Below, piece by piece: positions 1-64,000 of a DNA stretch of 64,000 nucleotides. The notes beneath the pieces were generated by a model. The model saw only the letters and a list, made by a program, of their open reading frames with translations. It did not search any database and was not told the DNA's origin. Numbering within the stretch: position 1 is the first letter of the stretch; each line of letters opens with the position of its first letter. The stretch lies in contig JAFSVJ010000028.1 in the NCBI GenBank assembly GCA_017445025.1, positions 30,707 to 94,706 of the forward strand, in the 5' to 3' direction. Made by a program: the position numbers and the translations under genes. Source of the stretch: Abditibacteriota bacterium (GTDB taxonomy: Bacteria > Armatimonadota > UBA5829).

Positions 1-908
1 CTTTCTATTTCTCTATTAAGATCTGTAGTATTAAAATCGGACAAATCTTTTTCTTTTTCTGATAATCTATCTAAGTCAGGGAAAATTTTATACTTATAAT
101 CCTTAGTATCATTAAAAGAAATACCGGTATATTCTATATCTTTTATGTTGCCACTCTTTTCTCCGATTTTTTCATTTAATCTATCAATTTCTTTTGCCTT
201 TGCTTCATTTTCAACCAACTGCTCAAAATCAAACTCATCTGTAAACTCTTTAAGTTTTCTTTTTGCCTCATCAAGGGCAGTTGCTGATGAATTAAATTTA
301 TCTAAATCAATTAAGTCTTTCCCTATCTTTATTTTTCTATTAAGTTCTTTAATTTGATCGATATTAGCATCAATTTCTTTTTGAAGATCTTTAACTTTAT
401 TCCAAGCTTCTTTTTTACCTTCAATATTCTTTTTATTTATCTCTAAATCAATCATTATTGGTTTTATATCTTCAGTTTTAGTTTTTCTCGGCTTCTTATC
501 AACTAAATTCAAATCACATGTTCCGATTTTAGCCAATAAATCATCATAATTAGAGAATTTTCCGTTTACCAAACTGTCTAAATTCAAGTCATAAAATCCA
601 TCCGGTCTTTCACCAATTGGCATAGACCAAATATCTTCTTCTTTTTCAACATTTGTATCAAAAGTCACCTTTTGTCCGTCAAGAGTTGCTTCACCTTTAA
701 TAGAACCGTAAGTTTCTTTAGATTCATGTCCTCTTTTAAGTCTTTCTCTCCAAATAATACCTTTTATGGCAGAACATAAAGTAGATTTCCCGCTACCGTT
801 TTGACCTAAAACCACATTGATTTTTTTTAAGTTATCTAAAGATAACCTTTTTATTTTTCTGTTTGGATAACTGTCAAGTTTTATGTTTCTTAATTCTAGT
901 TTACTCAT
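1..908 (-). CDS. SbcC/Rad50-like AAA ATPase, N-terminal part (gene continues past window start)
   Basis: Manual minus-strand translation from ATG at 906-908 gives MSKLELRNIKLDSYPNRKIKRLSLDNLKKINVVLGQNGSGKST..., a Walker A motif near the N-terminus followed by Lys/Glu-rich coiled-coil-like sequence. The start overlaps the stop of the upstream phosphoesterase gene by 8 nt, the typical sbcD-sbcC arrangement. Confidence 0.6.
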   Translation of the reverse strand, partial: MSKLELRNIKLDSYPNRKIKRLSLDNLKKINVVLGQNGSGKSTLCSAIKGIIWRERLKRGHESKETYGSIKGEATLDGQKVTFDTNVEKEEDIWSMPIGERPDGFYDLNLDSLVNGKFSNYDDLLAKIGTCDLNLVDKKPRKTKTEDIKPIMIDLEINKKNIEGKKEAWNKVKDLQKEIDANIDQIKELNRKIKIGKDLIDLDKFNSSATALDEAKRKLKEFTDEFDFEQLVENEAKAKEIDRLNEKIGEKSGNIKDIEYTGISFNDTKDYKYKIFPDLDRLSEKEKDLSDFNTTDLNREIE

Positions 909-2181
909 TTTTATCACTCTCCCCCGGCAAAATATCAATTAAAGATTTTCGAATAAACTTCAATAATTCTTCATCATCTAAATAATCATAATAGCCATTA
1001 CGAGCTGGTTCTGTATACTCTTCACTTTGTTCTTTGTATTTAACAAAACTATCACCATATTTTTCAATAAAAGTTCCATCATCAATTGACAATATCATTT
1101 CAGCCACAACACCTATAGCATTAGGTTGTTTTGCCATTTCTCCCAAATTATACACACCTTCTATATTATCAATAAATTCTGATACATAAACATCTTCTGC
1201 CACATAACCGTTTACGGCAGATTGGTTTTCTTCCATTTCTTCTCTGATTTTATCATGTTTTTCTTTTGAAAGATTTCCGATTAGGTTCACCTTATATAAA
1301 TTTAAACTATGTTTACATTCCAAATTTTCATTTAAAATAGAACTTAAAGAATGTTCATCACTAAAATCTGACACATCCGCATCCACTAATTCATAATATA
1401 CTTTTGAAAAAGATTCAAAGCAGAAATTAACCTTATCTAATTTTTCATCTAATTCCAACGTCCAAAAACCATGTTCACCCTTTTCACCAAAATCAAAAGC
1501 CTGAGGAGAACCTAAACTAACATACTTATCTTTTTCTTCTTTTTTATGAGTGTGACCAATTAAAGTAATAATAGAGTTATTTATTACATCACCATTTAAG
1601 CTGTCTTTAAATGGGCCATATTTATTATCTTTTTCATTAGCATTATAATCCCCGTGAATCATAATTATATATTTATCGTCTTCAATTTTTAATTTTATTT
1701 CTTTATTATCTTCATTTTTTAATTTTCTTTTAAATGGATTTGTTTTTAAATCATCATCTAATCCGAAACCGTAAATACTTAATCCATTAAGATCAAACCT
1801 TTGCCACTTGCAACCACAACCTATCAAATGAACGAAAGAATAAGGAGTATTAGATAATAAATCTGAAAGTCGTGACTTATCATGATTTCCCGGAATCATA
1901 ACAACTTCTATATTTTTATCTTTTAGTTTTTCAAAACCGTTATTAAGAATTTGACGTGACGTAAAAGTGGATGTATCCTCATCTAATATATCCCCACAGA
2001 TTAATATAGCATCATAGTTGTTTTGAGAAGCTATATCAATAATATCATACCAAGCTTTTTCCGCAGTAAAATCTTCAATATTATATTTTTCAGGTATTTT
2101 TTTTGAAAAATTACCCAAGTGTAAATCTGCTGTGCAAAGAATTTTCATATTACATTCCTCCTTGTCTTTTTTATTTCTCAA
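901..2181 (-). CDS. SbcD/Mre11-like calcineurin-type metallophosphoesterase (DNA repair exonuclease subunit-like)
   Basis: N-terminus MKILCTADLHLG, then GDILD and GNHD metallophosphoesterase motifs. 426 aa. Translationally coupled to the downstream ATPase. Confidence 0.7.
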   Translation of the reverse strand: MRNKKDKEECNMKILCTADLHLGNFSKKIPEKYNIEDFTAEKAWYDIIDIASQNNYDAILICGDILDEDTSTFTSRQILNNGFEKLKDKNIEVVMIPGNHDKSRLSDLLSNTPYSFVHLIGCGCKWQRFDLNGLSIYGFGLDDDLKTNPFKRKLKNEDNKEIKLKIEDDKYIIMIHGDYNANEKDNKYGPFKDSLNGDVINNSIITLIGHTHKKEEKDKYVSLGSPQAFDFGEKGEHGFWTLELDEKLDKVNFCFESFSKVYYELVDADVSDFSDEHSLSSILNENLECKHSLNLYKVNLIGNLSKEKHDKIREEMEENQSAVNGYVAEDVYVSEFIDNIEGVYNLGEMAKQPNAIGVVAEMILSIDDGTFIEKYGDSFVKYKEQSEEYTEPARNGYYDYLDDEELLKFIRKSLIDILPGESDKNE

Positions 2182-2273
2182 TATTATATACCGAATTTTT
2201 CAAAATAAAATCTAAAAAAAACAGTGTTTTTTATGGGATTTTTATAAATGTCTATATTTTATGACAAATGTCT

Positions 2274-2612
2274 TTATTTTATCTCAAGTTTTTGTCTGTT
2301 GCCACATTTGCGACATGTGAAAGTTGTGTTCATACTTATGGAGGCTCTTGTTTCGGAAGAATTCTCCACATTGCCACATTTTTCACACTTTCTACGAATT
2401 GTTATTAAGTGTCCGTCATCTTTTGTGATAACACAACCCTGTATTGCCACACGAGGAGGCTTTTTGGTTCTCTCAAAAATGCTTTCGCTGTCTGTGGTCT
2501 GTGAGCTACTGTAACTACTTGTTTCGTTATCATTTGTGGTGCAACACAGACCTACAAAGCATAAACCCAAAGCCAATACCAACACTACAATTTTTGTTTT
2601 TAAACTCTTCAT
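2274..2612 (-). CDS. small secreted/membrane-anchored protein with C-terminal CxxC...CxxC zinc-ribbon
   Basis: N-terminal hydrophobic signal-like segment (IVVLVLALGLCFVGLCC), a Ser/Thr-rich linker, then CEKCG...CRKCG. Confidence 0.45.
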   Translation of the reverse strand: MKSLKTKIVVLVLALGLCFVGLCCTTNDNETSSYSSSQTTDSESIFERTKKPPRVAIQGCVITKDDGHLITIRRKCEKCGNVENSSETRASISMNTTFTCRKCGNRQKLEIK

Positions 2613-2628
2613 TTTTTATCTCCTTATA

Positions 2629-3687
2629 TTAATAAATATAACCTTTACAGGATAACATAACAGCTTGTGCAAAGCTGTGAGCGCTTGTCCATTTCTCAGA
2701 TAATTCTTTCGGTTTATAAAAAACACTCTCAGTATGTAGTTTCTTTGCTCTCAACAAATCACAACAGATTGAAATAACTTCAAAATTCAATATCTCAAAG
2801 GGACCTATCTCTACCTTAGATTTATCCTTATATAGATAAAATGTCTTTCCGGATTCAATGTAAATAACACAGTTAAGATTAAAACTATCCATTACATCTA
2901 AAACAGATGATATAAACCCTTCCCTATCATCATTTTTAAAGGGAACAAGCAAAGATTGTTCTTCATATTGATGAAGCGTATCGGGGATTGGTTGGTTATT
3001 TCTATAATAACTGTCCCTCAATTGTTCCTTTCGTTCCGCAAATCTTAACTTCTTTTCACGAAGTTTCTTTTTTAAATTCTCGTGCTTTTCTGTATCAACA
3101 CTTAATTGCTTATGTTTCCTTTCAATAATTTCTTTATCACTCAAACCTTCTAAAGAAGCGTTAGAATCAACACCATAAACATTAATTATCACAAAATCGT
3201 GAAATTTAGATAAAAAACCAATCTCATCTGCGGATCTTCCGGGACATACTACGCTAATCCATTTTGTAGCTTTTGAGATTTTTTCAAGATAATCTTCCAG
3301 ACTTTTTTGCTTATCTTCATAATGTGCCTTTTTTGCTTTTTTTATAATATGTTTAACAATATCTGTTTCTTCACTAAGGACATTTAACAAAAATGATTTA
3401 CCGACTTTATTTATAAATATTAATGAATCGGCATAATTTTCATCCTCACTCAATTCAACTATGGATAATATATGTGCTTGTGGGCTGTTTTCTTCTACCA
3501 TATCTTTTGTTAAAGAGTGGCAGGAATATCTGTCCATCTTGTCAAATAATTCTTCACGATACTTAGTGGCTTTCTCTGCTCCGGCAAGGTCGCCTTCTAC
3601 TTCTAAAGCTTTGATTGTACCATAAGCTCGGTTGAACTCTGTGTAGAGCTGCATTGGAATTTCTTTTAATTTTTTTCCTAATAACAT
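2629..3687 (-). CDS. hypothetical protein (352 aa), first gene of operon with zinc-ribbon protein and SbcCD-like pair
   Basis: Long ORF with protein-like composition and no motif I can assign. Its stop is 16 nt upstream of the next minus-strand start. Confidence 0.5.
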   Translation of the reverse strand: MLLGKKLKEIPMQLYTEFNRAYGTIKALEVEGDLAGAEKATKYREELFDKMDRYSCHSLTKDMVEENSPQAHILSIVELSEDENYADSLIFINKVGKSFLLNVLSEETDIVKHIIKKAKKAHYEDKQKSLEDYLEKISKATKWISVVCPGRSADEIGFLSKFHDFVIINVYGVDSNASLEGLSDKEIIERKHKQLSVDTEKHENLKKKLREKKLRFAERKEQLRDSYYRNNQPIPDTLHQYEEQSLLVPFKNDDREGFISSVLDVMDSFNLNCVIYIESGKTFYLYKDKSKVEIGPFEILNFEVISICCDLLRAKKLHTESVFYKPKELSEKWTSAHSFAQAVMLSCKGYIY

Positions 3688-3807
3688 TTGTATTCCTCCA
3701 TAATAATTATAACATTTTATTTAATCTTTGTCAACAGATTTATAAGGTTTAAAAAACATAAAATAAATTGTCTTTTAAACCCGACAAAACTGTTAATTTC
3801 TGACGGG

Positions 3808-3880
3808 TATGGGTGGGGAGATATTTTTCTTTTGTGTCACACTTTTCTCCTTTTCTCTCTCCCCACCCATATATTATAAA
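3808..3880. repeat. perfect 13-bp inverted repeat (atgggtggggaga / tctccccacccat) with ~45-nt spacer, upstream of the 352-aa gene
   Basis: Read directly from the sequence. GC-rich palindrome in an AT-rich leader region. Confidence 0.4.
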
Positions 3881-4007
3881 AAAAAACATCTAACAATCTA
3901 CTTTTAAGAGTAATTAAGTGCCTAAACCATATATAGCCATATTTTCAAAATTGTATATTTCATAAAAATTTATCATATATGACTAATAACACTCTCTGTT
4001 TAGGATT

Positions 4008-4199
4008 CTATTTTTCCAATACCTTTTCTTTAAACTCTTGTGGTAAATCTAAGTATTCAAGAACAACAAAATCTATACCATCTACATTATCTACAATTAA
4101 GTCAACGGCTACTAAATCATCTTTCCCTTTAATCTTATGCTTAAACATTATAACGAGGACACTTAATTTTAACATAGCAGCTACAGGTAAATTATCCAT
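4008..4199 (-). CDS. small hypothetical protein (63 aa)
   Basis: ORF lying 11 nt downstream of the 64-aa ORF on the same strand. No recognisable motif. Confidence 0.3.
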   Translation of the reverse strand: MDNLPVAAMLKLSVLVIMFKHKIKGKDDLVAVDLIVDNVDGIDFVVLEYLDLPQEFKEKVLEK

Positions 4200-4210
4200 A
4201 GATAATTCAA

Positions 4211-4405
4211 TTAATTCTTGAAAAAAGATGCTCTGTCAAAACAGGTCTCTCCATACCCCTCTAACCCTATCATTCTTAAAATGTCACTATTCCATATTAG
4301 GGTTATTGTATCTATTTTGGCTTCGGCTCCTTTGGCAATAAATTTTACCAAATATTGTTTCGTTACGGAGATTATCTCCTTTTCATTTTCGTTTTTTGTT
4401 GACAT
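4211..4405 (-). CDS. small hypothetical protein (64 aa), paralog-like to 15070..15213
   Basis: Preceded by RBS GGAGGTGA. It sits immediately downstream (minus sense) of repeat R1. A C-terminal segment NSDILRMIGLEGYGE resembles VSDLFGSKVVELMGE in the 47-aa gene that follows repeat R2. Confidence 0.45.
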   Translation of the reverse strand: MSTKNENEKEIISVTKQYLVKFIAKGAEAKIDTITLIWNSDILRMIGLEGYGETCFDRASFFKN

Positions 4406-4435
4406 AGCGTCACCTCCGATTTAAATATTTTGGTT

Positions 4436-4545
4436 AAGGTTTTTCCCCTTCCATATATATATAGTCATATTTCCACCCAAAATTGCCATTTTTTCAAAAA
4501 ATTTTTTTTAAAAAAAGTGATACCATGTTTTCACATAGTATCACT
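4436..4545. repeat. ~110-bp direct repeat R1 (terminator hairpin plus putative promoter module); second copy at 15321..15446
   Basis: Shared core ccttccatatatatatagtcatatttccacccaaaattgccattttttcaaaaaa plus gataccatgttttcacatagtatc in both copies, with small indels. Confidence 0.8.
4508..4543 (-). terminator. putative rho-independent terminator for the island-1 operon (inside repeat R1)
   Basis: Minus strand reads gatactatg-tgaaaac-catggtatc, a 9-bp stem with one G-U pair, followed by a U-run. Confidence 0.4.
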
Positions 4546-4635
4546 AAATAAATCTTAAATATATGAATTGTAATTGGATGATAATTTTACAATCACAATT
4601 CACATAAAGGCTTAATTTTAATATTGATAAAAATC

Positions 4636-6228
4636 TTACCAATTATTTCTGCGTTTTGCCCACAATGATTGTGCTTCTTTCACTAAATCATACATAAACT
4701 CTCTAACCATACCCGAAAACAAATTATCAATACTAGTATCCGGGAATAATTCATTAAATGCTTCTAATATATGAAGAATATAGTCAGGAGTGGCTGTAGG
4801 CAAAACATATTTATTCCTAAGATAAATTGAATCATGAGGACCAAAATCATCAAAGAATTCAACTGTCTTACTCTTTCCTGCTTTAATATAATTATAAAAG
4901 TCTTTTTCCAACTTTAAGTGTTTTTCTTCTTTTACTATTCTTTCCCACGCAGCTCGACCAAATAAATCTTTAACAGAGAATTTTATTTTCATTCCTGAAG
5001 GAAGAAGGGAAGCCAAAGCCAAAGCTATATCCAAAAGAGAGTCCAATTTTGGATACATTAAATTCTTTATACTATTCCAAACTATTTTACCCACAAAATC
5101 TTCCAAATTCAAAGGTTTAACACTATGTGATGAAAGCCAATGATCTTCTGTTATAATTATATCATCATCACCAAATTCTTTATCTAATCCTTCAATATTA
5201 TCGAACGATCCACCTTCGTCATCATATTCCATTTCATCATAATCTTCATCATTTATGTCTATTCCGGAAAATATTATATTAAAGGCCCTTAAAATGCCTA
5301 AAATATAATCTAAATCTGCAGGTGGTAATTTGACACTATTTCTTTCATAGAGTGTTTCTTCTACCGGGCCGTTATCCTCAACAATTTCTATAGATTTACT
5401 TTTTCCCTCTTTGATATAATTATAAAAGTCTTTAAAAAGCTTTTGATCTTCTTCAGCACCAACAATTCTATCCCAAGCTTTTTTGCTAAAGAGTTTGCGA
5501 ATATTAAATTTAATTCCCTTGCCGGCAGGAAGAAGATTTGCCAAAGCAATAGCAATTTGGAGCAAGGTTCGTGGTTTTTTGTTATGATTATCTATAGTAT
5601 TTTTAATTAAAACGCCAAAAATGTCACATTTATCTAAAGGATACTCTTCAGGGAATAAAGCATTAAAGGAATCCATAATCTCTCTTATATATTCCTCGTC
5701 TGCGGGAGGCAAAACCACATCATTTCGCTTGTATATAGCTAATTTAGGGGTGATATCATTATAGATTTCAAGAGCAGCTTCTTTTTTGGCTTTAACATAA
5801 TCATAGAATTCTTCTGTAAGACCGGAATATAAGCCATATTTTTTGATTCTCTTCAAAGCTTCTCTGCTAAACAATTCCTCTATTCTAAACATGGTATTGA
5901 AAGGCAAGAGGCAAGCTAATCTTACAGCTATTTCCAACAATGTCAATTTTCTCTTGGATTTGCCAGATGAAATTGTTTTTACAATATTATTATTACTCCT
6001 AAGAGATAATTTTGTATAGATTTTTAATGACTCAGAAAGAGTGATTAAATCCAAATCAGATTTATCTCTAAGGTTTTCAAATTCCTCTTCAACTTCTTGA
6101 GCTAATTTTAATGCTTTAATTTCATCCCACAGAGATGCATTAAATAAAGCTGATACGGTAAAAGCGGAATCTTTAGGTTTGTTCATTGCCTCGCTTATGG
6201 CAATCTTTGCAATGGTTTTAGGGTCCAT
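4636..6228 (-). CDS. hypothetical protein with three tandem ~110-aa internal repeats (last gene of island-1 operon)
   Basis: Three repeat units each contain LLxIAxxLAxLLPxG ... FxxKxW(D/E)RI ... LPPAD(x)DYIxxIxxxFN. The start is 17 nt downstream of the SNF2 gene stop. Confidence 0.6.
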   Translation of the reverse strand: MDPKTIAKIAISEAMNKPKDSAFTVSALFNASLWDEIKALKLAQEVEEEFENLRDKSDLDLITLSESLKIYTKLSLRSNNNIVKTISSGKSKRKLTLLEIAVRLACLLPFNTMFRIEELFSREALKRIKKYGLYSGLTEEFYDYVKAKKEAALEIYNDITPKLAIYKRNDVVLPPADEEYIREIMDSFNALFPEEYPLDKCDIFGVLIKNTIDNHNKKPRTLLQIAIALANLLPAGKGIKFNIRKLFSKKAWDRIVGAEEDQKLFKDFYNYIKEGKSKSIEIVEDNGPVEETLYERNSVKLPPADLDYILGILRAFNIIFSGIDINDEDYDEMEYDDEGGSFDNIEGLDKEFGDDDIIITEDHWLSSHSVKPLNLEDFVGKIVWNSIKNLMYPKLDSLLDIALALASLLPSGMKIKFSVKDLFGRAAWERIVKEEKHLKLEKDFYNYIKAGKSKTVEFFDDFGPHDSIYLRNKYVLPTATPDYILHILEAFNELFPDTSIDNLFSGMVREFMYDLVKEAQSLWAKRRNNW

Positions 6229-6245
6229 TTGTTTCTCCTTTTTAT

Positions 6246-9200
6246 TTAGTGTTTTTTATTTTCATATCCTACTATTATTTTGGTTTCTTTTTCCTCAGTC
6301 CTGTTTATAGAATTGATATATTTGGATTTACCTAAATCTTCATACAATTCTGTTATTTTTGCTTCCAATTTATCATCATCTTTCCAATCTTTGATTTTTC
6401 TATAATCAAAAGTTGACAAAGTCCCTAATCCTGTAATATCATCTATAAGGGCTTTTATGAAATCTTTATACTTGGCGCAAGAATGATATCTGTCTTTCTT
6501 TATTATACCTTCAAGAGACTTAAGAGTATTATAGGCTTTTTCTTCATCTCCCTTTTTAGGTAAAGAATGTCTGATTCCTGCATTAACATCTATAAGCTTA
6601 GGATACATATTCCAGAAATTATCGGAAAAAGTTTCAAGTGGGGTATCCGGGTCACACTTGATTTTATCTATCAAATCCTTATTAAGCTTGGTCTCAACAT
6701 AACTTTTGCTTGTATCAAAATTAAAGTGGCGAACAAACATATCATTTTTAAGAATAAAGAGTATTAATTCATTGTCTGTGCCTAATTTACAGGTTTTGAT
6801 TCTGTAAGGCATTTTATCAATATTCTTTAATGCTTCCTGAACTTTAGGATCTGTGCTTTCTTCAATGGATTTATAGAGTTTTCGAACATAAGTGTAAAAG
6901 CTCTCTTCTTCATCCTCATAAGGCAACTTATGTAACGCTTCGGAAAGCTCCGCCGCAGTAGGCTCTTCATCCGGAGTGAAGATTTTGGCATCTTCACCTA
7001 AAATATTGTGAATCAACAGCATTTTTTGAGTGGCAATTTGTTTAACTCGAACAGTGTCGGAAGTTAATTCTGAAGGGAAGAAGTTATAAATGTAAAGTTT
7101 GTCAAAGACTTTTGCGGAAATTCTGTTCATTCTTCCCACTCTTTGAATAACACGCACCGGGTTCCAAGGAATATCATAGTTTATTACAACACCGGCTCTG
7201 TTAAGGTTATGTCCTTCACTCATTTTATCCGTAGAAACAAGAATGTGTTTATCGTTAGTTTGGTCTTTGCAAGAATAATCAAATTCTTTTTCTATTTCTT
7301 CAATTTTTATACTGGAACCATAGACATATTCTATGTCATCTCTATGTAATCCGTCAAATTTATTCCTTAGATGTTTAACTGTATCCGCAAATTCTGTAAA
7401 TACCAATATTTTTCTATTAGGTTCTTTTGCTTTGATTCCATCTACAATTTTAACCAATTCTTCAAACTTAGGGTCTTTATCAACCATCTTAAGGTCTTCA
7501 CACCTTTCTTTAATTTTGGTAAATAAATCTATATCTTTTTTAATATCCTCTAAAAAATCCGCTTCGCCTGAAGGGGTAAATTCATATACATCATATTCTT
7601 TTCCCTTTTTGGCTTGCATTTCTTTTAACTTTTCTAAAACTTCATCATCATCCAAATCGACACAATCTGTCATAAATTTTCTGTTTAATACATAATAACC
7701 ATTAGTTGTGACAAAGGAATATATTTCAATATTTGTTTGAAGATATCTTTTAACGGATTCATAAAAAGCACCAAAAGAAGACTCAAGTCTTTTAACTATG
7801 ATTCTTTTCATAAAATCATACAATTGATCTTGATACTGTTTTGCCAATTTCTTAGATACAGAATTCTTTGCATCATAATTTACAGGACGATAAATAGCTC
7901 CTATAAAATCTCCGCCGGTTTTAGAAAAATACCTCAATATATCATCATAAAAATCTGATAAATCCGGCTCTAAAAAATATAAAGCTTCTCTGGGGTCTTC
8001 AATGGTAGAAAGGTCTCCTGTTTCTTTTTTATAATCCGGGTTGTTTAATATATCAAGTCTGTTTCTTCTTATAATATAACTTGAAATATCATCTTTGACC
8101 TCTCCCCCAACATCTTTCATCATTTTGTGCAATTTATCAATCTCAGGTTTACCTATTGAAGCAACTTTAACGCCGGGCAAGTATTTACTCAATAATCTAT
8201 CAATCTTAGCTAATTTTGCAGGATCTGTAGATCTATAATCTTTAATAATAGAATTAATATCTTCTATACGAGCTTTAACATCCATAAACTTTTCAAACAA
8301 AGAATATCCATAGGATGCAGATACAAATTTAGTAGGTAAGAACAATTTTAAAATACTATGAATATCCCAAAAGGTGTTATTGAATGGAGTAGCGGTTAAT
8401 AAAATAACTTTTTTGTTTTTACAGATAGTATTTAGATAACCATAGGTATCGTTTTTGTCATTTCTAAACCTATGAGCTTCGTCGATAATTACATTATCAA
8501 AATCAGAATATAATTTTCTCTCATAAATATACTTTAAATTGGAAAAGCTTGAAGATTCAACCTCACCTCGTATATTAAATTTATACTTATAATCTTTCCA
8601 ACCATATGAACCTGGTTCACCTATAAGATTAGGTGGACACAAAATAAGAGTGTTACCTGGCAATTGGGTGGCTATTACAGAAGCAATAATACTTTTTCCG
8701 AGACCTACAACATCACCGAGAATAACTCCACCATAGTCTTCTATTTTACCCAAAGCCTCACGAATAGCATCTATTTGAAATCTAAAAGGCTTAAATCCGG
8801 CTTTATCCAATATTTGAGGAATATTTTTATCATCTTCCATATCCAATGACAGATAGGTTTTTAGTATATAGATATAGGCTTCATAAGGGGTCACCTTTCT
8901 GCAATGGGTTTCCTTAGTCAAGATTTCAATAATATCTTTCTTTATAGAATCATCTTCGGTAATTAAAATAGCATCTCTCCAAAGATTTTCAAAATATTCA
9001 TCTGCTTCAATATAATCTTTAGCATGATTTACTTCAACATTAAATTCATCTTGACGGAACAAACCGGCAGATGTAAAATTGGAAGACCCGGTTATAAAAC
9101 GATTGTCTTTTCCATCTTTAGGATAGGCAAAGAGATATAATTTTGAATGATTATCTTTATTGGTTTTACGGATGATGATTTTTCCTTCTTTAATCCATTT

Positions 9201-9521
9201 TATAAAATCCTCATATTGGTCGTAAAACTCTTTTTTATCCAGAGCTTCAGAACAAAAGTTTTCTCTGACAGAAGAGAGAAATTTCTCAACGCCTTCACCG
9301 GAAATAGCCTTAACTATAATACTCTCGGAATTAAGGCCCACAAGTATTCTTAATTTAAGGTCATTCTTTTCAGCTTTGGCTTTTAGTTCTTGGTAGAGTT
9401 CCGGGATCGCGGAAAAATAGAAGTATCCCACCAAGAATTTCATTTCTGTAGATGTAGGAATTAAATCTTGAAATTTGGCTTTTAATGTGGTTGTGTCGTT
9501 ATTAATAATTAAGTTTGGCAT
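6246..9521 (-). CDS. fused phospholipase-D-family nuclease / SNF2-family (SF2) helicase
   Basis: N-terminal HKD motif NHSKLYLF...GSSNFTSAG. Helicase motifs: I (GDVVGLGKS), II (IIDEAHRFRN), III (LLTATPFNN) and VI (VIQRVGRMNRI). 1091 aa. Confidence 0.8.
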   Translation of the reverse strand: MPNLIINNDTTTLKAKFQDLIPTSTEMKFLVGYFYFSAIPELYQELKAKAEKNDLKLRILVGLNSESIIVKAISGEGVEKFLSSVRENFCSEALDKKEFYDQYEDFIKWIKEGKIIIRKTNKDNHSKLYLFAYPKDGKDNRFITGSSNFTSAGLFRQDEFNVEVNHAKDYIEADEYFENLWRDAILITEDDSIKKDIIEILTKETHCRKVTPYEAYIYILKTYLSLDMEDDKNIPQILDKAGFKPFRFQIDAIREALGKIEDYGGVILGDVVGLGKSIIASVIATQLPGNTLILCPPNLIGEPGSYGWKDYKYKFNIRGEVESSSFSNLKYIYERKLYSDFDNVIIDEAHRFRNDKNDTYGYLNTICKNKKVILLTATPFNNTFWDIHSILKLFLPTKFVSASYGYSLFEKFMDVKARIEDINSIIKDYRSTDPAKLAKIDRLLSKYLPGVKVASIGKPEIDKLHKMMKDVGGEVKDDISSYIIRRNRLDILNNPDYKKETGDLSTIEDPREALYFLEPDLSDFYDDILRYFSKTGGDFIGAIYRPVNYDAKNSVSKKLAKQYQDQLYDFMKRIIVKRLESSFGAFYESVKRYLQTNIEIYSFVTTNGYYVLNRKFMTDCVDLDDDEVLEKLKEMQAKKGKEYDVYEFTPSGEADFLEDIKKDIDLFTKIKERCEDLKMVDKDPKFEELVKIVDGIKAKEPNRKILVFTEFADTVKHLRNKFDGLHRDDIEYVYGSSIKIEEIEKEFDYSCKDQTNDKHILVSTDKMSEGHNLNRAGVVINYDIPWNPVRVIQRVGRMNRISAKVFDKLYIYNFFPSELTSDTVRVKQIATQKMLLIHNILGEDAKIFTPDEEPTAAELSEALHKLPYEDEEESFYTYVRKLYKSIEESTDPKVQEALKNIDKMPYRIKTCKLGTDNELILFILKNDMFVRHFNFDTSKSYVETKLNKDLIDKIKCDPDTPLETFSDNFWNMYPKLIDVNAGIRHSLPKKGDEEKAYNTLKSLEGIIKKDRYHSCAKYKDFIKALIDDITGLGTLSTFDYRKIKDWKDDDKLEAKITELYEDLGKSKYINSINRTEEKETKIIVGYENKKH

Positions 9522-9618
9522 TTTTTACCTCAAAACAATTAGTATACCCTAAAACTCGGAGAGTTTCTTGGAGGGGATTTTACCACTCTTTGTAAAATCA
9601 CAAAGAGGGGTAATATCA

Positions 9619-11460
9619 TTATATTTTTTTAAAAATCAAATTAACCAATTCTGTAGCTATTTCTTCCCCTCGCTCAGTTATATCTTTCCAAGTAGTAAAA
9701 GTAGTATAGCTTTCAGAATCAATTAAGGCATTTCTCTTGCTTGTTATTGGATCTTTATAAAATATCCTGGTATTTCCGATTTTATTTAAGCAAGAATCTT
9801 TAAAGTTTTTGTAAAGTTTATCCTTACACTCCTTAGGAAAATCACAACCGGATTTATAAACTGTTATACCATTATCATCATCTAAACCATCCATATAGTA
9901 TTGATATGAAGGATCAGAAGAACTTGGATTTTCGGGACATATATAATCTAAAATAAGCTCATCAAAATCTAAATCCAATAAATTATAAGCTTCTTTATAA
10001 TCAATGGTTCCTGATCCTTTTACGGATGCCATATAAAAAGCCAATAATATCATTGCCAACTTATTCTTATATGCATTCATATTTATAATTTCGGACAGAA
10101 CTGAACTATCAGGCAACTTGTTTATATAAGAATCTATTGTAGAAATTATATTAGTTATATTATAAGGTATGGTTTTATCAATCATATATCCCAATATATC
10201 TTTATACAAAGGAATTGAATCTTTACTGTCCCTATTGCAAACTGAAAGATATAAAAAAGAGTGTAGAATTACTTTTGAAACTGCATCTTCTACTTCCTTG
10301 GCAGTCAAAAAGGTTTCTTTATAATCATGCAAAAGTCTGAATATAAATGGCTTTGGATGTTTGTAGGAACCGTTTACAAATATTTTATAGAAAAATTTGA
10401 ATTTATCTCTGTTGATTAAGGTATATGTTTTATCTTCTGAGGTCAACATTTGATAAAACTCAACTTTATCATTTAAATCATCCAAGAATTTCTTCAAAGC
10501 TTCCGTTTCATCGCTTACACCATAATATTCTACCAATTCGTCTACAATCGTTTTTTTGAAATGACTTATTTTAATATTATTATTGTAAAACTTGATAAAA
10601 GCCTTTATATAAGTAGTTAAATAGTCATATAATTGGTCATTGGTTTTAATAATAAGATTTCCCCAAACAGACAAATAATGATGATGACTGGCTTCATCAA
10701 GTTTTGAGAAAATATAAGTCTTTATAAGATCTATATCTTCCAATTGTTTTCCTTTGGAATTAATTGATTCAAAGATAGAGAAAACTTTGGTTTGTTTGCA
10801 GTTGGAATCTATCACTATAAACCTAACAAAATTTAACAAATACTCGGCAAAAGCCAATAAATCATTAGAATCCGAAAATTCTTTTTTCAAATATTGATTT
10901 ATAAACTTAAAATTATCTATAACTCTTTTTTCAAAAGAATTGGCCGGGACAAATGATGAAATAAAATCGTCTATATTGGTGGGATCGTCAAATGCATAAT
11001 CAAATAATTGAGCAAAACAGGTTTTTTCTATACTGTTTAGGGAAATTAATCTTTGATCTTTGATATGTTTCCTGCCGACAACTTTCCATAAACAATTCTT
11101 CAATTTTACAATTGTTAAATCGCTTTCAGGTTCTCCGTTTTTTAATGCTCTTGTATATACTGACAAAAAAATCAAGGCAAAGGTGGTTATTCTTTGTTGA
11201 CCGTCTATAATATCATAAATGTTAATGTTTCCGTTAATTTTAGGTAAGGGAGTCTCATAAATTATAATATTACCGGTGTAATATCCTTCACTTCTTTCAT
11301 CAATATCGGTTAAATCAAAGACTTCTTTAATATCAATCAACAACTGATCAATATTTTCCTTATCCCAAGAATAAGGTCTTTGATACACAGGAACTGTGTA
11401 AGCTGACTTGAATAAATCTTCCAAGTCCATTGAAGCGGGGTCAAAAGTTTTTTTTGGCAT
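9619..11460 (-). CDS. DUF262 (ParB/Srx-like) + C-terminal DUF1524-like nuclease; GmrSD/BrxU/SspE-like type IV restriction-like enzyme
   Basis: N-terminal YQRPYSW and DGQQRITT motifs typical of DUF262. 613 aa with a C-terminal Cys/His-containing region. The start is 21 nt downstream of the MTase stop. Confidence 0.7.
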   Translation of the reverse strand: MPKKTFDPASMDLEDLFKSAYTVPVYQRPYSWDKENIDQLLIDIKEVFDLTDIDERSEGYYTGNIIIYETPLPKINGNINIYDIIDGQQRITTFALIFLSVYTRALKNGEPESDLTIVKLKNCLWKVVGRKHIKDQRLISLNSIEKTCFAQLFDYAFDDPTNIDDFISSFVPANSFEKRVIDNFKFINQYLKKEFSDSNDLLAFAEYLLNFVRFIVIDSNCKQTKVFSIFESINSKGKQLEDIDLIKTYIFSKLDEASHHHYLSVWGNLIIKTNDQLYDYLTTYIKAFIKFYNNNIKISHFKKTIVDELVEYYGVSDETEALKKFLDDLNDKVEFYQMLTSEDKTYTLINRDKFKFFYKIFVNGSYKHPKPFIFRLLHDYKETFLTAKEVEDAVSKVILHSFLYLSVCNRDSKDSIPLYKDILGYMIDKTIPYNITNIISTIDSYINKLPDSSVLSEIINMNAYKNKLAMILLAFYMASVKGSGTIDYKEAYNLLDLDFDELILDYICPENPSSSDPSYQYYMDGLDDDNGITVYKSGCDFPKECKDKLYKNFKDSCLNKIGNTRIFYKDPITSKRNALIDSESYTTFTTWKDITERGEEIATELVNLIFKKI

Positions 11461-11481
11461 ATTTGCCTCCTTAAAATTTAA

Positions 11482-14400
11482 TTATTTTTCAATTATTTTA
11501 ATTTCGTCATCAGTTAGATCATAAAGCTGATACACAAGGGTGTCGATTTCTTTTTCAAGGCTTGTGGTGTCCTTGCCTTGCTTTTTGCCCTCTGTAATTT
11601 GATCCACCAAATTCTCTATTTGATTGGCTATCTGCATGTTATCATCTTTTATTTCAGGAATAGGAAGTTTAATAACATCTTGAGTAAACCATCTTACAGC
11701 ATTTGTTCCTAATGAATTTCCATAATATGATATAAATGCATATCTTATTAATCTTGAATTTAATAAACCACAAATATATTTTACATTATTACCTGTAAGC
11801 ATATAACAAGTATTTAATAAATAATAACATTCATAATCATATATCATTTCTCCATCTGATATATCAGCCCATATAATTTTAGGTTTTTCATAATCTTTAT
11901 AATAATTTATTGTAGTTTGAGTTTCATACCATTTTCCAGAGGTTTTACTTCTTGCCTTAAAAGAACCATAATTTTTACCTGTCTGTTCAAGTCTTCTTTT
12001 ATCAAAATTATCTAAAAAGTATTTTTCAATTGTGGGATAATCTTTTATATTCAAATGTAAAGCCGGAAAAATTCCTATCACCCACAAATTAGCCCAATGA
12101 TATTCATATCTCTTTACATCTGAACCACGCAAGATGGGTTTAATTATTTTCTCCGTTCTCTGTCGTTCGGCAGATGTGGAACAGTTGTTTAAAATCTCGT
12201 CTTTGGTAGCTGTATCTATAATAAAAGCGTCATTAAAGCCGGTTTTAATACCATAATTAATGGTAATATCATCCCATTCTCCTAATGGTGTGCCTATATG
12301 CTCTATTTTTTTCTTTAGTGATACTTCTTCTCTTGATCCTATAAACCAACTGTCACTTGATAATTCTTTTAATATGACAGAATTATTGGTTATATAATCT
12401 CCCAAATTATCTTTAGGATTTTGACCTTTTCCCACCTTTAATGAACAAGCTTCAAGATCATAATGTATTTTTTCCTTTTTAATCAATAATATATTTGTAT
12501 CTACAGTTGCACTGTCAAAGACTCCGGGGCCTAAGTCTATCAACATCTTGGGGTTAAAATTGCAGAAATAGCCTCTTAACTTTTCACCATATCCGGCACG
12601 CATCCATTTGTTGGAGGTGATATAACATAAATTACCACCTGTCTTTAACAAATTCATTCCTTTTTCATAAAATAAACAATATATATCTCCACTACCATCA
12701 TGGGTTTCAAAACCTTGGGAAGCATATCGGTCTCTTAAATCTTTAGGTTTTATTTTTTGAAGTGGTATATAAGGCGGGTTTGCTATAACAATATCAAATC
12801 CTTCTTCAATACCAAACATCCATTTCGGATCAAACCAAGGGCAGGATTTGTTCTCAAAAGGATTCCAATCACATATAAACTGAATTCTTTCACTATCAGA
12901 ACCAATTTCTATGGCCTCATCTCTTATATTTTTTAATTTATATAAATACTCATCTTTTAATCTGTCTTTATCGTTTCCATGAGCATTTAAATAATCTTTT
13001 CTTATTTTTTGTAAATCTTTAATATCATTATCAAAATAACTATCGGAAAGATCTTTTGAGTCCGGTAAAGCAATTAAAGTATTGGCAGATACAAATTTAA
13101 AATCCAAATTAGGCAAAGGGAAAATATTTCTGTTTTCAACACCATCGTCTACTCTTTCATCTACAATTAAAGATAAAAAACATCTAAGCCTTGCAATATC
13201 CGTAGCCATGGTTTGTATATCCACACCATAAACAGAATTTCTGATAATTCCCAACTTATGTATATAACTTATGGCTTCTTGATTAAGTTTTGTTTCATAA
13301 GCCTCAAAAGCTTCCGTTAAAGTTGTTTTATCATGAGCCAGTATATAGTTTCTCCATAACTTTCCGTCGACATCCAATTTCCCTAAAATAAATAATATCT
13401 TCTGTAGCAGTCCCATAGGAAAGGCACCGGAACCACAAGCGGGATCAAGAATCTTAATATTGTATAAAGCTTCTGTTAATATTACTGTGACACATTGATC
13501 AAAAGGATTAGTCTCTTCATTAACGTCAAACAATTTATCTAACTTATCTTTATCTTTACAGAATTTATACAAATACTCCTTTAAACTCTCTTCACACATA
13601 TAATCCACTATTTCTCTAGGAGTATAAAAAGAACCGGAAGACTTTCTTGCATCTTCTTGGGTGACAGGATCTATAAATGCCAAAAGGTTTTCAAATATTT
13701 TACCCAACATTTCAGGGTCCACAGATATATCTGTATCGTTTACAGAGTTTTCATCTATAGTAAAATTAAATCTCCCGAATAAATCAAATAGTTTTATAAA
13801 CCATTGATTTGAAACTTTTAACACACCTGTGTTTGAATAATCACCTTTGTATTTATCTTCATCAATACATTGGAACAAACCACCGTTTAAATAAGGAACA
13901 AAATTAAAGTCATTTTGAGAAACAATATTATTATTTAATGTTTTATTATATTCTGTATAATCTCTTAAAGATTTGTTCTTATTAAGAACTTCAAAAAACA
14001 ATGTTTGTAGAACATAAGTATAGTATCCGCAATCGGAAGTCATTTTTTCAATAGTTTCAATACTTAAAATCTTATCCGGAATAATCTCCTTTCCTTGAAT
14101 TGATTTCTTTTGTTTCAAAAACCAACAGAATAAAATTCTTCCCAACAAACGAATTATAAATTTATTCTTATCTTCTTCCAATCCTTGATATTTCATCAAA
14201 GTCTTATCATTTTGTAAAGACAAATATAAGTCTTGAATTTCTTTATAAAATTCTTTTGTTACTTTTTCGATGGAGAAGGAGTCTGATAAGTCTTCAACCT
14301 TAAGCCACCTTTGATATTCTCCGGAAGAAGTCCGGTTTGCCACATATTTTTCAAAAGTCTTGTTGTTCTTAACAACCAATTCACCCTCATCATTTTCTTC

Positions 14401-14868
14401 CATTTGGAAAAAATGGGTTTGTCTGTTATACTTTGTAAACTCTACCTTTCCTTCACCGGGATAGATTTTTCTGACAAGGGACAGACGACAAGAAAGACTG
14501 TCGTTGTCATAAAAAGCCACCAAAGCAAAATCATAATCACTGCTTTTAATCAAATCCTTGATAATCTTAAACTGAAAAGATTTACTGCTTTTTTCCGTTA
14601 AGTTGTGGGACTTATCTTCACCTTTTTTTTCATTATACTCACTTACATAATCTTTATAATTGATTAAATAGCAAATAACATTATCGGAGCTGATTTTTCC
14701 ATATCCCAATTCTGTGATTGGACAACGGTTATCATCTGTAGTCTCCCTTGTTTTAGCTTCATCAATAATAGGATTGAATTTTCTTCTGATTAAGTCTGAT
14801 AAATAGGATTCTAATTTTGTTGGTGTTTTTGCCATTTTTAATTCTCTGTCATAATAATCGTTTAACAC
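11482..14868 (-). CDS. large gamma-class N6-adenine DNA methyltransferase (PglX / DrmMI / type IIG-IIL-like), 1128 aa
   Basis: Motif X GSFYTPREIVDYM, motif I ILDPACGSGAF, motif IV IANPPY. Long N- and C-terminal extensions, the C-terminal one TRD-like. Confidence 0.8.
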   Translation of the reverse strand: MLNDYYDRELKMAKTPTKLESYLSDLIRRKFNPIIDEAKTRETTDDNRCPITELGYGKISSDNVICYLINYKDYVSEYNEKKGEDKSHNLTEKSSKSFQFKIIKDLIKSSDYDFALVAFYDNDSLSCRLSLVRKIYPGEGKVEFTKYNRQTHFFQMEENDEGELVVKNNKTFEKYVANRTSSGEYQRWLKVEDLSDSFSIEKVTKEFYKEIQDLYLSLQNDKTLMKYQGLEEDKNKFIIRLLGRILFCWFLKQKKSIQGKEIIPDKILSIETIEKMTSDCGYYTYVLQTLFFEVLNKNKSLRDYTEYNKTLNNNIVSQNDFNFVPYLNGGLFQCIDEDKYKGDYSNTGVLKVSNQWFIKLFDLFGRFNFTIDENSVNDTDISVDPEMLGKIFENLLAFIDPVTQEDARKSSGSFYTPREIVDYMCEESLKEYLYKFCKDKDKLDKLFDVNEETNPFDQCVTVILTEALYNIKILDPACGSGAFPMGLLQKILFILGKLDVDGKLWRNYILAHDKTTLTEAFEAYETKLNQEAISYIHKLGIIRNSVYGVDIQTMATDIARLRCFLSLIVDERVDDGVENRNIFPLPNLDFKFVSANTLIALPDSKDLSDSYFDNDIKDLQKIRKDYLNAHGNDKDRLKDEYLYKLKNIRDEAIEIGSDSERIQFICDWNPFENKSCPWFDPKWMFGIEEGFDIVIANPPYIPLQKIKPKDLRDRYASQGFETHDGSGDIYCLFYEKGMNLLKTGGNLCYITSNKWMRAGYGEKLRGYFCNFNPKMLIDLGPGVFDSATVDTNILLIKKEKIHYDLEACSLKVGKGQNPKDNLGDYITNNSVILKELSSDSWFIGSREEVSLKKKIEHIGTPLGEWDDITINYGIKTGFNDAFIIDTATKDEILNNCSTSAERQRTEKIIKPILRGSDVKRYEYHWANLWVIGIFPALHLNIKDYPTIEKYFLDNFDKRRLEQTGKNYGSFKARSKTSGKWYETQTTINYYKDYEKPKIIWADISDGEMIYDYECYYLLNTCYMLTGNNVKYICGLLNSRLIRYAFISYYGNSLGTNAVRWFTQDVIKLPIPEIKDDNMQIANQIENLVDQITEGKKQGKDTTSLEKEIDTLVYQLYDLTDDEIKIIEK

Positions 14869-15069
14869 CGGTCAAAATTTGGTGCAAAACCACCTCTATT
14901 ATACATCAAAAAAAAAAAAAGCAAATCACAAGTCATTTTTGGTGGGATGAAAGAAAAAAGTGCTTTTTTAAGCCAAAAACAAACAATTTCTCTCAAACTC
15001 GTCCTCTGTCACCGGAAAACCTACTTATAAGATTAAATTAATTTGGAATGCATTTGCATCTGTGGATAT

Positions 15070-15213
15070 TTATCTCTCTATACTCTCCCCCATTAATTCC
15101 ACAACCTTTGATCCAAATAAATCGGATACAGTTAAATCCGTCCCTTTTGGAAATCTTATTGCCGCTAAAATGGCAAATGCCAATTTAACAAATACATTCG
15201 TTTTTGAATCCAT
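15070..15213 (-). CDS. small hypothetical protein (47 aa), not in ORF track
   Basis: Manual translation gives MDSKTNVFVKLAFAILAAIRFPKGTDLTVSDLFGSKVVELMGESIER. A GGAGGT RBS lies 3 nt upstream. It sits just downstream (minus sense) of repeat R2, mirroring the 4211..4405 gene after R1. Confidence 0.4.
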   Translation of the reverse strand: MDSKTNVFVKLAFAILAAIRFPKGTDLTVSDLFGSKVVELMGESIER

Positions 15214-15320
15214 AACCTCCTTTTTATTAAATTGTAAGAAATTTCATTTCCTTATCCATTTATTATATTCCAATCTTTCTAAAAATCTACTTTTTCAAAT
15301 CAAGAGGTTTATTTATACCC

Positions 15321-15446
15321 AAGGTTTTCTTTTCTCCCTTCCATATATATATAGTCATATTTCCACCCAAAATTGCCATTTTTTCAAAAAAAATTTTTAA
15401 ATATTTTTTGACAAAAAAAAAGATACCATGTTTTCACATAGTATCT
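15321..15446. repeat. direct repeat R2 (copy of 4436..4545)
   Basis: Same core sequence and hairpin as R1. Confidence 0.8.
15411..15445 (-). terminator. putative rho-independent terminator downstream of dxs (inside repeat R2)
   Basis: Minus strand: 9-bp stem gatactatg/catggtatc, 6-nt loop, then a 9-U run. Confidence 0.45.
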
Positions 15447-15473
15447 TATTCTTACGAGTTTAAGGGGTAAGGA

Positions 15474-17372
15474 TTAAAACATATCTATTATGGTTTGGGC
15501 TATGGTTTGAGGATCTAAGCCCAGTTTCTCAAAAAGCTTGTCCACGGAACCGTGTTCTATATATTCGTCAGGCAAGGTGAAAGATTTTTTTAGGAGATTG
15601 CCCTTTCCTATTTGGGTCAAATAGGCTCCCACCAAGGATCCGAAACCACCTTCTGCCACATTTTCTTCAAAAGTAAATATATAAAAGTTTTCCTTAGCCA
15701 CTTTTGATATATATTTCTTATCGAGAGGCTTTACAAAACGGGCATCCCAAACCTCTATATTAAAATCTTTTTTTAACAGCTCTTTTACTTTCAAAGCGGT
15801 ATAGCACATTCTTCCGCATGCCATAAAGACCATTGGAGGGGTTTTTGTTTTAAACAAATGTTTTAATCCCAAAGGCTCGGCAGGGCTTATTACCACACCT
15901 TTACCATATTCTAATTTTTCTTTTCCAATAGTATAAAGTGTAGGGCTTGCACCTCTCGGATACCTAATAGCAACAGGAGAGTTTATATCCAGAGATAACT
16001 TTATTGCTCCTTCCAAATCATTGACATCCTTAGGGGAAATAATGGTAATATTAGGAATATTGCTCAAATATGAAATGTCAAACATACCATGGTGAGTTTG
16101 TCCGTCCTCCCCTACCAGTCCGCTTCTGTCTATCATCAAAACCACAGGGAGATTTTGCATACAAATATCATGGTTAATTTGATCGTAGGCTCTCTGCAAA
16201 AAAGTGGAATAAATACATACAAAGGGCTTCAAGCCACCTTTAGCAAGTCCCGCACCAAAGCTGACAGCATGTTCTTCGCTCATCCCTACATCAAAAAATC
16301 TGTCCTTAAAAGTCTTTGCAAATTCACTTAGTCCGCACCCGTCGGGCATAGCCGCTGTGACAGCAACTATTTTTTTATTATCCTCTGCCAAATCACATAT
16401 AGTTTCGCTGAAAACATTGGTCCAAGAAATGTTGGTTTCCTTTTTCTCAGCTACTCCGTCAACTATATTAAACTTGCCTATACCGTGAAATTTAGCCGGG
16501 TTTTTCTCAGCAAACTCATATCCGTGTCCCTTTTGAGTAATAATATGAACCACGGTAGAAGATCTGTTTTGCTTTGCCCCTATTAAAGCTCTTTCCACAT
16601 CTTCGATTTTATGGCCGTCATAAGGTCCTATATAGGTAAGCCCCCATTCTTGAAAAAACACACCCTTAACTGACTGAAAAAGACGAATAAAACCGTGATA
16701 GAGACCTATACATGTATCTGCCACAACTCTTCCCCCGGGAATAAACTTTATACTTCTTTTCACAGTCTTTCTCGTTCTGTTTAGTCGATATTTCAAACGA
16801 AGGGTTGAGAAATTTTTAGCAAGAGCACCCACACTTTTAGAGATGGACATCTCATTGTCATTTAACACAATAATAACATTTGAGCCTAAGGAAGATAGAT
16901 TATTAAGGGCTTCAAGAGCCATACCGTTTCCTATGGATGCGTCCCCTATAACCACCACAATGTGACCGTTTTTGCCTTCAAGGTCCCTTGCTTTTGCCAA
17001 TCCCATAGCAAGAGATATTGAATTTCCGGAATGTCCGGTTATGAAATGGTCATGTTCACTTTCATTTGTATTTGTAAAACCGGAAAGGCCTCCAAAGGTT
17101 CTTAAAGTCTGAAACTCCTCTCCTCTGCCGGTTATAATCTTATGAGCATAAGATTGGTGACTTACATCCCATATTATTTTATCTTCCGGAGAATTAAAAA
17201 CAGAGTGTAATGCAACTGACAATTCCACCACGCCCAAATTAGAGGAAAGGTGACCGCCGTTTTTTGACACTACCTCTATTATCTTTTCTCTAAGATAATC
17301 CGCATATTTATATTTTTCCTTCAAAGTCAACTGTTTCAAATCTGAAGGACTTTTAATTTCATTATAATCCAT
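15474..17372 (-). CDS. dxs: 1-deoxy-D-xylulose-5-phosphate synthase
   Basis: GHLSSNLGVVELSVALHSVF, a GDASIGNGMALEALN TPP-binding region, and the transketolase-like C-terminal domains. 632 aa. Confidence 0.9.
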   Translation of the reverse strand: MDYNEIKSPSDLKQLTLKEKYKYADYLREKIIEVVSKNGGHLSSNLGVVELSVALHSVFNSPEDKIIWDVSHQSYAHKIITGRGEEFQTLRTFGGLSGFTNTNESEHDHFITGHSGNSISLAMGLAKARDLEGKNGHIVVVIGDASIGNGMALEALNNLSSLGSNVIIVLNDNEMSISKSVGALAKNFSTLRLKYRLNRTRKTVKRSIKFIPGGRVVADTCIGLYHGFIRLFQSVKGVFFQEWGLTYIGPYDGHKIEDVERALIGAKQNRSSTVVHIITQKGHGYEFAEKNPAKFHGIGKFNIVDGVAEKKETNISWTNVFSETICDLAEDNKKIVAVTAAMPDGCGLSEFAKTFKDRFFDVGMSEEHAVSFGAGLAKGGLKPFVCIYSTFLQRAYDQINHDICMQNLPVVLMIDRSGLVGEDGQTHHGMFDISYLSNIPNITIISPKDVNDLEGAIKLSLDINSPVAIRYPRGASPTLYTIGKEKLEYGKGVVISPAEPLGLKHLFKTKTPPMVFMACGRMCYTALKVKELLKKDFNIEVWDARFVKPLDKKYISKVAKENFYIFTFEENVAEGGFGSLVGAYLTQIGKGNLLKKSFTLPDEYIEHGSVDKLFEKLGLDPQTIAQTIIDMF

Positions 17373-17541
17373 ACAATAATATTATAACATATTTGACAAC
17401 AAATATAAAATTAATAGGTTTGCGAAAACTCCCTTCACTTTTTGGCAAATCACCCACTTTTTCTTAACGAATTTCAGAAAATATGTTGAAATATTAAAAT
17501 ATTTTGATACAAAATCGAAAAAATTCACAAATTATATAAAC

Positions 17542-17574
17542 AAAAAAAGAGGCTCTCACGAGCCTCTTTTTTTA
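17542..17574 (-). terminator. rho-independent terminator after glutamate dehydrogenase gene
   Basis: agaggctc-tcac-gagcctct stem-loop flanked by A-run and T-run, so it reads as stem plus U-run on the minus strand. Confidence 0.6.
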
Positions 17575-17586
17575 AACCAAGTATTA

Positions 17587-18843
17587 TTATACCCAGCCTC
17601 TGAATTTCATTGCATCGGCAACTTTCTTGATAGCTACAAGGTAAGCAGCCTTTCTGAGTGAGCACTTCTTATCAACTGACATGTCGTAAACGCTCTTAAA
17701 TGCGTTAACCATCTTGTTTTCAAGAGCTTTGTCAACTTCTTCTGCTGTCCAGTAGTAGTTGTATTCGTTTTGAACTGATTCAAAGTAAGAAACTGTTACA
17801 CCACCTGAGTTAGCAAGGAAGTCAGGGAGAACTACAATGCCTTTAGCGTCAAGAATCTTGTCAGCTTCGGGTGTGGTTGGTCCGTTAGCAAGTTCACAAA
17901 TAATCTTTGCTTGAATTGAGTCAGCGTTTTCAGCTGTAATTGAATTTTCAAGAGCAGCGGGAACGAGAACATCAACTTTAAGAGCAAATAATTCAGCTTG
18001 TGAAATTTCCTTAGCTTTTGGATATCCTTTCAAGGAACCGTTGGCAAGCTTGTAAGCTTGAACGTCCTTTGCGTCTAAACCGTCAGGGTTGTAAAGAGCT
18101 GCTTTTGTATCACAAACAGCAACGATCTTTGAACCTGTTAATTCTTCAAATAATGTAGCAGCAAATTGACCTGCGTTACCAAAACCTTGGATAGCAACTG
18201 TTGCACCTTTAAGGTCAATACCATAAGCCTTTGCGGCATCTCTTGTAATATAAACACCACCACGAGCTGTAGCGTCGCCTCTACCTAATGATCCACCGTT
18301 TCCTACAGGCTTACCTGTAATAACACCGGGTTCACTGTAACCTTTAATGGTTTCATATTCATCCATCATCCAAGCCATGATTTGAGGAGTTGTGTATACG
18401 TCAGGAGCGGGAACGTCGTTCTTGTGTCCGATGTAGTGAGCAACTTGTCTCATAAAACCACGGGCTAATCTTTCCAATTCACCTTCACTCATAGATTTAG
18501 GGTCACAAATAACTCCACCCTTACCACCACCTAAAGGAAGGTCAGCAACGGATGTTTTCCATGTCATCCAACAAGCAAGAGCACGAACTGTGTCAATGGT
18601 TTCTTCCGGGTGGAATCTGATACCACCTTTGTTAGGACCACGAGAGTTGTTGTATTGAACTCTAAAACCTTGGAACACCTTTACGGAACCATCATCCATC
18701 TTTACGGGAATGGTAAAGTGGAATTCTTTCATTGGGTTTCGTAACATTTGGTGAGTAGCTTCGTCCAAACCTAAGGTTTGACAGGCTTCGTCAATTGCAG
18801 CCTGAGCAACTTTGAAGGGGTTGTATGCATCTGTAGTACACAT
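17587..18843 (-). CDS. gdhA: NAD(P)-dependent glutamate dehydrogenase (Glu/Leu/Phe/Val dehydrogenase family)
   Basis: LPLGGGKGGVICDP motif and a Rossmann C-terminal domain. 418 aa. Confidence 0.85.
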   Translation of the reverse strand: MCTTDAYNPFKVAQAAIDEACQTLGLDEATHQMLRNPMKEFHFTIPVKMDDGSVKVFQGFRVQYNNSRGPNKGGIRFHPEETIDTVRALACWMTWKTSVADLPLGGGKGGVICDPKSMSEGELERLARGFMRQVAHYIGHKNDVPAPDVYTTPQIMAWMMDEYETIKGYSEPGVITGKPVGNGGSLGRGDATARGGVYITRDAAKAYGIDLKGATVAIQGFGNAGQFAATLFEELTGSKIVAVCDTKAALYNPDGLDAKDVQAYKLANGSLKGYPKAKEISQAELFALKVDVLVPAALENSITAENADSIQAKIICELANGPTTPEADKILDAKGIVVLPDFLANSGGVTVSYFESVQNEYNYYWTAEEVDKALENKMVNAFKSVYDMSVDKKCSLRKAAYLVAIKKVADAMKFRGWV

Positions 18844-18962
18844 TTTACAGAATGCCTCCTATAATATATTTATGTAATCTTTCGTAAAAGATTTCACACC
18901 ATTTATATTATACCACTTTTTTTATATAATGTCAAGTCTTAAAATACTTTTTTTATAAAAAA

Positions 18963-19304
18963 TTATTTATTTTCTTCTGATTTCTTAACATAATTAATTT
19001 GAAGATTAGCAAGAACTTGTTGCAAGGGTTTATACTCTTCTTCAGAAATTAATTTTTCAAGTTTTCCTGACAAAAACTCCACACAATCAATGGCAAGCTT
19101 GGCATCTTCCATATTTACCGTAGGCTCTTTCTCGCCATAGGGCAGAGTTATTCCCATATTCATCCAAGCTTTTTGAATAAATTCATTTATATCACGAATA
19201 ATCAAATCAATTACAGGCACCTTTGCAAAGGCTTTCATAAACTCTTCAAACTGCTTTGGATCGATTTGGGGCATTTCTTCGTTGTTTTTATTTTCTTCAG
19301 ACAT
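18963..19304 (-). CDS. hypothetical acidic protein (113 aa)
   Basis: ORF with good coding appearance, overlapping the plsC start by 8 nt. No motif recognised. Confidence 0.45.
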   Translation of the reverse strand: MSEENKNNEEMPQIDPKQFEEFMKAFAKVPVIDLIIRDINEFIQKAWMNMGITLPYGEKEPTVNMEDAKLAIDCVEFLSGKLEKLISEEEYKPLQQVLANLQINYVKKSEENK

Positions 19305-19941
19305 TTTTTGATACCTCTTTTTTTAAATTATATAGGGTTTCCTTCCAATCTCTCACAAGATTAGATAGCATTTCATCCTTAGGCAAATCCTTATACTTTT
19401 CCGTATCTAAAGGCTTTCCATACAAAACTTTCACAGGAGCTTTATGAATTTTAGGATTTATGGTTGACAGACTTTTTTCTGTTCCTACAATCAGTGTGGG
19501 AATTATTACAGCTCCGCATTTCAATGCCAGATCAAAGGACCCTCTGTTAGGATCACAAATCTCACCGGTTTCGCTTCGTTTTCCTTCCGGGAATATATTA
19601 ACCACCTCTCCCGCTCTCATAAGCTCCATAGCTCTCGCAAGGGCTCTTCTGTCTGCCACACCCCGAGTAACGGGAAAAGCACCGAAAGACCTAATCAAAG
19701 GCCCCAATACGGGAATTTTAAATAACTCAGCCTTTGCCATAAAATATACTTTTCTATTGAGAAAAGCTCCTGTGACAGGTGGGTCAAGATATGAAATATG
19801 ATTTGGCATAAGACATACAGGTCCCTCTTCGGGAACATTTTCTGTATAACAAGCTTTTGTGGGGCCAAAGATAGTAAGAAAAAACCTACAAAACACACGA
19901 CCTATTCTGTATGATAGATTAATCTTGCTTGCCATTTTCAA
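19297..19941 (-). CDS. plsC: 1-acyl-sn-glycerol-3-phosphate acyltransferase
   Basis: Acyltransferase motifs NHISYLD (HxxxxD) and FPEGKRS. Confidence 0.75.
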   Translation of the reverse strand: MKMASKINLSYRIGRVFCRFFLTIFGPTKACYTENVPEEGPVCLMPNHISYLDPPVTGAFLNRKVYFMAKAELFKIPVLGPLIRSFGAFPVTRGVADRRALARAMELMRAGEVVNIFPEGKRSETGEICDPNRGSFDLALKCGAVIIPTLIVGTEKSLSTINPKIHKAPVKVLYGKPLDTEKYKDLPKDEMLSNLVRDWKETLYNLKKEVSKNV

Positions 19942-20608
19942 CTCTTTCGTTAAAAATATCTATAATTTTATCCGCAACTTGACAAGCTGTCAAACTGTCG
20001 GTTTCCATTTCCACAGCATCGGCAACCTTTATCAAAGGGGATTCCTTTCTTGTGGAATCAATTAAATCTCTTTCGGCTATCTCAGCTTTCAAGGTTTCCA
20101 TATCTGTATTGATGCCTTTGGTTTTGTTTTCTTCAAATCTTCTTCTTGCTCTTTCTTCAATAGAAGCGGTAAGATAGATTTTTAGAAAAGCATTTGGCAA
20201 AACCACGGAGCCTATGTCTCTGCCCTCCATAACCACGTTGTTATTGGCGGCTAAAGCTTGTTGATGTTTCACAAGAGCTACTCGAACTCCTGTAATTCTT
20301 GACACAAAACTTACAGCGTTGGTTACGTCAGGCATACGAATGGCTAAGGTGACGTCTTCACCGTCCAAATAAACTCTTTGTCCTATCTTTTCATCTATTG
20401 TAAGATCGATTTCCGTGTTTTTGGCAAGATTAATAATAGGACACTGATTTTGAAAAGGTATTTTTTCTCTTATGGTTTTAAGAGTGACAGCACGATACAT
20501 AGCTCCCGTATCCACATACAGAAAACCAAGTTTTTTTGCTATTTGCTTAGCTACCGTGCTTTTACCGCTACCGGCAGGTCCGTCAATAGCTATCTGATAA
20601 TTAACCAT
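19919..20608 (-). CDS. cmk: cytidylate kinase
   Basis: IAIDGPAGSGKSTVAK P-loop at the N-terminus. 229 aa. Confidence 0.9.
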   Translation of the reverse strand: MVNYQIAIDGPAGSGKSTVAKQIAKKLGFLYVDTGAMYRAVTLKTIREKIPFQNQCPIINLAKNTEIDLTIDEKIGQRVYLDGEDVTLAIRMPDVTNAVSFVSRITGVRVALVKHQQALAANNNVVMEGRDIGSVVLPNAFLKIYLTASIEERARRRFEENKTKGINTDMETLKAEIAERDLIDSTRKESPLIKVADAVEMETDSLTACQVADKIIDIFNERVENGKQD

Positions 20609-20629
20609 ATTTTATCCTTTAAAAGATAA

Positions 20630-21718
20630 TTATAAAACTTTCTTTAAACATTCGATAAATTTGTCTAATTCTCTTTGAGTTCCTACAGAAACTCTGATAT
20701 GAGTGGGAGCACCGAAAGGTGCACCGGCTCGGACAATAACACCCATTCTTTGAAGTTTGGCAAACAGAGCTTTACAATCGGTTTTTACATCAACCCATAC
20801 GAAATTACCTTGTGTGGGCTTGTATTCAAGACCAAGTTTATCAAATTCTCTGTAAAGGAATGCTTTTCCTTCTTGATTTACCTTTCTGCTCTTGGCTACG
20901 TGGTCAATATCGTCAAGAGCGGCAAGAGCTGCCTTTTGAGCAATTCTGCTAACGTTGAAAGGCAGCCTGGTCTTCTCCATAAGGTCAATAATTCTCTTTG
21001 GAGCAATACCATAACCTATTCGGCAACCTGCTATTCCGTAAACCTTTGAAAAAGTTCGTAGAGCAAGAACATTTTTGTCTGCTTTTATATATTCAAGAGA
21101 ACTTGTGTAACCGGGATCATCAACATATTCATAGTATGCTTCGTCCAAGAAGAGAAGACAGTCCTCAGGCATCTTTTCCAATAAGTAATCTATCTTTTCT
21201 TTTGGAAGGAGAGAACCTGTAGGGTTGTTGGGATTGGTAATGTAAATGGCTTTAGTCTTGTCTGTCACAGCACCAAGGAGAGCATCCACATCTATTTCCC
21301 AATCTTTCATAGGAACGGTCACAGGCTTTCCACCCATAAGGAGAGCGGAAGTAGCATATTCTGAAAATGTGGTATCGGGAGTTATTATCTCATCACCGGG
21401 ATTAATAAAAGCTTCGGCAAAATGGAAAATAACCTCATCACCACCGTCACCAAAAATAAGGTTTTCCGGGTTTATGCCAAGGTGTTTGGCTAATTTTTGA
21501 CGAAGCTCAAAACAGGCACCGTCGGGATATTGGTTAATCTCACAGGCGGCAGCTTTAATGGCTTCTACAGCCTTAGGAGAAGGACCTAAAGGATTTTCGT
21601 TAGAAGCTATTTTAATAACATCATCAAGACCGAATTCTCTCTTAACATCTTCAATAGGCTTACCGGGCACGTAAGCCGTTATTTGCATTATTGTTTCTCT
21701 AAATTTAGGAGTTTTCAT
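20630..21718 (-). CDS. hisC: histidinol-phosphate aminotransferase
   Basis: Class II aminotransferase: IASNENPLGPS, YITNPNNPTGS and the PLP-lysine region FSKVYG. 362 aa. Confidence 0.85.
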   Translation of the reverse strand: MKTPKFRETIMQITAYVPGKPIEDVKREFGLDDVIKIASNENPLGPSPKAVEAIKAAACEINQYPDGACFELRQKLAKHLGINPENLIFGDGGDEVIFHFAEAFINPGDEIITPDTTFSEYATSALLMGGKPVTVPMKDWEIDVDALLGAVTDKTKAIYITNPNNPTGSLLPKEKIDYLLEKMPEDCLLFLDEAYYEYVDDPGYTSSLEYIKADKNVLALRTFSKVYGIAGCRIGYGIAPKRIIDLMEKTRLPFNVSRIAQKAALAALDDIDHVAKSRKVNQEGKAFLYREFDKLGLEYKPTQGNFVWVDVKTDCKALFAKLQRMGVIVRAGAPFGAPTHIRVSVGTQRELDKFIECLKKVL

Positions 21719-21822
21719 ATTTAAACCTTCCGGATATTTAAAATCTTGCTATAATATTATACCACTTTTTGGGATTTTTTTCAAATCTTAAACTTTTATT
21801 ACTTTTAAGGGCAGGCACTTAT

Positions 21823-21856
21823 CCCAACAAAAAGACCACAGATTTCTCTGTGGTCT
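21823..21856 (-). terminator. putative terminator after the 208-aa secreted protein gene
   Basis: gaccacag-atttctc-tgtggtc hairpin followed on the minus strand by tttttgttggg. Confidence 0.45.
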
Positions 21857-21862
21857 GTAAAA

Positions 21863-22489
21863 CTATTTCTTCAAAGGTTTATATTGTTTGGAACCTTTAA
21901 CCTTTTTATAAGTATATGTCCCTTTGGATTGAGCTTTCTTATATTTCATGTTTCCGGAACCCTTAACACAATCCTTGGGGCTCTTGTAATCTGTCCCTGA
22001 CTTAGAAGGCTTTTTTCCGCCGTAGACATTTTTGGTCTGTGGTTTGGAATATGTCATATCACCTTTGTAGTAAACAGAGTTTTTAGAGCTTTTGTAAGCA
22101 TCCTTACCGTTGTAGTAGTTAGAACCTTTAGGATCCACAAAATCCATTCCGTTGGCTGAACCGAAGGCACCCTTCTTTCTTTTGAAATTTGAGTCATAAT
22201 TATAGGTATAAGAAGGTTTAGTGTAAGATATGGACCCGTCTCTGTTTTGGGTGACGGAAGGACCTGTGACCGAAACAGAGCCTTGGGCACTTCCGCTTGC
22301 TAAGGGAGTATCCACTTCCATAGATTTAAAAACCCCTGAGGTTTCCGGGGAGATAATGGTGGTTTCCCCTGCGGCAAAAAGAAGGGAAGAAAGACCCAAT
22401 ATCAATATTATAAAAAGAATCTTTTTCATATTACTAATCCAAAAACAATTATTCATAATTATTATACCAAAAAGAAAAAATAAAAGCAA
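21863..22489 (-). CDS. secreted Lys/Tyr/Gly-rich hypothetical protein
   Basis: N-terminal signal/TM segment, then low-complexity K/Y/S/G-rich sequence. Confidence 0.5.
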   Translation of the reverse strand: MLLFFLFGIIIMNNCFWISNMKKILFIILILGLSSLLFAAGETTIISPETSGVFKSMEVDTPLASGSAQGSVSVTGPSVTQNRDGSISYTKPSYTYNYDSNFKRKKGAFGSANGMDFVDPKGSNYYNGKDAYKSSKNSVYYKGDMTYSKPQTKNVYGGKKPSKSGTDYKSPKDCVKGSGNMKYKKAQSKGTYTYKKVKGSKQYKPLKK

Positions 22490-22585
22490 ATTTTAAAGTA
22501 TCATACAGTTTAAAATTCATTGAAAAATGAATTTCCGGGTATTTTTTCTTTTTTAAAGATTAACAGTTATTATAAGGATAAGATA

Positions 22586-24538
22586 TTATCCGCAACAGCA
22601 AGTTCTCTTACTCTTAACTTTTTTCTTCATATCGCAGTTATTTCCTGTGGCAAATTCGTTTTTCTTATCAATAAACTTCCTGTCATACAAGAAACCTGCA
22701 ATTAATATAACCAAACAAGAGCCACCGTTGTGAACCAGGGCTCCCGTAGTGGGGGTCAGAACCTTCATAAAGGACAAAACTATTGCCACAAAATTGATGG
22801 TAAGAGATAATGCCACACCAAAGTTTATGGTGTTTATGGTTGCTTTTGACAATCTCTTCAAATAGGGAATAAGAGAAATATCGTCTGTCATTATGGCAAT
22901 ATCGGATGCGTCAAGAGCTATATTACTACCTTTTAATCCCATGCCTATACCCACATCAGATATCTTTAAAGAAGGGGCATCGTTTACTCCATCTCCTACC
23001 ATACAAACCTTTTTCCCTTCATTTTGAAGTTGCTTAATATAATTTAGTTTTTCCTCAGGTAAGAGATTTCCTTTAACTTTATCTATTCCCACCATGCTTG
23101 CAAAATGCAATCCCGCATTTTCGTTATCACCGGTTAGAAGAATAGGTTCTATATTCATCTTACGAATCTCTTCCACAGTTTCTTTTACACCGGGCTTAAT
23201 TGTATCGGAAAGAGTAATCATTCCCACAAGTTCGTTATCTTTTGCCACCAAAACTACAACCTTATCTGTATACTTCTTTAATTTCTCTTTTATATCATCA
23301 CTTATTATAATGTCAAAACCTTCAATATAACTTTGATTTCCACATATAATTCTCTCCCCTGAAAGAGTGACTGAAACACCCTTGCCGGGGGTCATTTCAA
23401 AATCGGTGGTTTCTATATGACCCAACTGCCCATATTCAACTATTGCCTTAGCTATAGGGTGTTCACTGTTTTCTTCACAGGCTGAAGCAAAACGAATGAT
23501 GCATTTTTCACAATGTTCTTCTTTAAAAGATATAACTTCTGAAACAGACAATTCCCCTTCTGTGATGGTTCCGGTTTTGTCAAAAACCATTGTATCTACA
23601 GTGTTAAGGGCTTCGAGTGCTTCTCCGGACTTAATCATAACTCGGTTTTTTGTAGCCTGACCTATGGCTGCCATTATGGCGGTAGGTGTGGCAAGAATCA
23701 AAGCACAAGGACAAAATACCACAAGCAAGGTGACAGATACCTTAATATCCTTTGTAATAAAATATGCTATTATTGACAAAAGGAAAGAAGCGGGGACCAA
23801 TACACTTGCAATTCTGTCAAGGATAACCTCTTTGGGAGCTTTCTTCTCATCTGCCTCCGTCACAAGTTTGATTAATTTTTGAAGAGAGGTGTCCTTATAT
23901 TCCTTATTAACCCTTATATCCACGGATCCAAACATATTTATGGTTCCCGCAAGGACACTGTCCCCTATTTGCTTTTCGACAGGCAAAGACTCCCCGGTCA
24001 TAATGGATTCGTTTACCGTGGTGTGTCCCTTTTCCACCACTCCGTCAATGGGGAAAGCTTCTCCCGGCAAAACTCGAACCACATCCCCTATTTTTAATTC
24101 TTCCGTTTCTATATCTATTATTTTATCATTCTTTAGAATTTTGGCTTTACTCGGAGAAAGGTTTATCATCTCTTTAATGCCTTTGTGGGCTTTGGCAACG
24201 GTTAAGTCTTCCAAAATATGACCTATTGCCATAATCAAAGCCACTTCACCACAGGCAAAGATCTCACCGGTCAATACAGAGGCTATCATAGCCACACTGA
24301 CAAGCAAGGAACCGCTGATTTTCTTTAAACCATGACTAAATATGAGCCTATTTATGGCGTGATATAAAGGGCTGAGACCACATATTATGGCAGTTATCCA
24401 ACATAAATTAAAAGGAATATGGGTATTAATCAAAGCTTCATGACCATGGGCTCCTCCGGTTAAGAAACCCAATATGAGAAAAACTGCTCCTATTATGGTT
24501 AAAGGAATCCCTTCCGTAAACGTAATTAACATTTTCAT
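22586..24538 (-). CDS. heavy-metal-translocating P1B-type ATPase (Zn/Cd/Cu type)
   Basis: CPC transmembrane motif (VVFCPCALILATP), DKTGTITEG phosphorylation site, GDGVNDAPSL hinge, and a C-terminal CCCG. There is no separate N-terminal HMA domain. Confidence 0.85.
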   Translation of the reverse strand: MKMLITFTEGIPLTIIGAVFLILGFLTGGAHGHEALINTHIPFNLCWITAIICGLSPLYHAINRLIFSHGLKKISGSLLVSVAMIASVLTGEIFACGEVALIMAIGHILEDLTVAKAHKGIKEMINLSPSKAKILKNDKIIDIETEELKIGDVVRVLPGEAFPIDGVVEKGHTTVNESIMTGESLPVEKQIGDSVLAGTINMFGSVDIRVNKEYKDTSLQKLIKLVTEADEKKAPKEVILDRIASVLVPASFLLSIIAYFITKDIKVSVTLLVVFCPCALILATPTAIMAAIGQATKNRVMIKSGEALEALNTVDTMVFDKTGTITEGELSVSEVISFKEEHCEKCIIRFASACEENSEHPIAKAIVEYGQLGHIETTDFEMTPGKGVSVTLSGERIICGNQSYIEGFDIIISDDIKEKLKKYTDKVVVLVAKDNELVGMITLSDTIKPGVKETVEEIRKMNIEPILLTGDNENAGLHFASMVGIDKVKGNLLPEEKLNYIKQLQNEGKKVCMVGDGVNDAPSLKISDVGIGMGLKGSNIALDASDIAIMTDDISLIPYLKRLSKATINTINFGVALSLTINFVAIVLSFMKVLTPTTGALVHNGGSCLVILIAGFLYDRKFIDKKNEFATGNNCDMKKKVKSKRTCCCG

Positions 24539-24685
24539 TTATTTATACCTTATCTTGCTTTATCTATAATCCCTCAGAAAGAAAACTGAGGGAGAATTGA
24601 AATTATACCATAATTATTATACCACTTTTTACAAAACTTTTCAAGTCAAAAGTTAAAAGAGATTAACTTAATATAATCAACCATA

Positions 24686-24713
24686 TAAAAAACTCCTCTT
24701 CTTTTAAAGAGGA
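24686..24713 (-). terminator. putative terminator downstream of uvrC
   Basis: ctcctct/agaggag hairpin followed by a T-run on the minus strand. Confidence 0.4.
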
Positions 24714-24766
24714 GATATAAGATAAATTACTTTAAAAAATCTTATTTGATCAATACAAATAAGTGA

Positions 24767-26617
24767 CTAATTTTCTTCCTTGTGAAAATACTCATAAACC
24801 TTCTGAGCCACGGGGGCGGTGATGCCGGGAGCTTCCCTCAGCTCTTCCACGGAGGCTTGTTTTATTTTATCCATGGATTTAAAATGACGCAGAAGGGCGG
24901 TGCGACGAGTTTTCCCCACCCCTTCTATTTTATTTAAGACAGATTGGCTCATAGTCTTGCCCCGAAGGTTTTTGTGATAGGTTATGGCAAATCTGTGAGC
25001 TTCATCCCTAATCCTTTGCAATATCATTAAGGCTTCACTTCGTCTTGGGAGAGCGATGGGGGTGCTATCATGGGGTTTAAAAATAAGCTCTTCTTTTTTG
25101 GCAAGACTTATGACGGGGACATTTATATTTAATTCTTCCAATATGGAAACAACGGAGGAGAGTTGCCCTTTACCGCCATCTATTACAAGGAGATCGGGCC
25201 ACTGCTCAAATTTATCCGTTTTGGAGAGAGAACCTGTAAACCGCCTTGTAATGGTCTCCTTCATGGATTTGAAATCGTCAGGCTTCCCTTCCGTGGTTTC
25301 CAGTTTAAATTTTCTGTAATAGTCCTTGGCAGGCTTACCACCTATGAAGGTGACAAGACTTGACACAGTGTTGGTTCCTTGAATGTTGGAGATGTCGTAG
25401 CATTCCATGCGGTAAGGGTAGATCTCGCTGTCTATGGCTTTTTGAAGGTCACCTAAAGCCTTTGACACTATTTCATTATCAAGAGAGGCTTTTTTGGTCA
25501 AATAGCTAACCTGCTCTAAAGAATTTTTTACACACAAATCAAGAAGCTTCCTCTTCTCACCTTTTTGGGGTATTATAACAGAAACCTTAAAGCCTCTTTT
25601 ACCTGAGAGCCATTCAGACAGGTTTGAAACGTCCTCCGGCATAATATTCACTATAATCTCTTTAGGGATATGAGAAACCATTTGATAATATGAGAGTAAA
25701 AATTCATACATAGATACAGACATATTGTCCGGATCTGTATTGTCAAGCTTAATTTGGTTTTGACCTACCACATAACCATCTCGGACATTGAGAACAAAGG
25801 CGAGAGAGGAGAAACCGTCTGTCACCAGGGCTACCACATCCTTATCGTCATAGGATTCCGAAACCACCTGCTGCTTGGAGACAAGACGCTTGACGGAGCT
25901 GATTTGATCTCGAAGCTTGGCAGCCTTCTCAAATTCCAGCTTTTCGGCACACTCTTCCATTCTGTGAGTTAGGGAAGCCAAAAGCTCCTTCCTGTTGCCT
26001 TCAAGGAATTTGATAACATCGGAAAGGGCGTTTTGGTAGTCGGTTTTGTCTGCCTTGTTGCAACAGACACCGAGACACTGGTTTATATGATAGTAGAGAC
26101 AGGGACGGCCCTTGCTCTTGGTGGGGTCCTTGTAACCGCAGGGGACCTTGAAAATCATACGAATGAGCTTGACGGTCTCCTTTACTGCCAAGGCGTCGGT
26201 GTAGGGGCCGAAATAGGTGTTCTTGTCATCCTTTTTGAAACGGAGCTTGCGAACAGACTTTATTTGAGGATATTCAGCGTCGGTGATGCAGATGTAGGGG
26301 TAGGACTTGTCGTCCTTGAGAAGGACATTGAAAGGGGGGGAGTATTTTTTTATGAGAGAGGACTCTAACATGAGGGCCTCCTGCTCACTGCCCGTCACCA
26401 CATAGTCAAAATCACGAACAAGGCCCACCATCTTCATAATACGGGGGCTTTTTTCAAATGAGGAGACGAAATAGGAGCGAACACGATTAGGCAAGACTTT
26501 CGCCTTGCCTACATATAAAACACTTCCCGCCTCATCCTTCATTATATAACAGCCGGAAGACTGAGGCAAAAGCTTTAATTTCTCTATAACATTTTTCGGA
26601 ACATAATCATAAAACAT
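24767..26617 (-). CDS. uvrC: excinuclease ABC subunit C
   Basis: N-terminal GIY-YIG (SGCYIMKDEAGSVLYVGKAKVLPNRVRSYF), a UvrBC-interaction region, and a C-terminal RNase H-like/HhH region. 616 aa. Confidence 0.9.
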   Translation of the reverse strand: MFYDYVPKNVIEKLKLLPQSSGCYIMKDEAGSVLYVGKAKVLPNRVRSYFVSSFEKSPRIMKMVGLVRDFDYVVTGSEQEALMLESSLIKKYSPPFNVLLKDDKSYPYICITDAEYPQIKSVRKLRFKKDDKNTYFGPYTDALAVKETVKLIRMIFKVPCGYKDPTKSKGRPCLYYHINQCLGVCCNKADKTDYQNALSDVIKFLEGNRKELLASLTHRMEECAEKLEFEKAAKLRDQISSVKRLVSKQQVVSESYDDKDVVALVTDGFSSLAFVLNVRDGYVVGQNQIKLDNTDPDNMSVSMYEFLLSYYQMVSHIPKEIIVNIMPEDVSNLSEWLSGKRGFKVSVIIPQKGEKRKLLDLCVKNSLEQVSYLTKKASLDNEIVSKALGDLQKAIDSEIYPYRMECYDISNIQGTNTVSSLVTFIGGKPAKDYYRKFKLETTEGKPDDFKSMKETITRRFTGSLSKTDKFEQWPDLLVIDGGKGQLSSVVSILEELNINVPVISLAKKEELIFKPHDSTPIALPRRSEALMILQRIRDEAHRFAITYHKNLRGKTMSQSVLNKIEGVGKTRRTALLRHFKSMDKIKQASVEELREAPGITAPVAQKVYEYFHKEEN

Positions 26618-26650
26618 AAAATTAATTTTTTCTTTTAAAAATCTTTATAG

Positions 26651-26842
26651 TTATTTGACGGTATCTTCTGTGGTGATATGTTTATTATCTAATTCATCTA
26701 TAATATATTGTGCTTGTTTACACCCCAATTTCCCTAATCCTGTAGTTATAAGCAATAAGATAAGGACCACATACACAACCCCCATACAACAGGGCGGTTT
26801 CAGATTGTCTTCCGGCTCTGCGTTTAAATCATTGTAATCCAT
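26651..26842 (-). CDS. small predicted membrane protein (63 aa)
   Basis: A single strongly hydrophobic helix (VVYVVLILLLITTGLG). Weak call. Confidence 0.3.
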   Translation of the reverse strand: MDYNDLNAEPEDNLKPPCCMGVVYVVLILLLITTGLGKLGCKQAQYIIDELDNKHITTEDTVK

Positions 26843-26954
26843 GGTTAATTATTCATTTTTAAAATAAACATCATTTGCACTTTATAAGGGAGATAAATCT
26901 CTTTAATCAAAGGACTTTCATAAATCCCATTTAGGTTGAGCTACCATGCTATTA

Positions 26955-28079
26955 TTATGAATTTAATAACTTAAGAATAGTTTCATCATAATTATCAGTA
27001 TAATTTTTTAATACTCTCAAAAATTCTTTAAAATCAGATATTTTTTCCATTTTGCTTATGGTTATCCAATCTAAATCTTTATATTTAGCTTGAAATAAAG
27101 TTTTACTGTTTTTAGGATTTTCAAAATCATATTTAATAATGCCTATACCAAAGGCATTATTTAATCTTTCCATTTCTTCTTGTAATTCTGGTTTATCATC
27201 AATTTCACTTGCAACCAAATATCCTTCATTTGCCCAACTTGAATTTGATACTGCTTGAAAATATGATTTCTTTAAATCCCCAAGAGTTAATGATTTCTTA
27301 AGTTCAAAAGAATAAATAGTGCAAGGAGCATTAGACATTTTTTTTACAAGATCTTGAGTTATATTCTCATATTTATGTGGTTTTACACCAACTATATCCG
27401 GATTCATCCATTCAAAATCCCCTTTTTTACCATTACTTTCTTGAATTCTTTTTCCATAAACATTAAATTTAACTTTTAAATACTCTATAAATGGCATGTA
27501 CATATCTTTTTCATCAAATTTCTTTTTTTCTATAATATGAAATTCTGCTTGTTTATTATCATTATTAAAATATCTTAATTTAAATTTAGCTTCATCAACT
27601 TTGACAAATTCAGAATTATCACCATTATTCTTAATATCTTCATATATAGGAGTTGATAAAGTATCTATAGGATTTTTACTTTTGGTATTTAGTTTTTTGT
27701 CATAACCTTTGTTAACACCGTAAGCCCAAATATCATTTATGTGTGTTGGCTCATTATTTAATTCGGTTAAAACTTCTATGGCAAAATCTTTAAATGTATA
27801 TTTGTTATTATTATAAAGAGGGTTTAGAGAGAATTTCCCTTTATCTATTTGAATAAATTCGGAGTTTTTTCCTTTCTTTTTTATATCTAAGTATAATTGG
27901 GCAGAAATAGTTGCTTCCGGAGTTTTACCGATATTTTTAAGTTTCTTGTGAAAATCCCGAAATACTCCTTGCTCCCAAATTTCCTTAGCAGTTAATATTT
28001 GATTTGAAGCTTTTAAAGTTTCTCTTGCAAAATCCTTGTAAGTATATGCCATTTTATAATCTCCTTTAAAATGTATCAA
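26955..28079 (-). CDS. tandem HARE-HTH domains + C-terminal PD-(D/E)xK-like nuclease domain (restriction-endonuclease-like), island 2
   Basis: Two repeats containing GKTPEATISAQLY / NPIDTLSTPIYEDI that resemble the HARE-HTH of RNAP delta and restriction enzymes. The C-terminal region has NPDIVGV ... YSFELKKS (PD ... ExK). The start overlaps the upstream gene stop by 14 nt. Confidence 0.55.
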   Translation of the reverse strand: MIHFKGDYKMAYTYKDFARETLKASNQILTAKEIWEQGVFRDFHKKLKNIGKTPEATISAQLYLDIKKKGKNSEFIQIDKGKFSLNPLYNNNKYTFKDFAIEVLTELNNEPTHINDIWAYGVNKGYDKKLNTKSKNPIDTLSTPIYEDIKNNGDNSEFVKVDEAKFKLRYFNNDNKQAEFHIIEKKKFDEKDMYMPFIEYLKVKFNVYGKRIQESNGKKGDFEWMNPDIVGVKPHKYENITQDLVKKMSNAPCTIYSFELKKSLTLGDLKKSYFQAVSNSSWANEGYLVASEIDDKPELQEEMERLNNAFGIGIIKYDFENPKNSKTLFQAKYKDLDWITISKMEKISDFKEFLRVLKNYTDNYDETILKLLNS

Positions 28080-31000
28080 AATTTATAATATTACTTTCAT
28101 CCTTTGGCTGGAATTTTTCTCTTATAAATTGTTTGATATTATCCGGTAAATTATATTTTTCCATTAGTTTTTCATTAATTTTATCGATTGATGAATCCCA
28201 CCAAATTTCTGAAAAATCTTGTCTCGGTATAGCTTGCCAACAAGAGGTGCTATGCTGATTCTTTTTATTTACATATAATAAAGCTCTAAAAAACTGAGTC
28301 ATAAAGTATTTAGCACATTTTTTGACAAGATCTATATCGTCAGAAGGGCACACTTCTAAGTAGGTTTCTAAACATGCTTCGTTGGGATAGGCAATAATAA
28401 TATCTGCAAATTGCCCTCCTAAATGTGTATGTTCTGACATATTCCCCCATGCATATGGAACATAGAGCTTATATTTATTAATATTTTCAATCTTAGGTTT
28501 CTCAGGGAACTTATAAGAGTCAGAAATATACTTTATTTGATTTTTAGGACCATATATTTTTATATTATATCCATTTTGCTTTTTATCTAGTAAATTATCT
28601 TTATAATTAGGTATGGATGAGAACTTTGTTCCTATTCCATATTGATTTCTGTTTGAAATAATATCTACACATTTATTACTTTTCTTTATGCTTTCAAAAC
28701 CATCAAAGTTAGAAATAATATTTGATAAATCTATTATTTCTTGAGGTTTTGAAACTTTGGATTCATATAATAATTTCTTTATATCGGGATTCTTACCTTC
28801 TGTAAATATCTTTTGTTTACCATCTAATTTATTATCAGATCCATATATCCAAAGTATTATATTTGTCCATTCTGCTCCTGCTACTCCAGTAAAGACATTA
28901 TGTCTATTATCTATACACTTAATTTGTTTATCTTCTTTTATTTCCGGTTTATTCATAAATTGAAGATTATTTTTATTTTTTGGTTCTTGCCAACCAACGG
29001 GGAATATTAAAGAGACATATTCCCCTAATATAATAGACTGCAAATAGAAAAATGGATATATTTGCATATGATGACCCATTTGATATGGTGGATTGCCTAC
29101 TATTGCTTCAAATTTCATACTTTTTTTTCCTTTAACTAAACTTGTATTCAAATCTATTTCATTAAATATCTTTTTTTGACATAGTAATTCTTTTACTTTG
29201 TCATAATCTATAGTTTCTTTTTTACCTTTATTCTTTTTTACTTTTAATAAATCGTAAGTATTAAATTTCTCTGCTATATTCTCTATTGGTAACCCCAAGC
29301 ATTCATAGACTTTTCTTGTAAATTCATAAGTTAATGAAGAGGTTGGTATTGAGTATATCATTTTTTTATATTTTTCCTTAGGTATGTTTAACTCTTCATA
29401 TTTTTCAACAATAGCAATAGCAAATTCACCTATTTTGGAAGCTATATCTAATATAGGATTTTTAAAATCATTTATAGGTAAATCTTTTATCATTTCTTTA
29501 CATATACTTTGGGGAGTGACAATTTCTGAAATGCCAAGCCTACTGAATTTAGTTAAAGCAACTTTTGCTCGTTCAATTGGGCTTAGACTGTCATCGTGAG
29601 ATAAGTTATTCATATTTCTTATTTTTTGATCTAAATCACGAATAATTATTGAATTTAATTTGGAATTTAGTTGTTCTAAATTTTCTTTCTTTAAATTAAT
29701 ATTTTTAGCGATTCTTTTATTATCACAAGTATCATCTATTTTAGATATTATATCACTTAAAGTTTTAACTTTACTTTTAGTTAAAAAAGCAAAGATTAAA
29801 ATTCTTGAATAATAAGCTCTGACTTTATCTTCAAAAGCGTCTTTTTCTTTTTTTGGAGGTTCCGCAGATGTGTCGCTTGTATCTCTTTTTTCTTTTGTTG
29901 AAGGGTCTATGTCTTTGCCTTCCCCTTCTCCTTCGTGTGCATTAAAGCTCAATCCTTCTTTAGAATTTAACCCTTTTTCTTTATTGATAAAATCCAAATC
30001 TTTTAATGAGGCATCTATACTAATTTCGTCAACTTCTTCTCTAATCCCCCTTTCCTTTGAGTATTTGCTAACATAATTCATAACATTATCCGGAGTAACT
30101 TTCTCGATTTTATCATTATTGATAACAAACATAGGGGAGAGATCAAAATCTTTTTCAATTCTTTTTTTAATATCACAATCTTTCTCATCTTTAACAACAT
30201 TATATACAAAAGCTTTTTGCTCTTGTAAAGTAAACATTCTATAAGGATTAAAATCTACTAACAGAGTTTGAGGCTTTTTATTATCTTTAATTATATTATT
30301 GTTTTTATCTATAAATATCTTAACATTTTGATTTTGTAATCTAAAAATAGCTTGGTCGTATTCTTGTGGTGAAGATGTATCCTTTAGAAAAATCATTGTG
30401 TCCCATTGTGGCACTGTTGAACCGGTTAACATTCTGTTAACCGTTAAGGTTAAAGTTTTTGAATCTTCTTTTGTTTTTATTTTATTTTTGATAGCATTTG
30501 TATTCTTATATTTATTATCTAAACCGGCAATATTTATAATTTCATAGTCTTTTAGCTTATTAAACTTGCATTTATTATTATTTAATAAATCTTCGAGAGC
30601 GTCACAAGAAGCCTTATATGGTAAAACACAGACTATGTGTTGACACATTTTCCCTTCTTTAATTGGATCATAATTTAAAAAACTAAAAATATTATCGTCA
30701 TCTTTAGAGCCATCTATAGCTTGAAAGAGTTCTAATACTTCTTTCTCAAATTTAAACTTTTTATATTCTCCTTTTTTATCTATACTTTCAGGTCTTAATA
30801 AATCGTTTAATGTTCCTAATTCACCTTTACTTTTTAATTCTTCCATTTTCTTTAAGGAAGATTCATTTGGATTAAAACCAAACCTAATCATTTCCGGGAA
30901 ACCGAAATAGGGATTATCCCATTCTTCTATATTATCTTTATTTAAATTTTTTTTATCCCATTCGTTTTTTGCTTCAATGATATCAGAATATTGATATTTT

Positions 31001-32058
31001 GCTATAATTTTTTCTTCTTCTTCAAATTCACTACTCATTAATATTCTGTAAGGAGTTCCGGATAAATGTAGTTTTATGCTACACTTTAATTTTTTATTTA
31101 TTATTTCTTTAGCTTCATTTGGATCAAAATAGTCTTCATCTTTTCCGGACGGTATTTTTTCACTATATTTTTCTGCACGTGCTCCAAAGTGAGTCTCATC
31201 AATTATCAACAGGTCAATGTTTTTTTCTAATAATTCTTTGTGCTTATCCTTTACATTTTCGCCTTGTAAATCTTGTAAAGTCAGAAAAATCACTACACGA
31301 TTTTTATCTTTCTTATTTAATACTTTTTTTATTTCACCATCTGACTTTTCTAAATCATGTGAAGTTAAAAATTCGTAATCGCTAAAATTTTCAGCACTTT
31401 GGACGGTTTTTCTCCATTCATCTTTAACATCTGCTTTTGCGGAAACAATAACAACTATTTTTGCACAAATAGCTTTTGCACAGCATAAAGCAGTAAAAGA
31501 TTTTCCAAATCGCATTACAGCATACATAAGTAGATTCGTTTTGTAATTAGATACTGCATCTATAAATTTTAGAACAGTCTCTTCTTGATTTGGTCTTAAA
31601 CTCCACGTTCCGGTAGATGCATATTTTGTTTTGATTTTTCCTTTATCTTTTAGGCTATATATATCATACGAATCAGAATTATCTTTTATATGTTGTATTG
31701 CTTTATCTATATCTTCTTCATTTACATTTTCAAAAAATTCATTAGAATAATAAGCTTCATGATTTATTTCTTCTAATTTTTTTTCGGTTAAACGTGTCTT
31801 ATCATTATTTTCTAAAAATTGATGAACAGAATAATCTCTAAAATATTTATCGTTATCTTTTAATACAGCACTGTGTTCAGATAATTTCTCAAGATTCGGG
31901 AATATATCTCTCCATTGCTTAAGTCTAACATTTACTCCTTGGGTTGTGTCACCGACTTTAGTATAATTGGGAATAGTCTCAGTTGTAAATGAATATATAT
32001 ATGGTTCTTTATATCCTGTTATAACTTCATCAATTTTAGTAGTATCAATTTTAGACAT
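28066..32058 (-). CDS. multidomain protein: GIY-YIG-like N-terminus + DExH SF2 helicase (type III res-like) + gamma-class N6-adenine MTase-like domain + C-terminal TRD-like region (Type ISP-like), 1330 aa
   Basis: N-terminus YIYSF...YTKVGDT...R, GIY-YIG-like. Helicase motifs I (RFGKSFTA), II (IIDETHFG) and III (LSGTP). MTase motif X (IVTPQSICKEMI), degenerate motif I (ILDIASKIGEF) and motif IV (IVGNPPYQ). Confidence 0.7.
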   Translation of the reverse strand: MSKIDTTKIDEVITGYKEPYIYSFTTETIPNYTKVGDTTQGVNVRLKQWRDIFPNLEKLSEHSAVLKDNDKYFRDYSVHQFLENNDKTRLTEKKLEEINHEAYYSNEFFENVNEEDIDKAIQHIKDNSDSYDIYSLKDKGKIKTKYASTGTWSLRPNQEETVLKFIDAVSNYKTNLLMYAVMRFGKSFTALCCAKAICAKIVVIVSAKADVKDEWRKTVQSAENFSDYEFLTSHDLEKSDGEIKKVLNKKDKNRVVIFLTLQDLQGENVKDKHKELLEKNIDLLIIDETHFGARAEKYSEKIPSGKDEDYFDPNEAKEIINKKLKCSIKLHLSGTPYRILMSSEFEEEEKIIAKYQYSDIIEAKNEWDKKNLNKDNIEEWDNPYFGFPEMIRFGFNPNESSLKKMEELKSKGELGTLNDLLRPESIDKKGEYKKFKFEKEVLELFQAIDGSKDDDNIFSFLNYDPIKEGKMCQHIVCVLPYKASCDALEDLLNNNKCKFNKLKDYEIINIAGLDNKYKNTNAIKNKIKTKEDSKTLTLTVNRMLTGSTVPQWDTMIFLKDTSSPQEYDQAIFRLQNQNVKIFIDKNNNIIKDNKKPQTLLVDFNPYRMFTLQEQKAFVYNVVKDEKDCDIKKRIEKDFDLSPMFVINNDKIEKVTPDNVMNYVSKYSKERGIREEVDEISIDASLKDLDFINKEKGLNSKEGLSFNAHEGEGEGKDIDPSTKEKRDTSDTSAEPPKKEKDAFEDKVRAYYSRILIFAFLTKSKVKTLSDIISKIDDTCDNKRIAKNINLKKENLEQLNSKLNSIIIRDLDQKIRNMNNLSHDDSLSPIERAKVALTKFSRLGISEIVTPQSICKEMIKDLPINDFKNPILDIASKIGEFAIAIVEKYEELNIPKEKYKKMIYSIPTSSLTYEFTRKVYECLGLPIENIAEKFNTYDLLKVKKNKGKKETIDYDKVKELLCQKKIFNEIDLNTSLVKGKKSMKFEAIVGNPPYQMGHHMQIYPFFYLQSIILGEYVSLIFPVGWQEPKNKNNLQFMNKPEIKEDKQIKCIDNRHNVFTGVAGAEWTNIILWIYGSDNKLDGKQKIFTEGKNPDIKKLLYESKVSKPQEIIDLSNIISNFDGFESIKKSNKCVDIISNRNQYGIGTKFSSIPNYKDNLLDKKQNGYNIKIYGPKNQIKYISDSYKFPEKPKIENINKYKLYVPYAWGNMSEHTHLGGQFADIIIAYPNEACLETYLEVCPSDDIDLVKKCAKYFMTQFFRALLYVNKKNQHSTSCWQAIPRQDFSEIWWDSSIDKINEKLMEKYNLPDNIKQFIREKFQPKDESNIINFDTF

Positions 32059-33124
32059 TATATTTTTCTCCTAATAATGATTTGAATGTAATAACATTTG
32101 GATTCCCTTTTTTTCCATTAGCGAACCAATCTTTGATATAACAATATTTAGGCTCTGTATCAAAGGGAGTTGTTAATTCTTTGTTTTTCTTTAAAAATTG
32201 CTTTTCTAAAAATTTATTATTATCTATTCTTTCTTTTTCAAACGGTGGCATAAAGGTTAAACCATCCATTTGCCATATATTCCATGCTATAATATTAGCA
32301 ATGGTTTTTATATATTGTAAATTCGGTATTTTGTTAAATTTATCAATATAATAATCTATAAAAGTAAATAATATATTTTCTCTTGCTAATAATAAATTAT
32401 CACCTTGATATTCATAACCATAGGTAGACCAAAAAGCTTTTATAGCCCAATTTACCCAATCTTTTTCTTCATTAGTGTTTTCACTTACAACTCTTAACTT
32501 CCTATCCAATAAACCAATTCTTTCTTTTATAGGTATTTGCTCACCGGTTACTGTGTCATATCTACTAACCAAATAAGGAGCTTCTCCACAGGTGATTTCA
32601 AGTCTTTTAGCCCTAACATAATCTTCCCAAGTCTTTTTTGTTTTTGAAAAGTTTATTTTATTTTCTGTAGCTTTCCAACCTTTATCACCAACAGGCACAT
32701 TAAACATATTTTCAACACCAAACCAATCATCATCAATAAGTTTATTTTGTTTATTACAAACCCAAGAAGGAGTAAATACTTCAGCCTTATCTTTTGTTCG
32801 TGCTTGTTGGTTGGATTTTTCTTTATCTATACGAGGTTGAATAATTAAACCGTTAATTGTTATACACTTGATAGTGATAGGACTTTTGGGGTCATAAGCA
32901 TCAGCATTTTCTAATAAATCTTTATATTGAATATAATTATCTGTAGCCCATATAATGTTTTTATTTTCAAAATTATATCTAACTTTAGACATATCAATTA
33001 ACAAAAGTTTCATAACCGACTCACCGAAAAAGTTAAGAATAAATTCTTCAGATATATCTCGTTTGGAACATTCACTTTTTAATATGTCTAATGTTAAGTT
33101 TTGTTTATATTTAATCTTTCCCAT
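32051..33124 (-). CDS. hypothetical protein (357 aa) with FTP ... CGEAPYL ... MPPF signature reminiscent of MTase motifs X / I / IV; first gene of island-2 operon
   Basis: AEVFTPSWV, LEITCGEAPYLV and LTFMPPF. Its stop overlaps the 1330-aa gene start by 8 nt. Confidence 0.45.
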   Translation of the reverse strand: MGKIKYKQNLTLDILKSECSKRDISEEFILNFFGESVMKLLLIDMSKVRYNFENKNIIWATDNYIQYKDLLENADAYDPKSPITIKCITINGLIIQPRIDKEKSNQQARTKDKAEVFTPSWVCNKQNKLIDDDWFGVENMFNVPVGDKGWKATENKINFSKTKKTWEDYVRAKRLEITCGEAPYLVSRYDTVTGEQIPIKERIGLLDRKLRVVSENTNEEKDWVNWAIKAFWSTYGYEYQGDNLLLARENILFTFIDYYIDKFNKIPNLQYIKTIANIIAWNIWQMDGLTFMPPFEKERIDNNKFLEKQFLKKNKELTTPFDTEPKYCYIKDWFANGKKGNPNVITFKSLLGEKYNV

Positions 33125-33289
33125 ATTGAATCTTATAAAAAATAGTTTCTTTTCTCACTTATATTATACCACAAAATTATATAAAAATACCAATATTAAT
33201 TATATATTTGTCACCAAAAAATAATATTCGGAGTTTTGGGACATATTTTGATTTTTTTTTAATATTGAAGGATTGTTATGGAATGGTTT

Positions 33290-33650
33290 CGGTGGTGTTG
33301 TTGGCTTAGATTGTTAGGCTTCTATCTCGCAAGCGAGTGAATACATAAATTTGCAATTCTATGCAAATTTATTCCTGACCACCCACCACAATCCAAATCC
33401 CTAAAAGTTTCGCACGGCCCCCCCACGGGAAAATCAAAGATTTTCCTCGTAGCCCCCCTAAAGGGGGTTCATTGATAGAAAAGCGAAACTTTTTGGGATT
33501 AGGGCAAGCAGTTGTCGTTTTTACAAAAAAGCGATGCTTTTTTGCCGCAATTCAACCTTGGATGAAAGGAATTTGCGGTTGCAAATTCAGTTCAAGGAGG
33601 GTGAGTGCCTACAATTCACCCCCAAACCTATGGTTTAGGGGAGAGAGAGA
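33290..33650. repeat. GC-rich mosaic interspersed repeat copy, related to 48230..48470 (inverted), 60170..60262, 34560..34680, 38380..38660 and 49268..49393
   Basis: tctatctcgcaagcgagtgaatacataaatttgcaattctatgcaaatttattcctgaccacccacc recurs as its reverse complement at 48393..48460. GC palindromes such as cccccaaacctatggtttagggg are present. Confidence 0.6.
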
Positions 33651-34479
33651 TTTTATCTATTTTCTTACAAATGTCTTCTATAATATAGTCCGGGGTGGAG
33701 GCACCGGCGGTTATGCCCACTGTGTCACAGTTTTCAAACATTTCTCCACTTATTTCTTCATCCGTTTCTATATGATAAGTGTGTGGATTCATTTCCTTGC
33801 AAATCTGAAACAGTCTGTTGGTATTGGCACTGTTCTTTCCACCAACCACCAGCATTACATCCACATTAGGTGCCAGATCGTGAGCTGCCGCTTGTCTTTT
33901 ATGAGTGGCATAACAAATTGTATTTGCCACAGTTATTTCATCAGCTATTTGTGCTATTTTACCCACCACTTCACCAAAATACTTTGGGCTGTTGGTGGTT
34001 TGGCTCACTATACCTAACTTTTTCTTTTTAAAATCATATTTATCAACGTCTTCAATGCTTGATATTACAATACAATCGTTATCCGCAGAAGACATTATAC
34101 CCTTAACTTCACTGTGGCCCGCATCACCAACTATTACTATTTTCAGCCCGGCTTTCTTATATTCAACCACTTTCTCATGGACTGCCTCCACAAAGGGGCA
34201 TGTGGCGTCAATAGCCTCAATACCTAAGTTCTCACACTTTTTGAAAAACTCCTTAGGCACACCATGGCTGGGCATTATTATTTTATCATAAAACTTATCT
34301 ATTTCGCTTGTGACCTCAACACCCTTTTCTTTCAAATCTTCCACAACTTGAGGATTATGAATAAGGGGGCCTAAGGTGGCTATTTTCTTGTCCTTATCTT
34401 TGGCATTAGATAGAACTATATCCATAGCTCGCTTTACACCAAAGCAGAAACCGGAATGTTCACTGATTTTGATTTTCAT
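33628..34479 (-). CDS. ispH: 4-hydroxy-3-methylbut-2-enyl diphosphate reductase
   Basis: GFCFGVKRAMDIV N-terminal motif, three conserved Cys regions, and LytB-like length (283 aa). Confidence 0.9.
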   Translation of the reverse strand: MKIKISEHSGFCFGVKRAMDIVLSNAKDKDKKIATLGPLIHNPQVVEDLKEKGVEVTSEIDKFYDKIIMPSHGVPKEFFKKCENLGIEAIDATCPFVEAVHEKVVEYKKAGLKIVIVGDAGHSEVKGIMSSADNDCIVISSIEDVDKYDFKKKKLGIVSQTTNSPKYFGEVVGKIAQIADEITVANTICYATHKRQAAAHDLAPNVDVMLVVGGKNSANTNRLFQICKEMNPHTYHIETDEEISGEMFENCDTVGITAGASTPDYIIEDICKKIDKISLSPKP

Positions 34480-34559
34480 ATTTTATACCAAATACAATTA
34501 TAGCATTAAAGAAGTTTTTGATTTTGCTTCGCAAAATGTGATTTTCTTTGAAAATCACG

Positions 34560-34680
34560 AATTCCCCCCGTCAGTTTCATTCCCAAAAAGTCTTCGCTAA
34601 CGCTTCAACTTTTCGGGAGCCCTTGAAACAATTACGGACTGCCACCCCCCATTTTTCCAAAGAAAAATAGAGGGGCACAT
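34560..34680. repeat. GC-rich interspersed repeat copy (module caacttttcgggaRcccttg)
   Basis: Shares cttcgct ... caacttttcgggagcccttg with 38520..38550 and, inverted, 49296..49320. Confidence 0.45.
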
Positions 34681-34702
34681 TTAGCAGAACCGAATATCTA
34701 CA

Positions 34703-35695
34703 TTAATTTCTTCCTATTATCTTAGGTTTATGGTTTTTGTTCTTTTCATAATCCTTTAAAATCTCTTCAATTTTAGGATCTTCCGCATATTTATCGGACA
34801 CTTCCATTAGGTGATAATCATAAGATTTTATCCTCTTTGTTTCTTCATCTATTTTAAGGTCCAATTTTCCCAACATTACACCTAATTCTCCTGTTTGGCA
34901 TACCAATGTGCCACCTATTTCCCCTTCCTTTGGATCTTTTTTCGGAATAAACCTTGGTTTTGCACGGAAGGTATGGAAATCTCCCTCTATAATAAGATCT
35001 ATTTGGGGAAAAATACCTGCCAAGGCTCCGTCGTGCAAATCTCCGAGGTGGGACAGAAGAATAAAAATATCATACCTCCCGGATAGTTCCTTAAATATCT
35101 TTTCAAGTTCCTCTTTCGGGTCTGTAAAGGTTAAATTCTCACACTCCGGATAGGTTCTACACTTTAAGGTGGTCATTCCCACGCAAGCTATTCTTATATC
35201 CCCTTCATTAATTATAACATATGGCTGAAAAGCTCGTTTTCCCGTCTCATTATCATATACATTTGCTGTTAAGATGGGGAAAGAAGCTTCTTTAATTCTC
35301 TCTCTAAAAAAATCAATGGATTCGGGAGTTCTTTTCTCTTTTTTTGCCAGTTTAAACTCTGCATTTCCGGCTGCCATAGCGTCATATTTTAAATAATTCA
35401 TTATCTTAATCTCAGGCTCACCGTAATATTTCTCATATTCTCCTCTTCCGGAAATATCCCCAATATCAAATAACAAAACTCTGTGGTCTGTGGCTTTTCT
35501 TATATCATTAATCATTGTGGCTCTTCGAGCTGTGCCACCTACGTTCTTGTGTTCTCTGTAGCCGGTTTTATAATCTATGGGATGATGTTGTCCATGGATA
35601 TCGTTGGTATGAAGAATAGTTATATCTATATCCTTATCGGCACAGGCTGACAGACATAAACACAAAACTATTAAAATCAAATAGATCTTTTTCAT
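34703..35695 (-). CDS. lipoprotein, 5'-nucleotidase / UDP-sugar hydrolase-like metallophosphoesterase
   Basis: Signal peptide with Cys (LCLCLSAC). ILHTNDIHGQ and GNAEF metallophosphatase motifs. Confidence 0.7.
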   Translation of the reverse strand: MKKIYLILIVLCLCLSACADKDIDITILHTNDIHGQHHPIDYKTGYREHKNVGGTARRATMINDIRKATDHRVLLFDIGDISGRGEYEKYYGEPEIKIMNYLKYDAMAAGNAEFKLAKKEKRTPESIDFFRERIKEASFPILTANVYDNETGKRAFQPYVIINEGDIRIACVGMTTLKCRTYPECENLTFTDPKEELEKIFKELSGRYDIFILLSHLGDLHDGALAGIFPQIDLIIEGDFHTFRAKPRFIPKKDPKEGEIGGTLVCQTGELGVMLGKLDLKIDEETKRIKSYDYHLMEVSDKYAEDPKIEEILKDYEKNKNHKPKIIGRN

Positions 35696-35806
35696 TTTAT
35701 ATTCCTTTTTATTAAATAATTTATTATTCTCTCAATATTATTATATCATATTTTTACAAAATATACATAATTAAAAAACTCTCCGAAACCATCGGAGAGC
35801 TCTCAA

Positions 35807-37831
35807 TTATTTTTTATAATCCAAAACTATTATTCCATAAGGGGGAATGTGCAAAGGGGTTTGACCTGAACCACACTTAAATTCCCCTTTCTCATTCACA
35901 GTGACAGATGTATAAGGAAAACCTGACTTTTTTTCTACTTTCGTCGGAATTTCGGTAAAAGATAATTTACTCTCTATATAATGATCCTTGGTGTTTATAA
36001 GGGCAAGCCTTATATATTCATCATTTTCAAGAGTAATCACTCGCAAGTCATCTTGCTTTACCCTATCACCATATATATTTACACAATAATCATCCACCAA
36101 AACAGGAGAGGTTTTATACTTCTTCAAAAGCTCTGCCACTTTATTCCAAAAGTCCTCCGTTATGGTCATATACTCAGCCATAAACCAAAAATAAATTGGG
36201 CTGGGAATATCCTTAAACTCATTTGAAACAGAAGGAAGAGAGGTGCAAATATTATTTCCGTTAAGAATAACACATGAAAGATTATAATCTCCTACTCTTT
36301 GGCATACCTGTTCGCTGTTTTCGTAGCCTTCGGAGAAATCTCCAAAAAGAGCCACAACTCCACCTTTATATTCCTTTAAAATATCTAAATTCTTTTGGGA
36401 ATATAAATGAGCATTGGGGACTATTAAATTTTCCTTTAAATTCGGCACATTTTCCACTCGTGCAACAGAAGATATTTGAATATCATAATCTGTTAATAAC
36501 TTTGACACTTGTTTGAAGCCGGGCCATGTTCCATACTTTGGAAACTCGTCCATAAGCCCTTCCATGGTGTCATCACACCAAACCCAAGTGAAATCGGAAA
36601 GTTTGTTTGGACTAAACTCATACCCTAATTGCCATACCGAACGAAGGAAATCCCATTCATAAGACTTTATTCCATCTCCCAGGCATACCATAAAACCGTC
36701 AGCACATCTGCTATACTCTCCGGCTTTTTCTGTATAGTAGAAATTAGATAAAGAAAAGAATTCTCGCTCAAGCCTTGAAGGAGCATGTCGCAGTAGGTCA
36801 TAAGACTCCACCACATCTTTCACACCGTGAAGATAAATCACCTTTGTATTAGGCATCATAGCTTTTGTGTCTGCCAAAGTTGTCAAAAAATCAAAATGAT
36901 AATCGTGTCCGCCATAGATTATTCCGCAATTGGCTGCAACACACTCAACCAGAATATAATCAAGTCCCAACTCGGCAATATCTCTGTAATCTATTCCATA
37001 TATATATTTGGCTTCAAAATCAGCTTTCGTATTGGCAGAATTTATCATAGAAAGTTTGTTATGCTTTTTGAGAACCTTTATTATCTTCTCCCAGCAAACC
37101 TTCCAACGATAACAATAAAAATCTACCCACTCTTTTCTTAGATTTTGCCAAATATAATCCGATCTCTCTTTTAATTTCTCTACATCATATTTAAACTCAA
37201 ATGATGGATCATATAAAGGCTCTTTCAATTCATTGGGGGTATATCCAACCCACATACAAAACTGAGCTATCATATTATCCGAATAATCTGTGACTGATAA
37301 AGCACCACCGGGGCCCATGCAGTCGGGACCGTGATAACCGTCAAAGCCATAATCAACCATAACTCTCTCAAGTTGGCTCACAAAAACATCCTCTGTATAA
37401 GTTCCGTCTTTAAGCCGAGAGATTAACTGCATACCGGGAGTTATTCCTATTGAATTATAAACAATAAGAGCATTATCATCACAGGAAGCCCATTCTGTAT
37501 GATATTTATCAAAAGTGTGAGTGGCAAATACAGAACAAAAAACTTTTATGCCTTTTTTTTGAAGACATTGAACCAAGCTTTTAAGCTCAAAGGAAGTCCA
37601 TTGCTGACGTGCTCTTTCCTCATTCCCGGGATGCCCCTGTCTTGAACAAATATCTCTAAAAAGATTATAATCTTCATCCATTCCCTTGTGCAAAAAAACA
37701 AAATCAGGATGAGATAATAAAAGAGATATTCCATAAGGAGTGTAGCCTATCCTTTCAAGATAAGCATCCACTCCCATGTCTTTTTGTGTATTATCAAAAG
37801 CTAAAAGCTCAGTCCATATAAAATTTTCCAT
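35807..37831 (-). CDS. hypothetical protein, putative glycoside hydrolase (674 aa); paralog of 39503..41419
   Basis: Paralogous N-terminal region (WxELxxFDxxxxDxGVxAY...GxxPxxxSLLL) shared with the 638-aa gene. Both are followed by an ASRT gene. Confidence 0.45.
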   Translation of the reverse strand: MENFIWTELLAFDNTQKDMGVDAYLERIGYTPYGISLLLSHPDFVFLHKGMDEDYNLFRDICSRQGHPGNEERARQQWTSFELKSLVQCLQKKGIKVFCSVFATHTFDKYHTEWASCDDNALIVYNSIGITPGMQLISRLKDGTYTEDVFVSQLERVMVDYGFDGYHGPDCMGPGGALSVTDYSDNMIAQFCMWVGYTPNELKEPLYDPSFEFKYDVEKLKERSDYIWQNLRKEWVDFYCYRWKVCWEKIIKVLKKHNKLSMINSANTKADFEAKYIYGIDYRDIAELGLDYILVECVAANCGIIYGGHDYHFDFLTTLADTKAMMPNTKVIYLHGVKDVVESYDLLRHAPSRLEREFFSLSNFYYTEKAGEYSRCADGFMVCLGDGIKSYEWDFLRSVWQLGYEFSPNKLSDFTWVWCDDTMEGLMDEFPKYGTWPGFKQVSKLLTDYDIQISSVARVENVPNLKENLIVPNAHLYSQKNLDILKEYKGGVVALFGDFSEGYENSEQVCQRVGDYNLSCVILNGNNICTSLPSVSNEFKDIPSPIYFWFMAEYMTITEDFWNKVAELLKKYKTSPVLVDDYCVNIYGDRVKQDDLRVITLENDEYIRLALINTKDHYIESKLSFTEIPTKVEKKSGFPYTSVTVNEKGEFKCGSGQTPLHIPPYGIIVLDYKK

Positions 37832-37941
37832 GGATTAAAACCTCTTAATAACAAGAACTCTTAAATATAATAAGTATTCTAACATAAATAAAAACCCTTA
37901 ATTTTAGATAATTTAAATTAAGGGCAATTATAAACAATCTA

Positions 37942-38295
37942 TTAATCGTGATAACCAATGTTTACATAAAAACAATGGTCAGGGACATCCATTCTTCCAA
38001 ACTGGCAAACAATAGGCACATCACTTATTACTTTTACAGAATAATGAGTGTCATTGGGAATAGAAAAGCCAAAGAGATCTTCCTTGTGATCCATACGCAA
38101 GGCCTTCATTTTCTCTGCGGGCACCACATACTTCAAACCTTTCACCGGTTCTCTGTCTTCAAAATGAAGACTAACCTCAACATGAGCTTCCTCACCATTA
38201 GGGTTGAAGAATAAGAGAGACTCATGTGCATCAACTTTCTCTGTTTTACAAGGCAAGTATCCATCAGGATAACACCAAACTTTACTACCTATCAT
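37942..38295 (-). CDS. ASRT-family protein (sensory rhodopsin transducer-like, PF07100-like)
   Basis: W..DGYLP...HE..L..N..EAHV...HF.DR.PVKG...VPA..M.ALR.DH....IP......V.SD.PIV.Q..R.D pattern, matching the Anabaena ASRT / Thermotoga TM1070 family. 117 aa. Confidence 0.65.
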   Translation of the reverse strand: MIGSKVWCYPDGYLPCKTEKVDAHESLLFFNPNGEEAHVEVSLHFEDREPVKGLKYVVPAEKMKALRMDHKEDLFGFSIPNDTHYSVKVISDVPIVCQFGRMDVPDHCFYVNIGYHD

Positions 38296-38379
38296 AGTTA
38301 ACTCCTTAATTTTATTATATAATTTATAATTTTATATCTATTTAAAAAAATTCCCAAATCCATACGGGATTTATATTTC

Positions 38380-38660
38380 TTTTATCTTGAGTATAAAAAT
38401 TCCAAATTCCACAAAAATCTCTAATTTTTTATTACGAAAATCTCTTCGCTCCTTAACCTACGATTTTTTTATAGACGCATAAAACCCTAAGCCCAAATCC
38501 CAAAAAGTTTTGCAAGCTCAACTTTTCGGGAACCCTTGGGCAGCACCCAATTTCTTCATAAATACACTACGGTGAAATTTTACTTCGTAAAATTCCATTT
38601 ATTTTGAAATTGTGGCTTATGGACGGCTAAAGCCTTTTTATTTGCTTAATAAAAAAATCT
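38380..38660. repeat. interspersed repeat copy (modules ttccaaattccacaaaaatctctaatttttt and aaaagttttgcaagctcaacttttcgggaacccttg)
   Basis: Related to 43720..43790, 44060..44130, 48040..48090 (inverted), 48308..48345 (inverted) and 49296..49340 (inverted). Confidence 0.5.
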
Positions 38661-38730
38661 TGTTATAGTCGCTTGATATTTTCTATAAAAAATTGATCTT
38701 TTCAGTTCTTTGGGATTTTTATACTCGCTT

Positions 38731-39084
38731 TTATTCAAAATAAGGTGTATTTACATAATATGAGTAATCACCTACATCAAGTCTGCCAAATTGAGATACT
38801 ATTTTTATATCCGATTCAACTTTTATTGAATATTGAGTTAAGGGAGGTATCTCATAACCGGCTGTATCCTCTTTGTGGTCAAGTCTTAAAGTTTTAACTC
38901 TTTCCGCTCCCACAGTTACTTTAATACCCTTTACAGGGTCCCTGTCAGAAAAATAAATATCAATAGTCACATGAGCTTCCTTATTATTTAAATTTAAAAG
39001 CATTAAAGCTTCATGACAATCAATACCATTTGCCTTTTCCGGAAGATACCCGTCGGCAAATACCCAAATCTTCTTTCCTACCAT
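38731..39084 (-). CDS. ASRT-family protein (second copy)
   Basis: Paralog of 37942..38295 with the same conserved pattern. 117 aa. Confidence 0.65.
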   Translation of the reverse strand: MVGKKIWVFADGYLPEKANGIDCHEALMLLNLNNKEAHVTIDIYFSDRDPVKGIKVTVGAERVKTLRLDHKEDTAGYEIPPLTQYSIKVESDIKIVSQFGRLDVGDYSYYVNTPYFE

Positions 39085-39169
39085 TTTTATGCTCCTAAAC
39101 TTATAAATTATATATTTTTATTATTCATTTTATATAGATTTTTCTACGCAAAATCATTTTTCTGCTTAT

Positions 39170-39420
39170 AGTCGCAAAATCGCTGTTTTGCGAATTCCCC
39201 TTCCCCCACTCCGTTTTGACCGTTTGCTACGCAAACGCCAAAACGACACCCCCCGCCCCGTGGGTCGGGGGACCGACTTTGGGGCTACCCCCCTCCGGCT
39301 CCCCCCTATATTCAAACAAGCTTGAGGCTTGTCTACAGAGCTTTACCCCCATAGGGGGGGAGAGAGTGGTGCGTTTGCATTAGCGTTTCCCGTGGCTAAG
39401 GAGTCTATCTACTTAAGATA
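39170..39420. repeat. GC-rich intergenic block with multiple short CCCCC/GGGGG palindromes (repeat-family-like)
   Basis: ccccgccccgtgggtcggggg, cccccatagggggggagagag and similar. GC content is far above the flanking DNA. Confidence 0.4.
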
Positions 39421-39502
39421 ACTAATAATCTAAGAGACCGCCAACATAAATAGTTCGGAACAATACAACTGTTCTGCTTTCTGATTTCATATTTGATATG
39501 AT

Positions 39503-41419
39503 TTATTGATAAATCATATCAAATATTACTATTCCTTTATTGGGGACTGTGATTTTAAATTGATTAAAGTCTTTCAATCTAACAACAGGGAAATCTGTTA
39601 TTATCTTTACATCTTTTGGCATCTTTTTAGGCGTAATAACAGCCTTAATATATTTATTAAGATCATTTCTAAGGACACATCTTAATGTTCTGTCATCAAT
39701 AAACTGATAATTTAAGACACCTATATCATTTTTATCATTCTCATAGTATTTATCAAAAAATATATCAAAATACTCATTTTTATTGATTTCTGACACTGCT
39801 GCATTAATAAAATCGTCACCGGGTCCCATTAATTTGAGTTCATCAACATACGTTAAGGGAACAGAGGAAGGTTTATTTTGTATTTTTACTTTCTCTCGAG
39901 CCTTAATAGCTTCGGCTACCTTTAACACAAAACTTCCATCCCTTTCATCAATACAAATAACCTTTCCGCCTTTATAATTATTTATTATTTCTTTCTCGTC
40001 AGCAGGAAATAAATCTCTAAACAGAACTAAAATATCACCCTTATAATTATCTAACTCTCTCACATCTATTCCACCTGTGGCAAAAGACCCTTTTTCACAC
40101 AAAAGAGAAAACAAATTATGAGGGTCAATTCGGAGAGAATTTTGTAATTTATAAGCACTCATTTTAAGATAATTATGAGATAAAACAACCACGGGGGCTT
40201 CAATCTTTTTCGGAAAAGATTTTTCTGCCATTTTCCAGTTTTTTCTGAGCCATTTCCATTCGTCTTTAAAAATACTGTCTCCCAAGCAGCAAACAAGACC
40301 ATCGGCACAAGGCTTTACTTTTCCATTACTTATATAATATTGATTAAAAAGAGAGTATATTTCTCTTTGCAACATATTGGGATTATGCCTTAGAACGTCC
40401 CACTGCTCCTCAATATCCTTTATACCATGCAAAAACAATATTTTAGCCTTTGGCATTATGGTTTTCATAAACATCATAGCGGAAGAGAAAGTAAAATGGC
40501 GACTTTTACCTCCATAAATCAAATCGCTTGCACTACCAACACATTCCACCACAAAACCCGTAATATCAACATCTAACAATTCTTTATAATCAAGACCGTA
40601 TCTGTAAAAAGCTTCTATGGGATCTCTGGTCCAAGCAGAATTTACATATATAAACTTACCTTTTAACAACTTAACGGCTTTTTTATGAAATTCACACCAA
40701 CGCCAAGAATAGAAGTCTGCCCACTCTTTTTTATAATTTTCCCATATATAATCGGCTCTTTCTCTAACAATCTTAGGTTTATTATTGTTTTCCAATAATT
40801 TTTTCGGCATAAAAACTGATGAATGAGAGACAAATTGATCTATCATATCAAAAGAAAAATCAGCAAAATAAATAGGTATTCTGGCAGGTCCCCAACCGTC
40901 ACAGGCATGCCAACCGTCAAAATCAAGGTCTTTTAAAAACTGTGATAACTTTTCAAAGAAAAAATCTTCATAATATGAGCCGTCTTTAAATCTTTTTAAA
41001 GGGTTATTAACGGGAACCACCTCTCCGTCTCTCACTATTTCAAAAAGTTCTTCATGTTCTCTTATCCATTCTTTTCTGTAAAAACTCTCATTTCCATAGC
41101 TATATGAAAAAGTAAAGAAAGCAGGCATAACCTTAATATTATGCTTATGAAGTTCTTTCACAAGACCAAAAAGGTCCCCATATGTCCAATCTTGCCTGTC
41201 TCTCTCAACGCTTCTCTCTCTTCCGTTATATGAAGCACATTCCCTTGGAATTGATTGTTCGGGAACATAACCCTCATAAAAATGCAAAATATCTAAACTT
41301 GTTAAGAGTAAACTGACAATATTTGGCACAAATCCGCAGTTATTTATATAAGCTTTAACACCATAATCTCTTTTATTCTTATCAAAGCCTATTAATTCTA
41401 TCCAAATATTTTTTTTCAT
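39503..41419 (-). CDS. hypothetical protein, putative glycoside hydrolase (638 aa); paralog of 35807..37831
   Basis: Paralogy with the 674-aa gene over the N-terminal and central regions. Confidence 0.45.
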   Translation of the reverse strand: MKKNIWIELIGFDKNKRDYGVKAYINNCGFVPNIVSLLLTSLDILHFYEGYVPEQSIPRECASYNGRERSVERDRQDWTYGDLFGLVKELHKHNIKVMPAFFTFSYSYGNESFYRKEWIREHEELFEIVRDGEVVPVNNPLKRFKDGSYYEDFFFEKLSQFLKDLDFDGWHACDGWGPARIPIYFADFSFDMIDQFVSHSSVFMPKKLLENNNKPKIVRERADYIWENYKKEWADFYSWRWCEFHKKAVKLLKGKFIYVNSAWTRDPIEAFYRYGLDYKELLDVDITGFVVECVGSASDLIYGGKSRHFTFSSAMMFMKTIMPKAKILFLHGIKDIEEQWDVLRHNPNMLQREIYSLFNQYYISNGKVKPCADGLVCCLGDSIFKDEWKWLRKNWKMAEKSFPKKIEAPVVVLSHNYLKMSAYKLQNSLRIDPHNLFSLLCEKGSFATGGIDVRELDNYKGDILVLFRDLFPADEKEIINNYKGGKVICIDERDGSFVLKVAEAIKAREKVKIQNKPSSVPLTYVDELKLMGPGDDFINAAVSEINKNEYFDIFFDKYYENDKNDIGVLNYQFIDDRTLRCVLRNDLNKYIKAVITPKKMPKDVKIITDFPVVRLKDFNQFKITVPNKGIVIFDMIYQ

Positions 41420-41427
41420 TTAAAAAC

Positions 41428-42597
41428 CTAAAATTCTGAAAGCATCTTTCTGATTAAAGGAGTTAAACTTTCCACACCCTTATCTGTAATAAGTAAACTT
41501 TCCTCCACTCTGTTACCGTATATTTCAGGGATACCAAAGAGAGAAATATCTGTATTCACTGTCATATTATTTTCAAATAACCTTGAAGAATTCTCATCGG
41601 GATATGGATCTTCAGCTTCAGCCAAACCTATACCGTGCATGGGAGGATAAATATCATATTTGTCAAGTCCTTTCTTTCTAAAGAAATTACGAACGGCTTT
41701 CACCATTTCTGCCATAGGCTCCCCTACAATCATCTTACTCATAGCAATATTTGAGCCTTCCACCAAGGTCTTTATAAAATCTCTTTGTTTATCACTCATT
41801 TTACCCACAACAAAAGGCATCTCGGCAGTAGAAACATAACCTTCATACTGAACAGCTATAGCTGCCATTACCATGTCCCCATCTTCTAAAACCTTATCCG
41901 TATCTCGACCTATAACCGTATTAATTCTTTCACCGGAACCTACAACCGAAAAAGTTATGTTTTCCGCTCCTGCCATTCTTGCTGCTCCTTCACAAGCACC
42001 GGTCATATATCTTTCTGTCTTTCCCGGTATAGCATTAGCGAGAAGAGCTTCATAACCCACACAAGCAAGTCGTCCGGCTTCCCGAAGACATGCTATTTCA
42101 TTAGGTGTTTTTACAAGTCTCATTTTATTGATAATATCACTTACATCCACAATTTCAATACCATCTATGGCTGTAGCAATTCTATTATAAATAATGCCGG
42201 GCATATCATTAATTCCCACAACACCTAATTTCTTTCCTCCTGCCAAAACATCTCCTATAAGCTCCTTAAAATCACTTATAACCGCAAGAGGATAATCTAT
42301 ATCATCCACAACCGTGACACAAAGAAATTCCTTAAGATTTACAACTTTATAAGGACACATTTCCTTTGCATAAGGTTCTCCCTCCGGAGCACCTGCATAA
42401 ATAGGCTCTCCTTCCTTTGGAATAAACAAGGCTCCTCTTTCAAATATAGGCCAGAAATTAGATACATAACGAAGATTTTCTTTTCTGTACTCATCTCCGT
42501 AAACCATAATGGCATCAATGCCACACTTTACCATCTCTGTTTTAATTTTACAAATTCTTTCCTTAAATTCTTCAAACGGAATACAAATTTTAGACAT
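41428..42597 (-). CDS. M24-family metallopeptidase (Xaa-Pro aminopeptidase / creatinase-fold)
   Basis: Creatinase/prolidase-like N-terminal domain and a C-terminal HGIGL...E metal-binding region. Confidence 0.6.
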   Translation of the reverse strand: MSKICIPFEEFKERICKIKTEMVKCGIDAIMVYGDEYRKENLRYVSNFWPIFERGALFIPKEGEPIYAGAPEGEPYAKEMCPYKVVNLKEFLCVTVVDDIDYPLAVISDFKELIGDVLAGGKKLGVVGINDMPGIIYNRIATAIDGIEIVDVSDIINKMRLVKTPNEIACLREAGRLACVGYEALLANAIPGKTERYMTGACEGAARMAGAENITFSVVGSGERINTVIGRDTDKVLEDGDMVMAAIAVQYEGYVSTAEMPFVVGKMSDKQRDFIKTLVEGSNIAMSKMIVGEPMAEMVKAVRNFFRKKGLDKYDIYPPMHGIGLAEAEDPYPDENSSRLFENNMTVNTDISLFGIPEIYGNRVEESLLITDKGVESLTPLIRKMLSEF

Positions 42598-42671
42598 TTT
42601 TATCTCCTTTAATTATATTCATGAACTCTGTCCACCTCGTAAATAATGCAGAATGCAAAATGCATTTTTCA

Positions 42672-43682
42672 TTATTTACAAGAGCCTCTCACAACCAATT
42701 TAGGCTCCATTATTATCTTTTTTAAAGGATAATCTTTATCTCGTAAAGATTTTATAAGCAAATCAGCTGCCATTTCCCCTATATGCATATAGTTCTTACC
42801 ATAGGTGGTCACTATTGTAGTTAAATTGATTCTTCGCAGTTTTGCCATTTCACTGTCGTCTATGCCTAAAACACTGACTTTTTCCGGGATAGATATTCCT
42901 TTTTCGTCCAGCGCTTCCATTACTCCCACTGCCACGTTATCACTTATACAAAAAACTGCGGAAAAATCAAGATTTTGCCATAAAGCTTGTTGGATAGCAT
43001 TGTATCCATCCTTTATATAAATACCGCCATTAATAAAATATTTCTTTCCAAGCTCAATACCCTTAGTTTTCAAATATTCTTTTGAAGTATCATTAAACAA
43101 CTTAAAAGATTTAAAATGTTCTTCCTTCTTACTGCCATTTATAAACAATATTTTTTCATGACCTAAGGACAGAAGATAATCAAGCCCTGTCTTCACTATA
43201 CCTGTCATATCCTCTATAATATAATGGCTGTTAACATTAGGGGGTTCAGAGTCCACACATACAGTCGGAAGAGATTTTGATATTCTGCTGAGTAAATCAT
43301 TTTCTCGTTCACAAGCACAAACTATAAGTCCGCAAGCCTGAAATTCAATAAGTTGTGTCAAAGCTTCCTTTTCTTTTTCCAAATCTCTGTAGGTAGAAAA
43401 AATCATTACCTTATAACCCACATCGGATAAATACCTTTCCGCGTTGGTCACTATTTCTTGCATGAAAGGAGTATCAAACTCTGATACGACTATTCCTACC
43501 AAGTTACTGCTTCCCTTTTTTAATATCTGGGCGATTTTATTGGGAAAATAACCATGCTTTGAAGCTATTTCCAAAACTTTCTTTCTTGTATTTTCGGATA
43601 TACGAGATTTTTCTTTAAAACACAAACTTACGGTTGTTGCCGAAACACCGGCCAATTTCGCTATTTCATTTACAGTAATCAT
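42672..43682 (-). CDS. LacI-family transcriptional regulator
   Basis: N-terminal HTH MITVNEIAKLAGVSATTVSLCF plus a periplasmic-binding-protein-like sugar-binding domain. Confidence 0.85.
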   Translation of the reverse strand: MITVNEIAKLAGVSATTVSLCFKEKSRISENTRKKVLEIASKHGYFPNKIAQILKKGSSNLVGIVVSEFDTPFMQEIVTNAERYLSDVGYKVMIFSTYRDLEKEKEALTQLIEFQACGLIVCACERENDLLSRISKSLPTVCVDSEPPNVNSHYIIEDMTGIVKTGLDYLLSLGHEKILFINGSKKEEHFKSFKLFNDTSKEYLKTKGIELGKKYFINGGIYIKDGYNAIQQALWQNLDFSAVFCISDNVAVGVMEALDEKGISIPEKVSVLGIDDSEMAKLRRINLTTIVTTYGKNYMHIGEMAADLLIKSLRDKDYPLKKIIMEPKLVVRGSCK

Positions 43683-43923
43683 AAAATTTATTTTTTGTCT
43701 CTAAAAAATGTATTTATTATTAAATTATAAAATTCTAAATTCCCTAAAAATCTCTAATTTTTTGCTTAACGAAATATCTCTTGTCTTACCAACCCTGACG
43801 CTCATTCGTCTTGAAACAAAATAGCTTCGGATTGCGTCCTTGCTCTTTTGCTCCAATACTCATTCGCTACGGGCGGTGACGACAATTCGCTATTTCTTGC
43901 AAAAAATTAATCTTTTTGGTAAT

Positions 43924-44019
43924 TTATAACTTTATAATACGAGATTTTTCTTTAAAACACAAACTTACGGTTGTTGCCGAAACACCTGCCAATTTCGCTA
44001 TTTCATTTACAGTAATCAT
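43924..44019 (-). pseudogene. 31-aa HTH-only fragment copy of the LacI-family regulator N-terminus
   Basis: Manual translation gives MITVNEIAKLAGVSATTVSLCFKEKSRIIKL then a stop. It is identical to the regulator N-terminus up to residue 27, with one synonymous change. Confidence 0.55.
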
Positions 44020-44257
44020 AAAATTTATTTTTTGTCTCTAAAAAATGTATTTATTATTAAATTATAAAATTCTAAATTCCCTAAAAATCTCTAATTTTTT
44101 GCTTTACGAAATAACTCTTGTCTTATCTCCTTGACATTCGCTCGTATAAGAACAAATCTCTTTCGGCTACGCCTCACATCTTTGCCCTTCTACTCACTCA
44201 TTACAGTCGAAGACGACAATTCGCTATTTCTTGCAAAAAATTGATCTTTTTGGTAAT

Positions 44258-44353
44258 TTATAACTTTATAATACGAGATATTTCTTTAAAACACAAACTT
44301 ACGGTTGTTGCCGAAACACCTGCCAATTTCGCTATTTCATTTACGGTTATCAT
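44258..44353 (-). pseudogene. second 31-aa HTH-only fragment copy of the LacI-family regulator N-terminus
   Basis: Manual translation gives MITVNEIAKLAGVSATTVSLCFKEISRIIKL then a stop. Confidence 0.55.
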
Positions 44354-44380
44354 AGTTTTTACTCTTTTAAAAGTTTTTTA

Positions 44381-45847
44381 TTATATTTCTGTCACTTTTA
44401 TATTCATAATTTCTGCCAATTTGATCAGTTGACTCTTGCAATCACCATGACAAACTATTACATGGTGGGTGACTCCCACCTTATGAAGTTTTGCCACAAA
44501 TTCTTTAACAGGTCTCTTAACTTCTACAAGAGCATGGATTTCATTACAAGGCAAAGTGGGATAATCTAAGGATTTACCACTGCTTACAAGCATTTGCCAA
44601 CCTTCACTTGTATTCAGCAAATGTCCCATGGTCACCGGTCCCGGTTTAAATATAAACTCCATATTACAACCGGTTCCCTCAAAACCCCACTCTTCCGGAG
44701 CTGTGGTAAGAGATATATCTTTCTCACTCTTAGCGTTCTTTGTGCCGGCTACCCCGTGACCTACCAAAAATATGGCATTATGAGATAAGTCATATTGCCC
44801 CCACTCGGCTTGAAGAGGCACATTTCCGGTTAATTTATACATCATCTGCATCATACAAAGACCTGCAAGGTCACCTTCACTTGCCACAATATTATCCGGC
44901 TTATCCATAATCATGGAAGCACCGATTCTTGCGGGAGCACCTGTTTCTTTTTCAATAAAATGTTGACCTAAAAAACAAAGACTGTCAAGCCTATACTTAT
45001 CAATAAGATCTTTCATAGCCAAGCCAAGCTTAACACTTTTTACAATATCATCCGATTTAACACCGCGGACATTAAAACGAGCTGCAAATTTTCTTGCTTC
45101 TTCTTCCGCATCACTATCCTTAACCTCTTTCCATAATCTCAAAAGATGTGATAATTCAACATAGATAATGTTAGGACCCAATGTGCCCTTGATTTTGGTT
45201 TTGTCATTTTCAAGGTCATACATTCCTCTAAATACGTGACCCACAACACCTACATTTAAATTTCTCAAATCCTTGACAATTTTAAGAAGTGTCACATATT
45301 CATCTATTTCTTCAAAACATACACCTTCTTCAAGAGAACCCACAATTACATCATAATTCTCTTTCCCCATCTTTTTAAAAGAGCCGGAAAGCTGTGTGGT
45401 TCCTATAAGTGATGAGTTTTCCATCATAACTTCATAGTCGTCTTGCGGGGTAATATCGTTATATGCTTGAACGTCAAACAATAATATGGGAACATCTCTG
45501 TTATAATCTATAGCTTGCATAGAAATATAATCAGGCACATAAGTTCCTTCACATACTATTATAAGGTCTACCTTTTCATCTCTGAAAATTCTTCCCACTT
45601 CATCAGCTTTATCAAGAGTATCTACTATTTTAGGAAATATTACCGTATTATTCTCTTTAAGTTTTAAGGCTATTTTGTTTAAAAGATTTTCCACATTTTC
45701 TTTAAACCGGGGAGAGAACATTCTCCAATATTCAAAATATCCGCATGCCAAAAATCCTATTTTAAATTCACAAGGTTTTGTTTTTTCAGACAATAAATCG
45801 CCAAACACATTACCTATTCCACTTTCAAAAGATAAAATTTCGTCCAT
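44381..45847 (-). CDS. sugar isomerase of the L-arabinose/L-fucose isomerase superfamily (putative)
   Basis: About 490 aa. The N-terminal KIGFLACGYFEYW...VDLIIVCEGTYVPD region resembles AraA/FucI-like isomerases. The family assignment is tentative. Confidence 0.45.
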   Translation of the reverse strand: MDEILSFESGIGNVFGDLLSEKTKPCEFKIGFLACGYFEYWRMFSPRFKENVENLLNKIALKLKENNTVIFPKIVDTLDKADEVGRIFRDEKVDLIIVCEGTYVPDYISMQAIDYNRDVPILLFDVQAYNDITPQDDYEVMMENSSLIGTTQLSGSFKKMGKENYDVIVGSLEEGVCFEEIDEYVTLLKIVKDLRNLNVGVVGHVFRGMYDLENDKTKIKGTLGPNIIYVELSHLLRLWKEVKDSDAEEEARKFAARFNVRGVKSDDIVKSVKLGLAMKDLIDKYRLDSLCFLGQHFIEKETGAPARIGASMIMDKPDNIVASEGDLAGLCMMQMMYKLTGNVPLQAEWGQYDLSHNAIFLVGHGVAGTKNAKSEKDISLTTAPEEWGFEGTGCNMEFIFKPGPVTMGHLLNTSEGWQMLVSSGKSLDYPTLPCNEIHALVEVKRPVKEFVAKLHKVGVTHHVIVCHGDCKSQLIKLAEIMNIKVTEI

Positions 45848-45848
45848 A

Positions 45849-46697
45849 TTATAAAGTTCCTATATTGTTTACTTCTATTTCATAATTATCTTTCATGTAA
45901 TCTATCATTAAATCATACATTTTATAACCGTTACCGTGAGGACAAAGATTAATGGGAGATACATGACAAACAGGTATAAAGGGTAAATCTAACTCGGCAC
46001 AACGATCTATATCATGCTTTGCAAGAGAGAAAGTTAAATTAAAATCTTCATCCGGCAAGAACCAAGAATAATCCGTGGTTAAAGGATAAGTTTTATAGTT
46101 TTGGTGACTTGTCCATATAGGGTCGATTTTAAAGTCCACAGGTGGGGTGTTTTTCTTTCCGTTTAAAATATCCCAACCTGTAGGTTGCAATGCACAGCTG
46201 GAATCCCATTTATATCCGACTATATCAAAAGCCTTCCACATATTATCACTTGTTTGAAGACTTGGGGCTCTAAAACCCAAAACCTCAAATTCAAAAGCGT
46301 CTTCAAGTATTTTCTTACCCATTTCAAGCTTTTTTATAATCTTTTCCAAAGTATGTTCAGCTACAAGAGATGAATATTCTTCCAAAACCTTTCTCTTTGA
46401 CTCGGTCTCATTAGGAAGATCTAAAATCATCTGCGGAGGAACACCTATTTCAAAACGATCGTGACTTATACCATGTTGACCTATGGTATGTCCTGCCATA
46501 ACAGCATCTTTTAATATGGCAATATATTCCTTTTGTTTTGTAAAATAGGTTCCGTCTTCATACACAGGAACAACCATAAAAGTTCCCTTAAAACCTTTCT
46601 TATTATAATAGTTAATAAGAGTTTCAAGGTCCTTAGGTGTAGACCAACCATCCAGAGCTACATCATCACAGCTCATTGCTACTTTTAATTTCTTCAT
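45849..46697 (-). CDS. polysaccharide deacetylase-like (NodB/DUF2334-type) protein
   Basis: MSCDDV and GHTIGQHGISHD motifs. The start is 2 nt from the isomerase stop. Confidence 0.5.
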   Translation of the reverse strand: MKKLKVAMSCDDVALDGWSTPKDLETLINYYNKKGFKGTFMVVPVYEDGTYFTKQKEYIAILKDAVMAGHTIGQHGISHDRFEIGVPPQMILDLPNETESKRKVLEEYSSLVAEHTLEKIIKKLEMGKKILEDAFEFEVLGFRAPSLQTSDNMWKAFDIVGYKWDSSCALQPTGWDILNGKKNTPPVDFKIDPIWTSHQNYKTYPLTTDYSWFLPDEDFNLTFSLAKHDIDRCAELDLPFIPVCHVSPINLCPHGNGYKMYDLMIDYMKDNYEIEVNNIGTL

Positions 46698-46705
46698 AAT
46701 TTCCC

Positions 46706-47827
46706 TTATTTTAAATTATCAAAATATTCTTTTACTTGTTTTAACTGTTTTGGTATATCTAATTTTTGTGGGCATTTTTTCATACAAGCCCCACAGCCCA
46801 CACAGTTTTCCGGGCCTTTGGTTTTTCCCTTATCATCTTTTTGCATAATAAAATTGAAATAATGGTTTTTTGCCACATCATCGGCACCATATACATTAGA
46901 AACATTATAAACCCAAAAGTTTCCCGGTATATCAATACCTTTAGGACATGGCATACAATATCTGCAACCGGTGCAATATAAATCAGATAAGGCCTTTAAC
47001 TCTTTTGCGGCAGATAAAACATTATCCATCTCTTCTTGAGATAATCTCGGTTCTTTTGAAGTGGTAGTAATATTTTCTTTTACCATTTCCATTGATCCCA
47101 TACCTGAAAGAGCAACCGTTACATTAGGATTGGAAAGGACAAATCTTATAGCCAATTCGGGAGTGGAATTTCCTTTAAATTTTCCCGCAAAACCCTTATT
47201 TCCGCTGACACCTAAAATACCGCCGGCAACAGGACCCATAATAATCACACCCAATCCCTTTTCATGGGCGTAAGCTATGGCATCTTCATAATCTCTGTTG
47301 GTGATATTATATTGCACAAGCATTCCTTCAAAAATACCTGTATCAATGATTTTTTTCACATTTTCAGGCTTATCATGAGAAGAAAATGCTATATGACGAA
47401 TAACACCTTGTTCCTTATATTTTAAAATCTCATTAAGATTATTGTCCTTTAATAAAAACTCATCATATTGTTTGAACTCCATAGAGTGAATTATATTATA
47501 AAAATCAATATGATCTGTTTGAAGTCTGGTAAGGGAAGTTTCAAGTCTCTTTTTCCAACCCTCAATTGTTGCGTCGTCCCATAAAGGGTTTTTGGTAGAT
47601 ATATAAACCTTATCTCTGTATCCGTCTTTTAAAGCTTCCCCTAATTTTTCTTCGCTTTTTGGGTAGCCATAAGCTGTATCAAAATAATTCACACCGTTAT
47701 CTATTGCATAACGAACAATTTCTTTTGTCTCATCAAAAGACTCGGGAAATCTCATACATCCAAACCCAAGGGATGATACTTTTATTCCCGAATTACCGTA
47801 TTCTCTATATAACATATTTATCTCCAA
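46706..47827 (-). CDS. aldo/keto reductase with C-terminal 4Fe-4S ferredoxin-type domain
   Basis: N-terminal AKR motifs (GFGCMRF, DTAYGY) and two CxxCxxCxxxCP clusters (CTGCRYCMPCP, CVGCGACMKKCP). Confidence 0.8.
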   Translation of the reverse strand: MEINMLYREYGNSGIKVSSLGFGCMRFPESFDETKEIVRYAIDNGVNYFDTAYGYPKSEEKLGEALKDGYRDKVYISTKNPLWDDATIEGWKKRLETSLTRLQTDHIDFYNIIHSMEFKQYDEFLLKDNNLNEILKYKEQGVIRHIAFSSHDKPENVKKIIDTGIFEGMLVQYNITNRDYEDAIAYAHEKGLGVIIMGPVAGGILGVSGNKGFAGKFKGNSTPELAIRFVLSNPNVTVALSGMGSMEMVKENITTTSKEPRLSQEEMDNVLSAAKELKALSDLYCTGCRYCMPCPKGIDIPGNFWVYNVSNVYGADDVAKNHYFNFIMQKDDKGKTKGPENCVGCGACMKKCPQKLDIPKQLKQVKEYFDNLK

Positions 47828-47855
47828 ATATTTTACACTTATATTTTAATTATTT

Positions 47856-47889
47856 ACTATACACTTATATTTTATCATATTTACAAATA
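47856..47889. repeat. 34-bp direct repeat ctatacacttatattttatcatatttacaaatat (second copy 48151..48184) bracketing a ~260-bp repeat-element insertion
   Basis: Two identical copies read directly from the sequence. Confidence 0.7.
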
Positions 47890-47894
47890 TAAAA

Positions 47895-48085
47895 TTACAA
47901 AGGACCGAAAAGATCATTTTTTTGCAAGAAATAACGCATTGACGTCTTCGACTGTAATGAGTGAGTATTGAAGCGATTTTTAAGGCACACGCCATTAAAA
48001 ATTGTTTCAAGACGAAGGAATGTCAAGGAGATAAGTCAAAAGTTATTTCGTTAAGCGAAAAAATAGAGATTTTCGAGGAATTTGG
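47895..48085. repeat. inverted copy of the ~190-bp element found at 43720..43915 and 44060..44255
   Basis: The reverse complement matches ttc(c)aaattcc..aaaaatctcta...cttatctccttgacattc...tactcactcattacagtcgaagacg...tatttcttgcaaaaaa.tgatctttt. The sequence is mosaic between the two direct copies. Confidence 0.7.
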
Positions 48086-48229
48086 GATTTTATATTTAAA
48101 TTAATGCATCTCTAACTAAAAAAAATATTGATATTGAAAAATCATTATTTCTATACACTTATATTTTATCATATTTACAAATATTTTTCAATCCAAATCC
48201 ATGCCACTTTCCACCCGTCAATACTTTTT

Positions 48230-48470
48230 TCGGAAATGGGTTTTAGGGGTGAAAAAAAAGCCTCAGTGGTTAGACTCACCCTCCTTGAACTGAAAATTGC
48301 ATCCGCAATTTTCCTTTCATCCAAGGGTTTCCAAAAAGTTGAGCTTGCGAAACTTTTAGGGATTTGGAAGGAGGGGGGACCGGCGAAGACGGTGGGTGGT
48401 CAGGAATAAATTTGCATAGAATTGCAAATTTATGTATTCACTCGCTTGCGAGATAGAAGTTATATATCTC
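48230..48470. repeat. GC-rich mosaic repeat copy (inverted relative to 33290..33480)
   Basis: ggtgggtggtcaggaataaatttgcatagaattgcaaatttatgtattcactcgcttgcgagataga is the reverse complement of 33300..33366. It also carries caagggtttccaaaaagttgagcttgcgaaactttt (inverted module B). Confidence 0.6.
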
Positions 48471-48695
48471 TTTTTCACTTCCGCCGTAGGAATGACTGTA
48501 TACAACTATGGTTTCAAAATTCTTGGCATGACTTTTATCAAAATAACACACTTCTCTGTCACCCTTATAGGAAAATTCTATTTTTTCGAGATGAAAAGGA
48601 CTTGTCATATCTTTATTTATACCAAGAATTTTAAAGTCTTCACAAAATACCCGAAGAGATAAAATACACAATAATAAAACAAATAATATTTTCAT
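48438..48695 (-). CDS. small secreted hypothetical protein (85 aa)
   Basis: Signal-peptide-like N-terminus. Its 5' region overlaps the repeat element. Weak call. Confidence 0.3.
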   Translation of the reverse strand: MKILFVLLLCILSLRVFCEDFKILGINKDMTSPFHLEKIEFSYKGDREVCYFDKSHAKNFETIVVYSHSYGGSEKEIYNFYLASE

Positions 48696-49864
48696 TTTTT
48701 AAGCCAATTTATTGTATTTTCAAATAAAATTTTATTAATATCACTGTGGCTGACACCATAAAATTTCATCATTTCTTTAAAAGTGACAAGAATATAATCA
48801 AAACCTAAGCCACCATAATTGTGAAGCATTTGCTTTAAACATATATCATTACTTAATAGGATTTGTGAAGCATATCCCTTATCACAGAGTTTCTTAATAC
48901 AAACACATCTCTCTCTGTCACTCGCAAAAGGACCATCAGCATATCCGCCGGCTTCGGGAATAAAGAACTCTTTGGCAATATTATCAAACTGAACATAAAC
49001 ACCCATATCCAACAGTTTTTCCATATATTCTATGTTTAATTCCACATCTGTATGGCAAATAACCACTTTTTCAAAATCAAGATTAAAAGGTTTTAATATA
49101 TTGATAACATCAATGCCTGTTGTTCCCCAAGGGTGAAGGTGAACTTGCATTGGAGCGTGAAGTTCCTTACAAGCAATTGCGGCACCACACAGAGATTTCT
49201 TTTCATTCTCTGATATAACCTTACTTGTGCCTATCTCCCCTATTATTCCCGGAAATATTTTACAATCCTGCCCCCCTAAACCGTAGGTTTGGGGGGTGGC
49301 ATCTCCCCCAAGGGTTCCCGAAAAGTCGTTTAGACTTTTTGGGATTTGGGGGCGAAGAGATGACGGGGGGATGGACATCTGCCCCCCTAAACCCACAGAA
49401 ATGCCATATCTAAATTCATTTAATATCTCTTCCGCTATATCATTTTCCCTCTTCTCGGAAAAATCGGAAGGAAATGTATCACCTGTATAATATCCGGATC
49501 CGCAAATAATATTCACTCCCGTTTTTTCTGCCATTCTCTTTAATTTTAAAGGATCTCTGTTTATACCTATATTAGTATTATCTATTATAGTTCCTCCGCC
49601 GTGAGCTTTGAATATTTTAAGCTCATCTGTCATTATATCCTCATTATCAAGAATAAAATTGTCCTTCATTAAATAAGGATTAAGCTTAATATAACCCACA
49701 TTTTTAAGAGATATTTCATCATAACAAATCTTCGCCATTTCGGGATTTTTAGGCTCGGAAAACTCATTTGTCAAATCAATAAATATATGCTCATGGGGGA
49801 GAATATATCCCAAATCTTCAATTTTCTTTTTTCCCAATACAGTATTTATCATATTTCTGTCCAA
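48692..49864 (-). CDS. phosphotriesterase-family (PTE/Php, TIM-barrel metal hydrolase) protein carrying an in-frame 111-bp repeat-element insertion
   Basis: N-terminal LPHEHIFIDL metal-binding motif typical of the PTE family. At 390 aa it is longer than typical family members. A GC-rich segment encoding ...IPKSLNDFSGTLGGDATPQTYGLGGQ... interrupts the fold. Confidence 0.65.
   Translation of the reverse strand: MDRNMINTVLGKKKIEDLGYILPHEHIFIDLTNEFSEPKNPEMAKICYDEISLKNVGYIKLNPYLMKDNFILDNEDIMTDELKIFKAHGGGTIIDNTNIGINRDPLKLKRMAEKTGVNIICGSGYYTGDTFPSDFSEKRENDIAEEILNEFRYGISVGLGGQMSIPPSSLRPQIPKSLNDFSGTLGGDATPQTYGLGGQDCKIFPGIIGEIGTSKVISENEKKSLCGAAIACKELHAPMQVHLHPWGTTGIDVINILKPFNLDFEKVVICHTDVELNIEYMEKLLDMGVYVQFDNIAKEFFIPEAGGYADGPFASDRERCVCIKKLCDKGYASQILLSNDICLKQMLHNYGGLGFDYILVTFKEMMKFYGVSHSDINKILFENTINWLKK
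49268..49393. mobile_element. MITE-like GC-rich repeat element inserted in-frame in the PTE-family gene, bounded by 15-bp direct repeats ctgcccccctaaacc
   Basis: Direct repeats at 49268..49282 and 49379..49393, exactly 111 bp apart. The internal sequence is the reverse complement of the module at 38498..38545 (cccaaatcccaaaaagt...cttttcgggaacccttg). Confidence 0.55.
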
Positions 49865-49879
49865 AATTATAATAATTTA

Positions 49880-52819
49880 TTAAAGAATATCAAAATCAAT
49901 GGCAACCTTAGGTTCTTTACAGCCATATAGTTTAACAGGTTTCCATACTCCACCCATCATACTTGTGTTATGAACTTTGATACACAAATTATTACTACCA
50001 TCTTTGTTGACAACATCTTTAATATCAACCATAAAAGGGTCATTCCATAATTCTGTGATAGGCTTTCCTGTAGAAGCAACAGAATGTTCGCATATAAGCT
50101 TACCGTTTAAATAAACCCAGGCTTCTTCGTCACAGCCTAACATATAAAGATATATGTGATCACAAGCTTTTATATCATTATTTAAAGTAAACTTTTGAAA
50201 ATACCAACCGTTTCCAAAACAGTCCGGATAGCCTTGTGCCTCCCAACCGGCATTTATGTCACTTCTGACTCTTGAAAAGCCATCCTCATCCTTTGCAAAA
50301 GAAACATCCCCTAAGGATTTATTCTGAACCTTATCAAAGATACTGTTTTGTGATTGCCAATTTTCAGCATCTCCAACAACTTTTTCATCAAACTTAAATA
50401 TCCATTCATTGGAAACTTCTTGAGAGATTATATCTGTCGGCTCAGCAGCCAAAACAGCTTCCCATTTAGCGATAATATCGGACTTATTGTTCTGTTCGGA
50501 TAAATTGGTTATTTGATGATAATCACAAATCTCATTAAACTCTTTAAAATATGCCTCATACTTTTCTTTGTCTTTCAAAACTCCGTTAACAAAACTTTTT
50601 CCGGGAGCAAAATCTCTAAATTCCGTCATATAGCCTAAGTTTTGAGCAAGTTCGAGATATAACAAAGAAGCTTTTATCTTCTTAACTTTCCAAAGCATTT
50701 CATCACTTTGAGCAAGGCTTTCGGCTTCTTTGATATATTCCCAAAACTTTGCCATAAATTCTTCCGTAAACATAGGACCGTCGGGAGCACAAGAACACAT
50801 AAGACAGTCAAGCAAGGGGTTTCCTGTATCCTTGTCCCCACACTTGTGAGGCTTGGCGTGATTGGTTTCCCAAAAGTCCCACAACATCATTTGGTAATCC
50901 CATATAGGCTCAGCACACTCTCTGTAGTAACCGAAAATAAAGTCGTGCATTAATTCTTTGGTGTCTCTGTCTATATCCCAAAGTTGTTTTGCCCAAACCC
51001 AACTACGCATATCTGCCATGTCTCCACCGTTTGAATAGCAGGTTCCTTGAAGCATTATTCCCTTAGCATTGTTATCTATATAAAATTTCATATTATCACG
51101 AACCACGGGCATATTTGGCATAGGAACAAGCATGTGAACATAATCTGCCACATAATCCCAAATAAAGATTCCCGCACCGGATTTTCCCCATTTTTTCATA
51201 TATGATGAAAAACCGTCACTTTCAGTAGTGAAACAGAATTGATATTTCCAAGCGTGAGCATCTGTGCAAAGTTGAACTATAACATTATCCTCTATTTTCA
51301 TATTTGTGGGAGGATCGGCATAGTCCAAATAGGCAAGAGCTAAAATCTTTTTGTCGGGAAATTCATCTCTGATACCTTTGGCAACTTCGTTTACAAGATA
51401 AAAATATGAACCGCTTCTGCCACCGTTAGCCTCATCCATAGCTTTACAGTTGGGACAATCACAAAAGCCTCGTCCGTCATTGGGAGATATAGATGTTATT
51501 GTGACAGAAGGATTATCTCTGAATATTTGTTTTGTTTTTTCAATGGATAATCTTATAACATCAGGATTGGTATTACATAATTGAACGGGAGAGCGAACTC
51601 CGTTGATTTCTGAAAAGTATTCGGGATGGTCTTTAAAATACTCTTCCGGTGGGAAATATCTGAAATATGTATGCACCAAATAATAATATTTTATACTTCC
51701 GCCGTATTGCAAGGGTATATTAGCATTAGGTGCATTGGTCTTATTTTTAAGTGACCATATAGGTTTCCATGATTCAAATACATAAGGGTCCCTTAAGTCC
51801 AAAACAGGCAGAAAAACTCTTGGTGTCACAGTTTGAGCTAAGGGTTTAAGAGTTGGCACATACTGGTCAGCAAGGGTATAAAAACGACAACCAAAATCTT
51901 CTTCAAGCATGGAATATACGGCATTTATACAACCTCTGCCCCGTCCGCCAAAGATATAAATATTATCTTTAACTATATCTATAGCATAACCTTCCGTTCC
52001 TAAATCTATACTGTATGAAGGTGCCTTTTGAGAAAGTTTTGTCTTTCCTATACTTATAAATTTTCCCTTTTTATATTCACTTTCTTTGATAATCTTAAAA
52101 TCAAGACCACTCATTTCATCAAAATAAGCTTTTAAATCAACAGCAGCCTTTTCGTCTGTTGACAGAGGGTCATCAGCAATAACTATTTGATATAAAGGTT
52201 CTTTTCCGGCAAAAGTTATTTTTTTACCGCCTTTGGGTTTAAGAGTATTTTTCCATTCCTTTGGTAATGTTTTCACAAATATATTCTCCTTAGGTGAGCC
52301 TATTAAAATGGTATTAAAGCCCACAAATCCTGTATTTATAAGTCCTCTATCCTCAGCATATACATAATCTGTCAGATAACCTTTAATCTTATCTTTAAAC
52401 CGAATATGATAAACAACTTTTAAAGTATCTTCAGTAATATCTACTTTGGATTTAGACAAATCAATTTTAACATTATCGTTTTCTATTACAGTATTTTCAC
52501 CGGGTTTTCCCATCATCTCCGGCTCATTCCAAGTTTCATGCTTAACTACATATATATTTCCGTCAGCATGACAATATTTTAAAAGAATTTGACTTAACAA
52601 ATCTCCCTGTGATACACCTATTCCGTAATGACAGTTATATATCTTATCCATATTGCCTTTGTATTCAAGTGACACAGCAATATCATACCAATCGTCGTAA
52701 TTAAACATAGGAGGAGCTATTTGAGAGTCATTATAAGTAATAGATGTAATTCTTATACCTTGAGCATAGATACTGACAGATACCAATAATAAAACAAAAA
52801 AAGAAAGCAAATATTTCAT
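49880..52819 (-). CDS. large secreted hypothetical protein, putative carbohydrate-active enzyme (979 aa)
   Basis: N-terminal signal peptide and long ORF. The GH20-N-like / DUF4838-like impression is weak, so the family is uncertain. Confidence 0.45.
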   Translation of the reverse strand: MKYLLSFFVLLLVSVSIYAQGIRITSITYNDSQIAPPMFNYDDWYDIAVSLEYKGNMDKIYNCHYGIGVSQGDLLSQILLKYCHADGNIYVVKHETWNEPEMMGKPGENTVIENDNVKIDLSKSKVDITEDTLKVVYHIRFKDKIKGYLTDYVYAEDRGLINTGFVGFNTILIGSPKENIFVKTLPKEWKNTLKPKGGKKITFAGKEPLYQIVIADDPLSTDEKAAVDLKAYFDEMSGLDFKIIKESEYKKGKFISIGKTKLSQKAPSYSIDLGTEGYAIDIVKDNIYIFGGRGRGCINAVYSMLEEDFGCRFYTLADQYVPTLKPLAQTVTPRVFLPVLDLRDPYVFESWKPIWSLKNKTNAPNANIPLQYGGSIKYYYLVHTYFRYFPPEEYFKDHPEYFSEINGVRSPVQLCNTNPDVIRLSIEKTKQIFRDNPSVTITSISPNDGRGFCDCPNCKAMDEANGGRSGSYFYLVNEVAKGIRDEFPDKKILALAYLDYADPPTNMKIEDNVIVQLCTDAHAWKYQFCFTTESDGFSSYMKKWGKSGAGIFIWDYVADYVHMLVPMPNMPVVRDNMKFYIDNNAKGIMLQGTCYSNGGDMADMRSWVWAKQLWDIDRDTKELMHDFIFGYYRECAEPIWDYQMMLWDFWETNHAKPHKCGDKDTGNPLLDCLMCSCAPDGPMFTEEFMAKFWEYIKEAESLAQSDEMLWKVKKIKASLLYLELAQNLGYMTEFRDFAPGKSFVNGVLKDKEKYEAYFKEFNEICDYHQITNLSEQNNKSDIIAKWEAVLAAEPTDIISQEVSNEWIFKFDEKVVGDAENWQSQNSIFDKVQNKSLGDVSFAKDEDGFSRVRSDINAGWEAQGYPDCFGNGWYFQKFTLNNDIKACDHIYLYMLGCDEEAWVYLNGKLICEHSVASTGKPITELWNDPFMVDIKDVVNKDGSNNLCIKVHNTSMMGGVWKPVKLYGCKEPKVAIDFDIL

Positions 52820-52872
52820 ATTAAGTCACCATAAATAAAAGAGAAGGTAGGGAAAACCCTACCCTATCATTT

Positions 52873-53637
52873 TTATCCACACAAGTCACGGTTAATCCAG
52901 TGTGTATTCCACCACCAAGCAACAGAGTTATACATTATATCACTGTTGTATTTAGAATATTTGGCGTGACCGTCAGCAAATGTAATGTTTACACCATCCA
53001 TGTGGGGGTAAACCTTTGCGGCTTTTGCACCGGAACCAACATAGTCAGCAGCATAAGCTTGCATAACAGAAGCCTGTGTAGAACCTAAACCATACCAATA
53101 TCTGTCAATAAGCATAACAAATTCGGAAGAGGTTGGGATTTGAGTTTCCGTTAGAGGAGGTCGGCAGTGCCAAGTTAGGTATCCTTCCATTGAAATACAT
53201 AAGTGTCCTGAAATTTCTGCATTATAACCGTATGAGGGCTTATTTGTAGTTATATTTTTATTTAATGCAGGGTTGGAAGGACAACGAAACATTTGAACAT
53301 TCTTGACATAAGGGAATATAGAATCCATCCATGTGAAACGTGCCTCTGCTCCTGTTGCATCACATTGGGCAAAGAAAATCTCACCCGGGTAACCGGCAGT
53401 GGCTGTGGTGATAAGATTTCCTGCACCACAATCATACTGACAATCAGCAGGGTATGTTTCGTCGTAATCGTCTTTGTATAACATAAAAGCAGTTCCCATT
53501 TGCTTCATGTTAGAGAGACAACTTGTTTGTCTTGCTTTTTCTCTTGCCTGTGCAAACACAGGGAAAAGAATGGCTGCGAGTATTGCTATAATGGCTATAA
53601 CAACAAGCAACTCAATTAAGGTAAAACCTTTCTTCAT
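52873..53637 (-). CDS. DUF1559 / H-X9-DG protein with prepilin-type N-terminal cleavage-methylation domain (pseudopilin-like)
   Basis: [27 protein letters not shown]-terminus. C-terminal H-x9-DG motif ([12 protein letters not shown]). Confidence 0.75.
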
Positions 53638-53796
53638 TATTTTTCTCCTGTTTATATTTTAGTTTATCGTTAAACCTACATATATATTATACCATAAAAA
53701 AAAATAAAAAGTCAAGGTTTAAACCTTATTTTTTTTAAAAAATCAAAAAAAACATCCAAAAAATAATTAATCTAAGGGAAATGTTTTAGATATTTT

Positions 53797-55089
53797 TCAT
53801 TCGGCATATAACAGAACACCGTGGCCGGGCATTATATAAACATCTTCTCCTCCAAAAGATTTTACATCTCCTCCTGTGCTTCTGTCTTCAACTTTAAATA
53901 TCTTATTTCCTTTGTTAAACTCTATTCCTACCGCAACAGAATAATCGGGGTTTTTATTTACTATCATGGCATACTGTTTGCCGGCTTTATCCACAAATTC
54001 TTGGGCAACCACATTAGCTTCACCTCGTAAAGGAGACAAGGAAAGATTTTTAACATTTATGGCACTTGACTTATCTTTACAACCCTTTGGAACATAACCC
54101 ATATGAAAAACATTAATATTTTTTAAGCTTTTGTATATAGCACCTATATTATGAATGGCATAATTCATGTGGGCAACATATCTCCATGCGGGAGACTTCA
54201 TATTATATTCATCATAAGGAGCGTTTCTCCAATTTCCGAGATTGGGGGTTTGGTATGTAAAATAAGATATACCTTTGGCACCGTAAGCAAGAGAAGACCA
54301 ACCTTGAACGTGAATAATATAATCGTCCGGGTCCGGCCAACTTAAAGCACCTACGGATTGAATTATATTAATAAAACCTACCCTATTTATGTCGGCACCT
54401 TTTTTAATGGCCTCAAGGTTTGAATAAAAATAATTTTCGTTAAAATTATAGTTGCGAACACTGTTTGTATAGCCTACAGCATCCGGATTGTTTCCGACAG
54501 AAAAAGAATAATTATCATAGGAAATATAGTCCAATTTACAACTCTGTGTAATGGTATCAATATATTTATCATAGCTTTCTACTCCCAATCCTGCAGGAGA
54601 CACTGCTATAGGATAAAGATTTATATAGGGTTTACATTTACAGCTTTCTCTAACGGCATCTGCGTAAGCTGAAAGCCTTGCAACTGTATCTTCTCTGGCA
54701 TTGGGTTCATCTTGCACATAAACCATATACAAATCATCCAAATTATTTTTACCTACTTCCTTAATCACTCTTTTTGTAAAGTTTTGTGCCTTTGTTGCGT
54801 AATCTGCGTCACTTTCACCGGTAGAATCCACAAAAACATGAGCTTTTAAATTATGTTTCTTGGCGAATTTAACTTCAGTGGGAGGAATAAAGTGTGTCAC
54901 ATTAAATCCACAGTCATACATATCTTTAAAATATTCATCTCTTTGAGTGTTATTGGTCCACCAATAATGGCCCCAGGGCATAATAAGAAATTCATCGGGA
55001 GTTAATCTTTGTCGTGTAGTGTCGGTAAAGTCTGCATAAGCAGAAATTGATATTATCAAAACTGCCAATAAAAATATTATTTTTTTCAT
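53797..55089 (-). CDS. secreted hypothetical protein (430 aa), tandem paralog of 55128..56420
   Basis: Signal peptide. Long collinear identity with the neighbouring gene (e.g. DDYIIHVQGWS.LAYGAKG, RYVAHMNYAIHNIGAIYK). Confidence 0.5.
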   Translation of the reverse strand: MKKIIFLLAVLIISISAYADFTDTTRQRLTPDEFLIMPWGHYWWTNNTQRDEYFKDMYDCGFNVTHFIPPTEVKFAKKHNLKAHVFVDSTGESDADYATKAQNFTKRVIKEVGKNNLDDLYMVYVQDEPNAREDTVARLSAYADAVRESCKCKPYINLYPIAVSPAGLGVESYDKYIDTITQSCKLDYISYDNYSFSVGNNPDAVGYTNSVRNYNFNENYFYSNLEAIKKGADINRVGFINIIQSVGALSWPDPDDYIIHVQGWSSLAYGAKGISYFTYQTPNLGNWRNAPYDEYNMKSPAWRYVAHMNYAIHNIGAIYKSLKNINVFHMGYVPKGCKDKSSAINVKNLSLSPLRGEANVVAQEFVDKAGKQYAMIVNKNPDYSVAVGIEFNKGNKIFKVEDRSTGGDVKSFGGEDVYIMPGHGVLLYAE

Positions 55090-55127
55090 AAAAAACTCCT
55101 TTTATAACATTTATTATTATATATATG

Positions 55128-56420
55128 TTATTCCGCAAACAGCAAAACTCCATGGCCGGGGGCAACCATGGCTCCTTCACCATAGAAAAAAGTCACCTGA
55201 TTGCCGGCTCCTCTGTCATCTATCTTATAAACATCCTTGCCTTTTTTAAATTCTATTGATACTTCAACAGAATAGTTAGGGTTTTTATTTACTATCATAG
55301 CATATTGTTTTCCGTCTTTATCCACAAATTCACCCACAACAGCATTAGCTTCCCCTTTAACGGATTTCAATGACAGATTTTTAATATTAACGGCACTTGA
55401 CAGATCTTTACAACCCTTAGGAACATAACCCACATGGAAAACATTTATGTGTTTTAAATTTTTATAAATTGCACCTATATTATGAATGGCATAATTCATG
55501 TGAGCCACATATCTCCATGTGGGAGATTTCATATTATATTCATCATAAGGGGCGTTTCTGTAATCACCAAAATCAGGAGTTTGATAAGTATAATAGCACA
55601 AACCCTTGGCGCCATAGGCAAGAGTAGACCAACCTTGAACATGGATAATATAATCGTCCGGCTCCGGCCAATTAAAGGCTTCCACAGATTGGATAATATT
55701 TATAAAACCAACTTTATTCCTATCGGCGGCAGCCTTGACAGCTTCCATATTGCCATAAAAAGAGTTCTCGTTAAAGCAATAGTTTTTATTACTGTTGGTC
55801 CAACCTTCCTTTTCCTCATTGTCAACAACAAATGGATAGTTATCATAAGAAATATACTCTAATGAACATTCTTTTATTAATTTATCCAAATATTCATCAT
55901 AACCGCCATAGGGATAGGCAATAATGGGTAAAAGGTTTATGTATGGTTTACATTTACAGTTTTCTCTGACAGCATCTGCATAAACTGATAATTTGGCAAT
56001 ATTTTTTTCATCATCGGTAGGTTCGTCTTGAAGATAGACAAAATATACATTATCCATATTCTCTTTGCCTACTTCATCTATAATTTTTTGTGTCCATCTT
56101 TTAGCTTTGGTTTTATTATCATCTTCACTGTTATCGGTCTGCCTAACATACACCTGAGCTTTCATTTTATATTTTTTGGCAAGAAGAACTTCATTGGGAG
56201 GGCACATATGTGTCACATTAAAACCACAGTCGAACATATCTTTATAATACTTCTCTCTTTCCCCGGTTCCGCTCCACCAATAATCACTAAATGGCATAAT
56301 GATAAACTCATCGGGAGTTAATCTCTCTCGAACTCTGTTTGTCGAATCTGCATAAGCAGAACCTGCTACTATTATTATAAATATAAGAAATATAAAAATT
56401 TTTTTCATAAAAAACTCCAA
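55128..56420 (-). CDS. secreted hypothetical protein (430 aa), tandem paralog
   Basis: See the paralog above. Possibly a glycosidase-like TIM-barrel, unconfirmed. Confidence 0.5.
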   Translation of the reverse strand: MEFFMKKIFIFLIFIIIVAGSAYADSTNRVRERLTPDEFIIMPFSDYWWSGTGEREKYYKDMFDCGFNVTHMCPPNEVLLAKKYKMKAQVYVRQTDNSEDDNKTKAKRWTQKIIDEVGKENMDNVYFVYLQDEPTDDEKNIAKLSVYADAVRENCKCKPYINLLPIIAYPYGGYDEYLDKLIKECSLEYISYDNYPFVVDNEEKEGWTNSNKNYCFNENSFYGNMEAVKAAADRNKVGFINIIQSVEAFNWPEPDDYIIHVQGWSTLAYGAKGLCYYTYQTPDFGDYRNAPYDEYNMKSPTWRYVAHMNYAIHNIGAIYKNLKHINVFHVGYVPKGCKDLSSAVNIKNLSLKSVKGEANAVVGEFVDKDGKQYAMIVNKNPNYSVEVSIEFKKGKDVYKIDDRGAGNQVTFFYGEGAMVAPGHGVLLFAE

Positions 56421-56698
56421 TCAATCCGGGATTATTAATAAACAAACCTACTTCTTAAACAAAAATTAAAGAATATAAAATATAAAAAAAAGTCTGTTAA
56501 CATTAGGAAAATATTAGGGTAAAGAATATTATTTTCTATTTTACATTTTTTATTTCATATTTAGGATAATAAGTGTATTATACATCATTCATTATTAAAT
56601 GCCCACCAATATCATTATACCACATCATTCCACTTTTATCAATTTGTTATAATTTTTAAATTTCTGTGATTTATAGTATAATATAAATAGAATAAACT

Positions 56699-58216
56699 AT
56701 GGAAAAAGCCATGAAACAAAAACTCTTAATCATTTTATCATTTATTTTACTGTCCCTTCCTCTCTTCCCCTTAGACTATGCCCTCCTAAACTCCGAGGGC
56801 AAGCCTGTTACCGACTTTTCCTACTCAGAGATTTATCCTTTTTTTGAGGACTTGGCTTTATGCAAAAGAAACAATCTCTACGGATATATAGACAAACAAG
56901 GCAAAGAAGTCATCCCTTGTGAATACACTTATGGTGAATTTTTTCAAAATGGAGCCACAAAAGTTTGCAAAGGCAATGAATTTTACTATATTAATAAAGA
57001 AAACACACCTATTTTCAAAAAAGAGATAAAAGCTTATACTCCAAAAACAGGAAATGTAATAGAAGTCTTCAAACCCTACACCCCCTCAAACCTCCTACTT
57101 ATCGAAAAAGATAACCTCTGTGGCTTAGGAGACACTGAAGGAACCACCATAATCCCTTGCGAGTATAACAGAGTAATTAGTAATCGGGGGGATTTGTTCC
57201 TTGTGAGCAAAAATAACCTTTTCGGCTATGTGGACAGATATAACAGAGTTGCAATCCCTTTAAGTTTCCAAAGAGCCAGTGAATTCAAAGACGGTATGGC
57301 GTGTGTCACCAAAAAGGGTAAAACCTTTGTAATAAATGAAAGGGGGGAGACTGTAGCTAAGGGCTGCGAAAGATATTTGATTTACTCTTCAAATCTCATT
57401 CTCGGAATCAAAAAAGGTAAAATCGGAGGTTTTAACAGAGAAGGAAAACAGATAATTGCCTTCGAATACTCACAGAACCCAAGCGGAGAGGTTAAATCCC
57501 TAAAATATGATACCATGACCAAAGAGAACGGTTGTTTTATTCTGTATAAAAACGGTTCATGGTTCCTCTTCAATAAGGAAGGTGTAGGTGTAAATAATAT
57601 TAAAGCCACAGATATAAGCGAATGGGAAAAAGAATATACAGTGGCTTTTACAGGGGTCTATGTGGTGGACGCCTTTGGCAGAATGGAATTTAAGTCCAAA
57701 AAAGAAGCAAAAAAATATGTGGACGACCTAAAAGTGAAATCCATAACGGATTTGGAAAACAAGTATGATATTATTAAACAAGAAGGAACCTCAATCCTTT
57801 TAGATCGAAACTGGAAAGAAATAATCCCACAGAAATATGAACTAATAAAGGATTTTAAAGATAATGTATATGTGGCAAAGAAAAAATTTTCCGATGAGTT
57901 CTATGGTATGGTAGATATAGGCGGAGAGTGTGTAGTCTCCTTTGATTATGAAGAACTGACAAACTTTTATGATAATGTGGCAATAGGCAAATCAGAAGGT
58001 AAATATGGATTAATTAACAGAGAAAATGAAAGGATAACCCCTTTCGACTATGATTATATAGATAACTTCATCTTAGGCTTTGCCAAAGCAAAGAAAAATA
58101 ATAAATGGGGAATAATTGATAATATAGGCAAAGAAGTCATCCCTTGCCTGTATGAAGATATTAAAATATATCCTACAAATTCCGACACTGAAATCTTCTT
58201 CGCAATCGGAAAATAG
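56699..58216 (+). CDS. secreted WG-repeat (KWG/Leptospira-repeat) containing protein
   Basis: Repeated YGYIDKQGKEVIP / FGYVDRYNRVAIP / YGLINRENERITPFDY / WGIIDNIGKEVIPCLYEDI units after a signal peptide. Confidence 0.7.
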   Translation: MEKAMKQKLLIILSFILLSLPLFPLDYALLNSEGKPVTDFSYSEIYPFFEDLALCKRNNLYGYIDKQGKEVIPCEYTYGEFFQNGATKVCKGNEFYYINKENTPIFKKEIKAYTPKTGNVIEVFKPYTPSNLLLIEKDNLCGLGDTEGTTIIPCEYNRVISNRGDLFLVSKNNLFGYVDRYNRVAIPLSFQRASEFKDGMACVTKKGKTFVINERGETVAKGCERYLIYSSNLILGIKKGKIGGFNREGKQIIAFEYSQNPSGEVKSLKYDTMTKENGCFILYKNGSWFLFNKEGVGVNNIKATDISEWEKEYTVAFTGVYVVDAFGRMEFKSKKEAKKYVDDLKVKSITDLENKYDIIKQEGTSILLDRNWKEIIPQKYELIKDFKDNVYVAKKKFSDEFYGMVDIGGECVVSFDYEELTNFYDNVAIGKSEGKYGLINRENERITPFDYDYIDNFILGFAKAKKNNKWGIIDNIGKEVIPCLYEDIKIYPTNSDTEIFFAIGK

Positions 58217-58382
58217 AGATAAAGATTAATTATAATTTTGCCCCTACCCCGGGGGGCATGTCCACAGACCTAACAATCAAAAATTTTTAATCTGTTATTG
58301 GGCTAGAAAGCTTGGAGACAGTTTTTATGTTTCAAATCTTCTATTCATCATTGTTTTTTAAATGTTATAAAAAGAGCGTTCT

Positions 58383-58928
58383 ATGATTATTGAAACAGAA
58401 AGATTAAAACTCAGACCATTTAAAACAGAAGACGCAAAGGATCTGTTTGAATATTTAAAAGAACCTTTGGTCCATTGCTTTGCTTCTATGAAAATTAACA
58501 CTATTGAAGAAGCGGAAAAAGAAATTCTCAATAGGATAAAAGAAGAGTGCATTTATTTTGCGGTGGAGTTAAAAAGCGAGAAAAAGGTTATCGGAGAAAT
58601 ATGGGTCAATCCGGAGTCTGATGAAGAAATAAATAAGGATACAGTTTTCAGTCCTTGCTGGATGTTAAACAAAGCCTATCACGGAAAAGGTTATGCCTAT
58701 GAATCTGTATATGCAATTTTTGACTACCTATTCAAAGAAAGAAATGCTCGGAGAATTTATATATATACAGAAGATTATAATATTCCATGCCAAAAACTTT
58801 GCAAGAAATTGGGGATGCGTCAAGAAGCTTTATATAAGGAATTTATATCCTTTATCAATGACCGAGAAGGCTCCCCTATTTATGAAAACACCTACGAATT
58901 TGCTATCTTGAAGAAAGAGTGGAAATAA
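58383..58928 (+). CDS. GNAT-family N-acetyltransferase (RimJ/RimL-like)
   Basis: ETERLKLRPFKTEDAKDLFEYL N-terminus and an acetyl-CoA-binding-like core. 181 aa. Confidence 0.75.
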   Translation: MIIETERLKLRPFKTEDAKDLFEYLKEPLVHCFASMKINTIEEAEKEILNRIKEECIYFAVELKSEKKVIGEIWVNPESDEEINKDTVFSPCWMLNKAYHGKGYAYESVYAIFDYLFKERNARRIYIYTEDYNIPCQKLCKKLGMRQEALYKEFISFINDREGSPIYENTYEFAILKKEWK

Positions 58929-59070
58929 CACCGTCCCTCTGCAAAAAAGAAAATTATTATTTTTTAGAAAAGTATGCCAAAGACAATTTTTCATCTATAT
59001 AATTAAAATGAGACATAAGAAGGTAAATTTCGTATAAAAAACTTAGGGATTTTTAGGAAAATTAATAAAC

Positions 59071-59102
59071 AAAAAAAGAGCCTTTCGGCTCTTATTTTTT
59101 TA
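59071..59102. terminator. bidirectional rho-independent terminator between convergent genes
   Basis: agagcc-tttc-ggctct hairpin flanked by an A-run and a T-run. Confidence 0.6.
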
Positions 59103-59104
59103 AT

Positions 59105-60091
59105 TTATTTGGATTTAATAATTTCTCTTTCCAACAAAGCTAAGCGGATAGATTCTATGGTAGATTCAGGAGGGCAAATCTCGTTCTTGTGAAGGCCCTT
59201 AACTGTATCTAAAAAGTACCTCAATTCAGTAATATAGGCGTTGGGCTTGTCTATCTTTATGGTTTCCTTGGTGACACCGTCAGAGCAAGTGACACGAACT
59301 TCGCCCCAATCTCCTCTGTATTCAGCTGTGGCTTTCTCAAAGTTTGCTTTAATATAGCAGCAGAAAGGAGAATGTTCTATCCAAGATCCACGAATAGATA
59401 CCAAAACATCTCCATATTTCATCAAAACATTACAGTCGTCCACTTCCCCGGTTTTTCCCACAAGTCCTGAAGCTATCATACTGTCCGGCTTAGGTCCGAA
59501 AGTATAATTAACCCAGTCCATATCGTGAACATGTAAATCTAAAAGGGCACCACCACTTCTCTCACCCTCTAAGAACCACCCCCCGGGATAGCAACCGGTT
59601 CTTTGCATTATTACAGAATAGAGTTTTCCATATCTACCGTTCTCTATACAGGACTTAATATATTCATACTCATGCCAAAATCTGACACACTGACCTATCA
59701 TCAGTTCTTTTCCACTCTTATTCTTGGCATCAATCATTTTTTGGCAACCTTCAACACTTATACTCATAGGCTTTTCGGAGAAAACATTTATACCTTTATT
59801 GAGAGCCATAACCGCATAATCCGCATGAATATCCGTAGGAAGAGCAGAAACGAGAACATCTATTTCCTCTTTTTCCAGCATCTCTTCAAACTTTTCGTAT
59901 GTATTAACTGTATTGATGTCCAGCCAAGCCTTATCTACTTTAAAATTAATTTCACTTTCGGTCTGAACAAATTTTTCAGGGTCTATATCACAAATACAGG
60001 TCACCTTAACATCATCATAACCTACCAAAGAACCTGCGTGAATATGTCCCAAACCACCGTAACCTACGATGCCGACTTTCAATTTTTCCAT
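59105..60091 (-). CDS. Gfo/Idh/MocA-family NAD(P)-dependent oxidoreductase
   Basis: N-terminal Rossmann KVGIVGYGGLGHIH, family length and C-terminal domain. Confidence 0.8.
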   Translation of the reverse strand: MEKLKVGIVGYGGLGHIHAGSLVGYDDVKVTCICDIDPEKFVQTESEINFKVDKAWLDINTVNTYEKFEEMLEKEEIDVLVSALPTDIHADYAVMALNKGINVFSEKPMSISVEGCQKMIDAKNKSGKELMIGQCVRFWHEYEYIKSCIENGRYGKLYSVIMQRTGCYPGGWFLEGERSGGALLDLHVHDMDWVNYTFGPKPDSMIASGLVGKTGEVDDCNVLMKYGDVLVSIRGSWIEHSPFCCYIKANFEKATAEYRGDWGEVRVTCSDGVTKETIKIDKPNAYITELRYFLDTVKGLHKNEICPPESTIESIRLALLEREIIKSK

Positions 60092-60169
60092 AACAATTTC
60101 CTCTTTTAATCTTTTAATGTTAATATTTATAATAATTTAAATAATTTTCACCATCTTTGATAAATATCA

Positions 60170-60262
60170 CAAGGAGGGAGGACCATTCGCAAAGCGAATG
60201 GTGTGTGGTCAGGAGTAAAATTTGCAAAACTGCAAATTTTACGATAGAAGCCTAACAATCTA
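60170..60262. repeat. short copy of the GC-rich mosaic repeat (ggtcaggagtaaaatttgcaaaactgcaaatttt ... gatagaagcctaacaatctaagc)
   Basis: Matches the reverse complement of 33290..33366 with an internal deletion/substitution. Confidence 0.5.
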
Positions 60263-60264
60263 AG

Positions 60265-62523
60265 CTAACTATCTATTGTATTTATTTCTATAGTACCGCA
60301 AGGAGTATACACACTTGCCTTTACAAATGATCTCTTAACAGGATCTATTTCATATTCTTCAAAACCGGGTTTTATGGGCTTTACACCCAAAAGATAAGCA
60401 TAGTAGAAATACAAAGGCACAGCACTCCATGCATGGCTCCAAGAACCCGCTCTGTGGAAATCCCAAGCTCCCTTTATGGTCTCCCAAAAGGTAGTGGCAC
60501 CCTTAACCACCATAAGTCCCCAAGTGTTCTCTATCTCGTCAAAAACAAAATCCGCATATTTTTTGTCTTTCAAAAGGGCTTCATATTTATACATAGTCAT
60601 AGACAGAGTGCATTCCACCAAAGAGGAATCCCCTATTATCTTTTGGCGAATGGCTTCTTCCTTCTCCTTAGGAACAAAGCCTGCAAGGAGTGCCAAAGCC
60701 CCTGTCAGTTGAGCATAATTCTCTTCGTTTGCTCCTCCTATAAAGGATCTATAGTATCCCCTATTCTCTACCCAAAAGGTTTTGTCTGCATTCTCTCTCA
60801 TACCATTAAGGATTTTCTTATATTTCTTCGGGTCTTCCCCCAAATTTTCCATTATGAAAATAAGACTTTCCAGAGCCAAGGCAAAGAAGGAGTTGTAAGG
60901 CAAACTGAATTTCTCATTTTGGTCAAAACCTGAATCAATGGCACCTGAGAGACCCTCACTCCACTCGGTAAAGTTCCAATATCTCGATCCTATGGGACTT
61001 CTCAAAAGTCCCCCTTCCATAGTTTCAACCTGTTTGTCCAAAGTAAACCTTATTTGAGGCAACATTTCCTTTGCAAAATCATAATCTCCGGAGTAGAGAA
61101 AATAATCCTTTACCATCATCACCCAAGCCAAAGTAAAGGAAGGTATGGTAAAATCAAATTTGGTTGGAGAAGTTATCTCAAAAAATCCGTCTTCCCCAAA
61201 GGTTCCAGCAAAGGTTCTAAGACAACTTTTTACAAAGTTGTAATCGGCAAAAGCATAATAGTTACACAAAGCTTGGTTTCGACTGTCCATACCGTAAAGA
61301 CCTTGCTCTCGCCAAGGCGTGTCCTCAAAATGCTCATGCATACATATTCTTAAAGTTCTTACGGCTATCTCGTTAATTTTATTCTCAAGTTTGTTTACAC
61401 TTTCATATTTGGATTTCAAAGGAGCATTATAATCAGTAGGAATAATCTCCGCATTTTTAATAAAGGCATCTCCCGTCACATGAATTTGCAAATACCTTCC
61501 TCCAAGACGAAGAGTTCTATGTATAAACTTATTCTCTCCCTCTTTGGCAAAATATCTAAAACCAAAGTTTCTTCCGTCTATAAAAGAACGAACTCTCATA
61601 TCATCCAATTGCTCTCCATAGCCGAATTCCAACACCGTCCCCTCTTTGGCGTCTATTTCAAAAGAAATGTTTCCCGCAACTTCCTTTCCCATGTCAATTA
61701 TATAATAAACACCATCACAACCCTCGTCTTTCTTAACGGAAAAGCTTTCATTGGGAAGATCCACTATTTCTTCCACCACATTTGCACCTAAAAAGTCATT
61801 AAAAACACACTCTGCGGCAGAAGGAAAGGTTTTCTTTCTGATAAAAGAACCTGCCACGATGATTTGGGGGTGAGTATGGGCAATTCTTTCAAGTTTAGCT
61901 ATAGGACGAGGGAAAAAGTTATAAGTCTTATCTTGAATGTCCTCATCCCCTATTATAATCCAATGATCTCTGTTATAATCAAAGTCTGTCCAATTATCGG
62001 ATTTGGTAGCGTCAAATTCAAAGGTCCAACCCAGCTGAGAGGATACTTTTTCCATCTCGCCACACTTGTAATCAGGACTTATTTCATAATAACAATCATC
62101 TCCGGATGTAAATAACTCTTGCCCATTTTCTATGGCATAAATAATTCCCGCAGTATCATTTATATAGGCGAAAGTGTTGATACCCATATTATAACCCAAA
62201 ACAGCAATTCTGTTTCTTCCGGGCTTTAAGAATTCTCCTACTGAAAGAGTATCATAGGATTTATTGTCGGGGTAGTCGTGGTATTGTCTGCAAGATACAT
62301 ATTCCCCATTAATCCAAAGAACATAATCGCTTGTGGCACTGATATATATTTTGGCATCCTTAGAAGGCTTCTCTATATCAATGTCCTGCAAAAATCTACA
62401 GTATTGATTGGGCAAATTTGCGGTGACCTTTGGCCACATCCATTTAGCTTGACTTAATAATTCCATTATTATAACCTTTTTTAATACTACACTATTTTTA
62501 TAAAACAATAATATAAATGACAC
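60265..62523 (-). CDS. putative alpha-L-rhamnosidase-like (GH78-like) glycoside hydrolase
   Basis: AKWMWP-type N-terminus and a six-hairpin-like C-terminal region (GSWSHAWSAVPLYFY). The true start may be the internal Met at MELLSQAKW, about 19 codons downstream of the ORF start. The family call is tentative. Confidence 0.45.
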   Translation of the reverse strand: MSFILLFYKNSVVLKKVIIMELLSQAKWMWPKVTANLPNQYCRFLQDIDIEKPSKDAKIYISATSDYVLWINGEYVSCRQYHDYPDNKSYDTLSVGEFLKPGRNRIAVLGYNMGINTFAYINDTAGIIYAIENGQELFTSGDDCYYEISPDYKCGEMEKVSSQLGWTFEFDATKSDNWTDFDYNRDHWIIIGDEDIQDKTYNFFPRPIAKLERIAHTHPQIIVAGSFIRKKTFPSAAECVFNDFLGANVVEEIVDLPNESFSVKKDEGCDGVYYIIDMGKEVAGNISFEIDAKEGTVLEFGYGEQLDDMRVRSFIDGRNFGFRYFAKEGENKFIHRTLRLGGRYLQIHVTGDAFIKNAEIIPTDYNAPLKSKYESVNKLENKINEIAVRTLRICMHEHFEDTPWREQGLYGMDSRNQALCNYYAFADYNFVKSCLRTFAGTFGEDGFFEITSPTKFDFTIPSFTLAWVMMVKDYFLYSGDYDFAKEMLPQIRFTLDKQVETMEGGLLRSPIGSRYWNFTEWSEGLSGAIDSGFDQNEKFSLPYNSFFALALESLIFIMENLGEDPKKYKKILNGMRENADKTFWVENRGYYRSFIGGANEENYAQLTGALALLAGFVPKEKEEAIRQKIIGDSSLVECTLSMTMYKYEALLKDKKYADFVFDEIENTWGLMVVKGATTFWETIKGAWDFHRAGSWSHAWSAVPLYFYYAYLLGVKPIKPGFEEYEIDPVKRSFVKASVYTPCGTIEINTIDS

Positions 62524-62554
62524 TTATACAAAAAAGTGCCAAAAGGCACTTTCT

Positions 62555-63139
62555 TTAATTTTGGTCTTTTTTAATCTTGAAAATTAACTTTATTAATGGT
62601 GTGATAGACTTAGGACTTTTTATAACTATAATTTTTATTTTTGTATCAGGTTTATATTCATTCAAAAATCCATTAGACATATCATACACATAATAACAGC
62701 TTTCTGTTGGCCCCTGAGCCTTTACAACACAATATCCTTCATCATAATTCACAGTTTCCAAAGATCCTGTGATATTTGGACTAATATTCCACTTTTCATT
62801 ATAAAAGTCAATTACCTTTAAAAACTCTGTTTGTCCGTTATTATCTTCCACAAGACTGTAATATACTCCGTTACGATCATAATACATACACATCAAAGGA
62901 ACTTCTGTTTGGGCTTCAAAACTACCTTCATATATTATTTTTCCCATACCGTCTCTGGTTCCTCTCCAAACAAGATAATAATCTTGATCTTCTTCGTCAA
63001 CAATATAAGTTCCTTCTTCCCAAATATCTTTGAACATTGATTTTAGACTTTTGTAAGATGAAGAAGAAGAGGAACTGCCACCACAGCCTACCAAAACAAA
63101 AGACATTAATACAAGCAATAACAGAACTATTTTTTTCAT
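62555..63139 (-). CDS. lipoprotein, hypothetical (194 aa)
   Basis: Lipobox LVGCGGSSSSSSS signal. Confidence 0.5.
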   Translation of the reverse strand: MKKIVLLLLVLMSFVLVGCGGSSSSSSSYKSLKSMFKDIWEEGTYIVDEEDQDYYLVWRGTRDGMGKIIYEGSFEAQTEVPLMCMYYDRNGVYYSLVEDNNGQTEFLKVIDFYNEKWNISPNITGSLETVNYDEGYCVVKAQGPTESCYYVYDMSNGFLNEYKPDTKIKIIVIKSPKSITPLIKLIFKIKKDQN

Positions 63140-63366
63140 TTGTATCTCCGTAAAATATAATTCTATATATATTATACTATAACTTAAATGATTTTTGCAA
63201 ATTAAAAATCATATTATAATAAAGCAATTTGAATAAAAAAAAACTTAAATTTGACTTCAACACGACATTAGTAGTATAATTATATCGTAAATGGAACTTT
63301 TTCTGTTTTTACTTAGTCTACTAAGTTGTAAAATTAAAACATTAAATAATATTGTAGGTAACTTAA

Positions 63367-64000
63367 TGTTACAAAAAGTTAAAAAAGGATTTACCTTAAT
63401 CGAGTTGTTGGTAGTTATAGCAATTATTGCTATTTTAGCTGCCATTTTGTTCCCTGTATTCGCACAGGCAAGAGAAAAAGCAAGAGCATCTTCTTGTTTA
63501 TCTAACTTAAAACAAATAGAAACTGCTTTGCAGTTATACACAGACGATTACGACGAAACATACCCTATAAGAATTGATGGTGGAGCAGCATGGGATCCTA
63601 CAGGTCAAGCAGCTTACCCAAGATTTTGGCTTGCCGGTGAAACTCAAGACTGGACTGTTGCAGGAAACGCTCGATGGTGGACGTGGATGGACAGCCTTTA
63701 CCCATATGTAAAGAACTCTCAAATGTATGTTTGTCCTTCTATCGGAAATAAAGTAGGTTCTTACGGATACAACCCATTTATGAATGGTTTCCACTGGAAA
63801 AACAACGAAGCTGTTTCTATGAGCGAACTTAAAATGCCATCTGAAACCGTATTTATCGGTGATGGTCTTGTTAACACAGATTCTAAACTTTTAATCTCTG
63901 TTCTCGGTGCTCACATGTGTGGTGCACAAGAATGGGGTGGCGCATGGAAAAACGGTAAGAGACACAACGGCGGTTCCAACTTCTGCTTTGGTGACTCTCA
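63367..64000 (+). CDS. DUF1559 / prepilin-type N-terminal methylation-domain protein (pseudopilin-like), C-terminally truncated by window end
   Basis: [40 protein letters not shown]. Paralog of 52873..53637. Confidence 0.75.

Follow-up and report, generated by a model that had tools for sequence, protein, structure and literature searches.

How might a block of restriction genes be gained or lost at a locus where no recombinase gene is found? The locus is a restriction/anti-phage gene block of ~10.8–10.9 kb in an uncultured ruminant-gut Abditibacteriota, bracketed by two direct copies of the intergenic module that follows dxs. The 64,000-nucleotide (64-kb) stretch of DNA that was analysed, here called the window, carries in order dxs, ~13 kb of variable genes and then sbcD–sbcC, and the bracketed unit is an operon of five ORFs, all on the minus strand (Table 1).

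Table 1. Features of the dxs–sbcDC locus, with positions in the window
Feature	Position	Strand	Remarks
dxs (1-deoxy-D-xylulose-5-phosphate synthase)	15474..17372	-	conserved left anchor of the locus
Repeat copy B	15321..15447	-	directly downstream of dxs; hairpin, U-run, A/T spacer, 56-nt core
Hairpin B	15420..15447	-	predicted intrinsic terminator of dxs; 12 pairs, tail TTTTTTTGTC
56-nt core, copy B	15336..15391	-	putative crossover point within
47-aa ORF	15070..15213	-	first in island; GGAGGT RBS; own promoter-like site 15258-15231
Type IIG-like restriction/N6-adenine methyltransferase	11482..14868	-	Eco57I, TaqI_C, MmeI-like domains; gene callers' start 14835
GmrSD_N (DUF262) family protein, type IV restriction-like	9619..11460	-	
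PLD(HKD) nuclease domain fused to SNF2 helicase	6246..9521	-	DrmD-like helicase region
530-aa orphan protein	4636..6228	-	C-terminal DUF1413 domains; island's last gene
Repeat copy A	4436..4545	-	downstream of island's last gene, upstream of 64-aa ORF
Hairpin A	4516..4545	-	predicted intrinsic terminator of island operon; 13 pairs, tail TTTTTTAAAA
56-nt core, copy A	4446..4501	-	exactly identical to copy B core
64-aa orphan ORF	4211..4405	-	GGAGGT RBS; follows single hybrid repeat in empty-site contig
63-aa orphan ORF	4008..4199	-	co-linear with 64-aa ORF
Possible decayed third copy of the core's upstream part	3929..3971	-	in front of 352-aa/112-aa block
352-aa and 112-aa near-orphan genes	2274..3687	-	part of variable region; absent from relative L002
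sbcD-like (901-2181) and sbcC-like (3-908)	3..2181	-	conserved right anchor; directly after dxs in relative L002

The preliminary description of this DNA had reported flanking direct repeats with a long identical core and a common hairpin, and these were borne out. A repeat search of the window returned D1 (72 nt at 93%) and D2 (52 nt at 85%), with a start-to-start spacing of 10,890. The longest exact blocks common to both copies are a 56-nt core and a 24-nt hairpin (4519-4542 = 15422-15445), each occurring exactly twice in 64 kb against a chance expectation of 0, and sensitive blastn detected no further copy of the module in the window. Copy B begins 26 nt past the dxs stop codon and copy A 90 nt past the stop of the 530-aa gene. 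The two differ by a 13-nt indel and several spacer substitutions, whereas the spacers show no differences between contigs from different samples, so the duplication predates the sampled diversity. Exact 24-mer scans yielded 0 matches to the core in genome_contigs, metagenome_contigs and viral_contigs and 0 matches to the hairpin in metagenome_contigs and viral_contigs, collections in which the lineage is essentially missing (the nearest JGI dxs is 62% identical). Searches of plasmids and phages with the module (blastn) and the island (megablast) gave no match.

Intrinsic terminators were called on the minus strand at both hairpins, with T-runs, where 0.1–0.5 would be expected in shuffles. Folded as minus-strand RNA, hairpins A and B reached -18.4 and -16.6 kcal/mol (z = -5.7 and -4.8), compared with a weaker -12.6 and -10.5 kcal/mol on the plus strand; the minus-strand fold is better because a G-U wobble takes the place of a C-A mismatch. 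The stem extensions of the two hairpins are related by two compensatory pair changes. Each copy thus presents a stem-loop and U-run on the coding strand past a stop codon, as in a Rho-independent terminator, and Rfam had no match anywhere in the whole window. The minus-strand calls, the folding and the distances from the stops (26 and 90 nt) support the earlier claim that each copy is a terminator placed after a gene stop, and we predict that both hairpins act as Rho-independent terminators.

The core is promoter-like only. Our scan, which asked for -35 and -10 hexamers, a 16–18 nt spacer, at least 9/12 matches and TAnnnT in the -10, called no sigma-70-like site in it; the closest arrangement is TTGAAA-19 nt-AAATAT, with TG upstream of the latter hexamer. 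Copy A carries TTGAAA-N15-GTGG-AAATAT, a sub-consensus, extended -10-like layout, and the genome's own promoter layout is TTGAmA-N13-GTGG-TATAAT, with native sites scoring 11–12/12. Between genes in this genome a terminator is usually followed within ~50 nt by a promoter, an arrangement that the core imitates. We infer promoter activity from this likeness, with a weak -10. The TATATAT-rich stretch that had been proposed as the promoter does not hold up, since a (TA)n run is unable to yield a TAnnnT hexamer and hence a consensus promoter. Read by eye against consensus sequences, the core fits neither a sigma-54 promoter nor a dif/Xer-like site.

The GGAGGT ribosome-binding sites and short ORFs of 64 and 47 aa are present as described earlier; the suggestion that these two ORFs are paralogous had to be dropped (BLASTP E = 2.4, 5/15 identities). 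DNA similarity between the modules stops at ...GGAAGGG, upstream of both ribosome-binding sites; from there the 64-aa ORF starts 40 nt further on and the 47-aa ORF 122 nt further on. The 47-aa ORF had no family match, and the 64-aa protein had no homologue but itself among 5.8 billion proteins.

An island-free site had been predicted, and set as a test beforehand, to consist of dxs, one repeat and the small genes. Such a site was found in a 658-bp metagenome scaffold (L007; ena:ERZ28654536, XIEF21-1_SAMN15829909_METAG-scaffold_386566), which reads from the dxs 3' end through the left half of copy B, the core and the right half of copy A into the 64-aa and 63-aa genes. It is identical at 658/658 positions to the junction predicted by this joining, with arms of 222 and 380 nt beside the core. 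We typed junctions on ten contigs drawn from five or more ENA assemblies: the occupied junctions were seen in five contigs (dxs-core-47aa) and three contigs (530aa-core-64aa), and the empty one (dxs-core-64aa) in L007. The flanks of the occupied junctions matched 150/150 on both sides, except in L001, which gave 140/140 at a contig end. The circle junction, 530aa-core-47aa, was absent from the ten contigs, although low-coverage assemblies would rarely catch a rare circle. L007 thus appears to be the empty site, with the crossover within the core, a reading that rests on one short, low-coverage scaffold.

Searches with Pfam, PHROGs, NCBIfam and PADLOC identified no integrase, transposase or resolvase in the ORFs tested (the island, the 2274-4405 block and the rest of the 64-kb window). 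Because no recombinase was found in the window, host homologous recombination is the most likely route, and we give an even chance to the reading that the island is gained and lost by such recombination between duplicated dxs-downstream modules, producing a presence/absence polymorphism in the natural population. The duplicated unit would be the intergenic module after dxs, comprising the terminator hairpin with its U-tract, a short A/T spacer and the 56-nt promoter-like core, and the occupied and empty states would differ by one reciprocal exchange inside the identical core. This exchange may be a deletion that pops the island out between the direct repeats, or the opposite, a Campbell-type re-insertion of the popped-out circle. 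In both products the upstream gene would still be followed by a terminator and the downstream gene preceded by the same core, leaving the transcription units intact either way. We infer the RecA-type mechanism, as we would the direction (loss or gain) and the first origin of the second copy.

The exact blocks, the restriction of the module to two copies in 64 kb, the terminator calls and folding, the compensatory stem changes, the junction typing, L007 and its sample without the 47-aa gene, the likeness of the core to the genome's usual terminator-then-promoter arrangement, and the lack of a tRNA and of a recombinase among the ORFs tested in the window all favour this recombination model. Against it stand the dependence on a single 658-bp scaffold, the missing circle junction, an older duplication that the model leaves unexplained and the lack of a consensus promoter in the core. 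A 56-nt identity is also short for RecA to act on efficiently. There are precedents both for gene-content change by homologous recombination without a recombinase and for defence hotspots without identifiable mobilisation (PMC3787668, PMC10121019).

L007 might instead be an assembly chimera glued together through the 56-nt core, in which case the repeats would be a duplicated terminator/regulatory module and island movement at them would be without evidence. We regard this as unlikely, if still a substantial concern. The core is exactly one k+1 edge long for k = 55, and in de Bruijn assembly with k no larger than 55 the copies would merge, so that they could be mis-joined where coverage of the other two arms was poor. 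L007 is also short, carries no SNP marking a separate strain and comes from an organism at low coverage, with contigs of 0.6–7 kb whose ends abut without overlap between paired assemblies; the assembler behind the XIEF21-1 ... METAG-scaffold records is unconfirmed. However, scaffolds L004, L009 and L011, from the same pipeline, traverse the core correctly, no reciprocal 530aa-core-47aa chimera turned up, L007's sample did not yield the 47-aa gene, and deletion between direct repeats is expected a priori. The original study assembled with MEGAHIT and IDBA-UD at k = 90-124 (PMC8199421); if the L007 record comes from the IDBA-UD runs, a 56-nt repeat is unable to cause such a mis-join, although the ENA record may be a third-party re-assembly. 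A quite improbable further reading takes the repeats as attL and attR of an integrase-less element, cis-mobilisable-like or moved in trans by a tyrosine or serine recombinase encoded elsewhere. Flanking direct repeats exactly at the island ends, a single hybrid copy at the empty site (known from one 658-bp scaffold), a crossover within an identical core, insertion immediately 3' of a conserved housekeeping gene and an island GC below that of the backbone would all suit an integrative element. Yet the ORFs tested, in the element, next to it and elsewhere in the 64-kb window, include no tyrosine or serine recombinase gene, the window contains no tRNA that could serve as target, no circular junction was seen, and the core, read by eye, lacks obvious inverted-repeat arms for recombinase binding. 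The core and hairpin were absent from the viral and metagenome collections and the core also from the genome collection, and the homology is long and takes in a whole terminator hairpin 5' of the core, which suits a duplicated functional intergenic region more than a minimal att core. The preliminary description had left recombination between duplicated modules and an att-like duplication side by side; the hybrid single repeat of L007 agrees with that proposal, and its att half is left without a recombinase among the ORFs tested.

It is extremely unlikely that the module is a multicopy REP- or MITE-like intergenic repeat that flanks the island by coincidence. The module is indeed short, intergenic and hairpin-bearing, and the inspection covered 64 kb of the genome, but only two copies occur there (among 26 intergenic regions of at least 80 nt), both at one variable locus and pointing the same way. 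The sequence suggests no terminal inverted repeats or target-site duplications around them, the breakpoints of the polymorphism coincide with the repeat, and the window's second restriction island, on checking, has no comparable repeat architecture.

The variable region extends beyond the bracketed unit. The sole informative relative, L002 (dxs 75% identical), has the gene order dxs-sbcD-sbcC-GH1; with dxs abutting sbcD there, the region that varies (~2.2–15.5 kb) exceeds the island, and copy A lies inside it, not at its edge. Low GC (0.28–0.32, against 0.34–0.40 in the backbone) likewise runs on leftwards past the island to position 1. The placement of the island exactly between the modules therefore stands for the 10.9-kb unit but not for the full extent of low GC or of variable content. 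On the evidence of this one relative, the locus shows variable content between conserved flanks, as do core-gene-flanked defence hotspots and minimal mobile elements. The stretch in front of the 352-aa/112-aa block that may be a decayed third copy had a gapped local score of 38, the best of 26 intergenic regions and a marginal result, reached in 2/500 shuffles. It bears on another scheme, which we think very unlikely, in which the dxs-downstream module is a recombinase-free cassette-accretion site, integron-like but without the integron integrase. New blocks would enter beside dxs by recombination in the 56-nt core, and each would carry in a terminator/promoter module or restore one, while older blocks would shift downstream and their module copies decay. 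Accretion would explain the intact pair around the newest block, the marginal third copy and the position of dxs next to sbcD in the relative.

Gain or loss of an island by recombination between repeats is an already familiar type of event, and the locus is no new kind of element. It resembles the Neisseria 'minimal mobile elements' and the defence hotspots of E. coli and P. aeruginosa in setting between housekeeping anchors (here dxs and sbcDC) a defence block that has neither integrase nor transposase and that some genomes carry while a relative lacks it (PMC3787668, PMC10121019). It differs in that the exchange point lies in a ~110-bp duplicated intergenic module and not in the flanking genes; because that point is in the island's own repeats, the island could be lost within a single cell. 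With integrase-made genomic islands, including integrase-less cis-mobilisable ones, it shares direct repeats at the ends, a hybrid empty site, a position 3' of a conserved gene and atypical GC, but here there is no recombinase gene, tRNA target or observed circular form, and the repeat is a whole terminator plus promoter-like region where those islands have a short att core. As in integron cassette arrays, hairpin-bearing repeats part gene blocks downstream of a fixed point, with a possible decayed older copy further downstream. Integrons, however, have intI next to attI and short promoterless cassettes that each end in an attC; here no intI was found, the 'cassette' is an operon of several genes, 10.8 kb long and with promoter-like sites of its own, and the hairpin is an ordinary terminator with a U-run where attC has R and L boxes. 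The locus offers a concrete case, in a barely studied phylum, of a mobility-gene-free restriction/defence island that would be gained and lost via duplicated terminator/promoter modules, with the neighbouring transcription units left intact in both states, and one mechanism-level example for the turnover of 'immobile' defence islands.

The cargo comprises a type IIG-like methyltransferase, a protein of the GmrSD family, a PLD-SNF2 helicase and a DUF1413 orphan; it lies very far from the characterised systems and may be of interest to defence researchers. Its likeness to DISARM and BREX is partial and below cutoff (DrmD, 117 bits vs 610; PglX, 80 bits vs 500); neither gene set (DrmA and DrmB with DrmC, D and M for DISARM, PglX with PglZ, BrxC and BrxL for BREX) is complete, with DrmA, DrmB, PglZ and BrxC absent, and we rejected assignment to either system. 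Relatives of the helicase in species-representative genomes are only 27–31% identical, too distant to trace the origin of the island. An exact look-up found neither the GmrSD nor the helicase protein on record, because other samples carry SNP variants of them. The homologue search with the 530-aa protein returned itself only, PDB sequence searches gave nothing significant, and AlphaFold2, run on single sequences, modelled the 352-aa and 530-aa proteins with pLDDT values of 39 and 36. For the 352-aa protein, a search of 1.84 billion representatives turned up two relatives, and a perfect promoter, TTGACA-17-TATAAT at 3734-3706, is predicted to serve the 352-aa/112-aa block.

The restriction island is bracketed by two direct repeats, copy A beyond its last gene and copy B beside dxs, both where the preliminary description had placed them. 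A repeat search recovered the pair with a start-to-start distance of 10,890 nt, and the copies share two exact blocks, a core and a hairpin (see table). The A/T-rich spacer leading from hairpin to core differs between copies by a 13-nt indel and several substitutions, and past the end of the core (...GGAAGGG) the sequences of the two loci are unrelated.

Features of the repeats, the island and the adjoining genes (window positions)
Feature	Position	Details
Copy A; copy B	4436-4545; 15321-15447	direct repeats
Repeat pair 1	4440-4511 and 15330-15401	72 nt, 93% identity; repeat search of window
Repeat pair 2	4491-4542 and 15394-15445	52 nt, 85% identity; repeat search of window
Core	4446-4501 = 15336-15391	56 nt; longest exact block common to copies A and B
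Hairpin	4519-4542 = 15422-15445	24 nt; exact block common to copies A and B
Near-perfect promoters	3734-3706, 18935-18907, 21784-21756, 24644-24616	minus strand; 11-12/12, upstream TG, intergenic
Promoter-like site	15258-15231	island side, outside repeat
Type IIG-like restriction/methyltransferase	between repeats	Eco57I, TaqI_C, MmeI-like domains; PADLOC REase_MTase_IIG, 1e-170
GmrSD_N (DUF262) protein	between repeats	
PLD(HKD)-SNF2 helicase	between repeats	
47-aa ORF	15070-15213	between repeats
530-aa orphan	4636-6228	between repeats; DUF1413 domains
dxs	15474-17372	
64-aa and 63-aa ORFs	4211-4405 and 4008-4199	
352-aa and 112-aa ORFs	2629-3687 and 2274-2612	
sbcD-like and sbcC-like genes	901-2181 and 3-908	

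All genes of this locus lie on the minus strand, and on that strand intrinsic terminators are predicted at both hairpins (13 and 12 pairs, tails TTTTTTAAAA and TTTTTTTGTC), with 0.1-0.5 such sites expected in shuffles. Minus-strand RNA folds at -18.4 and -16.6 kcal/mol (z = -5.7 and -4.8), more stably than the plus strand (-12.6 and -10.5 kcal/mol) because G-U wobble stands in for a C-A mismatch. Outside the identical 24-mer the stem is extended by pairs with compensatory changes, T-A and G-C in copy A being A-T and A-T in copy B. Copy B starts 26 nt from the dxs stop codon and copy A 90 nt from that of the 530-aa gene; prediction, folding and position past the stops thus bear out the proposal that each repeat is a terminator following a gene.

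The promoter also attributed to the module was overstated. The four near-perfect native promoters align to a consensus, TTGAmA-N13-GTGG-TATAAT, useful as a model of promoters in this uncultured phylum. In two cases a predicted terminator precedes the promoter by exactly 49 nt, making terminator-then-promoter a recurring intergenic layout here. The core reads TTGAAA-N15-GTGG-AAATAT and keeps this layout, including the TG and the A2 and T6 positions, but departs from the native promoters in its 19-nt spacer and in a hexamer with only 3/6 matches, which is why the scan called no promoter in it; judged by sequence it is promoter-like, though unproven. The TATATAT stretch was rejected as a promoter hexamer, since TAnnnT is impossible from (TA)n. 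Upstream of the 352-aa gene's promoter lies a perfect 14-nt inverted repeat, TATGGGTGGGGAGA ... TCTCCCCACCCATA (3809-3871, minus strand), with a purine-rich loop of about 35 nt and a 5' arm similar to the GGAAGGGAGAAAAG end of the core. GGAGGT ribosome-binding sites precede both the 64-aa and the 47-aa ORF, whose supposed paralogy proved wrong (BLASTP E = 2.4, 5/15 identities). Neither has a family match, and the 64-aa protein found no homologue but itself among 5.8 billion proteins.

Exact-protein look-up of the genes adjoining each repeat copy recovered ten ENA contigs, drawn from several samples, and up to 150 nt on each side of the core was compared with the four possible flanks. The dxs-core-47aa junction occurs in five contigs (L001, L008, L009, L011 and L012) and the 530aa-core-64aa junction in three (L004, L005 and L006), and one of the ten begins past the core. 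Flank identity was 150/150 in all typed contigs, except for the right flank of L001, 140/140 to the contig end. A further scaffold, L007 (ERZ28654536, sample SAMN15829909, 658 bp), joins the left flank of copy B to the right flank of copy A, running from the dxs 3' end through the hairpin, flanked as in copy B, then copy B's spacer, the core and the right end of copy A to the 64-aa and 63-aa genes. It is identical to the predicted empty site at 658 of 658 positions, so that the proposed single repeat between dxs and the small genes is represented by one 658-bp scaffold, and it would place the exchange point inside the identical core. The circle junction (530aa-core-47aa) was absent among the ten contigs typed, and look-up of the 47-aa gene returned nothing from the sample of L007. 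BioSample names of the matching contigs fit a metagenome study of the ruminant gastrointestinal tract (PMC8199421). The organism, an uncultured Abditibacteriota represented by a MAG, is rare in the sampled metagenomes, and the contigs span 0.6-7 kb.

We consider L007 probably real. That it is instead an assembly chimera is unlikely, if by no means negligible: the core is exactly 56 nt, so with a largest k of 55 both copies would form one graph edge, through which a chimeric path is possible if the other two arms are thinly covered, and the ENA record name of L007 suggests third-party re-assembly. However, MEGAHIT and IDBA-UD were the assemblers of the original study (k = 90-124; PMC8199421), and if L007 came from those runs a chimera through the 56-nt core is impossible; three other scaffolds of L007's series traverse the core correctly. 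Separately, the contig L001 (ENA ERZ27256806, k141_613669, positions 2380-2575; MEGAHIT, k = 141) ends exactly 140 nt (k-1) past the core's last base, perhaps by coincidence, or perhaps because that sample's assembly graph branches where core meets island.

The best-supported reading is that the host's own homologous recombination acts on the two direct repeats. The island would be deleted by recombination between the repeats, or the resulting circle re-inserted into an empty site, and in either product the upstream gene would still be followed by a terminator and the downstream gene still preceded by the same core. It seems improbable that a site-specific recombinase acts here from elsewhere in the genome; no integrase, transposase, resolvase or tRNA was found in the island, the adjacent block or the further ORFs of the window that were tested. 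A dispersed repeat family is more improbable still: core and hairpin each occur twice in the 64-kb window with up to three mismatches tolerated (chance expectation 0), and word-7 blastn of the window gave no third copy. Among 26 intergenic regions, the best gapped module match lay upstream of the 352-aa gene (score 38, runner-up 31), a score reached by 2 of 500 dinucleotide shuffles and marginal after multiple testing; this region may preserve the remains of an old third copy. The spacer differs between copies A and B yet not among contigs of different samples; either the duplication is older than the sampled population, or hairpin and core are held identical by selection or gene conversion.

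Bracketing by the repeats holds, but low GC and the variable region extend past copy A. Island GC is 0.28-0.32 versus 0.34-0.40 in the backbone, and low GC runs on leftwards to position 1. In L002, the nearest relative with usable context (dxs 75% identical), dxs is followed directly by Metallophos (SbcD-like), AAA_23 (SbcC-like) and GH1 genes, and the window's left end carries sbcD-like (40% identical, E = 5e-100) and sbcC-like genes as in L002. Because dxs adjoins the sbcD-like gene there and the window has intervening genes, the variable region covers about 2.2-15.5 kb, comprising the island and an orphan gene block (64, 63, 352 and 112 aa), and copy A lies within it. At 3901-3910, contig breaks recur in three samples and two assembly series (ends 3910, 3910 and 3901; next start 3908), where ends coincide and abut without overlap by k in paired assemblies of apparently the same read sets. 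The probable cause is falling coverage across very AT-rich sequence, a structural variant being a conceivable alternative.

The segment between the repeats is a restriction/defence island. BREX and DISARM were rejected, with scores far under cutoff and partner genes absent, and the gene set (4636-14868) matched no complete system in PADLOC or NCBIfam and may represent a multi-gene system of restriction or defence that has yet to be described. For the helicase, the best match is PADLOC's candidate model 'HKD+Snf2' (C3a139), while relatives from species-representative genomes share only 27-31% identity with it. The 530-aa and 352-aa proteins are near-orphans adjoining restriction genes: the former matched only itself in a word-index search of 5.8 billion proteins, and the latter has two relatives among 1.84 billion representatives (88% partial, 47% full length). 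Models of the 352-aa and 530-aa orphans, which lie nearest the repeats, have pLDDT of 39 and 36. In the 112-aa ORF the N-terminus is hydrophobic and resembles a signal sequence, and two CxxC pairs recall a zinc ribbon; its only family match is trivial and weak (zinc-finger segment of Cas12f, E = 8e-4).

Together, the preliminary description was largely right about repeat, terminator, bracketing and empty site. The locus is a new example of an already known kind of situation, closest to variable regions between conserved genes with turnover by homologous recombination and to defence hotspots without identifiable mobility genes (PMC3787668, PMC10121019), and to islands without an integrase flanked by att-type repeats; the likeness to integron arrays is looser. 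A second low-GC (0.27-0.32) restriction island, between uvrC (24767-26617) and lytB/ispH (33628-34479), lacks flanking direct repeats of at least 25 nt and a recombinase (26955-33124), and encodes a 357-aa protein without a family match, a HARE-HTH protein (374 aa) and a 1330-aa ResIII helicase-Eco57I-type methyltransferase fusion.

Follow-up and report, generated by a model that had tools for sequence, protein, structure and literature searches.

The window analysed here, a 64,000-nt stretch of DNA from an Abditibacteriota MAG, contains four minus-strand ORFs (Table 1) separated by gaps of 21, 97 and 17 nt. These coordinates agree exactly with a preliminary description of this DNA, in which the block was read as a co-transcribed, defence-type operon, and all of the motifs quoted there for the methylase, the DUF262 protein and the helicase-nuclease are present in the translations. 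A hairpin scan located strong terminator-like hairpins only beyond the four-gene block and none within it, consistent with the operon as proposed, and a promoter scan returned no more sites than were found in shuffled sequence. As also reported previously, the block is more AT-rich than the flanking dxs and gdh genes, with a GC content of ~0.30 versus 0.38-0.40, the rest of the window having 0.34-0.39 and the 4.6 kb to the left of the block being as AT-rich as the block itself. The flanking direct repeats are confirmed, with two copies that are ~90% identical (4440-4542 and 15330-15445), each containing a terminator hairpin and the same promoter-like segment. The hairpin in the left copy is 91 nt past the stop codon of the 530-aa gene, and this copy is followed by a 64-codon ORF. 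To the right, housekeeping genes extend to 26.6 kb, and the 4.6 kb to the left encode SbcCD-like proteins and proteins of unknown function.

Table 1. Features of the four-gene block and its borders
Feature	Position	Strand	Basis or content
Right direct-repeat copy	15330-15445	minus	Holds dxs terminator hairpin with T-run (15447-15420) and promoter-like segment
47-codon ORF upstream of methylase	15070-15213	minus	GGAGG ribosome-binding site; 5′ remnant of DUF1413 gene
Core gene 1: gamma-class N6-adenine DNA methylase with C-terminal TaqI_C-type recognition domain (1128 aa)	11482-14868	minus	ORF call and translation; Pfam, PADLOC and PDB profiles
Embedded gene: GmrSD-like protein with DUF262/ParB-like N-terminal domain (613 aa)	9619-11460	minus	ORF call and translation; PF03235, PADLOC, alignments
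Core gene 2: PLD + Swi2/Snf2 fusion (1091 aa)	6246-9521	minus	ORF call and translation; Pfam, invariant motifs, AF2, Foldseek
Protein with three DUF1413 (LP1413-type winged-helix) repeats and a degenerate fourth unit at the N-terminus (530 aa)	4636-6228	minus	ORF call and translation; PF07205, repeat z-scores
Left direct-repeat copy	4440-4545	minus	Terminator hairpin with T-run (4545-4516) and same promoter-like segment

The methylase has the motifs SFYTP, LDPACGSGAF and NPPY and matches the Pfam families Eco57I (4e-35), TaqI_C (5e-12) and N6_Mtase (5e-12). The best PADLOC model is REase_MTase_IIG (1e-170) and, as in Type IIG enzymes, a gamma-class N6-adenine methylase and a recognition domain are present in one chain. 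Translation probably initiates at the ATG at 14835, as residue 12 is the start that fits the alignment with homologs. Matches to PDB profiles (CamA, BseCI, PglX, BrxX, TaqI and MmeI) are confined to the methylase and recognition part. The N-terminal ~330 aa align as a conserved domain that has no D...(D/E)xK motif and in which conservation is limited to D121, R128, S130 and R149, D121 being the only well-conserved acidic residue. A Pfam profile search with the N-terminal 240 residues of 42 family members matched no nuclease family, and a profile of the N-terminus gave only noise against the PDB and Pfam. Judged from its sequence, the methylase appears to have no nuclease motif of its own. Its recognition domain is hypervariable, with a mean identity of 0.20. 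The window also contains a second Type IIG gene (28066-32058) that matches its model end to end.

The product of the second core gene has a single-HKD PLD domain (residues ~20-185), a Swi2/Snf2 ATPase (~245-850) and an uncharacterised C-terminal domain (~870-1091). Its translation contains HSKLYLF...GSSNFT, GLGKS, DEAH, TATP and QRVGRMNR, with matches to PLDc_2 (49 bits, cut-off 27), RE_NgoFVII (36 bits, cut-off 23.8), SNF2-rel_dom and Helicase_C. Residues H125, K127 and G145, S146, S147 and N148 (GSSN145-148) are invariant in the family and constitute the HxK...GSxN signature of a PLD/HKD nuclease, and the invariant GLGK273-276, DEAH347-350, TATP376-379 and Q793/R794/G796/R797 leave Snf2 motifs I, II, III and VI intact. 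The AF2 model (pLDDT 76.9) has RapA, SMARCAD1, Chd1, CSB and Rad54 as its best Foldseek matches (E ~1e-13), and the modelled structure confirms the Snf2 fold. With only one HKD copy, the protein would be expected to dimerise. The C-terminal ~220 aa could be a target reader in its own right, in which case the protein would be autonomous. Fusion of PLD and SNF2 had been considered a novelty of this locus, a view that does not survive the discovery of more than 6000 homologs, with ~40% full-length identity across many phyla, one of which (P0001) is identical to the window protein. The architecture has, moreover, already been described in MtsD of MANTIS/Gao_RL, in PbeA and in Type-2 BR helicases (bioRxiv 10.64898/2026.09.23.753747; PMC10853773; PMC12839542). 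The best PADLOC match, "C3a139 HKD+Snf2", was not adopted as a defined system, the name being that of a Type III CRISPR-accessory candidate family (PMC6546367).

The gene located between the two core genes was originally designated a DUF262/DUF1524-like, GmrSD-like nuclease. The first element of this designation is correct: the protein has the YQRPYSW and DGQQRITT motifs and matches GmrSD_N (PF03235; 112.2 bits, cut-off 33.2) and PADLOC HEC-06 (1e-34). The second is not, as PF07510 (DUF1524/GmrSD_C) does not match this protein even at E <= 10, and matches homologs only below threshold (E = 0.002 and 0.076). In 18 of 19 family members, the alignment has the His of DH(L/I)xPQ, which we take to be the DUF1524 signature, at the position occupied by Tyr506 in the window copy, where LDYICPE is present versus LDHLLxQ in 18 of the 19 homologs. 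Tyr506 is present in two independent assemblies. A C-terminal domain of ~110 aa present in the homologs is also missing, and with both of these differences the term nuclease is not supported; the window protein is probably nuclease-dead. Its AF2 model has a pLDDT of 56, and <50 in the C-terminal half, so that the His-to-Tyr difference is read from the alignments and the known DUF1524 signature. Like Type IV enzymes of the GmrSD family (GmrSD, BrxU, SspE, HEC-06), the protein combines a DUF262 domain that includes DGQQR with a long helical linker, but the window copy has no detectable DUF1524, carries Tyr at the position of the conserved His and has lost the C-terminal domain. As with embedded members of that family, the gene has the orientation of the methylase/helicase system that surrounds it, a pattern already described for GmrSD-like genes (bioRxiv 10.1101/2024.01.29.577857). 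The closest homologs are encoded by stand-alone genes (L083-L087) or within an unrelated AlwI restriction-modification islet.

The product of the fourth gene had been described as unrecognisable but is recognised as DUF1413 when PF07205 is applied to the whole 530-aa protein (76.5 bits, cut-off 25). The three ~110-aa repeats reported in it are substantiated by pairwise alignment z-scores of 20-40 relative to shuffles; taken individually, repeat 2 reaches 31.6 bits and repeat 3 reaches 37.1 bits with PF07205, and repeat 1 and the unit at the N-terminus fall below the cut-off. LP1413 (DUF1413), an ssDNA-binding protein whose gene shares an operon with a helicase gene in SCCmec (PMC6851490, PMC7581432), belongs to the same Pfam family, has the winged-helix ssDNA-binding fold (PDB 6BTC) and is likewise encoded beside a helicase gene. 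LP1413 is, however, a single 96-aa domain, whereas in the window protein three to four units follow one another, each with an extra conserved helix; every one of the three repeats has a VLPPADxxYIxxIxxAFNxxF extension. A sequence search of the PDB with the 530-aa protein returned no LP1413 match, the similarity being too low. The protein is a near-orphan, with only two distant relatives among 1.84 billion representatives. Upstream of the methylase, the 47-codon ORF is similar to the unit at the N-terminus of the 530-aa protein (z = 5.2), and its ortholog is the initial part of a 204-aa gene (P0242) located after dxs in a related strain; 1898-2217 of L091 and 15400-15086 of the window have 77% nucleotide identity. 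Within the short contig from this strain, the DUF1413 gene comes after dxs with no methylase gene between them. The 530-aa protein is lineage-specific, predicted from its sequence to be a multi-winged-helix DNA-binding protein, and not a conserved partner of the core genes. Its gene is part of the site downstream of dxs that received the block, with which it is co-transcribed.

With one genome considered per species, at least 586 matches to the PLD-Snf2 family were confirmed, in many phyla. The best-scoring 80 of these, all with ≤43% identity to the window protein, were examined as related loci and include plasmid-collection records from cultured strains of Parabacteroides distasonis, Allomeiothermus silvanus and Thermus oshimai. 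In 31 of the 32 informative loci, those with at least 5 kb of flanking sequence on both sides, a gene encoding an Eco57I/TaqI_C-type N6-adenine methylase adjoins the PLD-SNF2 gene on the same strand; the exception, L043, has no clear methylase gene. Both gene orders occur, and in ten loci the two ORFs overlap by 4 nt. Pairwise identities of the helicases and of the methylases (residues 1-800) are correlated (Mantel r = 0.42, p ~5e-4), although part of this correlation could result from shared host phylogeny. Given the same-strand linkage, the 4-nt overlaps and the correlated identities, the two genes are read as a unit. Milman et al. (PMC9881135) list a Type IIG-like CDS paired with one encoding PLD+SNF. 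Annotation by PGAP labels the two proteins only as "helicase-related protein" and "N-6 DNA methylase".

The same genes might instead constitute three independent systems that happen to be adjacent, namely a self-contained Type IIG restriction-modification enzyme, a GmrSD enzyme of Type IV and a PLD-helicase that, like SauUSI, acts autonomously as a Type IV enzyme. Defence genes do cluster in islands, the methylase is named as Type IIG by PADLOC, the C-terminal domain of the PLD-Snf2 protein is uncharacterised, and SauUSI is a PLD-SF2 protein able to act alone (bioRxiv 10.64898/2026.09.23.753747). We nevertheless consider this arrangement unlikely. The pairing in 31 of 32 loci and the overlapping ORFs are far tighter than island clustering, the methylase N-terminus has neither a D...(D/E)xK motif nor a match to a nuclease family whereas the other Type IIG gene in the window fits its model throughout, and the motor is RapA/Snf2-like, with SauUSI outside the top 50 structural matches.

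That all four genes form a conserved unit, as the preliminary description proposed, is contradicted by synteny, as DUF262 and DUF1413 genes are present in none of the best-scoring 80 of the at least 586 loci. Elsewhere, the slot between the core genes, filled here by the GmrSD-like gene, holds genes for SLFN_AlbA_2 proteins, a YhcG nuclease, AAA_14+DUF4143, Macro, Bro-N or a resolvase. An obligate four-component system, in which the GmrSD-like and DUF1413x3 proteins serve as dedicated subunits (perhaps as an NTP-dependent sensor and as an ssDNA clamp that assists the motor, respectively), is consistent with a single transcription unit with gaps of at most 97 nt and no internal terminator, and with the properties of LP1413 in SCCmec. 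The retention of the invariant DUF262 motifs by a protein that has lost its nuclease features could also mean repurposing. However, in addition to the synteny, the stand-alone GmrSD-like homologs, the DUF1413 gene that follows dxs without a methylase gene in the related strain, and the near-orphan status of the 530-aa protein argue against an obligate complex, which we regard as improbable. There is a similarly small chance that the core was joined in this Abditibacteriota lineage by a nuclease-dead GmrSD-like sensor or regulator and a triple winged-helix ssDNA-binding protein, creating a new four-component system. The nearest relative (P0002; 56% identity) is encoded on a 3.2-kb contig that shows no context, and close relatives may therefore have the four-gene arrangement.

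Membership in DISARM, BREX, Hma, MANTIS and Type III systems was evaluated and rejected, as core genes are missing or cut-offs were not reached. The combination of a PglX/DrmMI-like methylase with a PLD+SNF2 protein, which had suggested a relationship to DISARM and BREX, is upheld by the Pfam and PADLOC matches, as is the absence of DrmA, DrmB, BrxC and PglZ, which were not found in the window flanks (up to 26.6 kb on the right, 4.6 kb on the left) nor in eight proteins (889-1251 aa) that rank among the largest neighbours in related loci. Assignment to either system fails. The DrmD equivalogs NF038317 and NF038318 score 117.2 and 84.1 bits against cut-offs of 610 and 950, aligning only with the C-terminal helicase lobe, and BREX_1_MTaseX (PglX) scores 79.9 bits on the methylase against a cut-off of 500. 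From the initial interpretation, the operon, the methylase with its PLD-SNF2 partner and the missing components thus remain, without the conserved four-gene system and the DISARM/BREX affiliation. Class 1 DISARM (DrmA, DrmB, DrmC, DrmD, DrmMI) likewise combines a large N6-adenine methylase with an Snf2 helicase and a PLD nuclease, and the HMMs of DrmD and DrmMI match in part, but here PLD and Snf2 are in one polypeptide and DrmA (helicase) and DrmB (DUF1998) are lacking. In its gamma-class motif order, its MmeI-like helical spacer and its fused TaqI_C domain, the methylase resembles Type IIG/IIL enzymes (MmeI, Eco57I, Cj0031) and PglX. It differs from the former in having no recognisable N-terminal PD-(D/E)xK nuclease and in being nearly always paired with a PLD-Snf2 gene, and from BREX PglX in its score and in the absence of PglZ, BrxC and BrxL.

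Such partial HMM matches, to DrmD, BrxHII, DrmMI and PglX, speak for a BREX- or DISARM-like mechanism that does not cleave DNA, in which methylation marks self, phage replication is blocked or DNA remodelled by the Snf2 motor, and the PLD domain is non-nucleolytic or a phosphodiesterase. Nuclease activity of MtsD still lacks reconstitution in vitro (bioRxiv 10.64898/2026.09.23.753747). With the HKD catalytic residues invariant across the family, the core partners of BREX and DISARM absent and all scores far below the curated cut-offs, such a mechanism has little probability. A non-defensive role, as a phase-variable epigenetic regulator (a phasevarion-like methylase with a remodelling or repair helicase), is very improbable: some related loci do have resolvase genes and inverted methylase fragments, which fits reports of programmed inversions in such genes (PMC9881135), but the pair occurs among defence genes encoding TIR, McrB-EVE and YhcG nuclease proteins, the motor shares its polypeptide with a conserved nuclease domain, and the four-gene block is bracketed by direct repeats and lies in an AT-rich region.

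We consider it fairly probable that the methylase and the PLD-Swi2/Snf2 protein are the functional unit, an ATP-dependent restriction-modification module resembling Type III, Type ISP and MANTIS systems. In Type III and Type ISP enzymes, a methylase/specificity part is also coupled to an SF2 motor-nuclease and activity is ATP-dependent, probably at asymmetric sites, but with PD-(D/E)xK in place of the N-terminal PLD domain. Here, in contrast, a Swi2/Snf2 (RapA-like) motor is combined with a gamma-class methylase to which a recognition domain is fused, and there are two polypeptides rather than the single chain of Type ISP. MANTIS (Gao_RL; Type-2 BREX-related, MtsA-D) similarly uses an N6-adenine methylase to define self, is ATP-dependent and restriction-modification-like, and has an effector, acting as a dimer, with an N-terminal single-HKD PLD nuclease and an SF2 ATPase. 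Restriction that is directed by a methylase and carried out by a PLD-SF2 dimer thus has an experimental precedent (bioRxiv 10.64898/2026.09.23.753747). The four-gene core of MANTIS, unlike the two-gene core here, includes the DUF499 AAA+ ATPase (MtsA) and DUF3780 (MtsB), neither of which was detected in the window or in the sampled neighbours of related loci; the window methylase is Eco57I/TaqI_C-type with its own recognition domain and not DUF1156-type, and Gao_RL models are not among the top PADLOC matches.

As a restriction-modification module, the methylase would read a short sequence through its hypervariable C-terminal domain and mark host DNA with m6A. The PLD-Snf2 protein would dimerise, with each subunit contributing its single HKD half-site to one PLD active site. 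Dimerisation generates one PLD active site in Nuc, BfiI, SauUSI and MtsD. At unmethylated sites, the methylase would recruit or license the PLD-Snf2 protein, which would then translocate on dsDNA by means of its Snf2 motor before cutting. The GmrSD-like gene would be of the Type IV kind, independent of the core genes and lodged in the variable slot between them, with a product that is probably nuclease-dead at this locus.

The literature searched contained no experimental work on this exact pair and, in place of a named system with these genes, only passing mentions, and there is no dedicated model in PADLOC v2 or NCBIfam; the pair is very widespread yet without a system name. Two of the four genes in this block are an embedded, decaying passenger (GmrSD-like) and a resident of the insertion site (DUF1413), a caution that tight spacing in one genome is no proof of a system. 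If it functions as proposed, the methylase and PLD-Snf2 pair would be a minimal, two-gene form of MANTIS-style, methylase-guided restriction by a PLD motor, and might yield new ATP-dependent restriction enzymes that can be programmed.

The four minus-strand genes of the block, and the gaps of 21, 97 and 17 nt that separate them, lie exactly where the preliminary description placed them, and all of the motifs quoted there are present in the translations. No strong terminator-like hairpin was found within the block on scanning the minus strand, which argues that the four genes form one transcription unit; strong minus-strand hairpins of this kind occur only immediately past dxs (15447-15420) and immediately past the 530-aa gene (4545-4516). 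Also as described, the block is AT-rich (GC ~0.30) relative to dxs and gdh (0.38-0.40) and is bracketed by a direct repeat of ~103-116 nt (4440-4542 and 15330-15445; ~90% identical). The remaining window has a GC content of 0.34-0.39, and the 4.6 kb to the left of the block equal it in AT-richness. Database proteins identical to those of the window bear names that assign it to an Abditibacteriota MAG.

Features of the four-gene block and of the region to its left (window positions)
Feature	Position	Strand	Domains or remarks
Methylase, 1128 aa	11482-14868	-	Pfam Eco57I, TaqI_C, N6_Mtase
GmrSD-like protein, 613 aa	9619-11460	-	Pfam GmrSD_N only
PLD-Snf2 fusion, 1091 aa	6246-9521	-	Pfam PLDc_2/RE_NgoFVII, SNF2-rel_dom, Helicase_C
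DUF1413 repeat protein, 530 aa	4636-6228	-	Pfam DUF1413
Truncated DUF1413 ORF, 47 codons	15070-15213	-	Upstream of methylase; intact counterpart at 1898-2704 of L091 (P0242)
Small ORF, 64 codons	4212-4406	-	After left repeat copy
Small ORF, 55 codons	4009-4176	-	After left repeat copy
SbcC-like ABC ATPase	within 1-3687	-	Runs off window start; Walker A GQNGSGKST, AAA_23
SbcD/Mre11-like phosphoesterase	901-2181	-	
ORF without matches	2274-2612	-	
ORF without matches	2629-3687	-	Perfect TTGACA-17-TATAAT promoter at 3734-3706

The PLD and Snf2 domains do reside in a single polypeptide, as the Pfam matches establish, but this compactness is not peculiar to the locus: the fusion has >6000 homologs, named "helicase-related protein" at source, with the best matches ~40% identical over the full length. 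A one-genome-per-species scan confirmed at least 586 relatives, from which the best 80 loci, from many phyla, were retained; none of these exceeds 43% identity to the window helicase. The nearest relative overall, which is not among them, is on a contig without genomic context. Of the 32 loci with 5 kb or more on each side, 31 carry a same-strand homolog of the 1128-aa methylase. Both gene orders occur, with a 4-nt ORF overlap in ten loci ordered helicase then methylase, and with 0.4-4.8 kb of variable genes often separating the two when the methylase comes first. Proteins with SLFN_AlbA_2 and HATPase_c_4 domains (a 12-member cluster) are encoded between the core genes or directly flanking them, and other inserted genes encode YhcG/DUF1016 nuclease, AAA_14+DUF4143, DUF4268, Macro, Bro-N and resolvase proteins; the related locus L092 is a further example of genes inserted between the core genes. 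The pair is also found in plasmid-collection records of cultured Parabacteroides distasonis, Allomeiothermus silvanus and Thermus oshimai, with only generic annotation.

Pairwise identities of the helicase and of the methylase (residues 1-800) are correlated (Mantel r = 0.42, p ~5e-4). The methylase recognition domain is hypervariable (mean identity 0.20). Three independent systems lying side by side are an unlikely reading of a locus with such a recurrent pair. In the 80 related loci, tblastn, phmmer and HMM searches of 12,510 ORFs (minimum length 40 aa) recovered no DUF262 or DUF1413 ORF; of the four genes, only those for the methylase and the PLD-Snf2 protein recur there, and an obligate four-component system, such as one transcription unit could encode, is quite improbable.

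Related loci sit in defence islands, as in L061, with an EVE+AAA_5 (McrB-like) gene downstream (13413-16082), and L088 (P. distasonis), with TIR-domain and AAA-domain genes downstream (16651-21034). A serine resolvase gene adjoins the methylase in four loci (L042, L053, L057 and L074), and in L042, L057 and L067 the methylase gene has short inverted fragments of methylase sequence next to it. These are consistent with recognition-domain shuffling by programmed inversion, as has been reported (PMC9881135).

The catalytic residues H125, K127, GSSN145-148, GLGK273-276, DEAH347-350, TATP376-379 and Q793/R794/G796/R797 are invariant in the PLD-Snf2 family. The AF2 model of the window protein (pLDDT 76.9) matches RapA, SMARCAD1, Chd1, CSB and Rad54 (E ~1e-13) and the motor, as modelled, is genuinely of the Swi2/Snf2 ATPase type. 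Each chain has a single HKD half-site. Nuc, BfiI and SauUSI, which also have one half-site, form a dimeric active site. The same has been described for MtsD (bioRxiv 10.64898/2026.09.23.753747) and, by analogy, a dimeric active site is predicted for the PLD-Snf2 protein. The methylase profile matches solved structures (CamA, BseCI, PglX, BrxX, TaqI, MmeI and DrdV) only through the methylase and recognition-domain part. The first ~330 aa of the methylase constitute a conserved domain (R128, S130 and R149 invariant, D121 near-invariant) in which a D...(D/E)xK triad was not found, and none of 42 methylase N-termini matched a nuclease family; judged by sequence, the nuclease would then be provided in trans by the PLD-Snf2 partner. 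The annotated GTG start (14868) is probably 11 codons too early, as homologs align from the ATG at 14835 (MAKTPTKLESYL...), ~70 nt downstream of a TG-extended TATAAT.

The core pair is reasonably likely to be a two-gene ATP-dependent restriction-modification module, in which the methylase would mark self and specify targets, and a PLD-Snf2 dimer would translocate and cut unmodified DNA; that the two proteins methylate DNA, interact physically, cleave DNA and act in defence is a prediction. Membership of neither DISARM nor BREX is borne out by comparison with profiles (DrmD model, 117 against a cut-off of 610; PglX model, 80 against 500), and the core partners of both systems are, as first described, absent from the locus. 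In the related loci, eight of the largest proteins encoded nearby likewise have no DrmA/DrmB, BrxC or PglZ domains. A BREX- or DISARM-like mechanism that dispenses with cleavage is very doubtful for a pair that includes an HKD half-site, and an epigenetic, non-defence role for a methylase with such a partner is most improbable.

The restriction-modification module preferred here has its logic in common with Type III, Type ISP and MANTIS systems, but its parts list is different and smaller. MANTIS/Gao_RL and Type-2 BR share the HKD-SF2 effector architecture of the PLD-Snf2 protein but require DUF499, DUF3780 and a DUF1156 methylase (PMC12839542; bioRxiv 10.64898/2026.09.23.753747), none of which is present at the window locus. 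Milman et al. list, in passing, a Cj0031-like Type IIG CDS paired with a PLD+SNF CDS (PMC9881135), and a Prevotella intermedia study noted Type IIG genes preceded by an SNF2 helicase gene, whose products may belong to the family described here; one of the Type IIG genes gave m6A at GGYGAB (PMC5608340). The literature searched contained no named system based on, or experimental work on, the methylase and PLD-Snf2 pair.

The best PADLOC model for the 613-aa protein is HEC-06, a GmrSD-like family originally discovered inside Hma systems; GmrSD-like genes sitting in the same orientation within Hma, BREX, DISARM and Type I restriction-modification systems have been described (bioRxiv 10.1101/2024.01.29.577857). 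The closest homologs (45-47% identical, 726-741 aa, from gut Firmicutes) are never beside a methylase/PLD-Snf2 pair; they stand alone or belong to a small mobilisable islet that also carries an AlwI restriction-modification system. PF07510 is weakly detectable in the homologs but not in the window protein, and the DUF1524-like part once ascribed to it was not recovered. DUF1524 His-Me nucleases have a DH(I/L)xP signature. The motif LDHLLxQ, present in 18 of 18 aligned homologs, is LDYICPE in the window protein, with the Tyr present in two independent metagenome assemblies; since it departs from the signature, this copy is probably nuclease-dead. It also lacks the ~110-aa C-terminal domain of its homologs, conserved in proteins P0123-P0241 (PKMDKLIEFNxVKPGDKLYIT...WGCKVTGWKSIRIY), which matches nothing in Pfam and might read DNA or modified bases.

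The 530-aa protein does consist of three ~110-aa repeats (pairwise z-scores of 20-40 against shuffles), with a degenerate fourth unit at the N-terminus. Repeats 2 and 3 each exceed the DUF1413 gathering score alone, and the protein, previously considered unrecognisable, is identified by Pfam as DUF1413. This is the family of LP1413, a 96-aa winged-helix ssDNA-binding protein encoded beside the Cch helicase in SCCmec (PMC6851490, PMC7581432). Only two distant relatives of the 530-aa protein occur among 1.84 billion representatives, which makes it a near-orphan. One of these, P0242 (204 aa), is encoded immediately after dxs in a related strain (contig L091; dxs 92% identical in nucleotide sequence to that of the window) and its gene is preceded by the same promoter-like segment as the window site. 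Over its first ~43 codons, P0242 is orthologous to the 47-codon ORF upstream of the methylase (77% nucleotide identity), and DUF1413 genes therefore appear native to the site downstream of dxs. The truncation of this ORF, relative to intact P0242, suggests insertion of the restriction block into an array of DUF1413 genes. The flanking direct repeat (4440-4545, 15330-15447) duplicates a terminator hairpin, with its T-run, and the promoter-like segment (TTGAAAAAATGGCAATTTTGGGTGGAAATATGACTATATATATATGG) that comes after it. The dxs terminator region is one copy, and the second lies behind the 530-aa gene. The methylase-GmrSD-helicase block looks to have been inserted among DUF1413 genes, bracketed by this duplication. 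There is no integrase within the four-gene block. The 64-codon ORF has no Pfam match and, by eye, weakly resembles the N-terminal DUF1413-like unit (ITLIWNSDILRMIG versus LTVSDLFGSKVVELMG).

AT-rich DNA extends left of the block through 1-3687, also minus-strand, and this region may be another defence or repair module. A second low-GC region (26955-33124, minus strand; GC ~0.27) contains the gene for a Type IIG restriction-modification enzyme of 1330 aa that matches PADLOC PDLC03626 end to end (1023 bits), alongside a 357-aa Type II methylase and an unassigned 374-aa ORF.

The observations in the preliminary description stand, and its interpretation is supported in part: the four genes together are a composite peculiar to this locus rather than a "system". 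What is conserved is the methylase and PLD-Snf2 pair, which is widespread and unnamed and probably represents a two-gene variant of methylase-guided motor-nuclease restriction.

What the first reader, a model, noticed from the sequence alone, without database searches (positions are those of the whole stretch)
4636..6228. 530-aa protein made of three tandem ~110-aa repeats, terminal gene of the island-1 operon
Three collinear repeats can be read directly (RKLTLLEIAVRLACLLPFNTMFRIEELFSREALKRI..., PRTLLQIAIALANLLPAGKGIKFNIRKLFSKKAWDRI..., LDSLLDIALALASLLPSGMKIKFSVKDLFGRAAWERI...). Each ends in an LPPAD.DYI..IL.AFN..FP segment. An acidic linker (DEDYDEMEYDDEGGSFD) separates repeats 2 and 3. I cannot place the repeat in a known family. 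Its tight linkage (17-nt gap) to the PLD-SNF2 gene suggests a sensor/adaptor role in the putative defence system.
Basis: seen in the sequence. Interest (0 to 1): 0.55.

Follow-up and report, generated by a model that had tools for sequence, protein, structure and literature searches.

The report
Four-winged-helix DUF1413 protein ending a defence operon
The 530-aa repeat protein is a tandem array of four LP1413/DUF1413-type winged-helix (probably single-stranded-DNA-binding) domains that is transcribed with a restriction-like helicase/methylase operon, but it is a rare add-on in this lineage and not a conserved part of that defence system.

Summary

The repeat does belong to a known family, Pfam DUF1413 (76.5 bits against a cutoff of 25). 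Its solved member, LP1413 of SCCmec (PDB 6BTC), is a winged helix that binds ssDNA and is encoded beside a helicase. AlphaFold models (pLDDT 90) show a winged helix followed by acidic helices. 6BTC is the top PDB fold hit (TM 0.55), but the E-value of 0.72 is weak.

The gene is the last of a four-gene operon: Eco57I-type methylase, HEC-06-like GmrSD, HKD-SNF2 helicase-nuclease, then this protein. It starts 17 nt after the helicase stop and is followed by a strong terminator.

The helicase family is very large and nearly always paired with the methylase. None of 84 related loci carries a protein like this one. Only two relatives exist among 1.84 billion representative proteins, and one sits in a related genome without the R-M genes in between.

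Best reading: a nucleic-acid-binding accessory specific to this lineage. It is a paralog of a gene native to this defence hotspot and was captured into a swappable cargo operon. A sensor or adaptor role is possible but unsupported.

The parts
4636..6228 (-). REP gene: 530-aa protein made of four DUF1413 winged-helix domains (NCBI MBQ7256598.1, 'DUF1413 domain-containing protein', Abditibacteriota MAG)
   Evidence: ORF. Pfam PF07205 E 1.8e-21, 76.5 bits. Exact match in NCBI.
5965..6228 (-). W0: N-terminal winged-helix copy (aa 1-88). It is slightly acidic (pI 5.1) and has no helical extension.
   Evidence: BLASTP against R2 E 4e-6. Pfam DUF1413 14.2 bits, profile positions 2-31. pI.
5581..5955 (-). 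Repeat 1 (aa 92-216): basic winged-helix core (aa 92-175, pI 9.4) followed by acidic helices A and B (aa 176-216).
   Evidence: (13.1 bits, profile positions 10-69).
5053..5580 (-). Repeat 2 (aa 217-392): basic core (aa 217-303, pI 9.5), helix A, an acidic insertion of about 40 aa (net charge -16 over aa 326-392), then helix B.
   Evidence: (28.7 bits, E 1.5e-6). The insertion and helix B are read from the sequence.
4639..5052 (-). Repeat 3 (aa 393-530): basic core (aa 393-478, pI 9.2), helices A and B, and a basic C-terminal tail.
   Evidence: Pfam 37.0 bits, E 3.9e-9. AF2 models with pLDDT 89.9 and 90.0. Foldseek top hit 6btc_A.
4516..4545 (-). Intrinsic terminator that ends the operon (13-bp stem followed by a T-run).
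6246..9521 (-). HKD(PLD)-SNF2 helicase-nuclease, 1091 aa, immediately upstream of REP (17-nt gap).
   Evidence: Pfam PLDc_2, SNF2-rel_dom and Helicase_C. PADLOC 'HKD+Snf2'. More than 6600 homologs. The HxK, GSSN, GLGK, DEAH and QRxGR motifs are invariant in alignment A3.
9619..11460 (-). Embedded GmrSD-like DUF262 gene, 613 aa; its best PADLOC match is HEC-06.
   Evidence: Pfam GmrSD_N E 4.6e-32. PADLOC HEC-06 E 1.2e-34. HEC-06 was validated as a defence gene in bioRxiv 10.1101/2024.01.29.577857.
11482..14868 (-). Eco57I-family N6-adenine methylase with a TaqI_C specificity domain, 1128 aa; first gene of the operon.
   Evidence: Pfam. PADLOC REase_MTase_IIG E 1e-170. Paired with the helicase in most related loci.
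14897..14962 (-). Promoter-like module (…TGATGTATAAT) at the 5' edge of the cargo slot. The same module drives a different cargo in L098.
   Evidence: 84% identity to L098 42-106; the similarity ends right after TATAATA.
4440..4545 (-). Copy B of a direct repeat of about 115 nt (terminator plus promoter-like module), at the 3' edge of the cargo slot.
15330..15447 (-). Copy A of the same repeat, just downstream of dxs.
15070..15213 (-). 47-aa truncated paralog (frag47). It is the positional ortholog of the N-terminus of the 204-aa DUF1413-like gene P0002/P0125 found in related genomes.
   Evidence: 58% aa identity to the P0002 N-terminus. Leader plus 5' coding region is 77-91% nt identical to L001 and L098.

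Best explanation
REP is a multi-domain nucleic-acid-binding protein. It has four LP1413/DUF1413-type winged-helix domains in tandem. Three of them have basic cores, each followed by two acidic helices, and a strongly acidic insertion lies within repeat 2.

By analogy with LP1413, the only characterised family member, the basic cores most likely bind single-stranded DNA. LP1413 is a monomeric winged helix that binds ssDNA tightly and is encoded in one operon with the Cch helicase. Four linked domains would bind multivalently, as RPA does with its OB folds. The acidic segments would act as self-inhibiting or partner-binding elements.

The gene is co-transcribed as the last gene of a swappable defence cargo operon (methylase, GmrSD-like gene, HKD-SNF2 helicase-nuclease, REP). 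It is not a conserved component of that restriction-like module. It is a paralog, specific to this lineage, of a small DUF1413-like gene that natively sits at this hotspot, and it has been recruited behind the helicase. If it acts with the system, it does so as an optional DNA-binding accessory, for example by holding or marking non-duplex DNA for the helicase-nuclease.

- **Shown:** the domain family, the winged-helix model, the charge pattern, the operon signals, membership of the cargo slot, and absence from other loci.
- **Inferred:** DNA binding, preference for ssDNA, and any functional coupling to the helicase.
For: **Family.**
- Pfam DUF1413 scores 76.5 bits against a cutoff of 25.
- All four units map collinearly onto the profile, and R2 and R3 pass the cutoff on their own.

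**Fold.**
- AF2 models reach pLDDT 89.9 and 90.0 with topology H1-b1-H2-H3-b2-b3.
- The top-ranked hit among 350,542 PDB chains is 6btc_A, LP1413, with TM 0.55/0.55 over the full length. Forkhead, histone H1, Rep, MarR and ORC winged helices follow.

**Precedent.** LP1413 binds ssDNA with high affinity, is monomeric, and shares an operon with the Cch helicase (PMC6851490; PMC7581432).

**Charge.** The cores have pI 9.2-9.5, while the extensions and the insertion have pI about 4.

**Operon.**
- The gaps between genes are 21, 97 and 17 nt.
- REP has an AAGGAG ribosome-binding site.
- The only intergenic terminator on this strand lies after REP.

**Cargo slot.** The same promoter module and the same terminator module bracket a PDC-S11 defence candidate in L098.

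**Not a core component.**
- No REP-like ORF occurs in 84 HKD-SNF2 loci.
- The module is helicase plus methylase, with variable embedded genes.
- No Pfam family recurs in more than 3 of 109 neighbouring genes.

**Paralogy with the native gene.**
- P0002/P0125 (204 aa) sits at the syntenic site in related genomes.
- A 47-aa remnant of that gene lies in the window.
- The ribosome-binding site and start region of REP align in register with those of the native gene.
Against: - No DNA-binding data exist for this protein. The whole protein is acidic (pI 5.2), and W0 is not basic.
- The Foldseek E-value for 6BTC (0.72) is not significant by itself. The full 146-aa unit found nothing in PDB or BFVD.
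- Sequence searches against PDB did not reach 6BTC.
- SNF2 enzymes are usually dsDNA translocases, so an ssDNA-binding partner is not an obvious fit.
- Non-conservation does not exclude a real functional coupling in this lineage, and co-transcription does not prove one.
- The alignment of the ribosome-binding-site regions is short (33 nt) and lies in AT-rich DNA.
Confidence: 0.5

Rival explanations
1. REP is an independent passenger. It is a paralog of the DUF1413-like gene native to the hotspot and merely ended up behind the helicase after a recombination or deletion. It has its own function, unrelated to restriction. Co-transcription is incidental.
For: - The native 204-aa relative has its own promoter and leader, and sits next to dxs (or next to a PDC-S11 cargo) without any HKD-SNF2 gene.
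- REP-like proteins are absent from 84 helicase loci.
- The ribosome-binding-site and start region is homologous to that of the native gene.
- The subfamily is confined to a handful of metagenome contigs.
Against: - The 17-nt gap with no promoter or terminator in between, and the position inside the promoter-to-terminator cargo unit, mean REP is always expressed with the system.
- The same arrangement is present in two other samples.
- Defence operons often recruit accessory DNA-binding genes.
Confidence: 0.28
2. REP is an integral sensor or adaptor subunit of the PLD-SNF2/methylase defence system.
For: - It is tightly co-transcribed with the system and its domains are predicted to bind DNA.
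- There is a parallel in the same window. Island 2 ends with a protein of two HARE-HTH winged helices, placed after a helicase-methylase fusion gene.
- LP1413 is also paired with a helicase.
Against: - None of 84 loci encoding full-length relatives of the helicase (30-41% identity) contains it.
- The conserved unit there is helicase plus methylase alone: 30 loci are HM and 6 are MH, with nothing embedded.
- The nearest relatives of REP are not linked to such a helicase on the side that can be seen.
Confidence: 0.12
3. REP is a transcription regulator, like a controller protein or BrxR. It would bind the repeated promoter modules of the locus and tune expression of the cargo operon.
For: - Winged-helix domains are the usual fold of such regulators.
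- The locus carries repeated promoter-like modules with a shared motif (ATATGACTATATATATATGG), at 15330-15447 and 4440-4545, with a partial copy near 3945-3975.
Against: - Regulators of R-M and BREX loci are small, usually sit upstream and often have WYL or Xre domains.
- The only characterised DUF1413 protein binds ssDNA, not operators.
- A four-domain, 530-aa array with acidic insertions is atypical for a repressor.
- No binding site was tested.
Confidence: 0.07

Closest known systems
LP1413 of SCCmec (Pfam DUF1413, PDB 6BTC; Mir-Sanchis, Pigli & Rice 2018, as described in PMC6851490)
   Same: - Same Pfam family.
- Winged-helix topology.
- It is the top structural hit for the repeat core.
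- It is encoded in one operon with a helicase.
   Different: - LP1413 is a 96-aa single-domain monomer encoded upstream of an MCM-like AAA+ helicase (Cch) on a replicative island.
- REP has four copies plus acidic helical extensions and an acidic insertion. It lies downstream of an SF2 SNF2-HKD helicase-nuclease in a restriction-like operon.
- Sequence similarity is detectable only through the family profile.
Hma / DUF499-centred 'Type-2 BREX-related' systems (Payne et al., bioRxiv 10.1101/2024.01.29.577857; PMC12839542)
   Same: - The operon has an HKD nuclease fused N-terminally to a Swi2/Snf2 helicase, plus an N6-adenine methylase.
- A GmrSD-like HEC-06-type gene is embedded between them. 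Embedding of defence genes is the hallmark of these loci.
   Different: - The operon has no DUF499 (HmaC) ATPase and no DUF3780 gene.
- The methylase has a C-terminal TaqI_C domain of type IIG style.
- The HmaA profile matches only the C-terminal half of the helicase.
- None of these systems is described with a DUF1413 protein.
DISARM class 1 (DrmD SNF2 helicase, DrmMI methylase, DrmC PLD nuclease)
   Same: SNF2 helicase, PLD nuclease and adenine methylase functions are combined.
   Different: - DrmA and DrmB (DUF1998) are absent.
- The NCBIfam DrmD score is 117 bits against a cutoff of 610.
- PLD and SNF2 are fused here.
RPA / SSB-type multi-domain ssDNA-binding proteins
   Same: Several small DNA-binding domains in tandem together with acidic segments. 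The resemblance is one of working principle only.
   Different: The fold is different: OB folds in RPA and SSB, winged helices here. There is no homology.
HARE-HTH proteins associated with restriction enzymes (the 374-aa protein at window 26955-28079)
   Same: A tandem winged-helix protein encoded as the last gene of a helicase/methylase restriction-like operon.
   Different: No detectable sequence relationship (hhalign probability 0.1).

Membership tests
Pfam DUF1413 (PF07205) / LP1413 family | Match to the family HMM above the gathering threshold | tested here: met
   The whole protein scores 76.5 bits against a cutoff of 25. Taken singly, R3 scores 37.0 and R2 28.7 bits. R1 (13.1) and W0 (14.2) fall below the threshold but map collinearly onto the profile and are homologous to R2 and R3 by BLAST.
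Pfam DUF1413 (PF07205) / LP1413 family | Winged helix-turn-helix topology (H1-b1-H2-H3-b2-b3) | tested here: met
   DSSP on the AF2 models (pLDDT 90): H6-16, a b-bridge at 24-25, H27-41, H45-57, E64-68, E76-79.
Pfam DUF1413 (PF07205) / LP1413 family | Statistically significant structural match to 6BTC | tested here: inconclusive
   6btc_A ranks first of 350,542 chains, with TM 0.55/0.55 over 87 columns, but E is 0.72 and probability 0.63. The longer model gave no hit.
Pfam DUF1413 (PF07205) / LP1413 family | High-affinity ssDNA binding | not testable with these tools
   Known only for LP1413 (PMC6851490). Here only the basic pI of the cores supports it.
Pfam DUF1413 (PF07205) / LP1413 family | Small single-domain protein of about 80-100 aa | tested here: not met
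   REP is 530 aa with four copies and added helices.
Hma / Type-2 BREX-related system (for the operon) | DUF499 AAA+ ATPase (HmaC) in the locus | tested here: not met
   No ATPase family was found in any of the four operon genes or in the downstream ORFs.
Hma / Type-2 BREX-related system (for the operon) | Standalone DUF3780 gene | tested here: not met
   No such Pfam hit.
Hma / Type-2 BREX-related system (for the operon) | HKD nuclease N-terminal to a Swi2/Snf2 helicase, plus an N6-methylase | tested here: met
   PLDc_2 at aa 26-181, SNF2 and Helicase_C at aa 340-801, and the Eco57I methylase. The catalytic motifs are invariant in alignment A3.
DISARM class 1 (for the operon) | DrmA helicase and DrmB (DUF1998) present; DrmD equivalog score reached | tested here: not met
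   The genes are absent. DrmD scores 117 bits against a cutoff of 610.
Conserved partner of the HKD-SNF2/methylase module | A REP-like or DUF1413 gene adjacent to the module in other genomes | tested here: not met
   No REP-like hit (E<=1) in all ORFs of at least 50 aa of the 84 metagenome loci or the other loci held at that point. No family occurs in more than 3 of 109 neighbours.

The most novel reading that the evidence does not exclude
REP is an RPA-like, multivalent ssDNA sensor built from winged helices. It would detect replication or recombination intermediates of invading DNA and hand them to the dimeric HKD-SNF2 nuclease. It would then be a new type of accessory subunit for BREX-related or Hma-like restriction systems, and would point to a general pairing of DUF1413 proteins with helicases (LP1413 with Cch, REP with SNF2).
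Probability: 0.15. Interest if true: 0.6.

Novelty: new variant of a known kind. Interest (0 to 1): 0.35.

Why it matters
- **A second genomic context for DUF1413.** The family has a structure and an in-vitro activity (ssDNA binding), but its biological role is unknown even in SCCmec/MRSA elements. A four-copy version transcribed with a helicase-nuclease again places the family next to a helicase. This gives a testable lead on what these small winged helices do.
- **A compact defence hotspot.** A promoter-to-terminator slot downstream of dxs holds different defence cargos in related strains.
- **A limit on guilt by adjacency.** A 17-nt gap did not mean a conserved partnership here.

Tried and rejected
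- **Word-indexed homolog searches** with the protein and with a repeat profile found only the protein itself and P0002.
- **Exhaustive phmmer** against 1.84 billion representative proteins found only two relatives.
- **Sequence searches against PDB**, by phmmer and by profile, gave no meaningful hit and did not reach 6BTC.
- **Foldseek with the full 146-aa repeat model** against PDB and BFVD gave nothing with E<0.7. Only the trimmed core put 6BTC first.
- **Mobile-element collections:**
  - tblastn against plasmids and phages gave no match;
  - a scan of viral contigs gave no match;
- **Genome-contig scan with the helicase** returned only 5 distant SNF2 relatives.
- **PADLOC, NCBIfam and PHROGs** had no family for REP.
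- **Relation to the HARE-HTH protein of island 2** was rejected (hhalign probability 0.1).
- **Invertible-element signature**, as seen around a C. difficile DUF1413 gene: no flanking inverted repeats.
- **Rfam** gave only sub-threshold hits on the terminator and leader region.
- **Contig breaks as evidence of strain variation.** I first read the breaks at about 15196 and 3908 that way. Another sample assembles DUF262-HEL-REP-ORF64 contiguously, so at least the break near 3908 could equally be an assembly break at a repeat.
- **L001 tail and 'region X'.** The similarity is weak by alignment (score 35, and one of 200 shuffles reached 36). L098 supports it better.
- **Original LP1413 papers** (PMC6084467, PMC5052118) are not held.
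Full report
**1. The observation**

ORF 4636..6228 on the minus strand encodes a 530-aa protein. I cut it into segments and compared them by BLASTP. This confirmed three collinear repeats: R1/R2 are 42% identical (E 3.5e-22), R1/R3 42% (E 1.1e-21) and R2/R3 51% (E 5.8e-30). At the DNA level the units are only 54-60% identical, so the duplication is old.

The LPPAD..DYI..AFN..FP segment after each repeat is present, as are the acidic run (aa 327-343) and the 17-nt gap to the upstream gene. The gap reads TAA-ATAAAAAGGAGAAACAA-ATG, with an AAGGAG ribosome-binding site. A strong intrinsic terminator lies at 4545..4516 (13-bp stem followed by a T-run). No other intergenic terminator lies on this strand between 14868 and 4636, so this is the terminal gene of a four-gene operon.

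- aa 1-88 is a fourth, shorter copy (E 4e-6 against R2).
- The true unit is about 125 aa: a core of about 85 aa, then helix A (LPPAD...FP), then helix B (DIFGxLIKN-like).
- The acidic 'linker' is an insertion of about 40 aa between helix A and helix B of repeat 2. This is read from the sequence and from the alignment.

**2. What the repeat is**

Pfam places the protein in DUF1413 (PF07205) with E 1.8e-21 and 76.5 bits against a gathering score of 25. Scanned one at a time, the four units give:

| Unit | Bits | Profile positions matched |
|---|---|---|
| R3 | 37.0 | 9-58 |
| R2 | 28.7 | 12-68 |
| R1 | 13.1 | 10-69 |
| W0 (N-terminal copy) | 14.2 | 2-31 |

All four map collinearly onto the 69-position profile.

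DUF1413 is not an empty label. Its member LP1413 of SCCmec was crystallised (PDB 6BTC). It is a winged helix-turn-helix, is monomeric, binds ssDNA with high affinity, and is encoded in one operon with the MCM-like helicase Cch (PMC6851490; PMC7581432; gene layout in PMC8046974).

AlphaFold2 on repeat 3, using the other repeats and P0002 as the alignment, gave confident models:
- The whole unit (146 aa) reached pLDDT 89.9 and pTM 0.85. It shows a winged helix followed by a helical extension.
- The core alone (86 aa) reached pLDDT 90.0, with topology H1-b1-H2-H3-b2-b3.

Foldseek with the whole unit found nothing in PDB or BFVD. With the core alone, the first of 350,542 chains was 6btc_A, LP1413. 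It had TM 0.55/0.55 over 87 columns but E 0.72. FOXO1, histone H1.0, Rep, MarR and ORC winged helices followed. The structural score is not significant alone. However, it converges with the independent Pfam result on the same family.

The three full cores are basic (pI 9.2-9.5, net charge +3 to +5). Their helical extensions are acidic (pI about 4), the insertion in repeat 2 carries net -16, and W0 is mildly acidic.

**3. The operon**

| Coordinates (-) | Gene | Evidence |
|---|---|---|
| 11482-14868 | Eco57I-family N6-adenine methylase with a TaqI_C domain | PADLOC type IIG profile, E 1e-170 |
| 9619-11460 | DUF262/GmrSD_N protein | Best PADLOC model is HEC-06 (E 1.2e-34) |
| 6246-9521 | HKD(PLD)-SNF2 protein | PADLOC 'HKD+Snf2' |

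HEC-06 is a GmrSD-like defence gene discovered embedded in Hma systems (bioRxiv 10.1101/2024.01.29.577857).

The helicase family is very large, with more than 6600 hits at E<1e-20 and about 40% identity over the full length. The HxK/GSSN, GLGK, DEAH and QRxGR motifs are invariant.

The closest described systems are:
- **Hma / 'Type-2 BREX-related' systems** (PMC12839542). These require a DUF499 ATPase and a DUF3780 gene, and neither is present here.
- **DISARM class 1.** DrmA and DrmB are absent, and the DrmD score is 117 against a cutoff of 610.

The operon is therefore an ATP-dependent, R-M-like, two-gene module of this general kind with an embedded type IV-like gene. It is not a member of either named system.

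**4. Co-occurrence test**

I sampled contexts of close helicase homologs. I also scanned metagenome contigs with a 26-sequence profile, which returned 80 loci encoding relatives of 30-41% identity, most of them full length. After simple ORF calling, the layouts of the helicase (H) and methylase (M) were:

| Layout | Loci |
|---|---|
| HM | 30 |
| HxM | 11 |
| HxxM | 4 |
| MH | 6 |
| MxH, MxxH and longer | a few each |
| H alone | 20, many on truncated contigs |

An HMM built from the repeats found no REP-like ORF in any locus at E<=1. A Pfam scan of 109 embedded or downstream neighbours found 110 different families. None occurred in more than three neighbours. They were mostly toxin-antitoxin or defence types such as AbiEii, NTP_transf_2, HigB, Mrr_cat, AAA_14/DUF4143 and KAP. 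The output lists only the first 25 families, so a single hidden DUF1413 hit cannot be excluded, but a recurrent partner can. REP is therefore not a conserved component of the module.

**5. Relatives and the locus**

An exhaustive phmmer search over 1.84 billion representative proteins found only two relatives:
- P0002, 204 aa: the N-terminal copy plus one repeat.
- P0003, 426 aa: the N-terminal copy plus two repeats.

The subfamily therefore shows one, two or three full repeats.

P0002 lies on L001 directly downstream of a dxs gene that is 92% nt identical to the window's dxs (15474-17372). Its leader and 5' coding region are 77% identical to window 15400-15086. At that place the window holds only a 47-aa truncated ORF (15070-15213), 58% identical to the P0002 N-terminus. 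In a related genome, then, a DUF1413-like gene is native to this site with no R-M genes in between.

A direct repeat of about 115 nt (terminator hairpin plus a promoter-like module) occurs exactly twice in the window. One copy is at 15330-15447, after dxs. The other is at 4440-4545, after REP.

A third contig, L098, carries a P0002 variant (P0125). It shows the following:
- The promoter-like module upstream of the window's methylase (14962-14897, ending in TGATGTATAAT) is also present in L098.
- The terminator/promoter module after REP is present there too.
- In L098 these two modules bracket a single 325-aa gene instead. That gene matches the PADLOC defence candidate PDC-S11 (E 1.4e-43).
- The intact 204-aa gene follows.

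This is a promoter-to-terminator cargo slot that holds different defence cargos in related strains, and REP lies inside the slot. The ribosome-binding site and first codons of REP align in register with those of the native gene (27 of 33 nt). This suggests REP is a paralog of the native gene that was joined behind the helicase. The same DUF262-HEL-REP-ORF64 arrangement is seen in two other samples.

**6. Mechanism**

Shown:
- family membership;
- a winged-helix model;
- basic cores alternating with acidic segments;
- co-transcription signals;
- location inside the cargo slot;
- absence from related systems.

Inferred:
- The cores bind nucleic acid, most likely ssDNA as LP1413 does.
- Four linked domains would bind multivalently.
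- The acidic segments would act as self-inhibitory or partner-binding elements.
- REP may assist the helicase-nuclease.

I put 0.5 on 'DNA-binding accessory specific to this lineage, not a core subunit'. The rivals are:

| Rival | Confidence |
|---|---|
| Functionally independent passenger | 0.28 |
| Transcription regulator acting on the repeated promoter modules | 0.07 |

**7. Novelty and verdict**

The domain family, its fold and one biochemical activity are known, and NCBI already labels this protein 'DUF1413 domain-containing'. Two things are new:
- the architecture, with four copies plus an acidic helical extension; only three such proteins were found among 1.84 billion representatives;
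- its place at the end of a restriction-like operon.

This is a new variant of a known kind, of moderate interest (0.35). The functional reading is only partly supported.

Noticed in passing
window 15330-15447 and 4440-4545 (-): A direct repeat of about 115 nt (terminator hairpin GATACTATGTGAAAACATGGTATC, a T-run, and a promoter-like module GGCAATTTTGGGTGGAAATATGACTATATATATATGGAAGGG) occurs exactly twice in the window. The two copies flank the 10.9-kb unit from the 47-aa fragment through REP. A shorter, similar motif lies near 3945-3975.
   Followed up: partly
window 15070-15213 (-): A 47-aa ORF (MDSKTNVFVKLAFAILAAIRFPKGTDLTVSDLFGSKVVELMGESIER). It is the truncated positional ortholog of the 204-aa DUF1413-like gene P0002/P0125 of related genomes. 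Its homology to L001 and L098 stops at 15086.
   Followed up: yes
L098 1-2225; window 14897-14962 and 4441-4593: In a related strain, the promoter module found upstream of the window's methylase and the terminator module found after REP bracket a single 325-aa gene. That gene matches PADLOC defence candidate PDC-S11 (E 1.4e-43). The site is therefore a promoter-to-terminator defence cargo slot downstream of dxs.
   Followed up: partly
window 26955-33124 (-): A second low-GC island. It holds a 1330-aa ResIII helicase fused to an Eco57I methylase, followed by a 374-aa protein with two HARE-HTH winged-helix domains (Pfam E 3.8e-23), and preceded by a 357-aa ORF with no family. This is another restriction-like operon that ends in a tandem winged-helix protein.
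   Followed up: partly
window 9619-11460 (-): The GmrSD-like protein has the DGQQR motif, but Pfam detects only the N-terminal DUF262 domain. Where HEC-06 has the nuclease motif EHICP, this protein reads DYICP (judged by eye, not aligned). Its nuclease may therefore be degenerate.
   Followed up: no
L008-L091 (helicase loci): The HKD-SNF2 helicase family forms a very widespread two-gene module with an Eco57I/TaqI_C methylase. The layouts are HM in 30 loci and MH in 6, and 22 loci have genes embedded between H and M. The embedded genes include toxin-antitoxin and defence types (AAA_14/DUF4143, NTase with a HEPN-like partner). Most loci have no DUF499 ATPase, so the module is simpler than the Hma / Type-2 BREX-related systems described so far.
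   Followed up: partly
window 901-4405 (-): Downstream of the slot lie two small ORFs (64 and 63 aa), a 352-aa protein and a 112-aa protein, none matching any Pfam family (two weak PHROG hits). An SbcD/Mre11-like phosphoesterase (426 aa) follows, overlapped by a further ORF that runs off the window start. This may be another defence-type cluster.
   Followed up: no
L001 1822-1855; window 49268-49301: A GC-rich insert of about 130 nt between dxs and the promoter module in L001 shares a 34-nt stretch (94% identity) with a distant place in the window. It may be a small dispersed repeat element.
   Followed up: no
window 15414-15484 (-): A sub-threshold Rfam hit to the Listeria sRNA sbrA (29.5 bits against a gathering score of 45) falls on the dxs terminator hairpin. 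It is probably just the terminator.
   Followed up: no

Follow-up and report, generated by a model that had tools for sequence, protein, structure and literature searches.

A PLD nuclease fused to a Swi2/Snf2 motor and linked to an Eco57I-type methyltransferase: a probable two-gene, ATP-dependent restriction-modification system in an Abditibacteriota bacterium

Type ISP restriction enzymes such as LlaGI and LlaBIII unite on one polypeptide an Mrr-type PD-(D/E)XK nuclease, a Type I/III-like helicase that serves as an ATP-driven double-stranded DNA translocase, and an adenine methyltransferase of the gamma class that has its own specificity domain, and they cut away from their site after the collision of translocating enzymes. 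A different layout is found in SauUSI, a Type IV enzyme of S. aureus, where one polypeptide bears a PLD nuclease at its N-terminus together with an SF2 helicase-like ATPase and forms a dimeric, translocating restriction enzyme joined by its nuclease domains, which reads methylated DNA through a recognition domain of its own and has no cognate methyltransferase (Tumuluri 2021, PMC7913695). A PLD-family nuclease that needs an SF2 helicase-like motor, and long-range translocation before cutting, is likewise described for CglI and NgoAVII (PMC5861437).

Swi2/Snf2 motors related to the one discussed below, paired with PglX-like methyltransferases, also act inside larger systems, namely BREX type 3, DISARM, Hma/BR and ARMADA, whose mechanisms are either not simple cleavage or unknown. 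Among these, Type-2 BR/Hma systems have a DUF499 AAA+ ATPase as their defining component and a DUF3780 gene in 98% of cases, and have been proposed to work in a restriction-modification (R-M)-like manner with an HKD-Snf2 fusion as primary effector. The same kind of fusion underlies the PADLOC model PDLC01075 'C3a139: HKD+Snf2', which originates from a cluster associated with type III CRISPR (Shah 2018, PMC6546367). The exact pair of an HKD-SNF2 gene and a methyltransferase gene has been recorded at loci with programmed inversions (Milman 2023, PMC9881135).

We analyzed such a pair in a 64,000-nucleotide stretch of an Abditibacteriota genome (hereafter the window). The HKD-SNF2 gene lies on the minus strand and occupies positions 6246-9521, which correspond to exactly one open reading frame, stop codon counted, with a product of 1091 aa; an earlier reading made from the sequence only had these coordinates right but left the strand unstated. 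The protein consists of one PLD/HKD domain, a Swi2/Snf2 ATPase and, at the C-terminus, a conserved domain of unassigned fold. That nuclease and motor share one polypeptide, as that reading had proposed, is borne out by Pfam matches above the curated cut-offs for both (PLDc_2, SNF2-rel_dom, Helicase_C), and all the motifs it quoted are found at their assigned residues, once each. The novelty it implied for the fusion was overrated: the protein is one unremarkable representative of a very large family (over 6,600 proteins, each of ~1,100 aa) whose architecture is already catalogued, in the PADLOC 'HKD+Snf2' model, in the Type-2 BR helicases and in the pair of Milman 2023. A DNA-cutting domain is fused to a motor and nearly always paired with a methylase, so that the protein most probably serves as the restriction half of a common two-gene phage-defence system. 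Our preferred explanation, which we hold to be probable, is that the two genes form an ATP-dependent R-M system, the HKD-SNF2 protein being the restriction subunit and the Eco57I/TaqI_C protein its partner.

The N-terminal PLD-superfamily domain (aa 26-181; positions 8979-9446, minus strand) is recognized by Pfam PLDc_2 over its whole length (E 5.6e-13, 49.3 bits against a cut-off of 27), and the N-terminal PLD domain of RE_NgoFVII matches aa 112-187 (E 4.6e-9, 36.2 bits against 23.8), so that a chance match to the HKD motif, the possibility that would have undone the earlier claim, can be set aside. The catalytic motif, N124-H125-x-K127 followed by G145-S146-S147-N148 (positions 9078-9152, minus strand), comprises NHSKLYLFAYPKDG (aa 124-137) and GSSNFTSAG (aa 145-153), each of which occurs once. 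None of these seven positions varies among 40 aligned homologues of ~40% identity (A1), and the HKD residues are also invariant among 31 N-terminal domains (A3); the classical D of the HxK(x)4D motif is replaced by Ala in this protein. Pfam, motif positions and alignments agree on a single copy per chain, as had been read from the sequence. A second 'HAK' at aa 166-168 was considered as a further copy and rejected: it is not conserved across the family, whose consensus has D at position 166. In a representative library, this PLD subfamily is found at the N-terminus of ~1,100-aa proteins. A profile of the N-terminal domain retrieved no solved PLD nuclease among PDB sequences, only chance matches at E ~0.05, and the PLD assignment therefore rests on the Pfam profiles and the conserved motif; SauUSI was not among the matches in PDB sequence searches with either the HKD-SNF2 protein or this profile. 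By analogy with SauUSI, the active site may be formed across a dimer, in agreement with the earlier proposal that a lone HKD copy calls for dimerisation.

The Swi2/Snf2-type motor follows at aa ~245-845 (positions 6987-8789, minus strand), with SNF2-rel_dom at E 5e-11 and Helicase_C at E 9e-17. Motifs I (GLGKS, aa 273-277), II (DEAHRFRN, aa 347-354, with DEAH at 347-350), III (TATPFNN, aa 376-382) and VI (QRVGRMNRI, aa 793-801) each occur once and are invariant in A1; judged from the alignments, the invariance of the HKD and helicase motifs is far above chance expectation. Matches to PDB sequences include DDM1, Chd1 and ISWI. An AF2 model of the full-length protein (pLDDT 76.7) retrieves only Swi2/Snf2 ATPases among its top 50 Foldseek matches in the PDB (50/50, ZorD and RapA included), a search that informs on the SNF2 core and is silent on the PLD and C-terminal domains because the core dominates it. 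The model also predicts a Snf2-type insertion of ~320 aa, largely helical, between motif III (aa 382) and lobe 2 (~aa 704). The remaining ~230 residues (aa ~866-1091; positions 6249-6926, minus strand) are kept family-wide and modelled at a pLDDT of ~80-90; no Pfam family matches them at a threshold as loose as E 10, a search in which no modified-base reader domain was detected either, and they are possibly a methyltransferase-docking or DNA-binding module.

Scores against curated profiles (NCBIfam, PADLOC) were used to place the protein among SNF2 groups. Its best partial matches are to defence SNF2s, namely DrmD, BrxHI/II, HmaA and PADLOC 'HKD+Snf2', and it falls below the equivalog cut-offs for DrmD (NF038317, 117 bits against 610; NF038318, 84 against 950), ZorD (24.7 against 1500) and DpdE (81.6 against 500). 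HmaA of PADLOC matches the C-terminal helicase lobe only (90 bits). The best full-length PADLOC match is to C3a139, with which the protein shares an identical HKD + Snf2 architecture (aa 21-853); at only 118 bits, this match points to a family that is related but distinct, and unlike at the cluster from which the model derives, CRISPR-cas genes are absent nearby.

The partner is a predicted N6-adenine methyltransferase and specificity protein (Pfam Eco57I and TaqI_C) at positions 11482-14868 on the minus strand, of 1128 aa when read from a GTG codon; the NCBI start is at M12 (nt 14835). Its SAM-binding motif is intact, and motifs I (DPACGSGAF) and IV (NPPY) are invariant across the family. Its fold neighbours are CamA, BREX PglX/BrxX, which align over the full length, and MmeI, and its best partial profile matches are PglX and DrmMI. 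An exact-sequence lookup of the protein found no record, and a search for programmed inversion or phase variation of its gene turned up neither tandem repeats nor meaningful inverted repeats. PADLOC labels it Type IIG, on the basis of a model that aligns with aa 463-1127 only, that is the methyltransferase and specificity half. The label is not supported, no endonuclease domain being detected in the chain: none of 40 family members matches a nuclease family, aa 1-240 have no Pfam match at E 10, and no conserved acidic residues or acidic triad were found in aa 40-200. The family thus shows no detectable nuclease domain, a reading that draws on negative evidence only.

Linkage of the two genes was assessed in 80 related loci from an alignment-based metagenome scan. 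An Eco57I-type methyltransferase gene adjoins the HKD-SNF2 gene on the same strand in 60 of the 61 metagenomic loci whose flanking DNA extends to 1.5 kb or more; the partner is of ~1,100 aa and of the Eco57I/TaqI_C type, specific for N6-adenine. The spacing is below 100 nt in 50 of 63 gaps, and 21 pairs overlap by 4 nt. The same gene pair is present in Parabacteroides at 31% identity, and no third gene family recurs beside it in the 80 loci. Genes inserted within the pair at related loci (RhuM/Fic, DUF1016, AbiEii, PIN, NYN, Schlafen-AlbA_2) are of the kinds that commonly travel with R-M operons. A single-protein scan of genome contigs returned five distant SNF2 relatives only (27-31% identity), and the contigs of the nearest helicase relatives are too short for gene context. 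The family is also found on plasmids and in prophage/phage family phrog_26785 (E 2e-91). This conserved linkage strongly supports the proposal, made from the sequence, of a nuclease-translocase that acts with a methyltransferase. The direct adjacency claimed at the same time does not hold in the window itself, where a 613-aa DUF262 gene intervenes.

In the window the pair has acquired two extra genes. The first, embedded between methyltransferase and helicase (positions 9619-11460, minus strand), codes for this 613-aa GmrSD-like protein (Pfam GmrSD_N, E 4.6e-32; PADLOC HEC-06, E 1.2e-34), which is degenerate: the His of its HNH motif is replaced by Tyr, it lacks ~115 C-terminal residues that its homologues have, and its C-terminal half has no Pfam match at E 10. 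The second, 17 nt downstream of the helicase stop (positions 4636-6228, minus strand), codes for a 530-aa protein of repeated DUF1413 units (Pfam, E 1.8e-21, two stretches). Both were considered as third and fourth components of the system and rejected; they are placed outside the conserved core because the DUF262 gene lies near the pair in 1 of 80 related loci and the DUF1413 gene in none of the 80. The four genes, which lie between positions 4546 and 15329, make up an island of ~10.9 kb inserted just after dxs, with a GC content below that of its surroundings and ~110-nt direct repeats on either side. The left-hand repeat (positions 15330-15447) starts immediately past the dxs stop codon, and the right-hand one lies at positions 4440-4545; the repeat, a terminator hairpin with a promoter-like stretch, bounds the island, and its copies are 93% identical over 72 nt and share an identical hairpin, GATACTATGTGAAAACATGGTATC.

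The pair can be set against each of the described systems. Like Type ISP enzymes it combines a translocase, a nuclease and an adenine methyltransferase with its own specificity domain, but on two polypeptides, and its nuclease is of the PLD and its motor of the SNF2 type. A fused helicase-methyltransferase of the Type ISP kind is encoded elsewhere in the window, at positions 28066-32058. With SauUSI the protein shares the single-chain layout, and it differs in its obligate linkage to a methyltransferase and in the Swi2/Snf2 type of its motor. With CglI/NgoAVII it shares a PLD nuclease, matched by the Pfam RE_NgoFVII domain, and an SF2-type motor; in those systems the R (nuclease) and H (motor) subunits are two distinct proteins, site recognition falls to R, and the methyltransferase is of another class. 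Class 1 DISARM likewise has a PLD nuclease (DrmC), an SNF2 motor (DrmD) and an Eco57I-like adenine methyltransferase (DrmMI), and the contrast drawn in the sequence-only reading is accurate: DrmC and DrmD are separate proteins in DISARM, whereas both domains sit on one chain here. Moreover, neither the DrmA helicase nor DrmB (DUF1998) was found among the island genes, and no third gene is conserved in the 80 loci. With Type-2 BR/Hma the pair shares the fusion of an N-terminal HKD nuclease with a Swi2/Snf2 helicase beside a PglX-like N6-adenine methyltransferase; unlike those systems, however, both the island and the 80 related loci lack DUF499, and DUF3780 is absent from the six genes at positions 901-14868 searched with Pfam, all four island genes included, and from the 80 related loci. 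Finally, the programmed inversions of the loci of Milman 2023 (PMC9881135) were not found at this locus.

If the pair works as an R-M system, the methyltransferase would recognize a short DNA site via its C-terminal specificity domain and methylate adenine within it, thereby marking host DNA as self, two activities predicted from family membership. On unmethylated DNA it would recruit or license the HKD-SNF2 protein through physical interaction, and the Swi2/Snf2 motor would then travel along double-stranded DNA, driven by ATP. Each chain would supply half a PLD active site; two HKD domains would therefore have to meet for cutting, either in a standing dimer of the SauUSI kind or when two translocating complexes come together as in Type ISP or Type III enzymes, and cleavage would fall away from the recognition site.

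The mechanisms of BREX type 3, DISARM, Hma/BR and ARMADA count against this explanation. Its main rival is a BREX- or DISARM-like exclusion in which the pair would detect unmethylated DNA and stop phage from replicating, with the HKD domain limited to nicking or to the role of a secondary effector. The partial profile matches of both proteins (DrmD, BrxHI/II and HmaA for the helicase, PglX and DrmMI for the methyltransferase) favour it, as do the full-length fold alignment of the methyltransferase with PglX/BrxX and the fact that BREX-3, BR/Hma and ARMADA are built around the same SNF2 and methyltransferase module. However, neither the island nor the 80 related loci contain any other component of BREX, DISARM or BR, the HKD catalytic residues are invariant, and in a minimal two-gene system an active nuclease is most simply the effector; we regard exclusion as unlikely. 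More improbable still is a stand-alone, modification-dependent Type IV enzyme of the SauUSI kind next to an independent Type IIG enzyme. SauUSI does have the same succession of PLD domain, SF2 ATPase and C-terminal recognition domain, the last 230 aa of the HKD-SNF2 protein carry no domain assignment, and PADLOC applies its Type IIG label to the neighbour; yet neither the 60/61 linkage nor the frequent 4-nt overlaps are expected of independent systems, the IIG model covers only half of the methyltransferase, whose N-terminus shows neither a nuclease domain nor a conserved acidic triad, and the HKD-SNF2 protein shows no detectable modified-base reader. A housekeeping, RapA-like transcription or repair factor with an HKD-like motif devoid of nuclease role, for which a structural match to RapA at rank 30 could speak, is effectively refuted, and with it a condition under which the earlier reading would have failed, by an NCBIfam RapA score of 56.8 bits against a cut-off of 576, by the invariant catalytic residues of the PLD domain, by a low-GC, repeat-bounded island beside defence genes, by the strict linkage of the family to a methyltransferase and by its occurrence on plasmids and in a prophage/phage family.

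Within the R-M explanation, we tentatively suggest, at somewhat less than even chances, that the pair represents a distinct class of ATP-dependent R-M systems, a 'split Type ISP' with a PLD nuclease and a chromatin-remodeler-type motor, in which collision or dimerisation of the HKD domains would serve as a two-site check that protects hemimethylated host DNA. If so, many genes automatically labelled 'Type IIG' or 'helicase-related protein' would belong to this class. Annotation pipelines call the partner "Type IIG", but restriction proper probably falls to the product of the gene beside it, the "helicase-related protein". A minimal pair of an SNF2 protein with its own nuclease and a PglX-like methyltransferase would represent the simplest form of the module shared by BREX-3, class 1 DISARM, Hma/BR and ARMADA, and may therefore offer a tractable model for the sensing of unmethylated DNA.

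The prediction, drawn from the nucleotide sequence, that a PLD-family HKD nuclease and an SNF2 helicase are joined in one polypeptide was confirmed. The interval 6246-9521 of the minus strand is exactly one ORF, stop codon included, whose 1091-aa product carries each of the motifs first noticed once only: NHSKLYLFAYPKDG (aa 124-137), GSSNFTSAG (aa 145-153), GLGKS (aa 273-277), DEAHRFRN (aa 347-354), TATPFNN (aa 376-382), and QRVGRMNRI (aa 793-801). All Pfam domain calls exceed their gathering thresholds: PLDc_2 (aa 26-181, E 5.6e-13), the PLD domain of the NgoFVII restriction endonuclease (aa 112-187, E 4.6e-9), SNF2-rel_dom (E 5e-11), and Helicase_C (E 9e-17). The HKD motif is present in a single copy; a second candidate, "HAK" at aa 166-168, was rejected because the family consensus there is Asp. 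Invariant residues in an alignment of 40 relatives (~40% identity) include N124, H125, K127, G145, S146, S147, and N148 of the PLD domain, Walker A G273-K276, D347, E348, and H350, T376-N382, and Q793, R794, G796, and R797; the C-terminal 230 residues are conserved too, and have no match in Pfam. A PDB fold search with an AlphaFold2 model built from 40 homologues (mean pLDDT 76.7) returned only Swi2/Snf2 ATPases among the top 50, among them Chd1, SMARCAD1, CSB, and SRCAP; Zorya ZorD ranks 26th and RapA 30th.

At least 6,610 relatives were found at E <= 1e-10 in a large protein collection, the best 120 of which are all ~1,100 aa long, have an identical Pfam set and, where named, are called "helicase-related protein" or "HKD family nuclease/helicase". 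Relatives also occur on plasmids, and the phage/prophage family phrog_26785 matches at E 2e-91. With only the N-terminal 230 aa as query, 697 representatives of clusters matched at E <= 1e-3. Of the 150 listed, those of full length measure ~1,040-1,220 aa and carry the PLD domain N-terminally, so that this PLD subfamily is essentially reserved for the fusion.

Four genes of the minus strand follow one another in the window: an Eco57I + TaqI_C methyltransferase of 1128 aa (14868-11482), a DUF262/GmrSD-like gene (11460-9619), HKD-SNF2 (9521-6246), and a gene for a 530-aa DUF1413-repeat protein (6228-4636). We called ORFs in 80 metagenomic loci containing HKD-SNF2 relatives, searched them with the window proteins, and counted linkage over the 61 loci in which 1.5 kb or more of sequence follows the helicase gene. 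A methyltransferase homologue lies downstream in 57 and upstream, like in the window, in three, always on the same strand, and is missing from one only; 50 of 63 gaps are shorter than 100 nt, and a 4-nt overlap occurs in 21 pairs. When neighbouring ORFs of the 80 loci were clustered all against all, no third family recurred (helicase in 80 loci, methyltransferase in 70, the next family in 6); DUF262 occurs in one of the 80 and DUF1413 in none. In the loci where the pair is separated (eleven), the genes lying in between are NYN, Schlafen-AlbA_2, RhuM+Fic, Bro-N, IS200, DUF1016/YhcG, 23S-rRNA-IVP, PIN, ImmA/IrrE, and AbiEii. What is conserved is therefore a module of two genes. The inserted classes are those typically nested in R-M operons, and the junction is a repeated landing site of small defence, toxin or mobile genes. 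A record that PLSDB gives as a plasmid of Parabacteroides distasonis has the same pair at 31% identity, and the pair is present in NCBI genomes too. On Allomeiothermus pMESIL02, Thermus oshimai pTHEOS02, and a Thermococcus profundus plasmid, more distant relatives (26-34% identity) follow a shorter "DNA methyltransferase" and a 330-600-aa hypothetical gene, an arrangement that may represent a three-gene variant of the system.

The partner methyltransferase can start either at GTG 14868 or, as in the identical NCBI protein of a MAG placed in Abditibacteriota, at Met12 (nt 14835, 1117 aa). Its SAM-binding motif DPACGSGAF and catalytic NPPY are intact and invariant in the family, and the solved structures closest to it in fold are CamA, BREX PglX/BrxX, MmeI, and BpuSI. 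None of 40 family members matches a nuclease Pfam family, the only families found being Eco57I, N6_Mtase, TaqI_C, MmeI_Mtase, MmeI_hel, and DUF7814. Residues 1-240 match nothing in Pfam, even at E 10; in the N-terminal α/β domain every conserved charged residue is basic, and positions 40-200 hold no conserved acidic one. On this negative evidence, that no nuclease signature is detected in the methyltransferase, we treat the HKD domain as the putative sole nuclease of the pair.

The best-supported reading is that the two proteins probably form an ATP-dependent R-M system in which the methyltransferase-specificity protein would recognise a site and mark it, and on unmodified DNA the HKD-SNF2 protein would translocate and then cleave. 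One HKD motif would make up just one half of a PLD active site, and dimerisation might be either constitutive or collision-driven as in Type ISP. SauUSI has the same order of PLD nuclease and SF2 ATPase; it is a dimer joined via its nuclease domains, uses ATP hydrolysis to translocate, and cuts away from its site (PMC7913695). In CglI/NgoAVII, too, a PLD nuclease works with a helicase-like motor (PMC5861437). The sequence-only reading, which had likened the nuclease-translocase and its neighbouring methyltransferase to Type I/ISP enzymes, was right in substance, but the fusion is not new: the top full-length PADLOC match is "C3a139: HKD+Snf2" (118 bits), a model from a survey of type III CRISPR-associated genes (PMC6546367). 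The exact pairing of the two genes has also been recorded by Milman et al. 2023 (PMC9881135). An HKD-endoDNase + Swi2/Snf2 fusion is also described as primary effector of Type-2 BREX-related systems; a DUF499 ATPase and a DUF3780 gene define those systems, and our locus has neither.

Rather unlikely is a BREX/DISARM-like mode without cleavage. An SNF2 plus PglX-like methyltransferase pair is the core shared by DISARM class 1, BREX-3, Hma/BR, and ARMADA, and the fold alignment of the methyltransferase with PglX/BrxX covers about 1,050-1,100 columns. The HKD-SNF2 protein scores far under the curated cut-offs of several named families, with 117 bits for DrmD (cut-off 610), 111 for the PLD-domain anti-phage protein NF042964 (1100), 82 for DpdE (500), and 25 for ZorD (1500). 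An independent Type IV enzyme beside a Type IIG enzyme would agree with the PADLOC label "Type IIG" of the methyltransferase, but that alignment, beginning only at residue 463, speaks against a nuclease in it. This reading is contradicted by the linkage of the two genes and is very improbable. A housekeeping SNF2 is scarcely credible, RapA scoring 57 bits (cut-off 576).

The four genes have a GC content of 28-31% versus 37-39% on the dxs/gdh side, and are bounded by a direct repeat of ~110 nt, directly after the dxs stop codon (15330-15447) and directly after the DUF1413 gene (4440-4545). The copies are 93% identical over 72 nt, and both hold an identical terminator hairpin, GATACTATGTGAAAACATGGTATC, and a promoter-like sequence, a pattern consistent with the scar of a 10.9-kb insertion in the terminator/promoter region of dxs; the four-gene island has no integrase. 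The embedded GmrSD-like protein resembles HEC-06, whose defence was shown by experiment and needs DGQQR and (E/D)H nuclease motifs (bioRxiv 2024.01.29.577857). DGQQR is intact, whereas the HNH motif reads DYICP versus DH(L/I) in seven homologues (~45% identity), and the protein has 613 aa versus 726-741, being ~115 C-terminal residues short. Lacking the His that HEC-06 needs, this copy may be decaying, inactive or repurposed. The DUF1413-repeat protein, whose gene lies 17 nt beyond the helicase stop codon, has no match in PADLOC, NCBIfam, or PHROG; DUF1413 is mentioned elsewhere mainly in staphylococcal SCC elements. At the opposite island end lies a 47-aa ORF (15070-15213, minus strand) that has a strong ribosome-binding site; searched against a one-sequence database, it shows a weak similarity to the N-terminus of the DUF1413-repeat protein (E 0.01, 40% over 35 aa). 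Beyond the island, all on the minus strand, lie two unassigned ORFs (2274-3687), one of 352 aa with only a weak PHROG match (phrog_4354, E 2e-4) and one of 112 aa, a putative lipoprotein whose C-terminus has a zinc-ribbon-like CxxC...CxxC motif, then an SbcD/Mre11-like metallophosphoesterase (901-2181) and an SbcC/AAA_23-like ORF (Walker A GQNGSGKST) leaving the window start. These last two may be either a housekeeping SbcCD or a defence pair.

A second low-GC island (26955-33124, minus strand, GC 27-28%) has three genes, encoding a 374-aa HARE-HTH protein, a 357-aa Type II methyltransferase, and a 1330-aa fusion of a ResIII helicase and an Eco57I methyltransferase with a Type ISP-like layout, matched over its full length by PADLOC REase_MTase_IIG (1023 bits). 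The same genome therefore also has the alternative order, helicase and methyltransferase in one chain.
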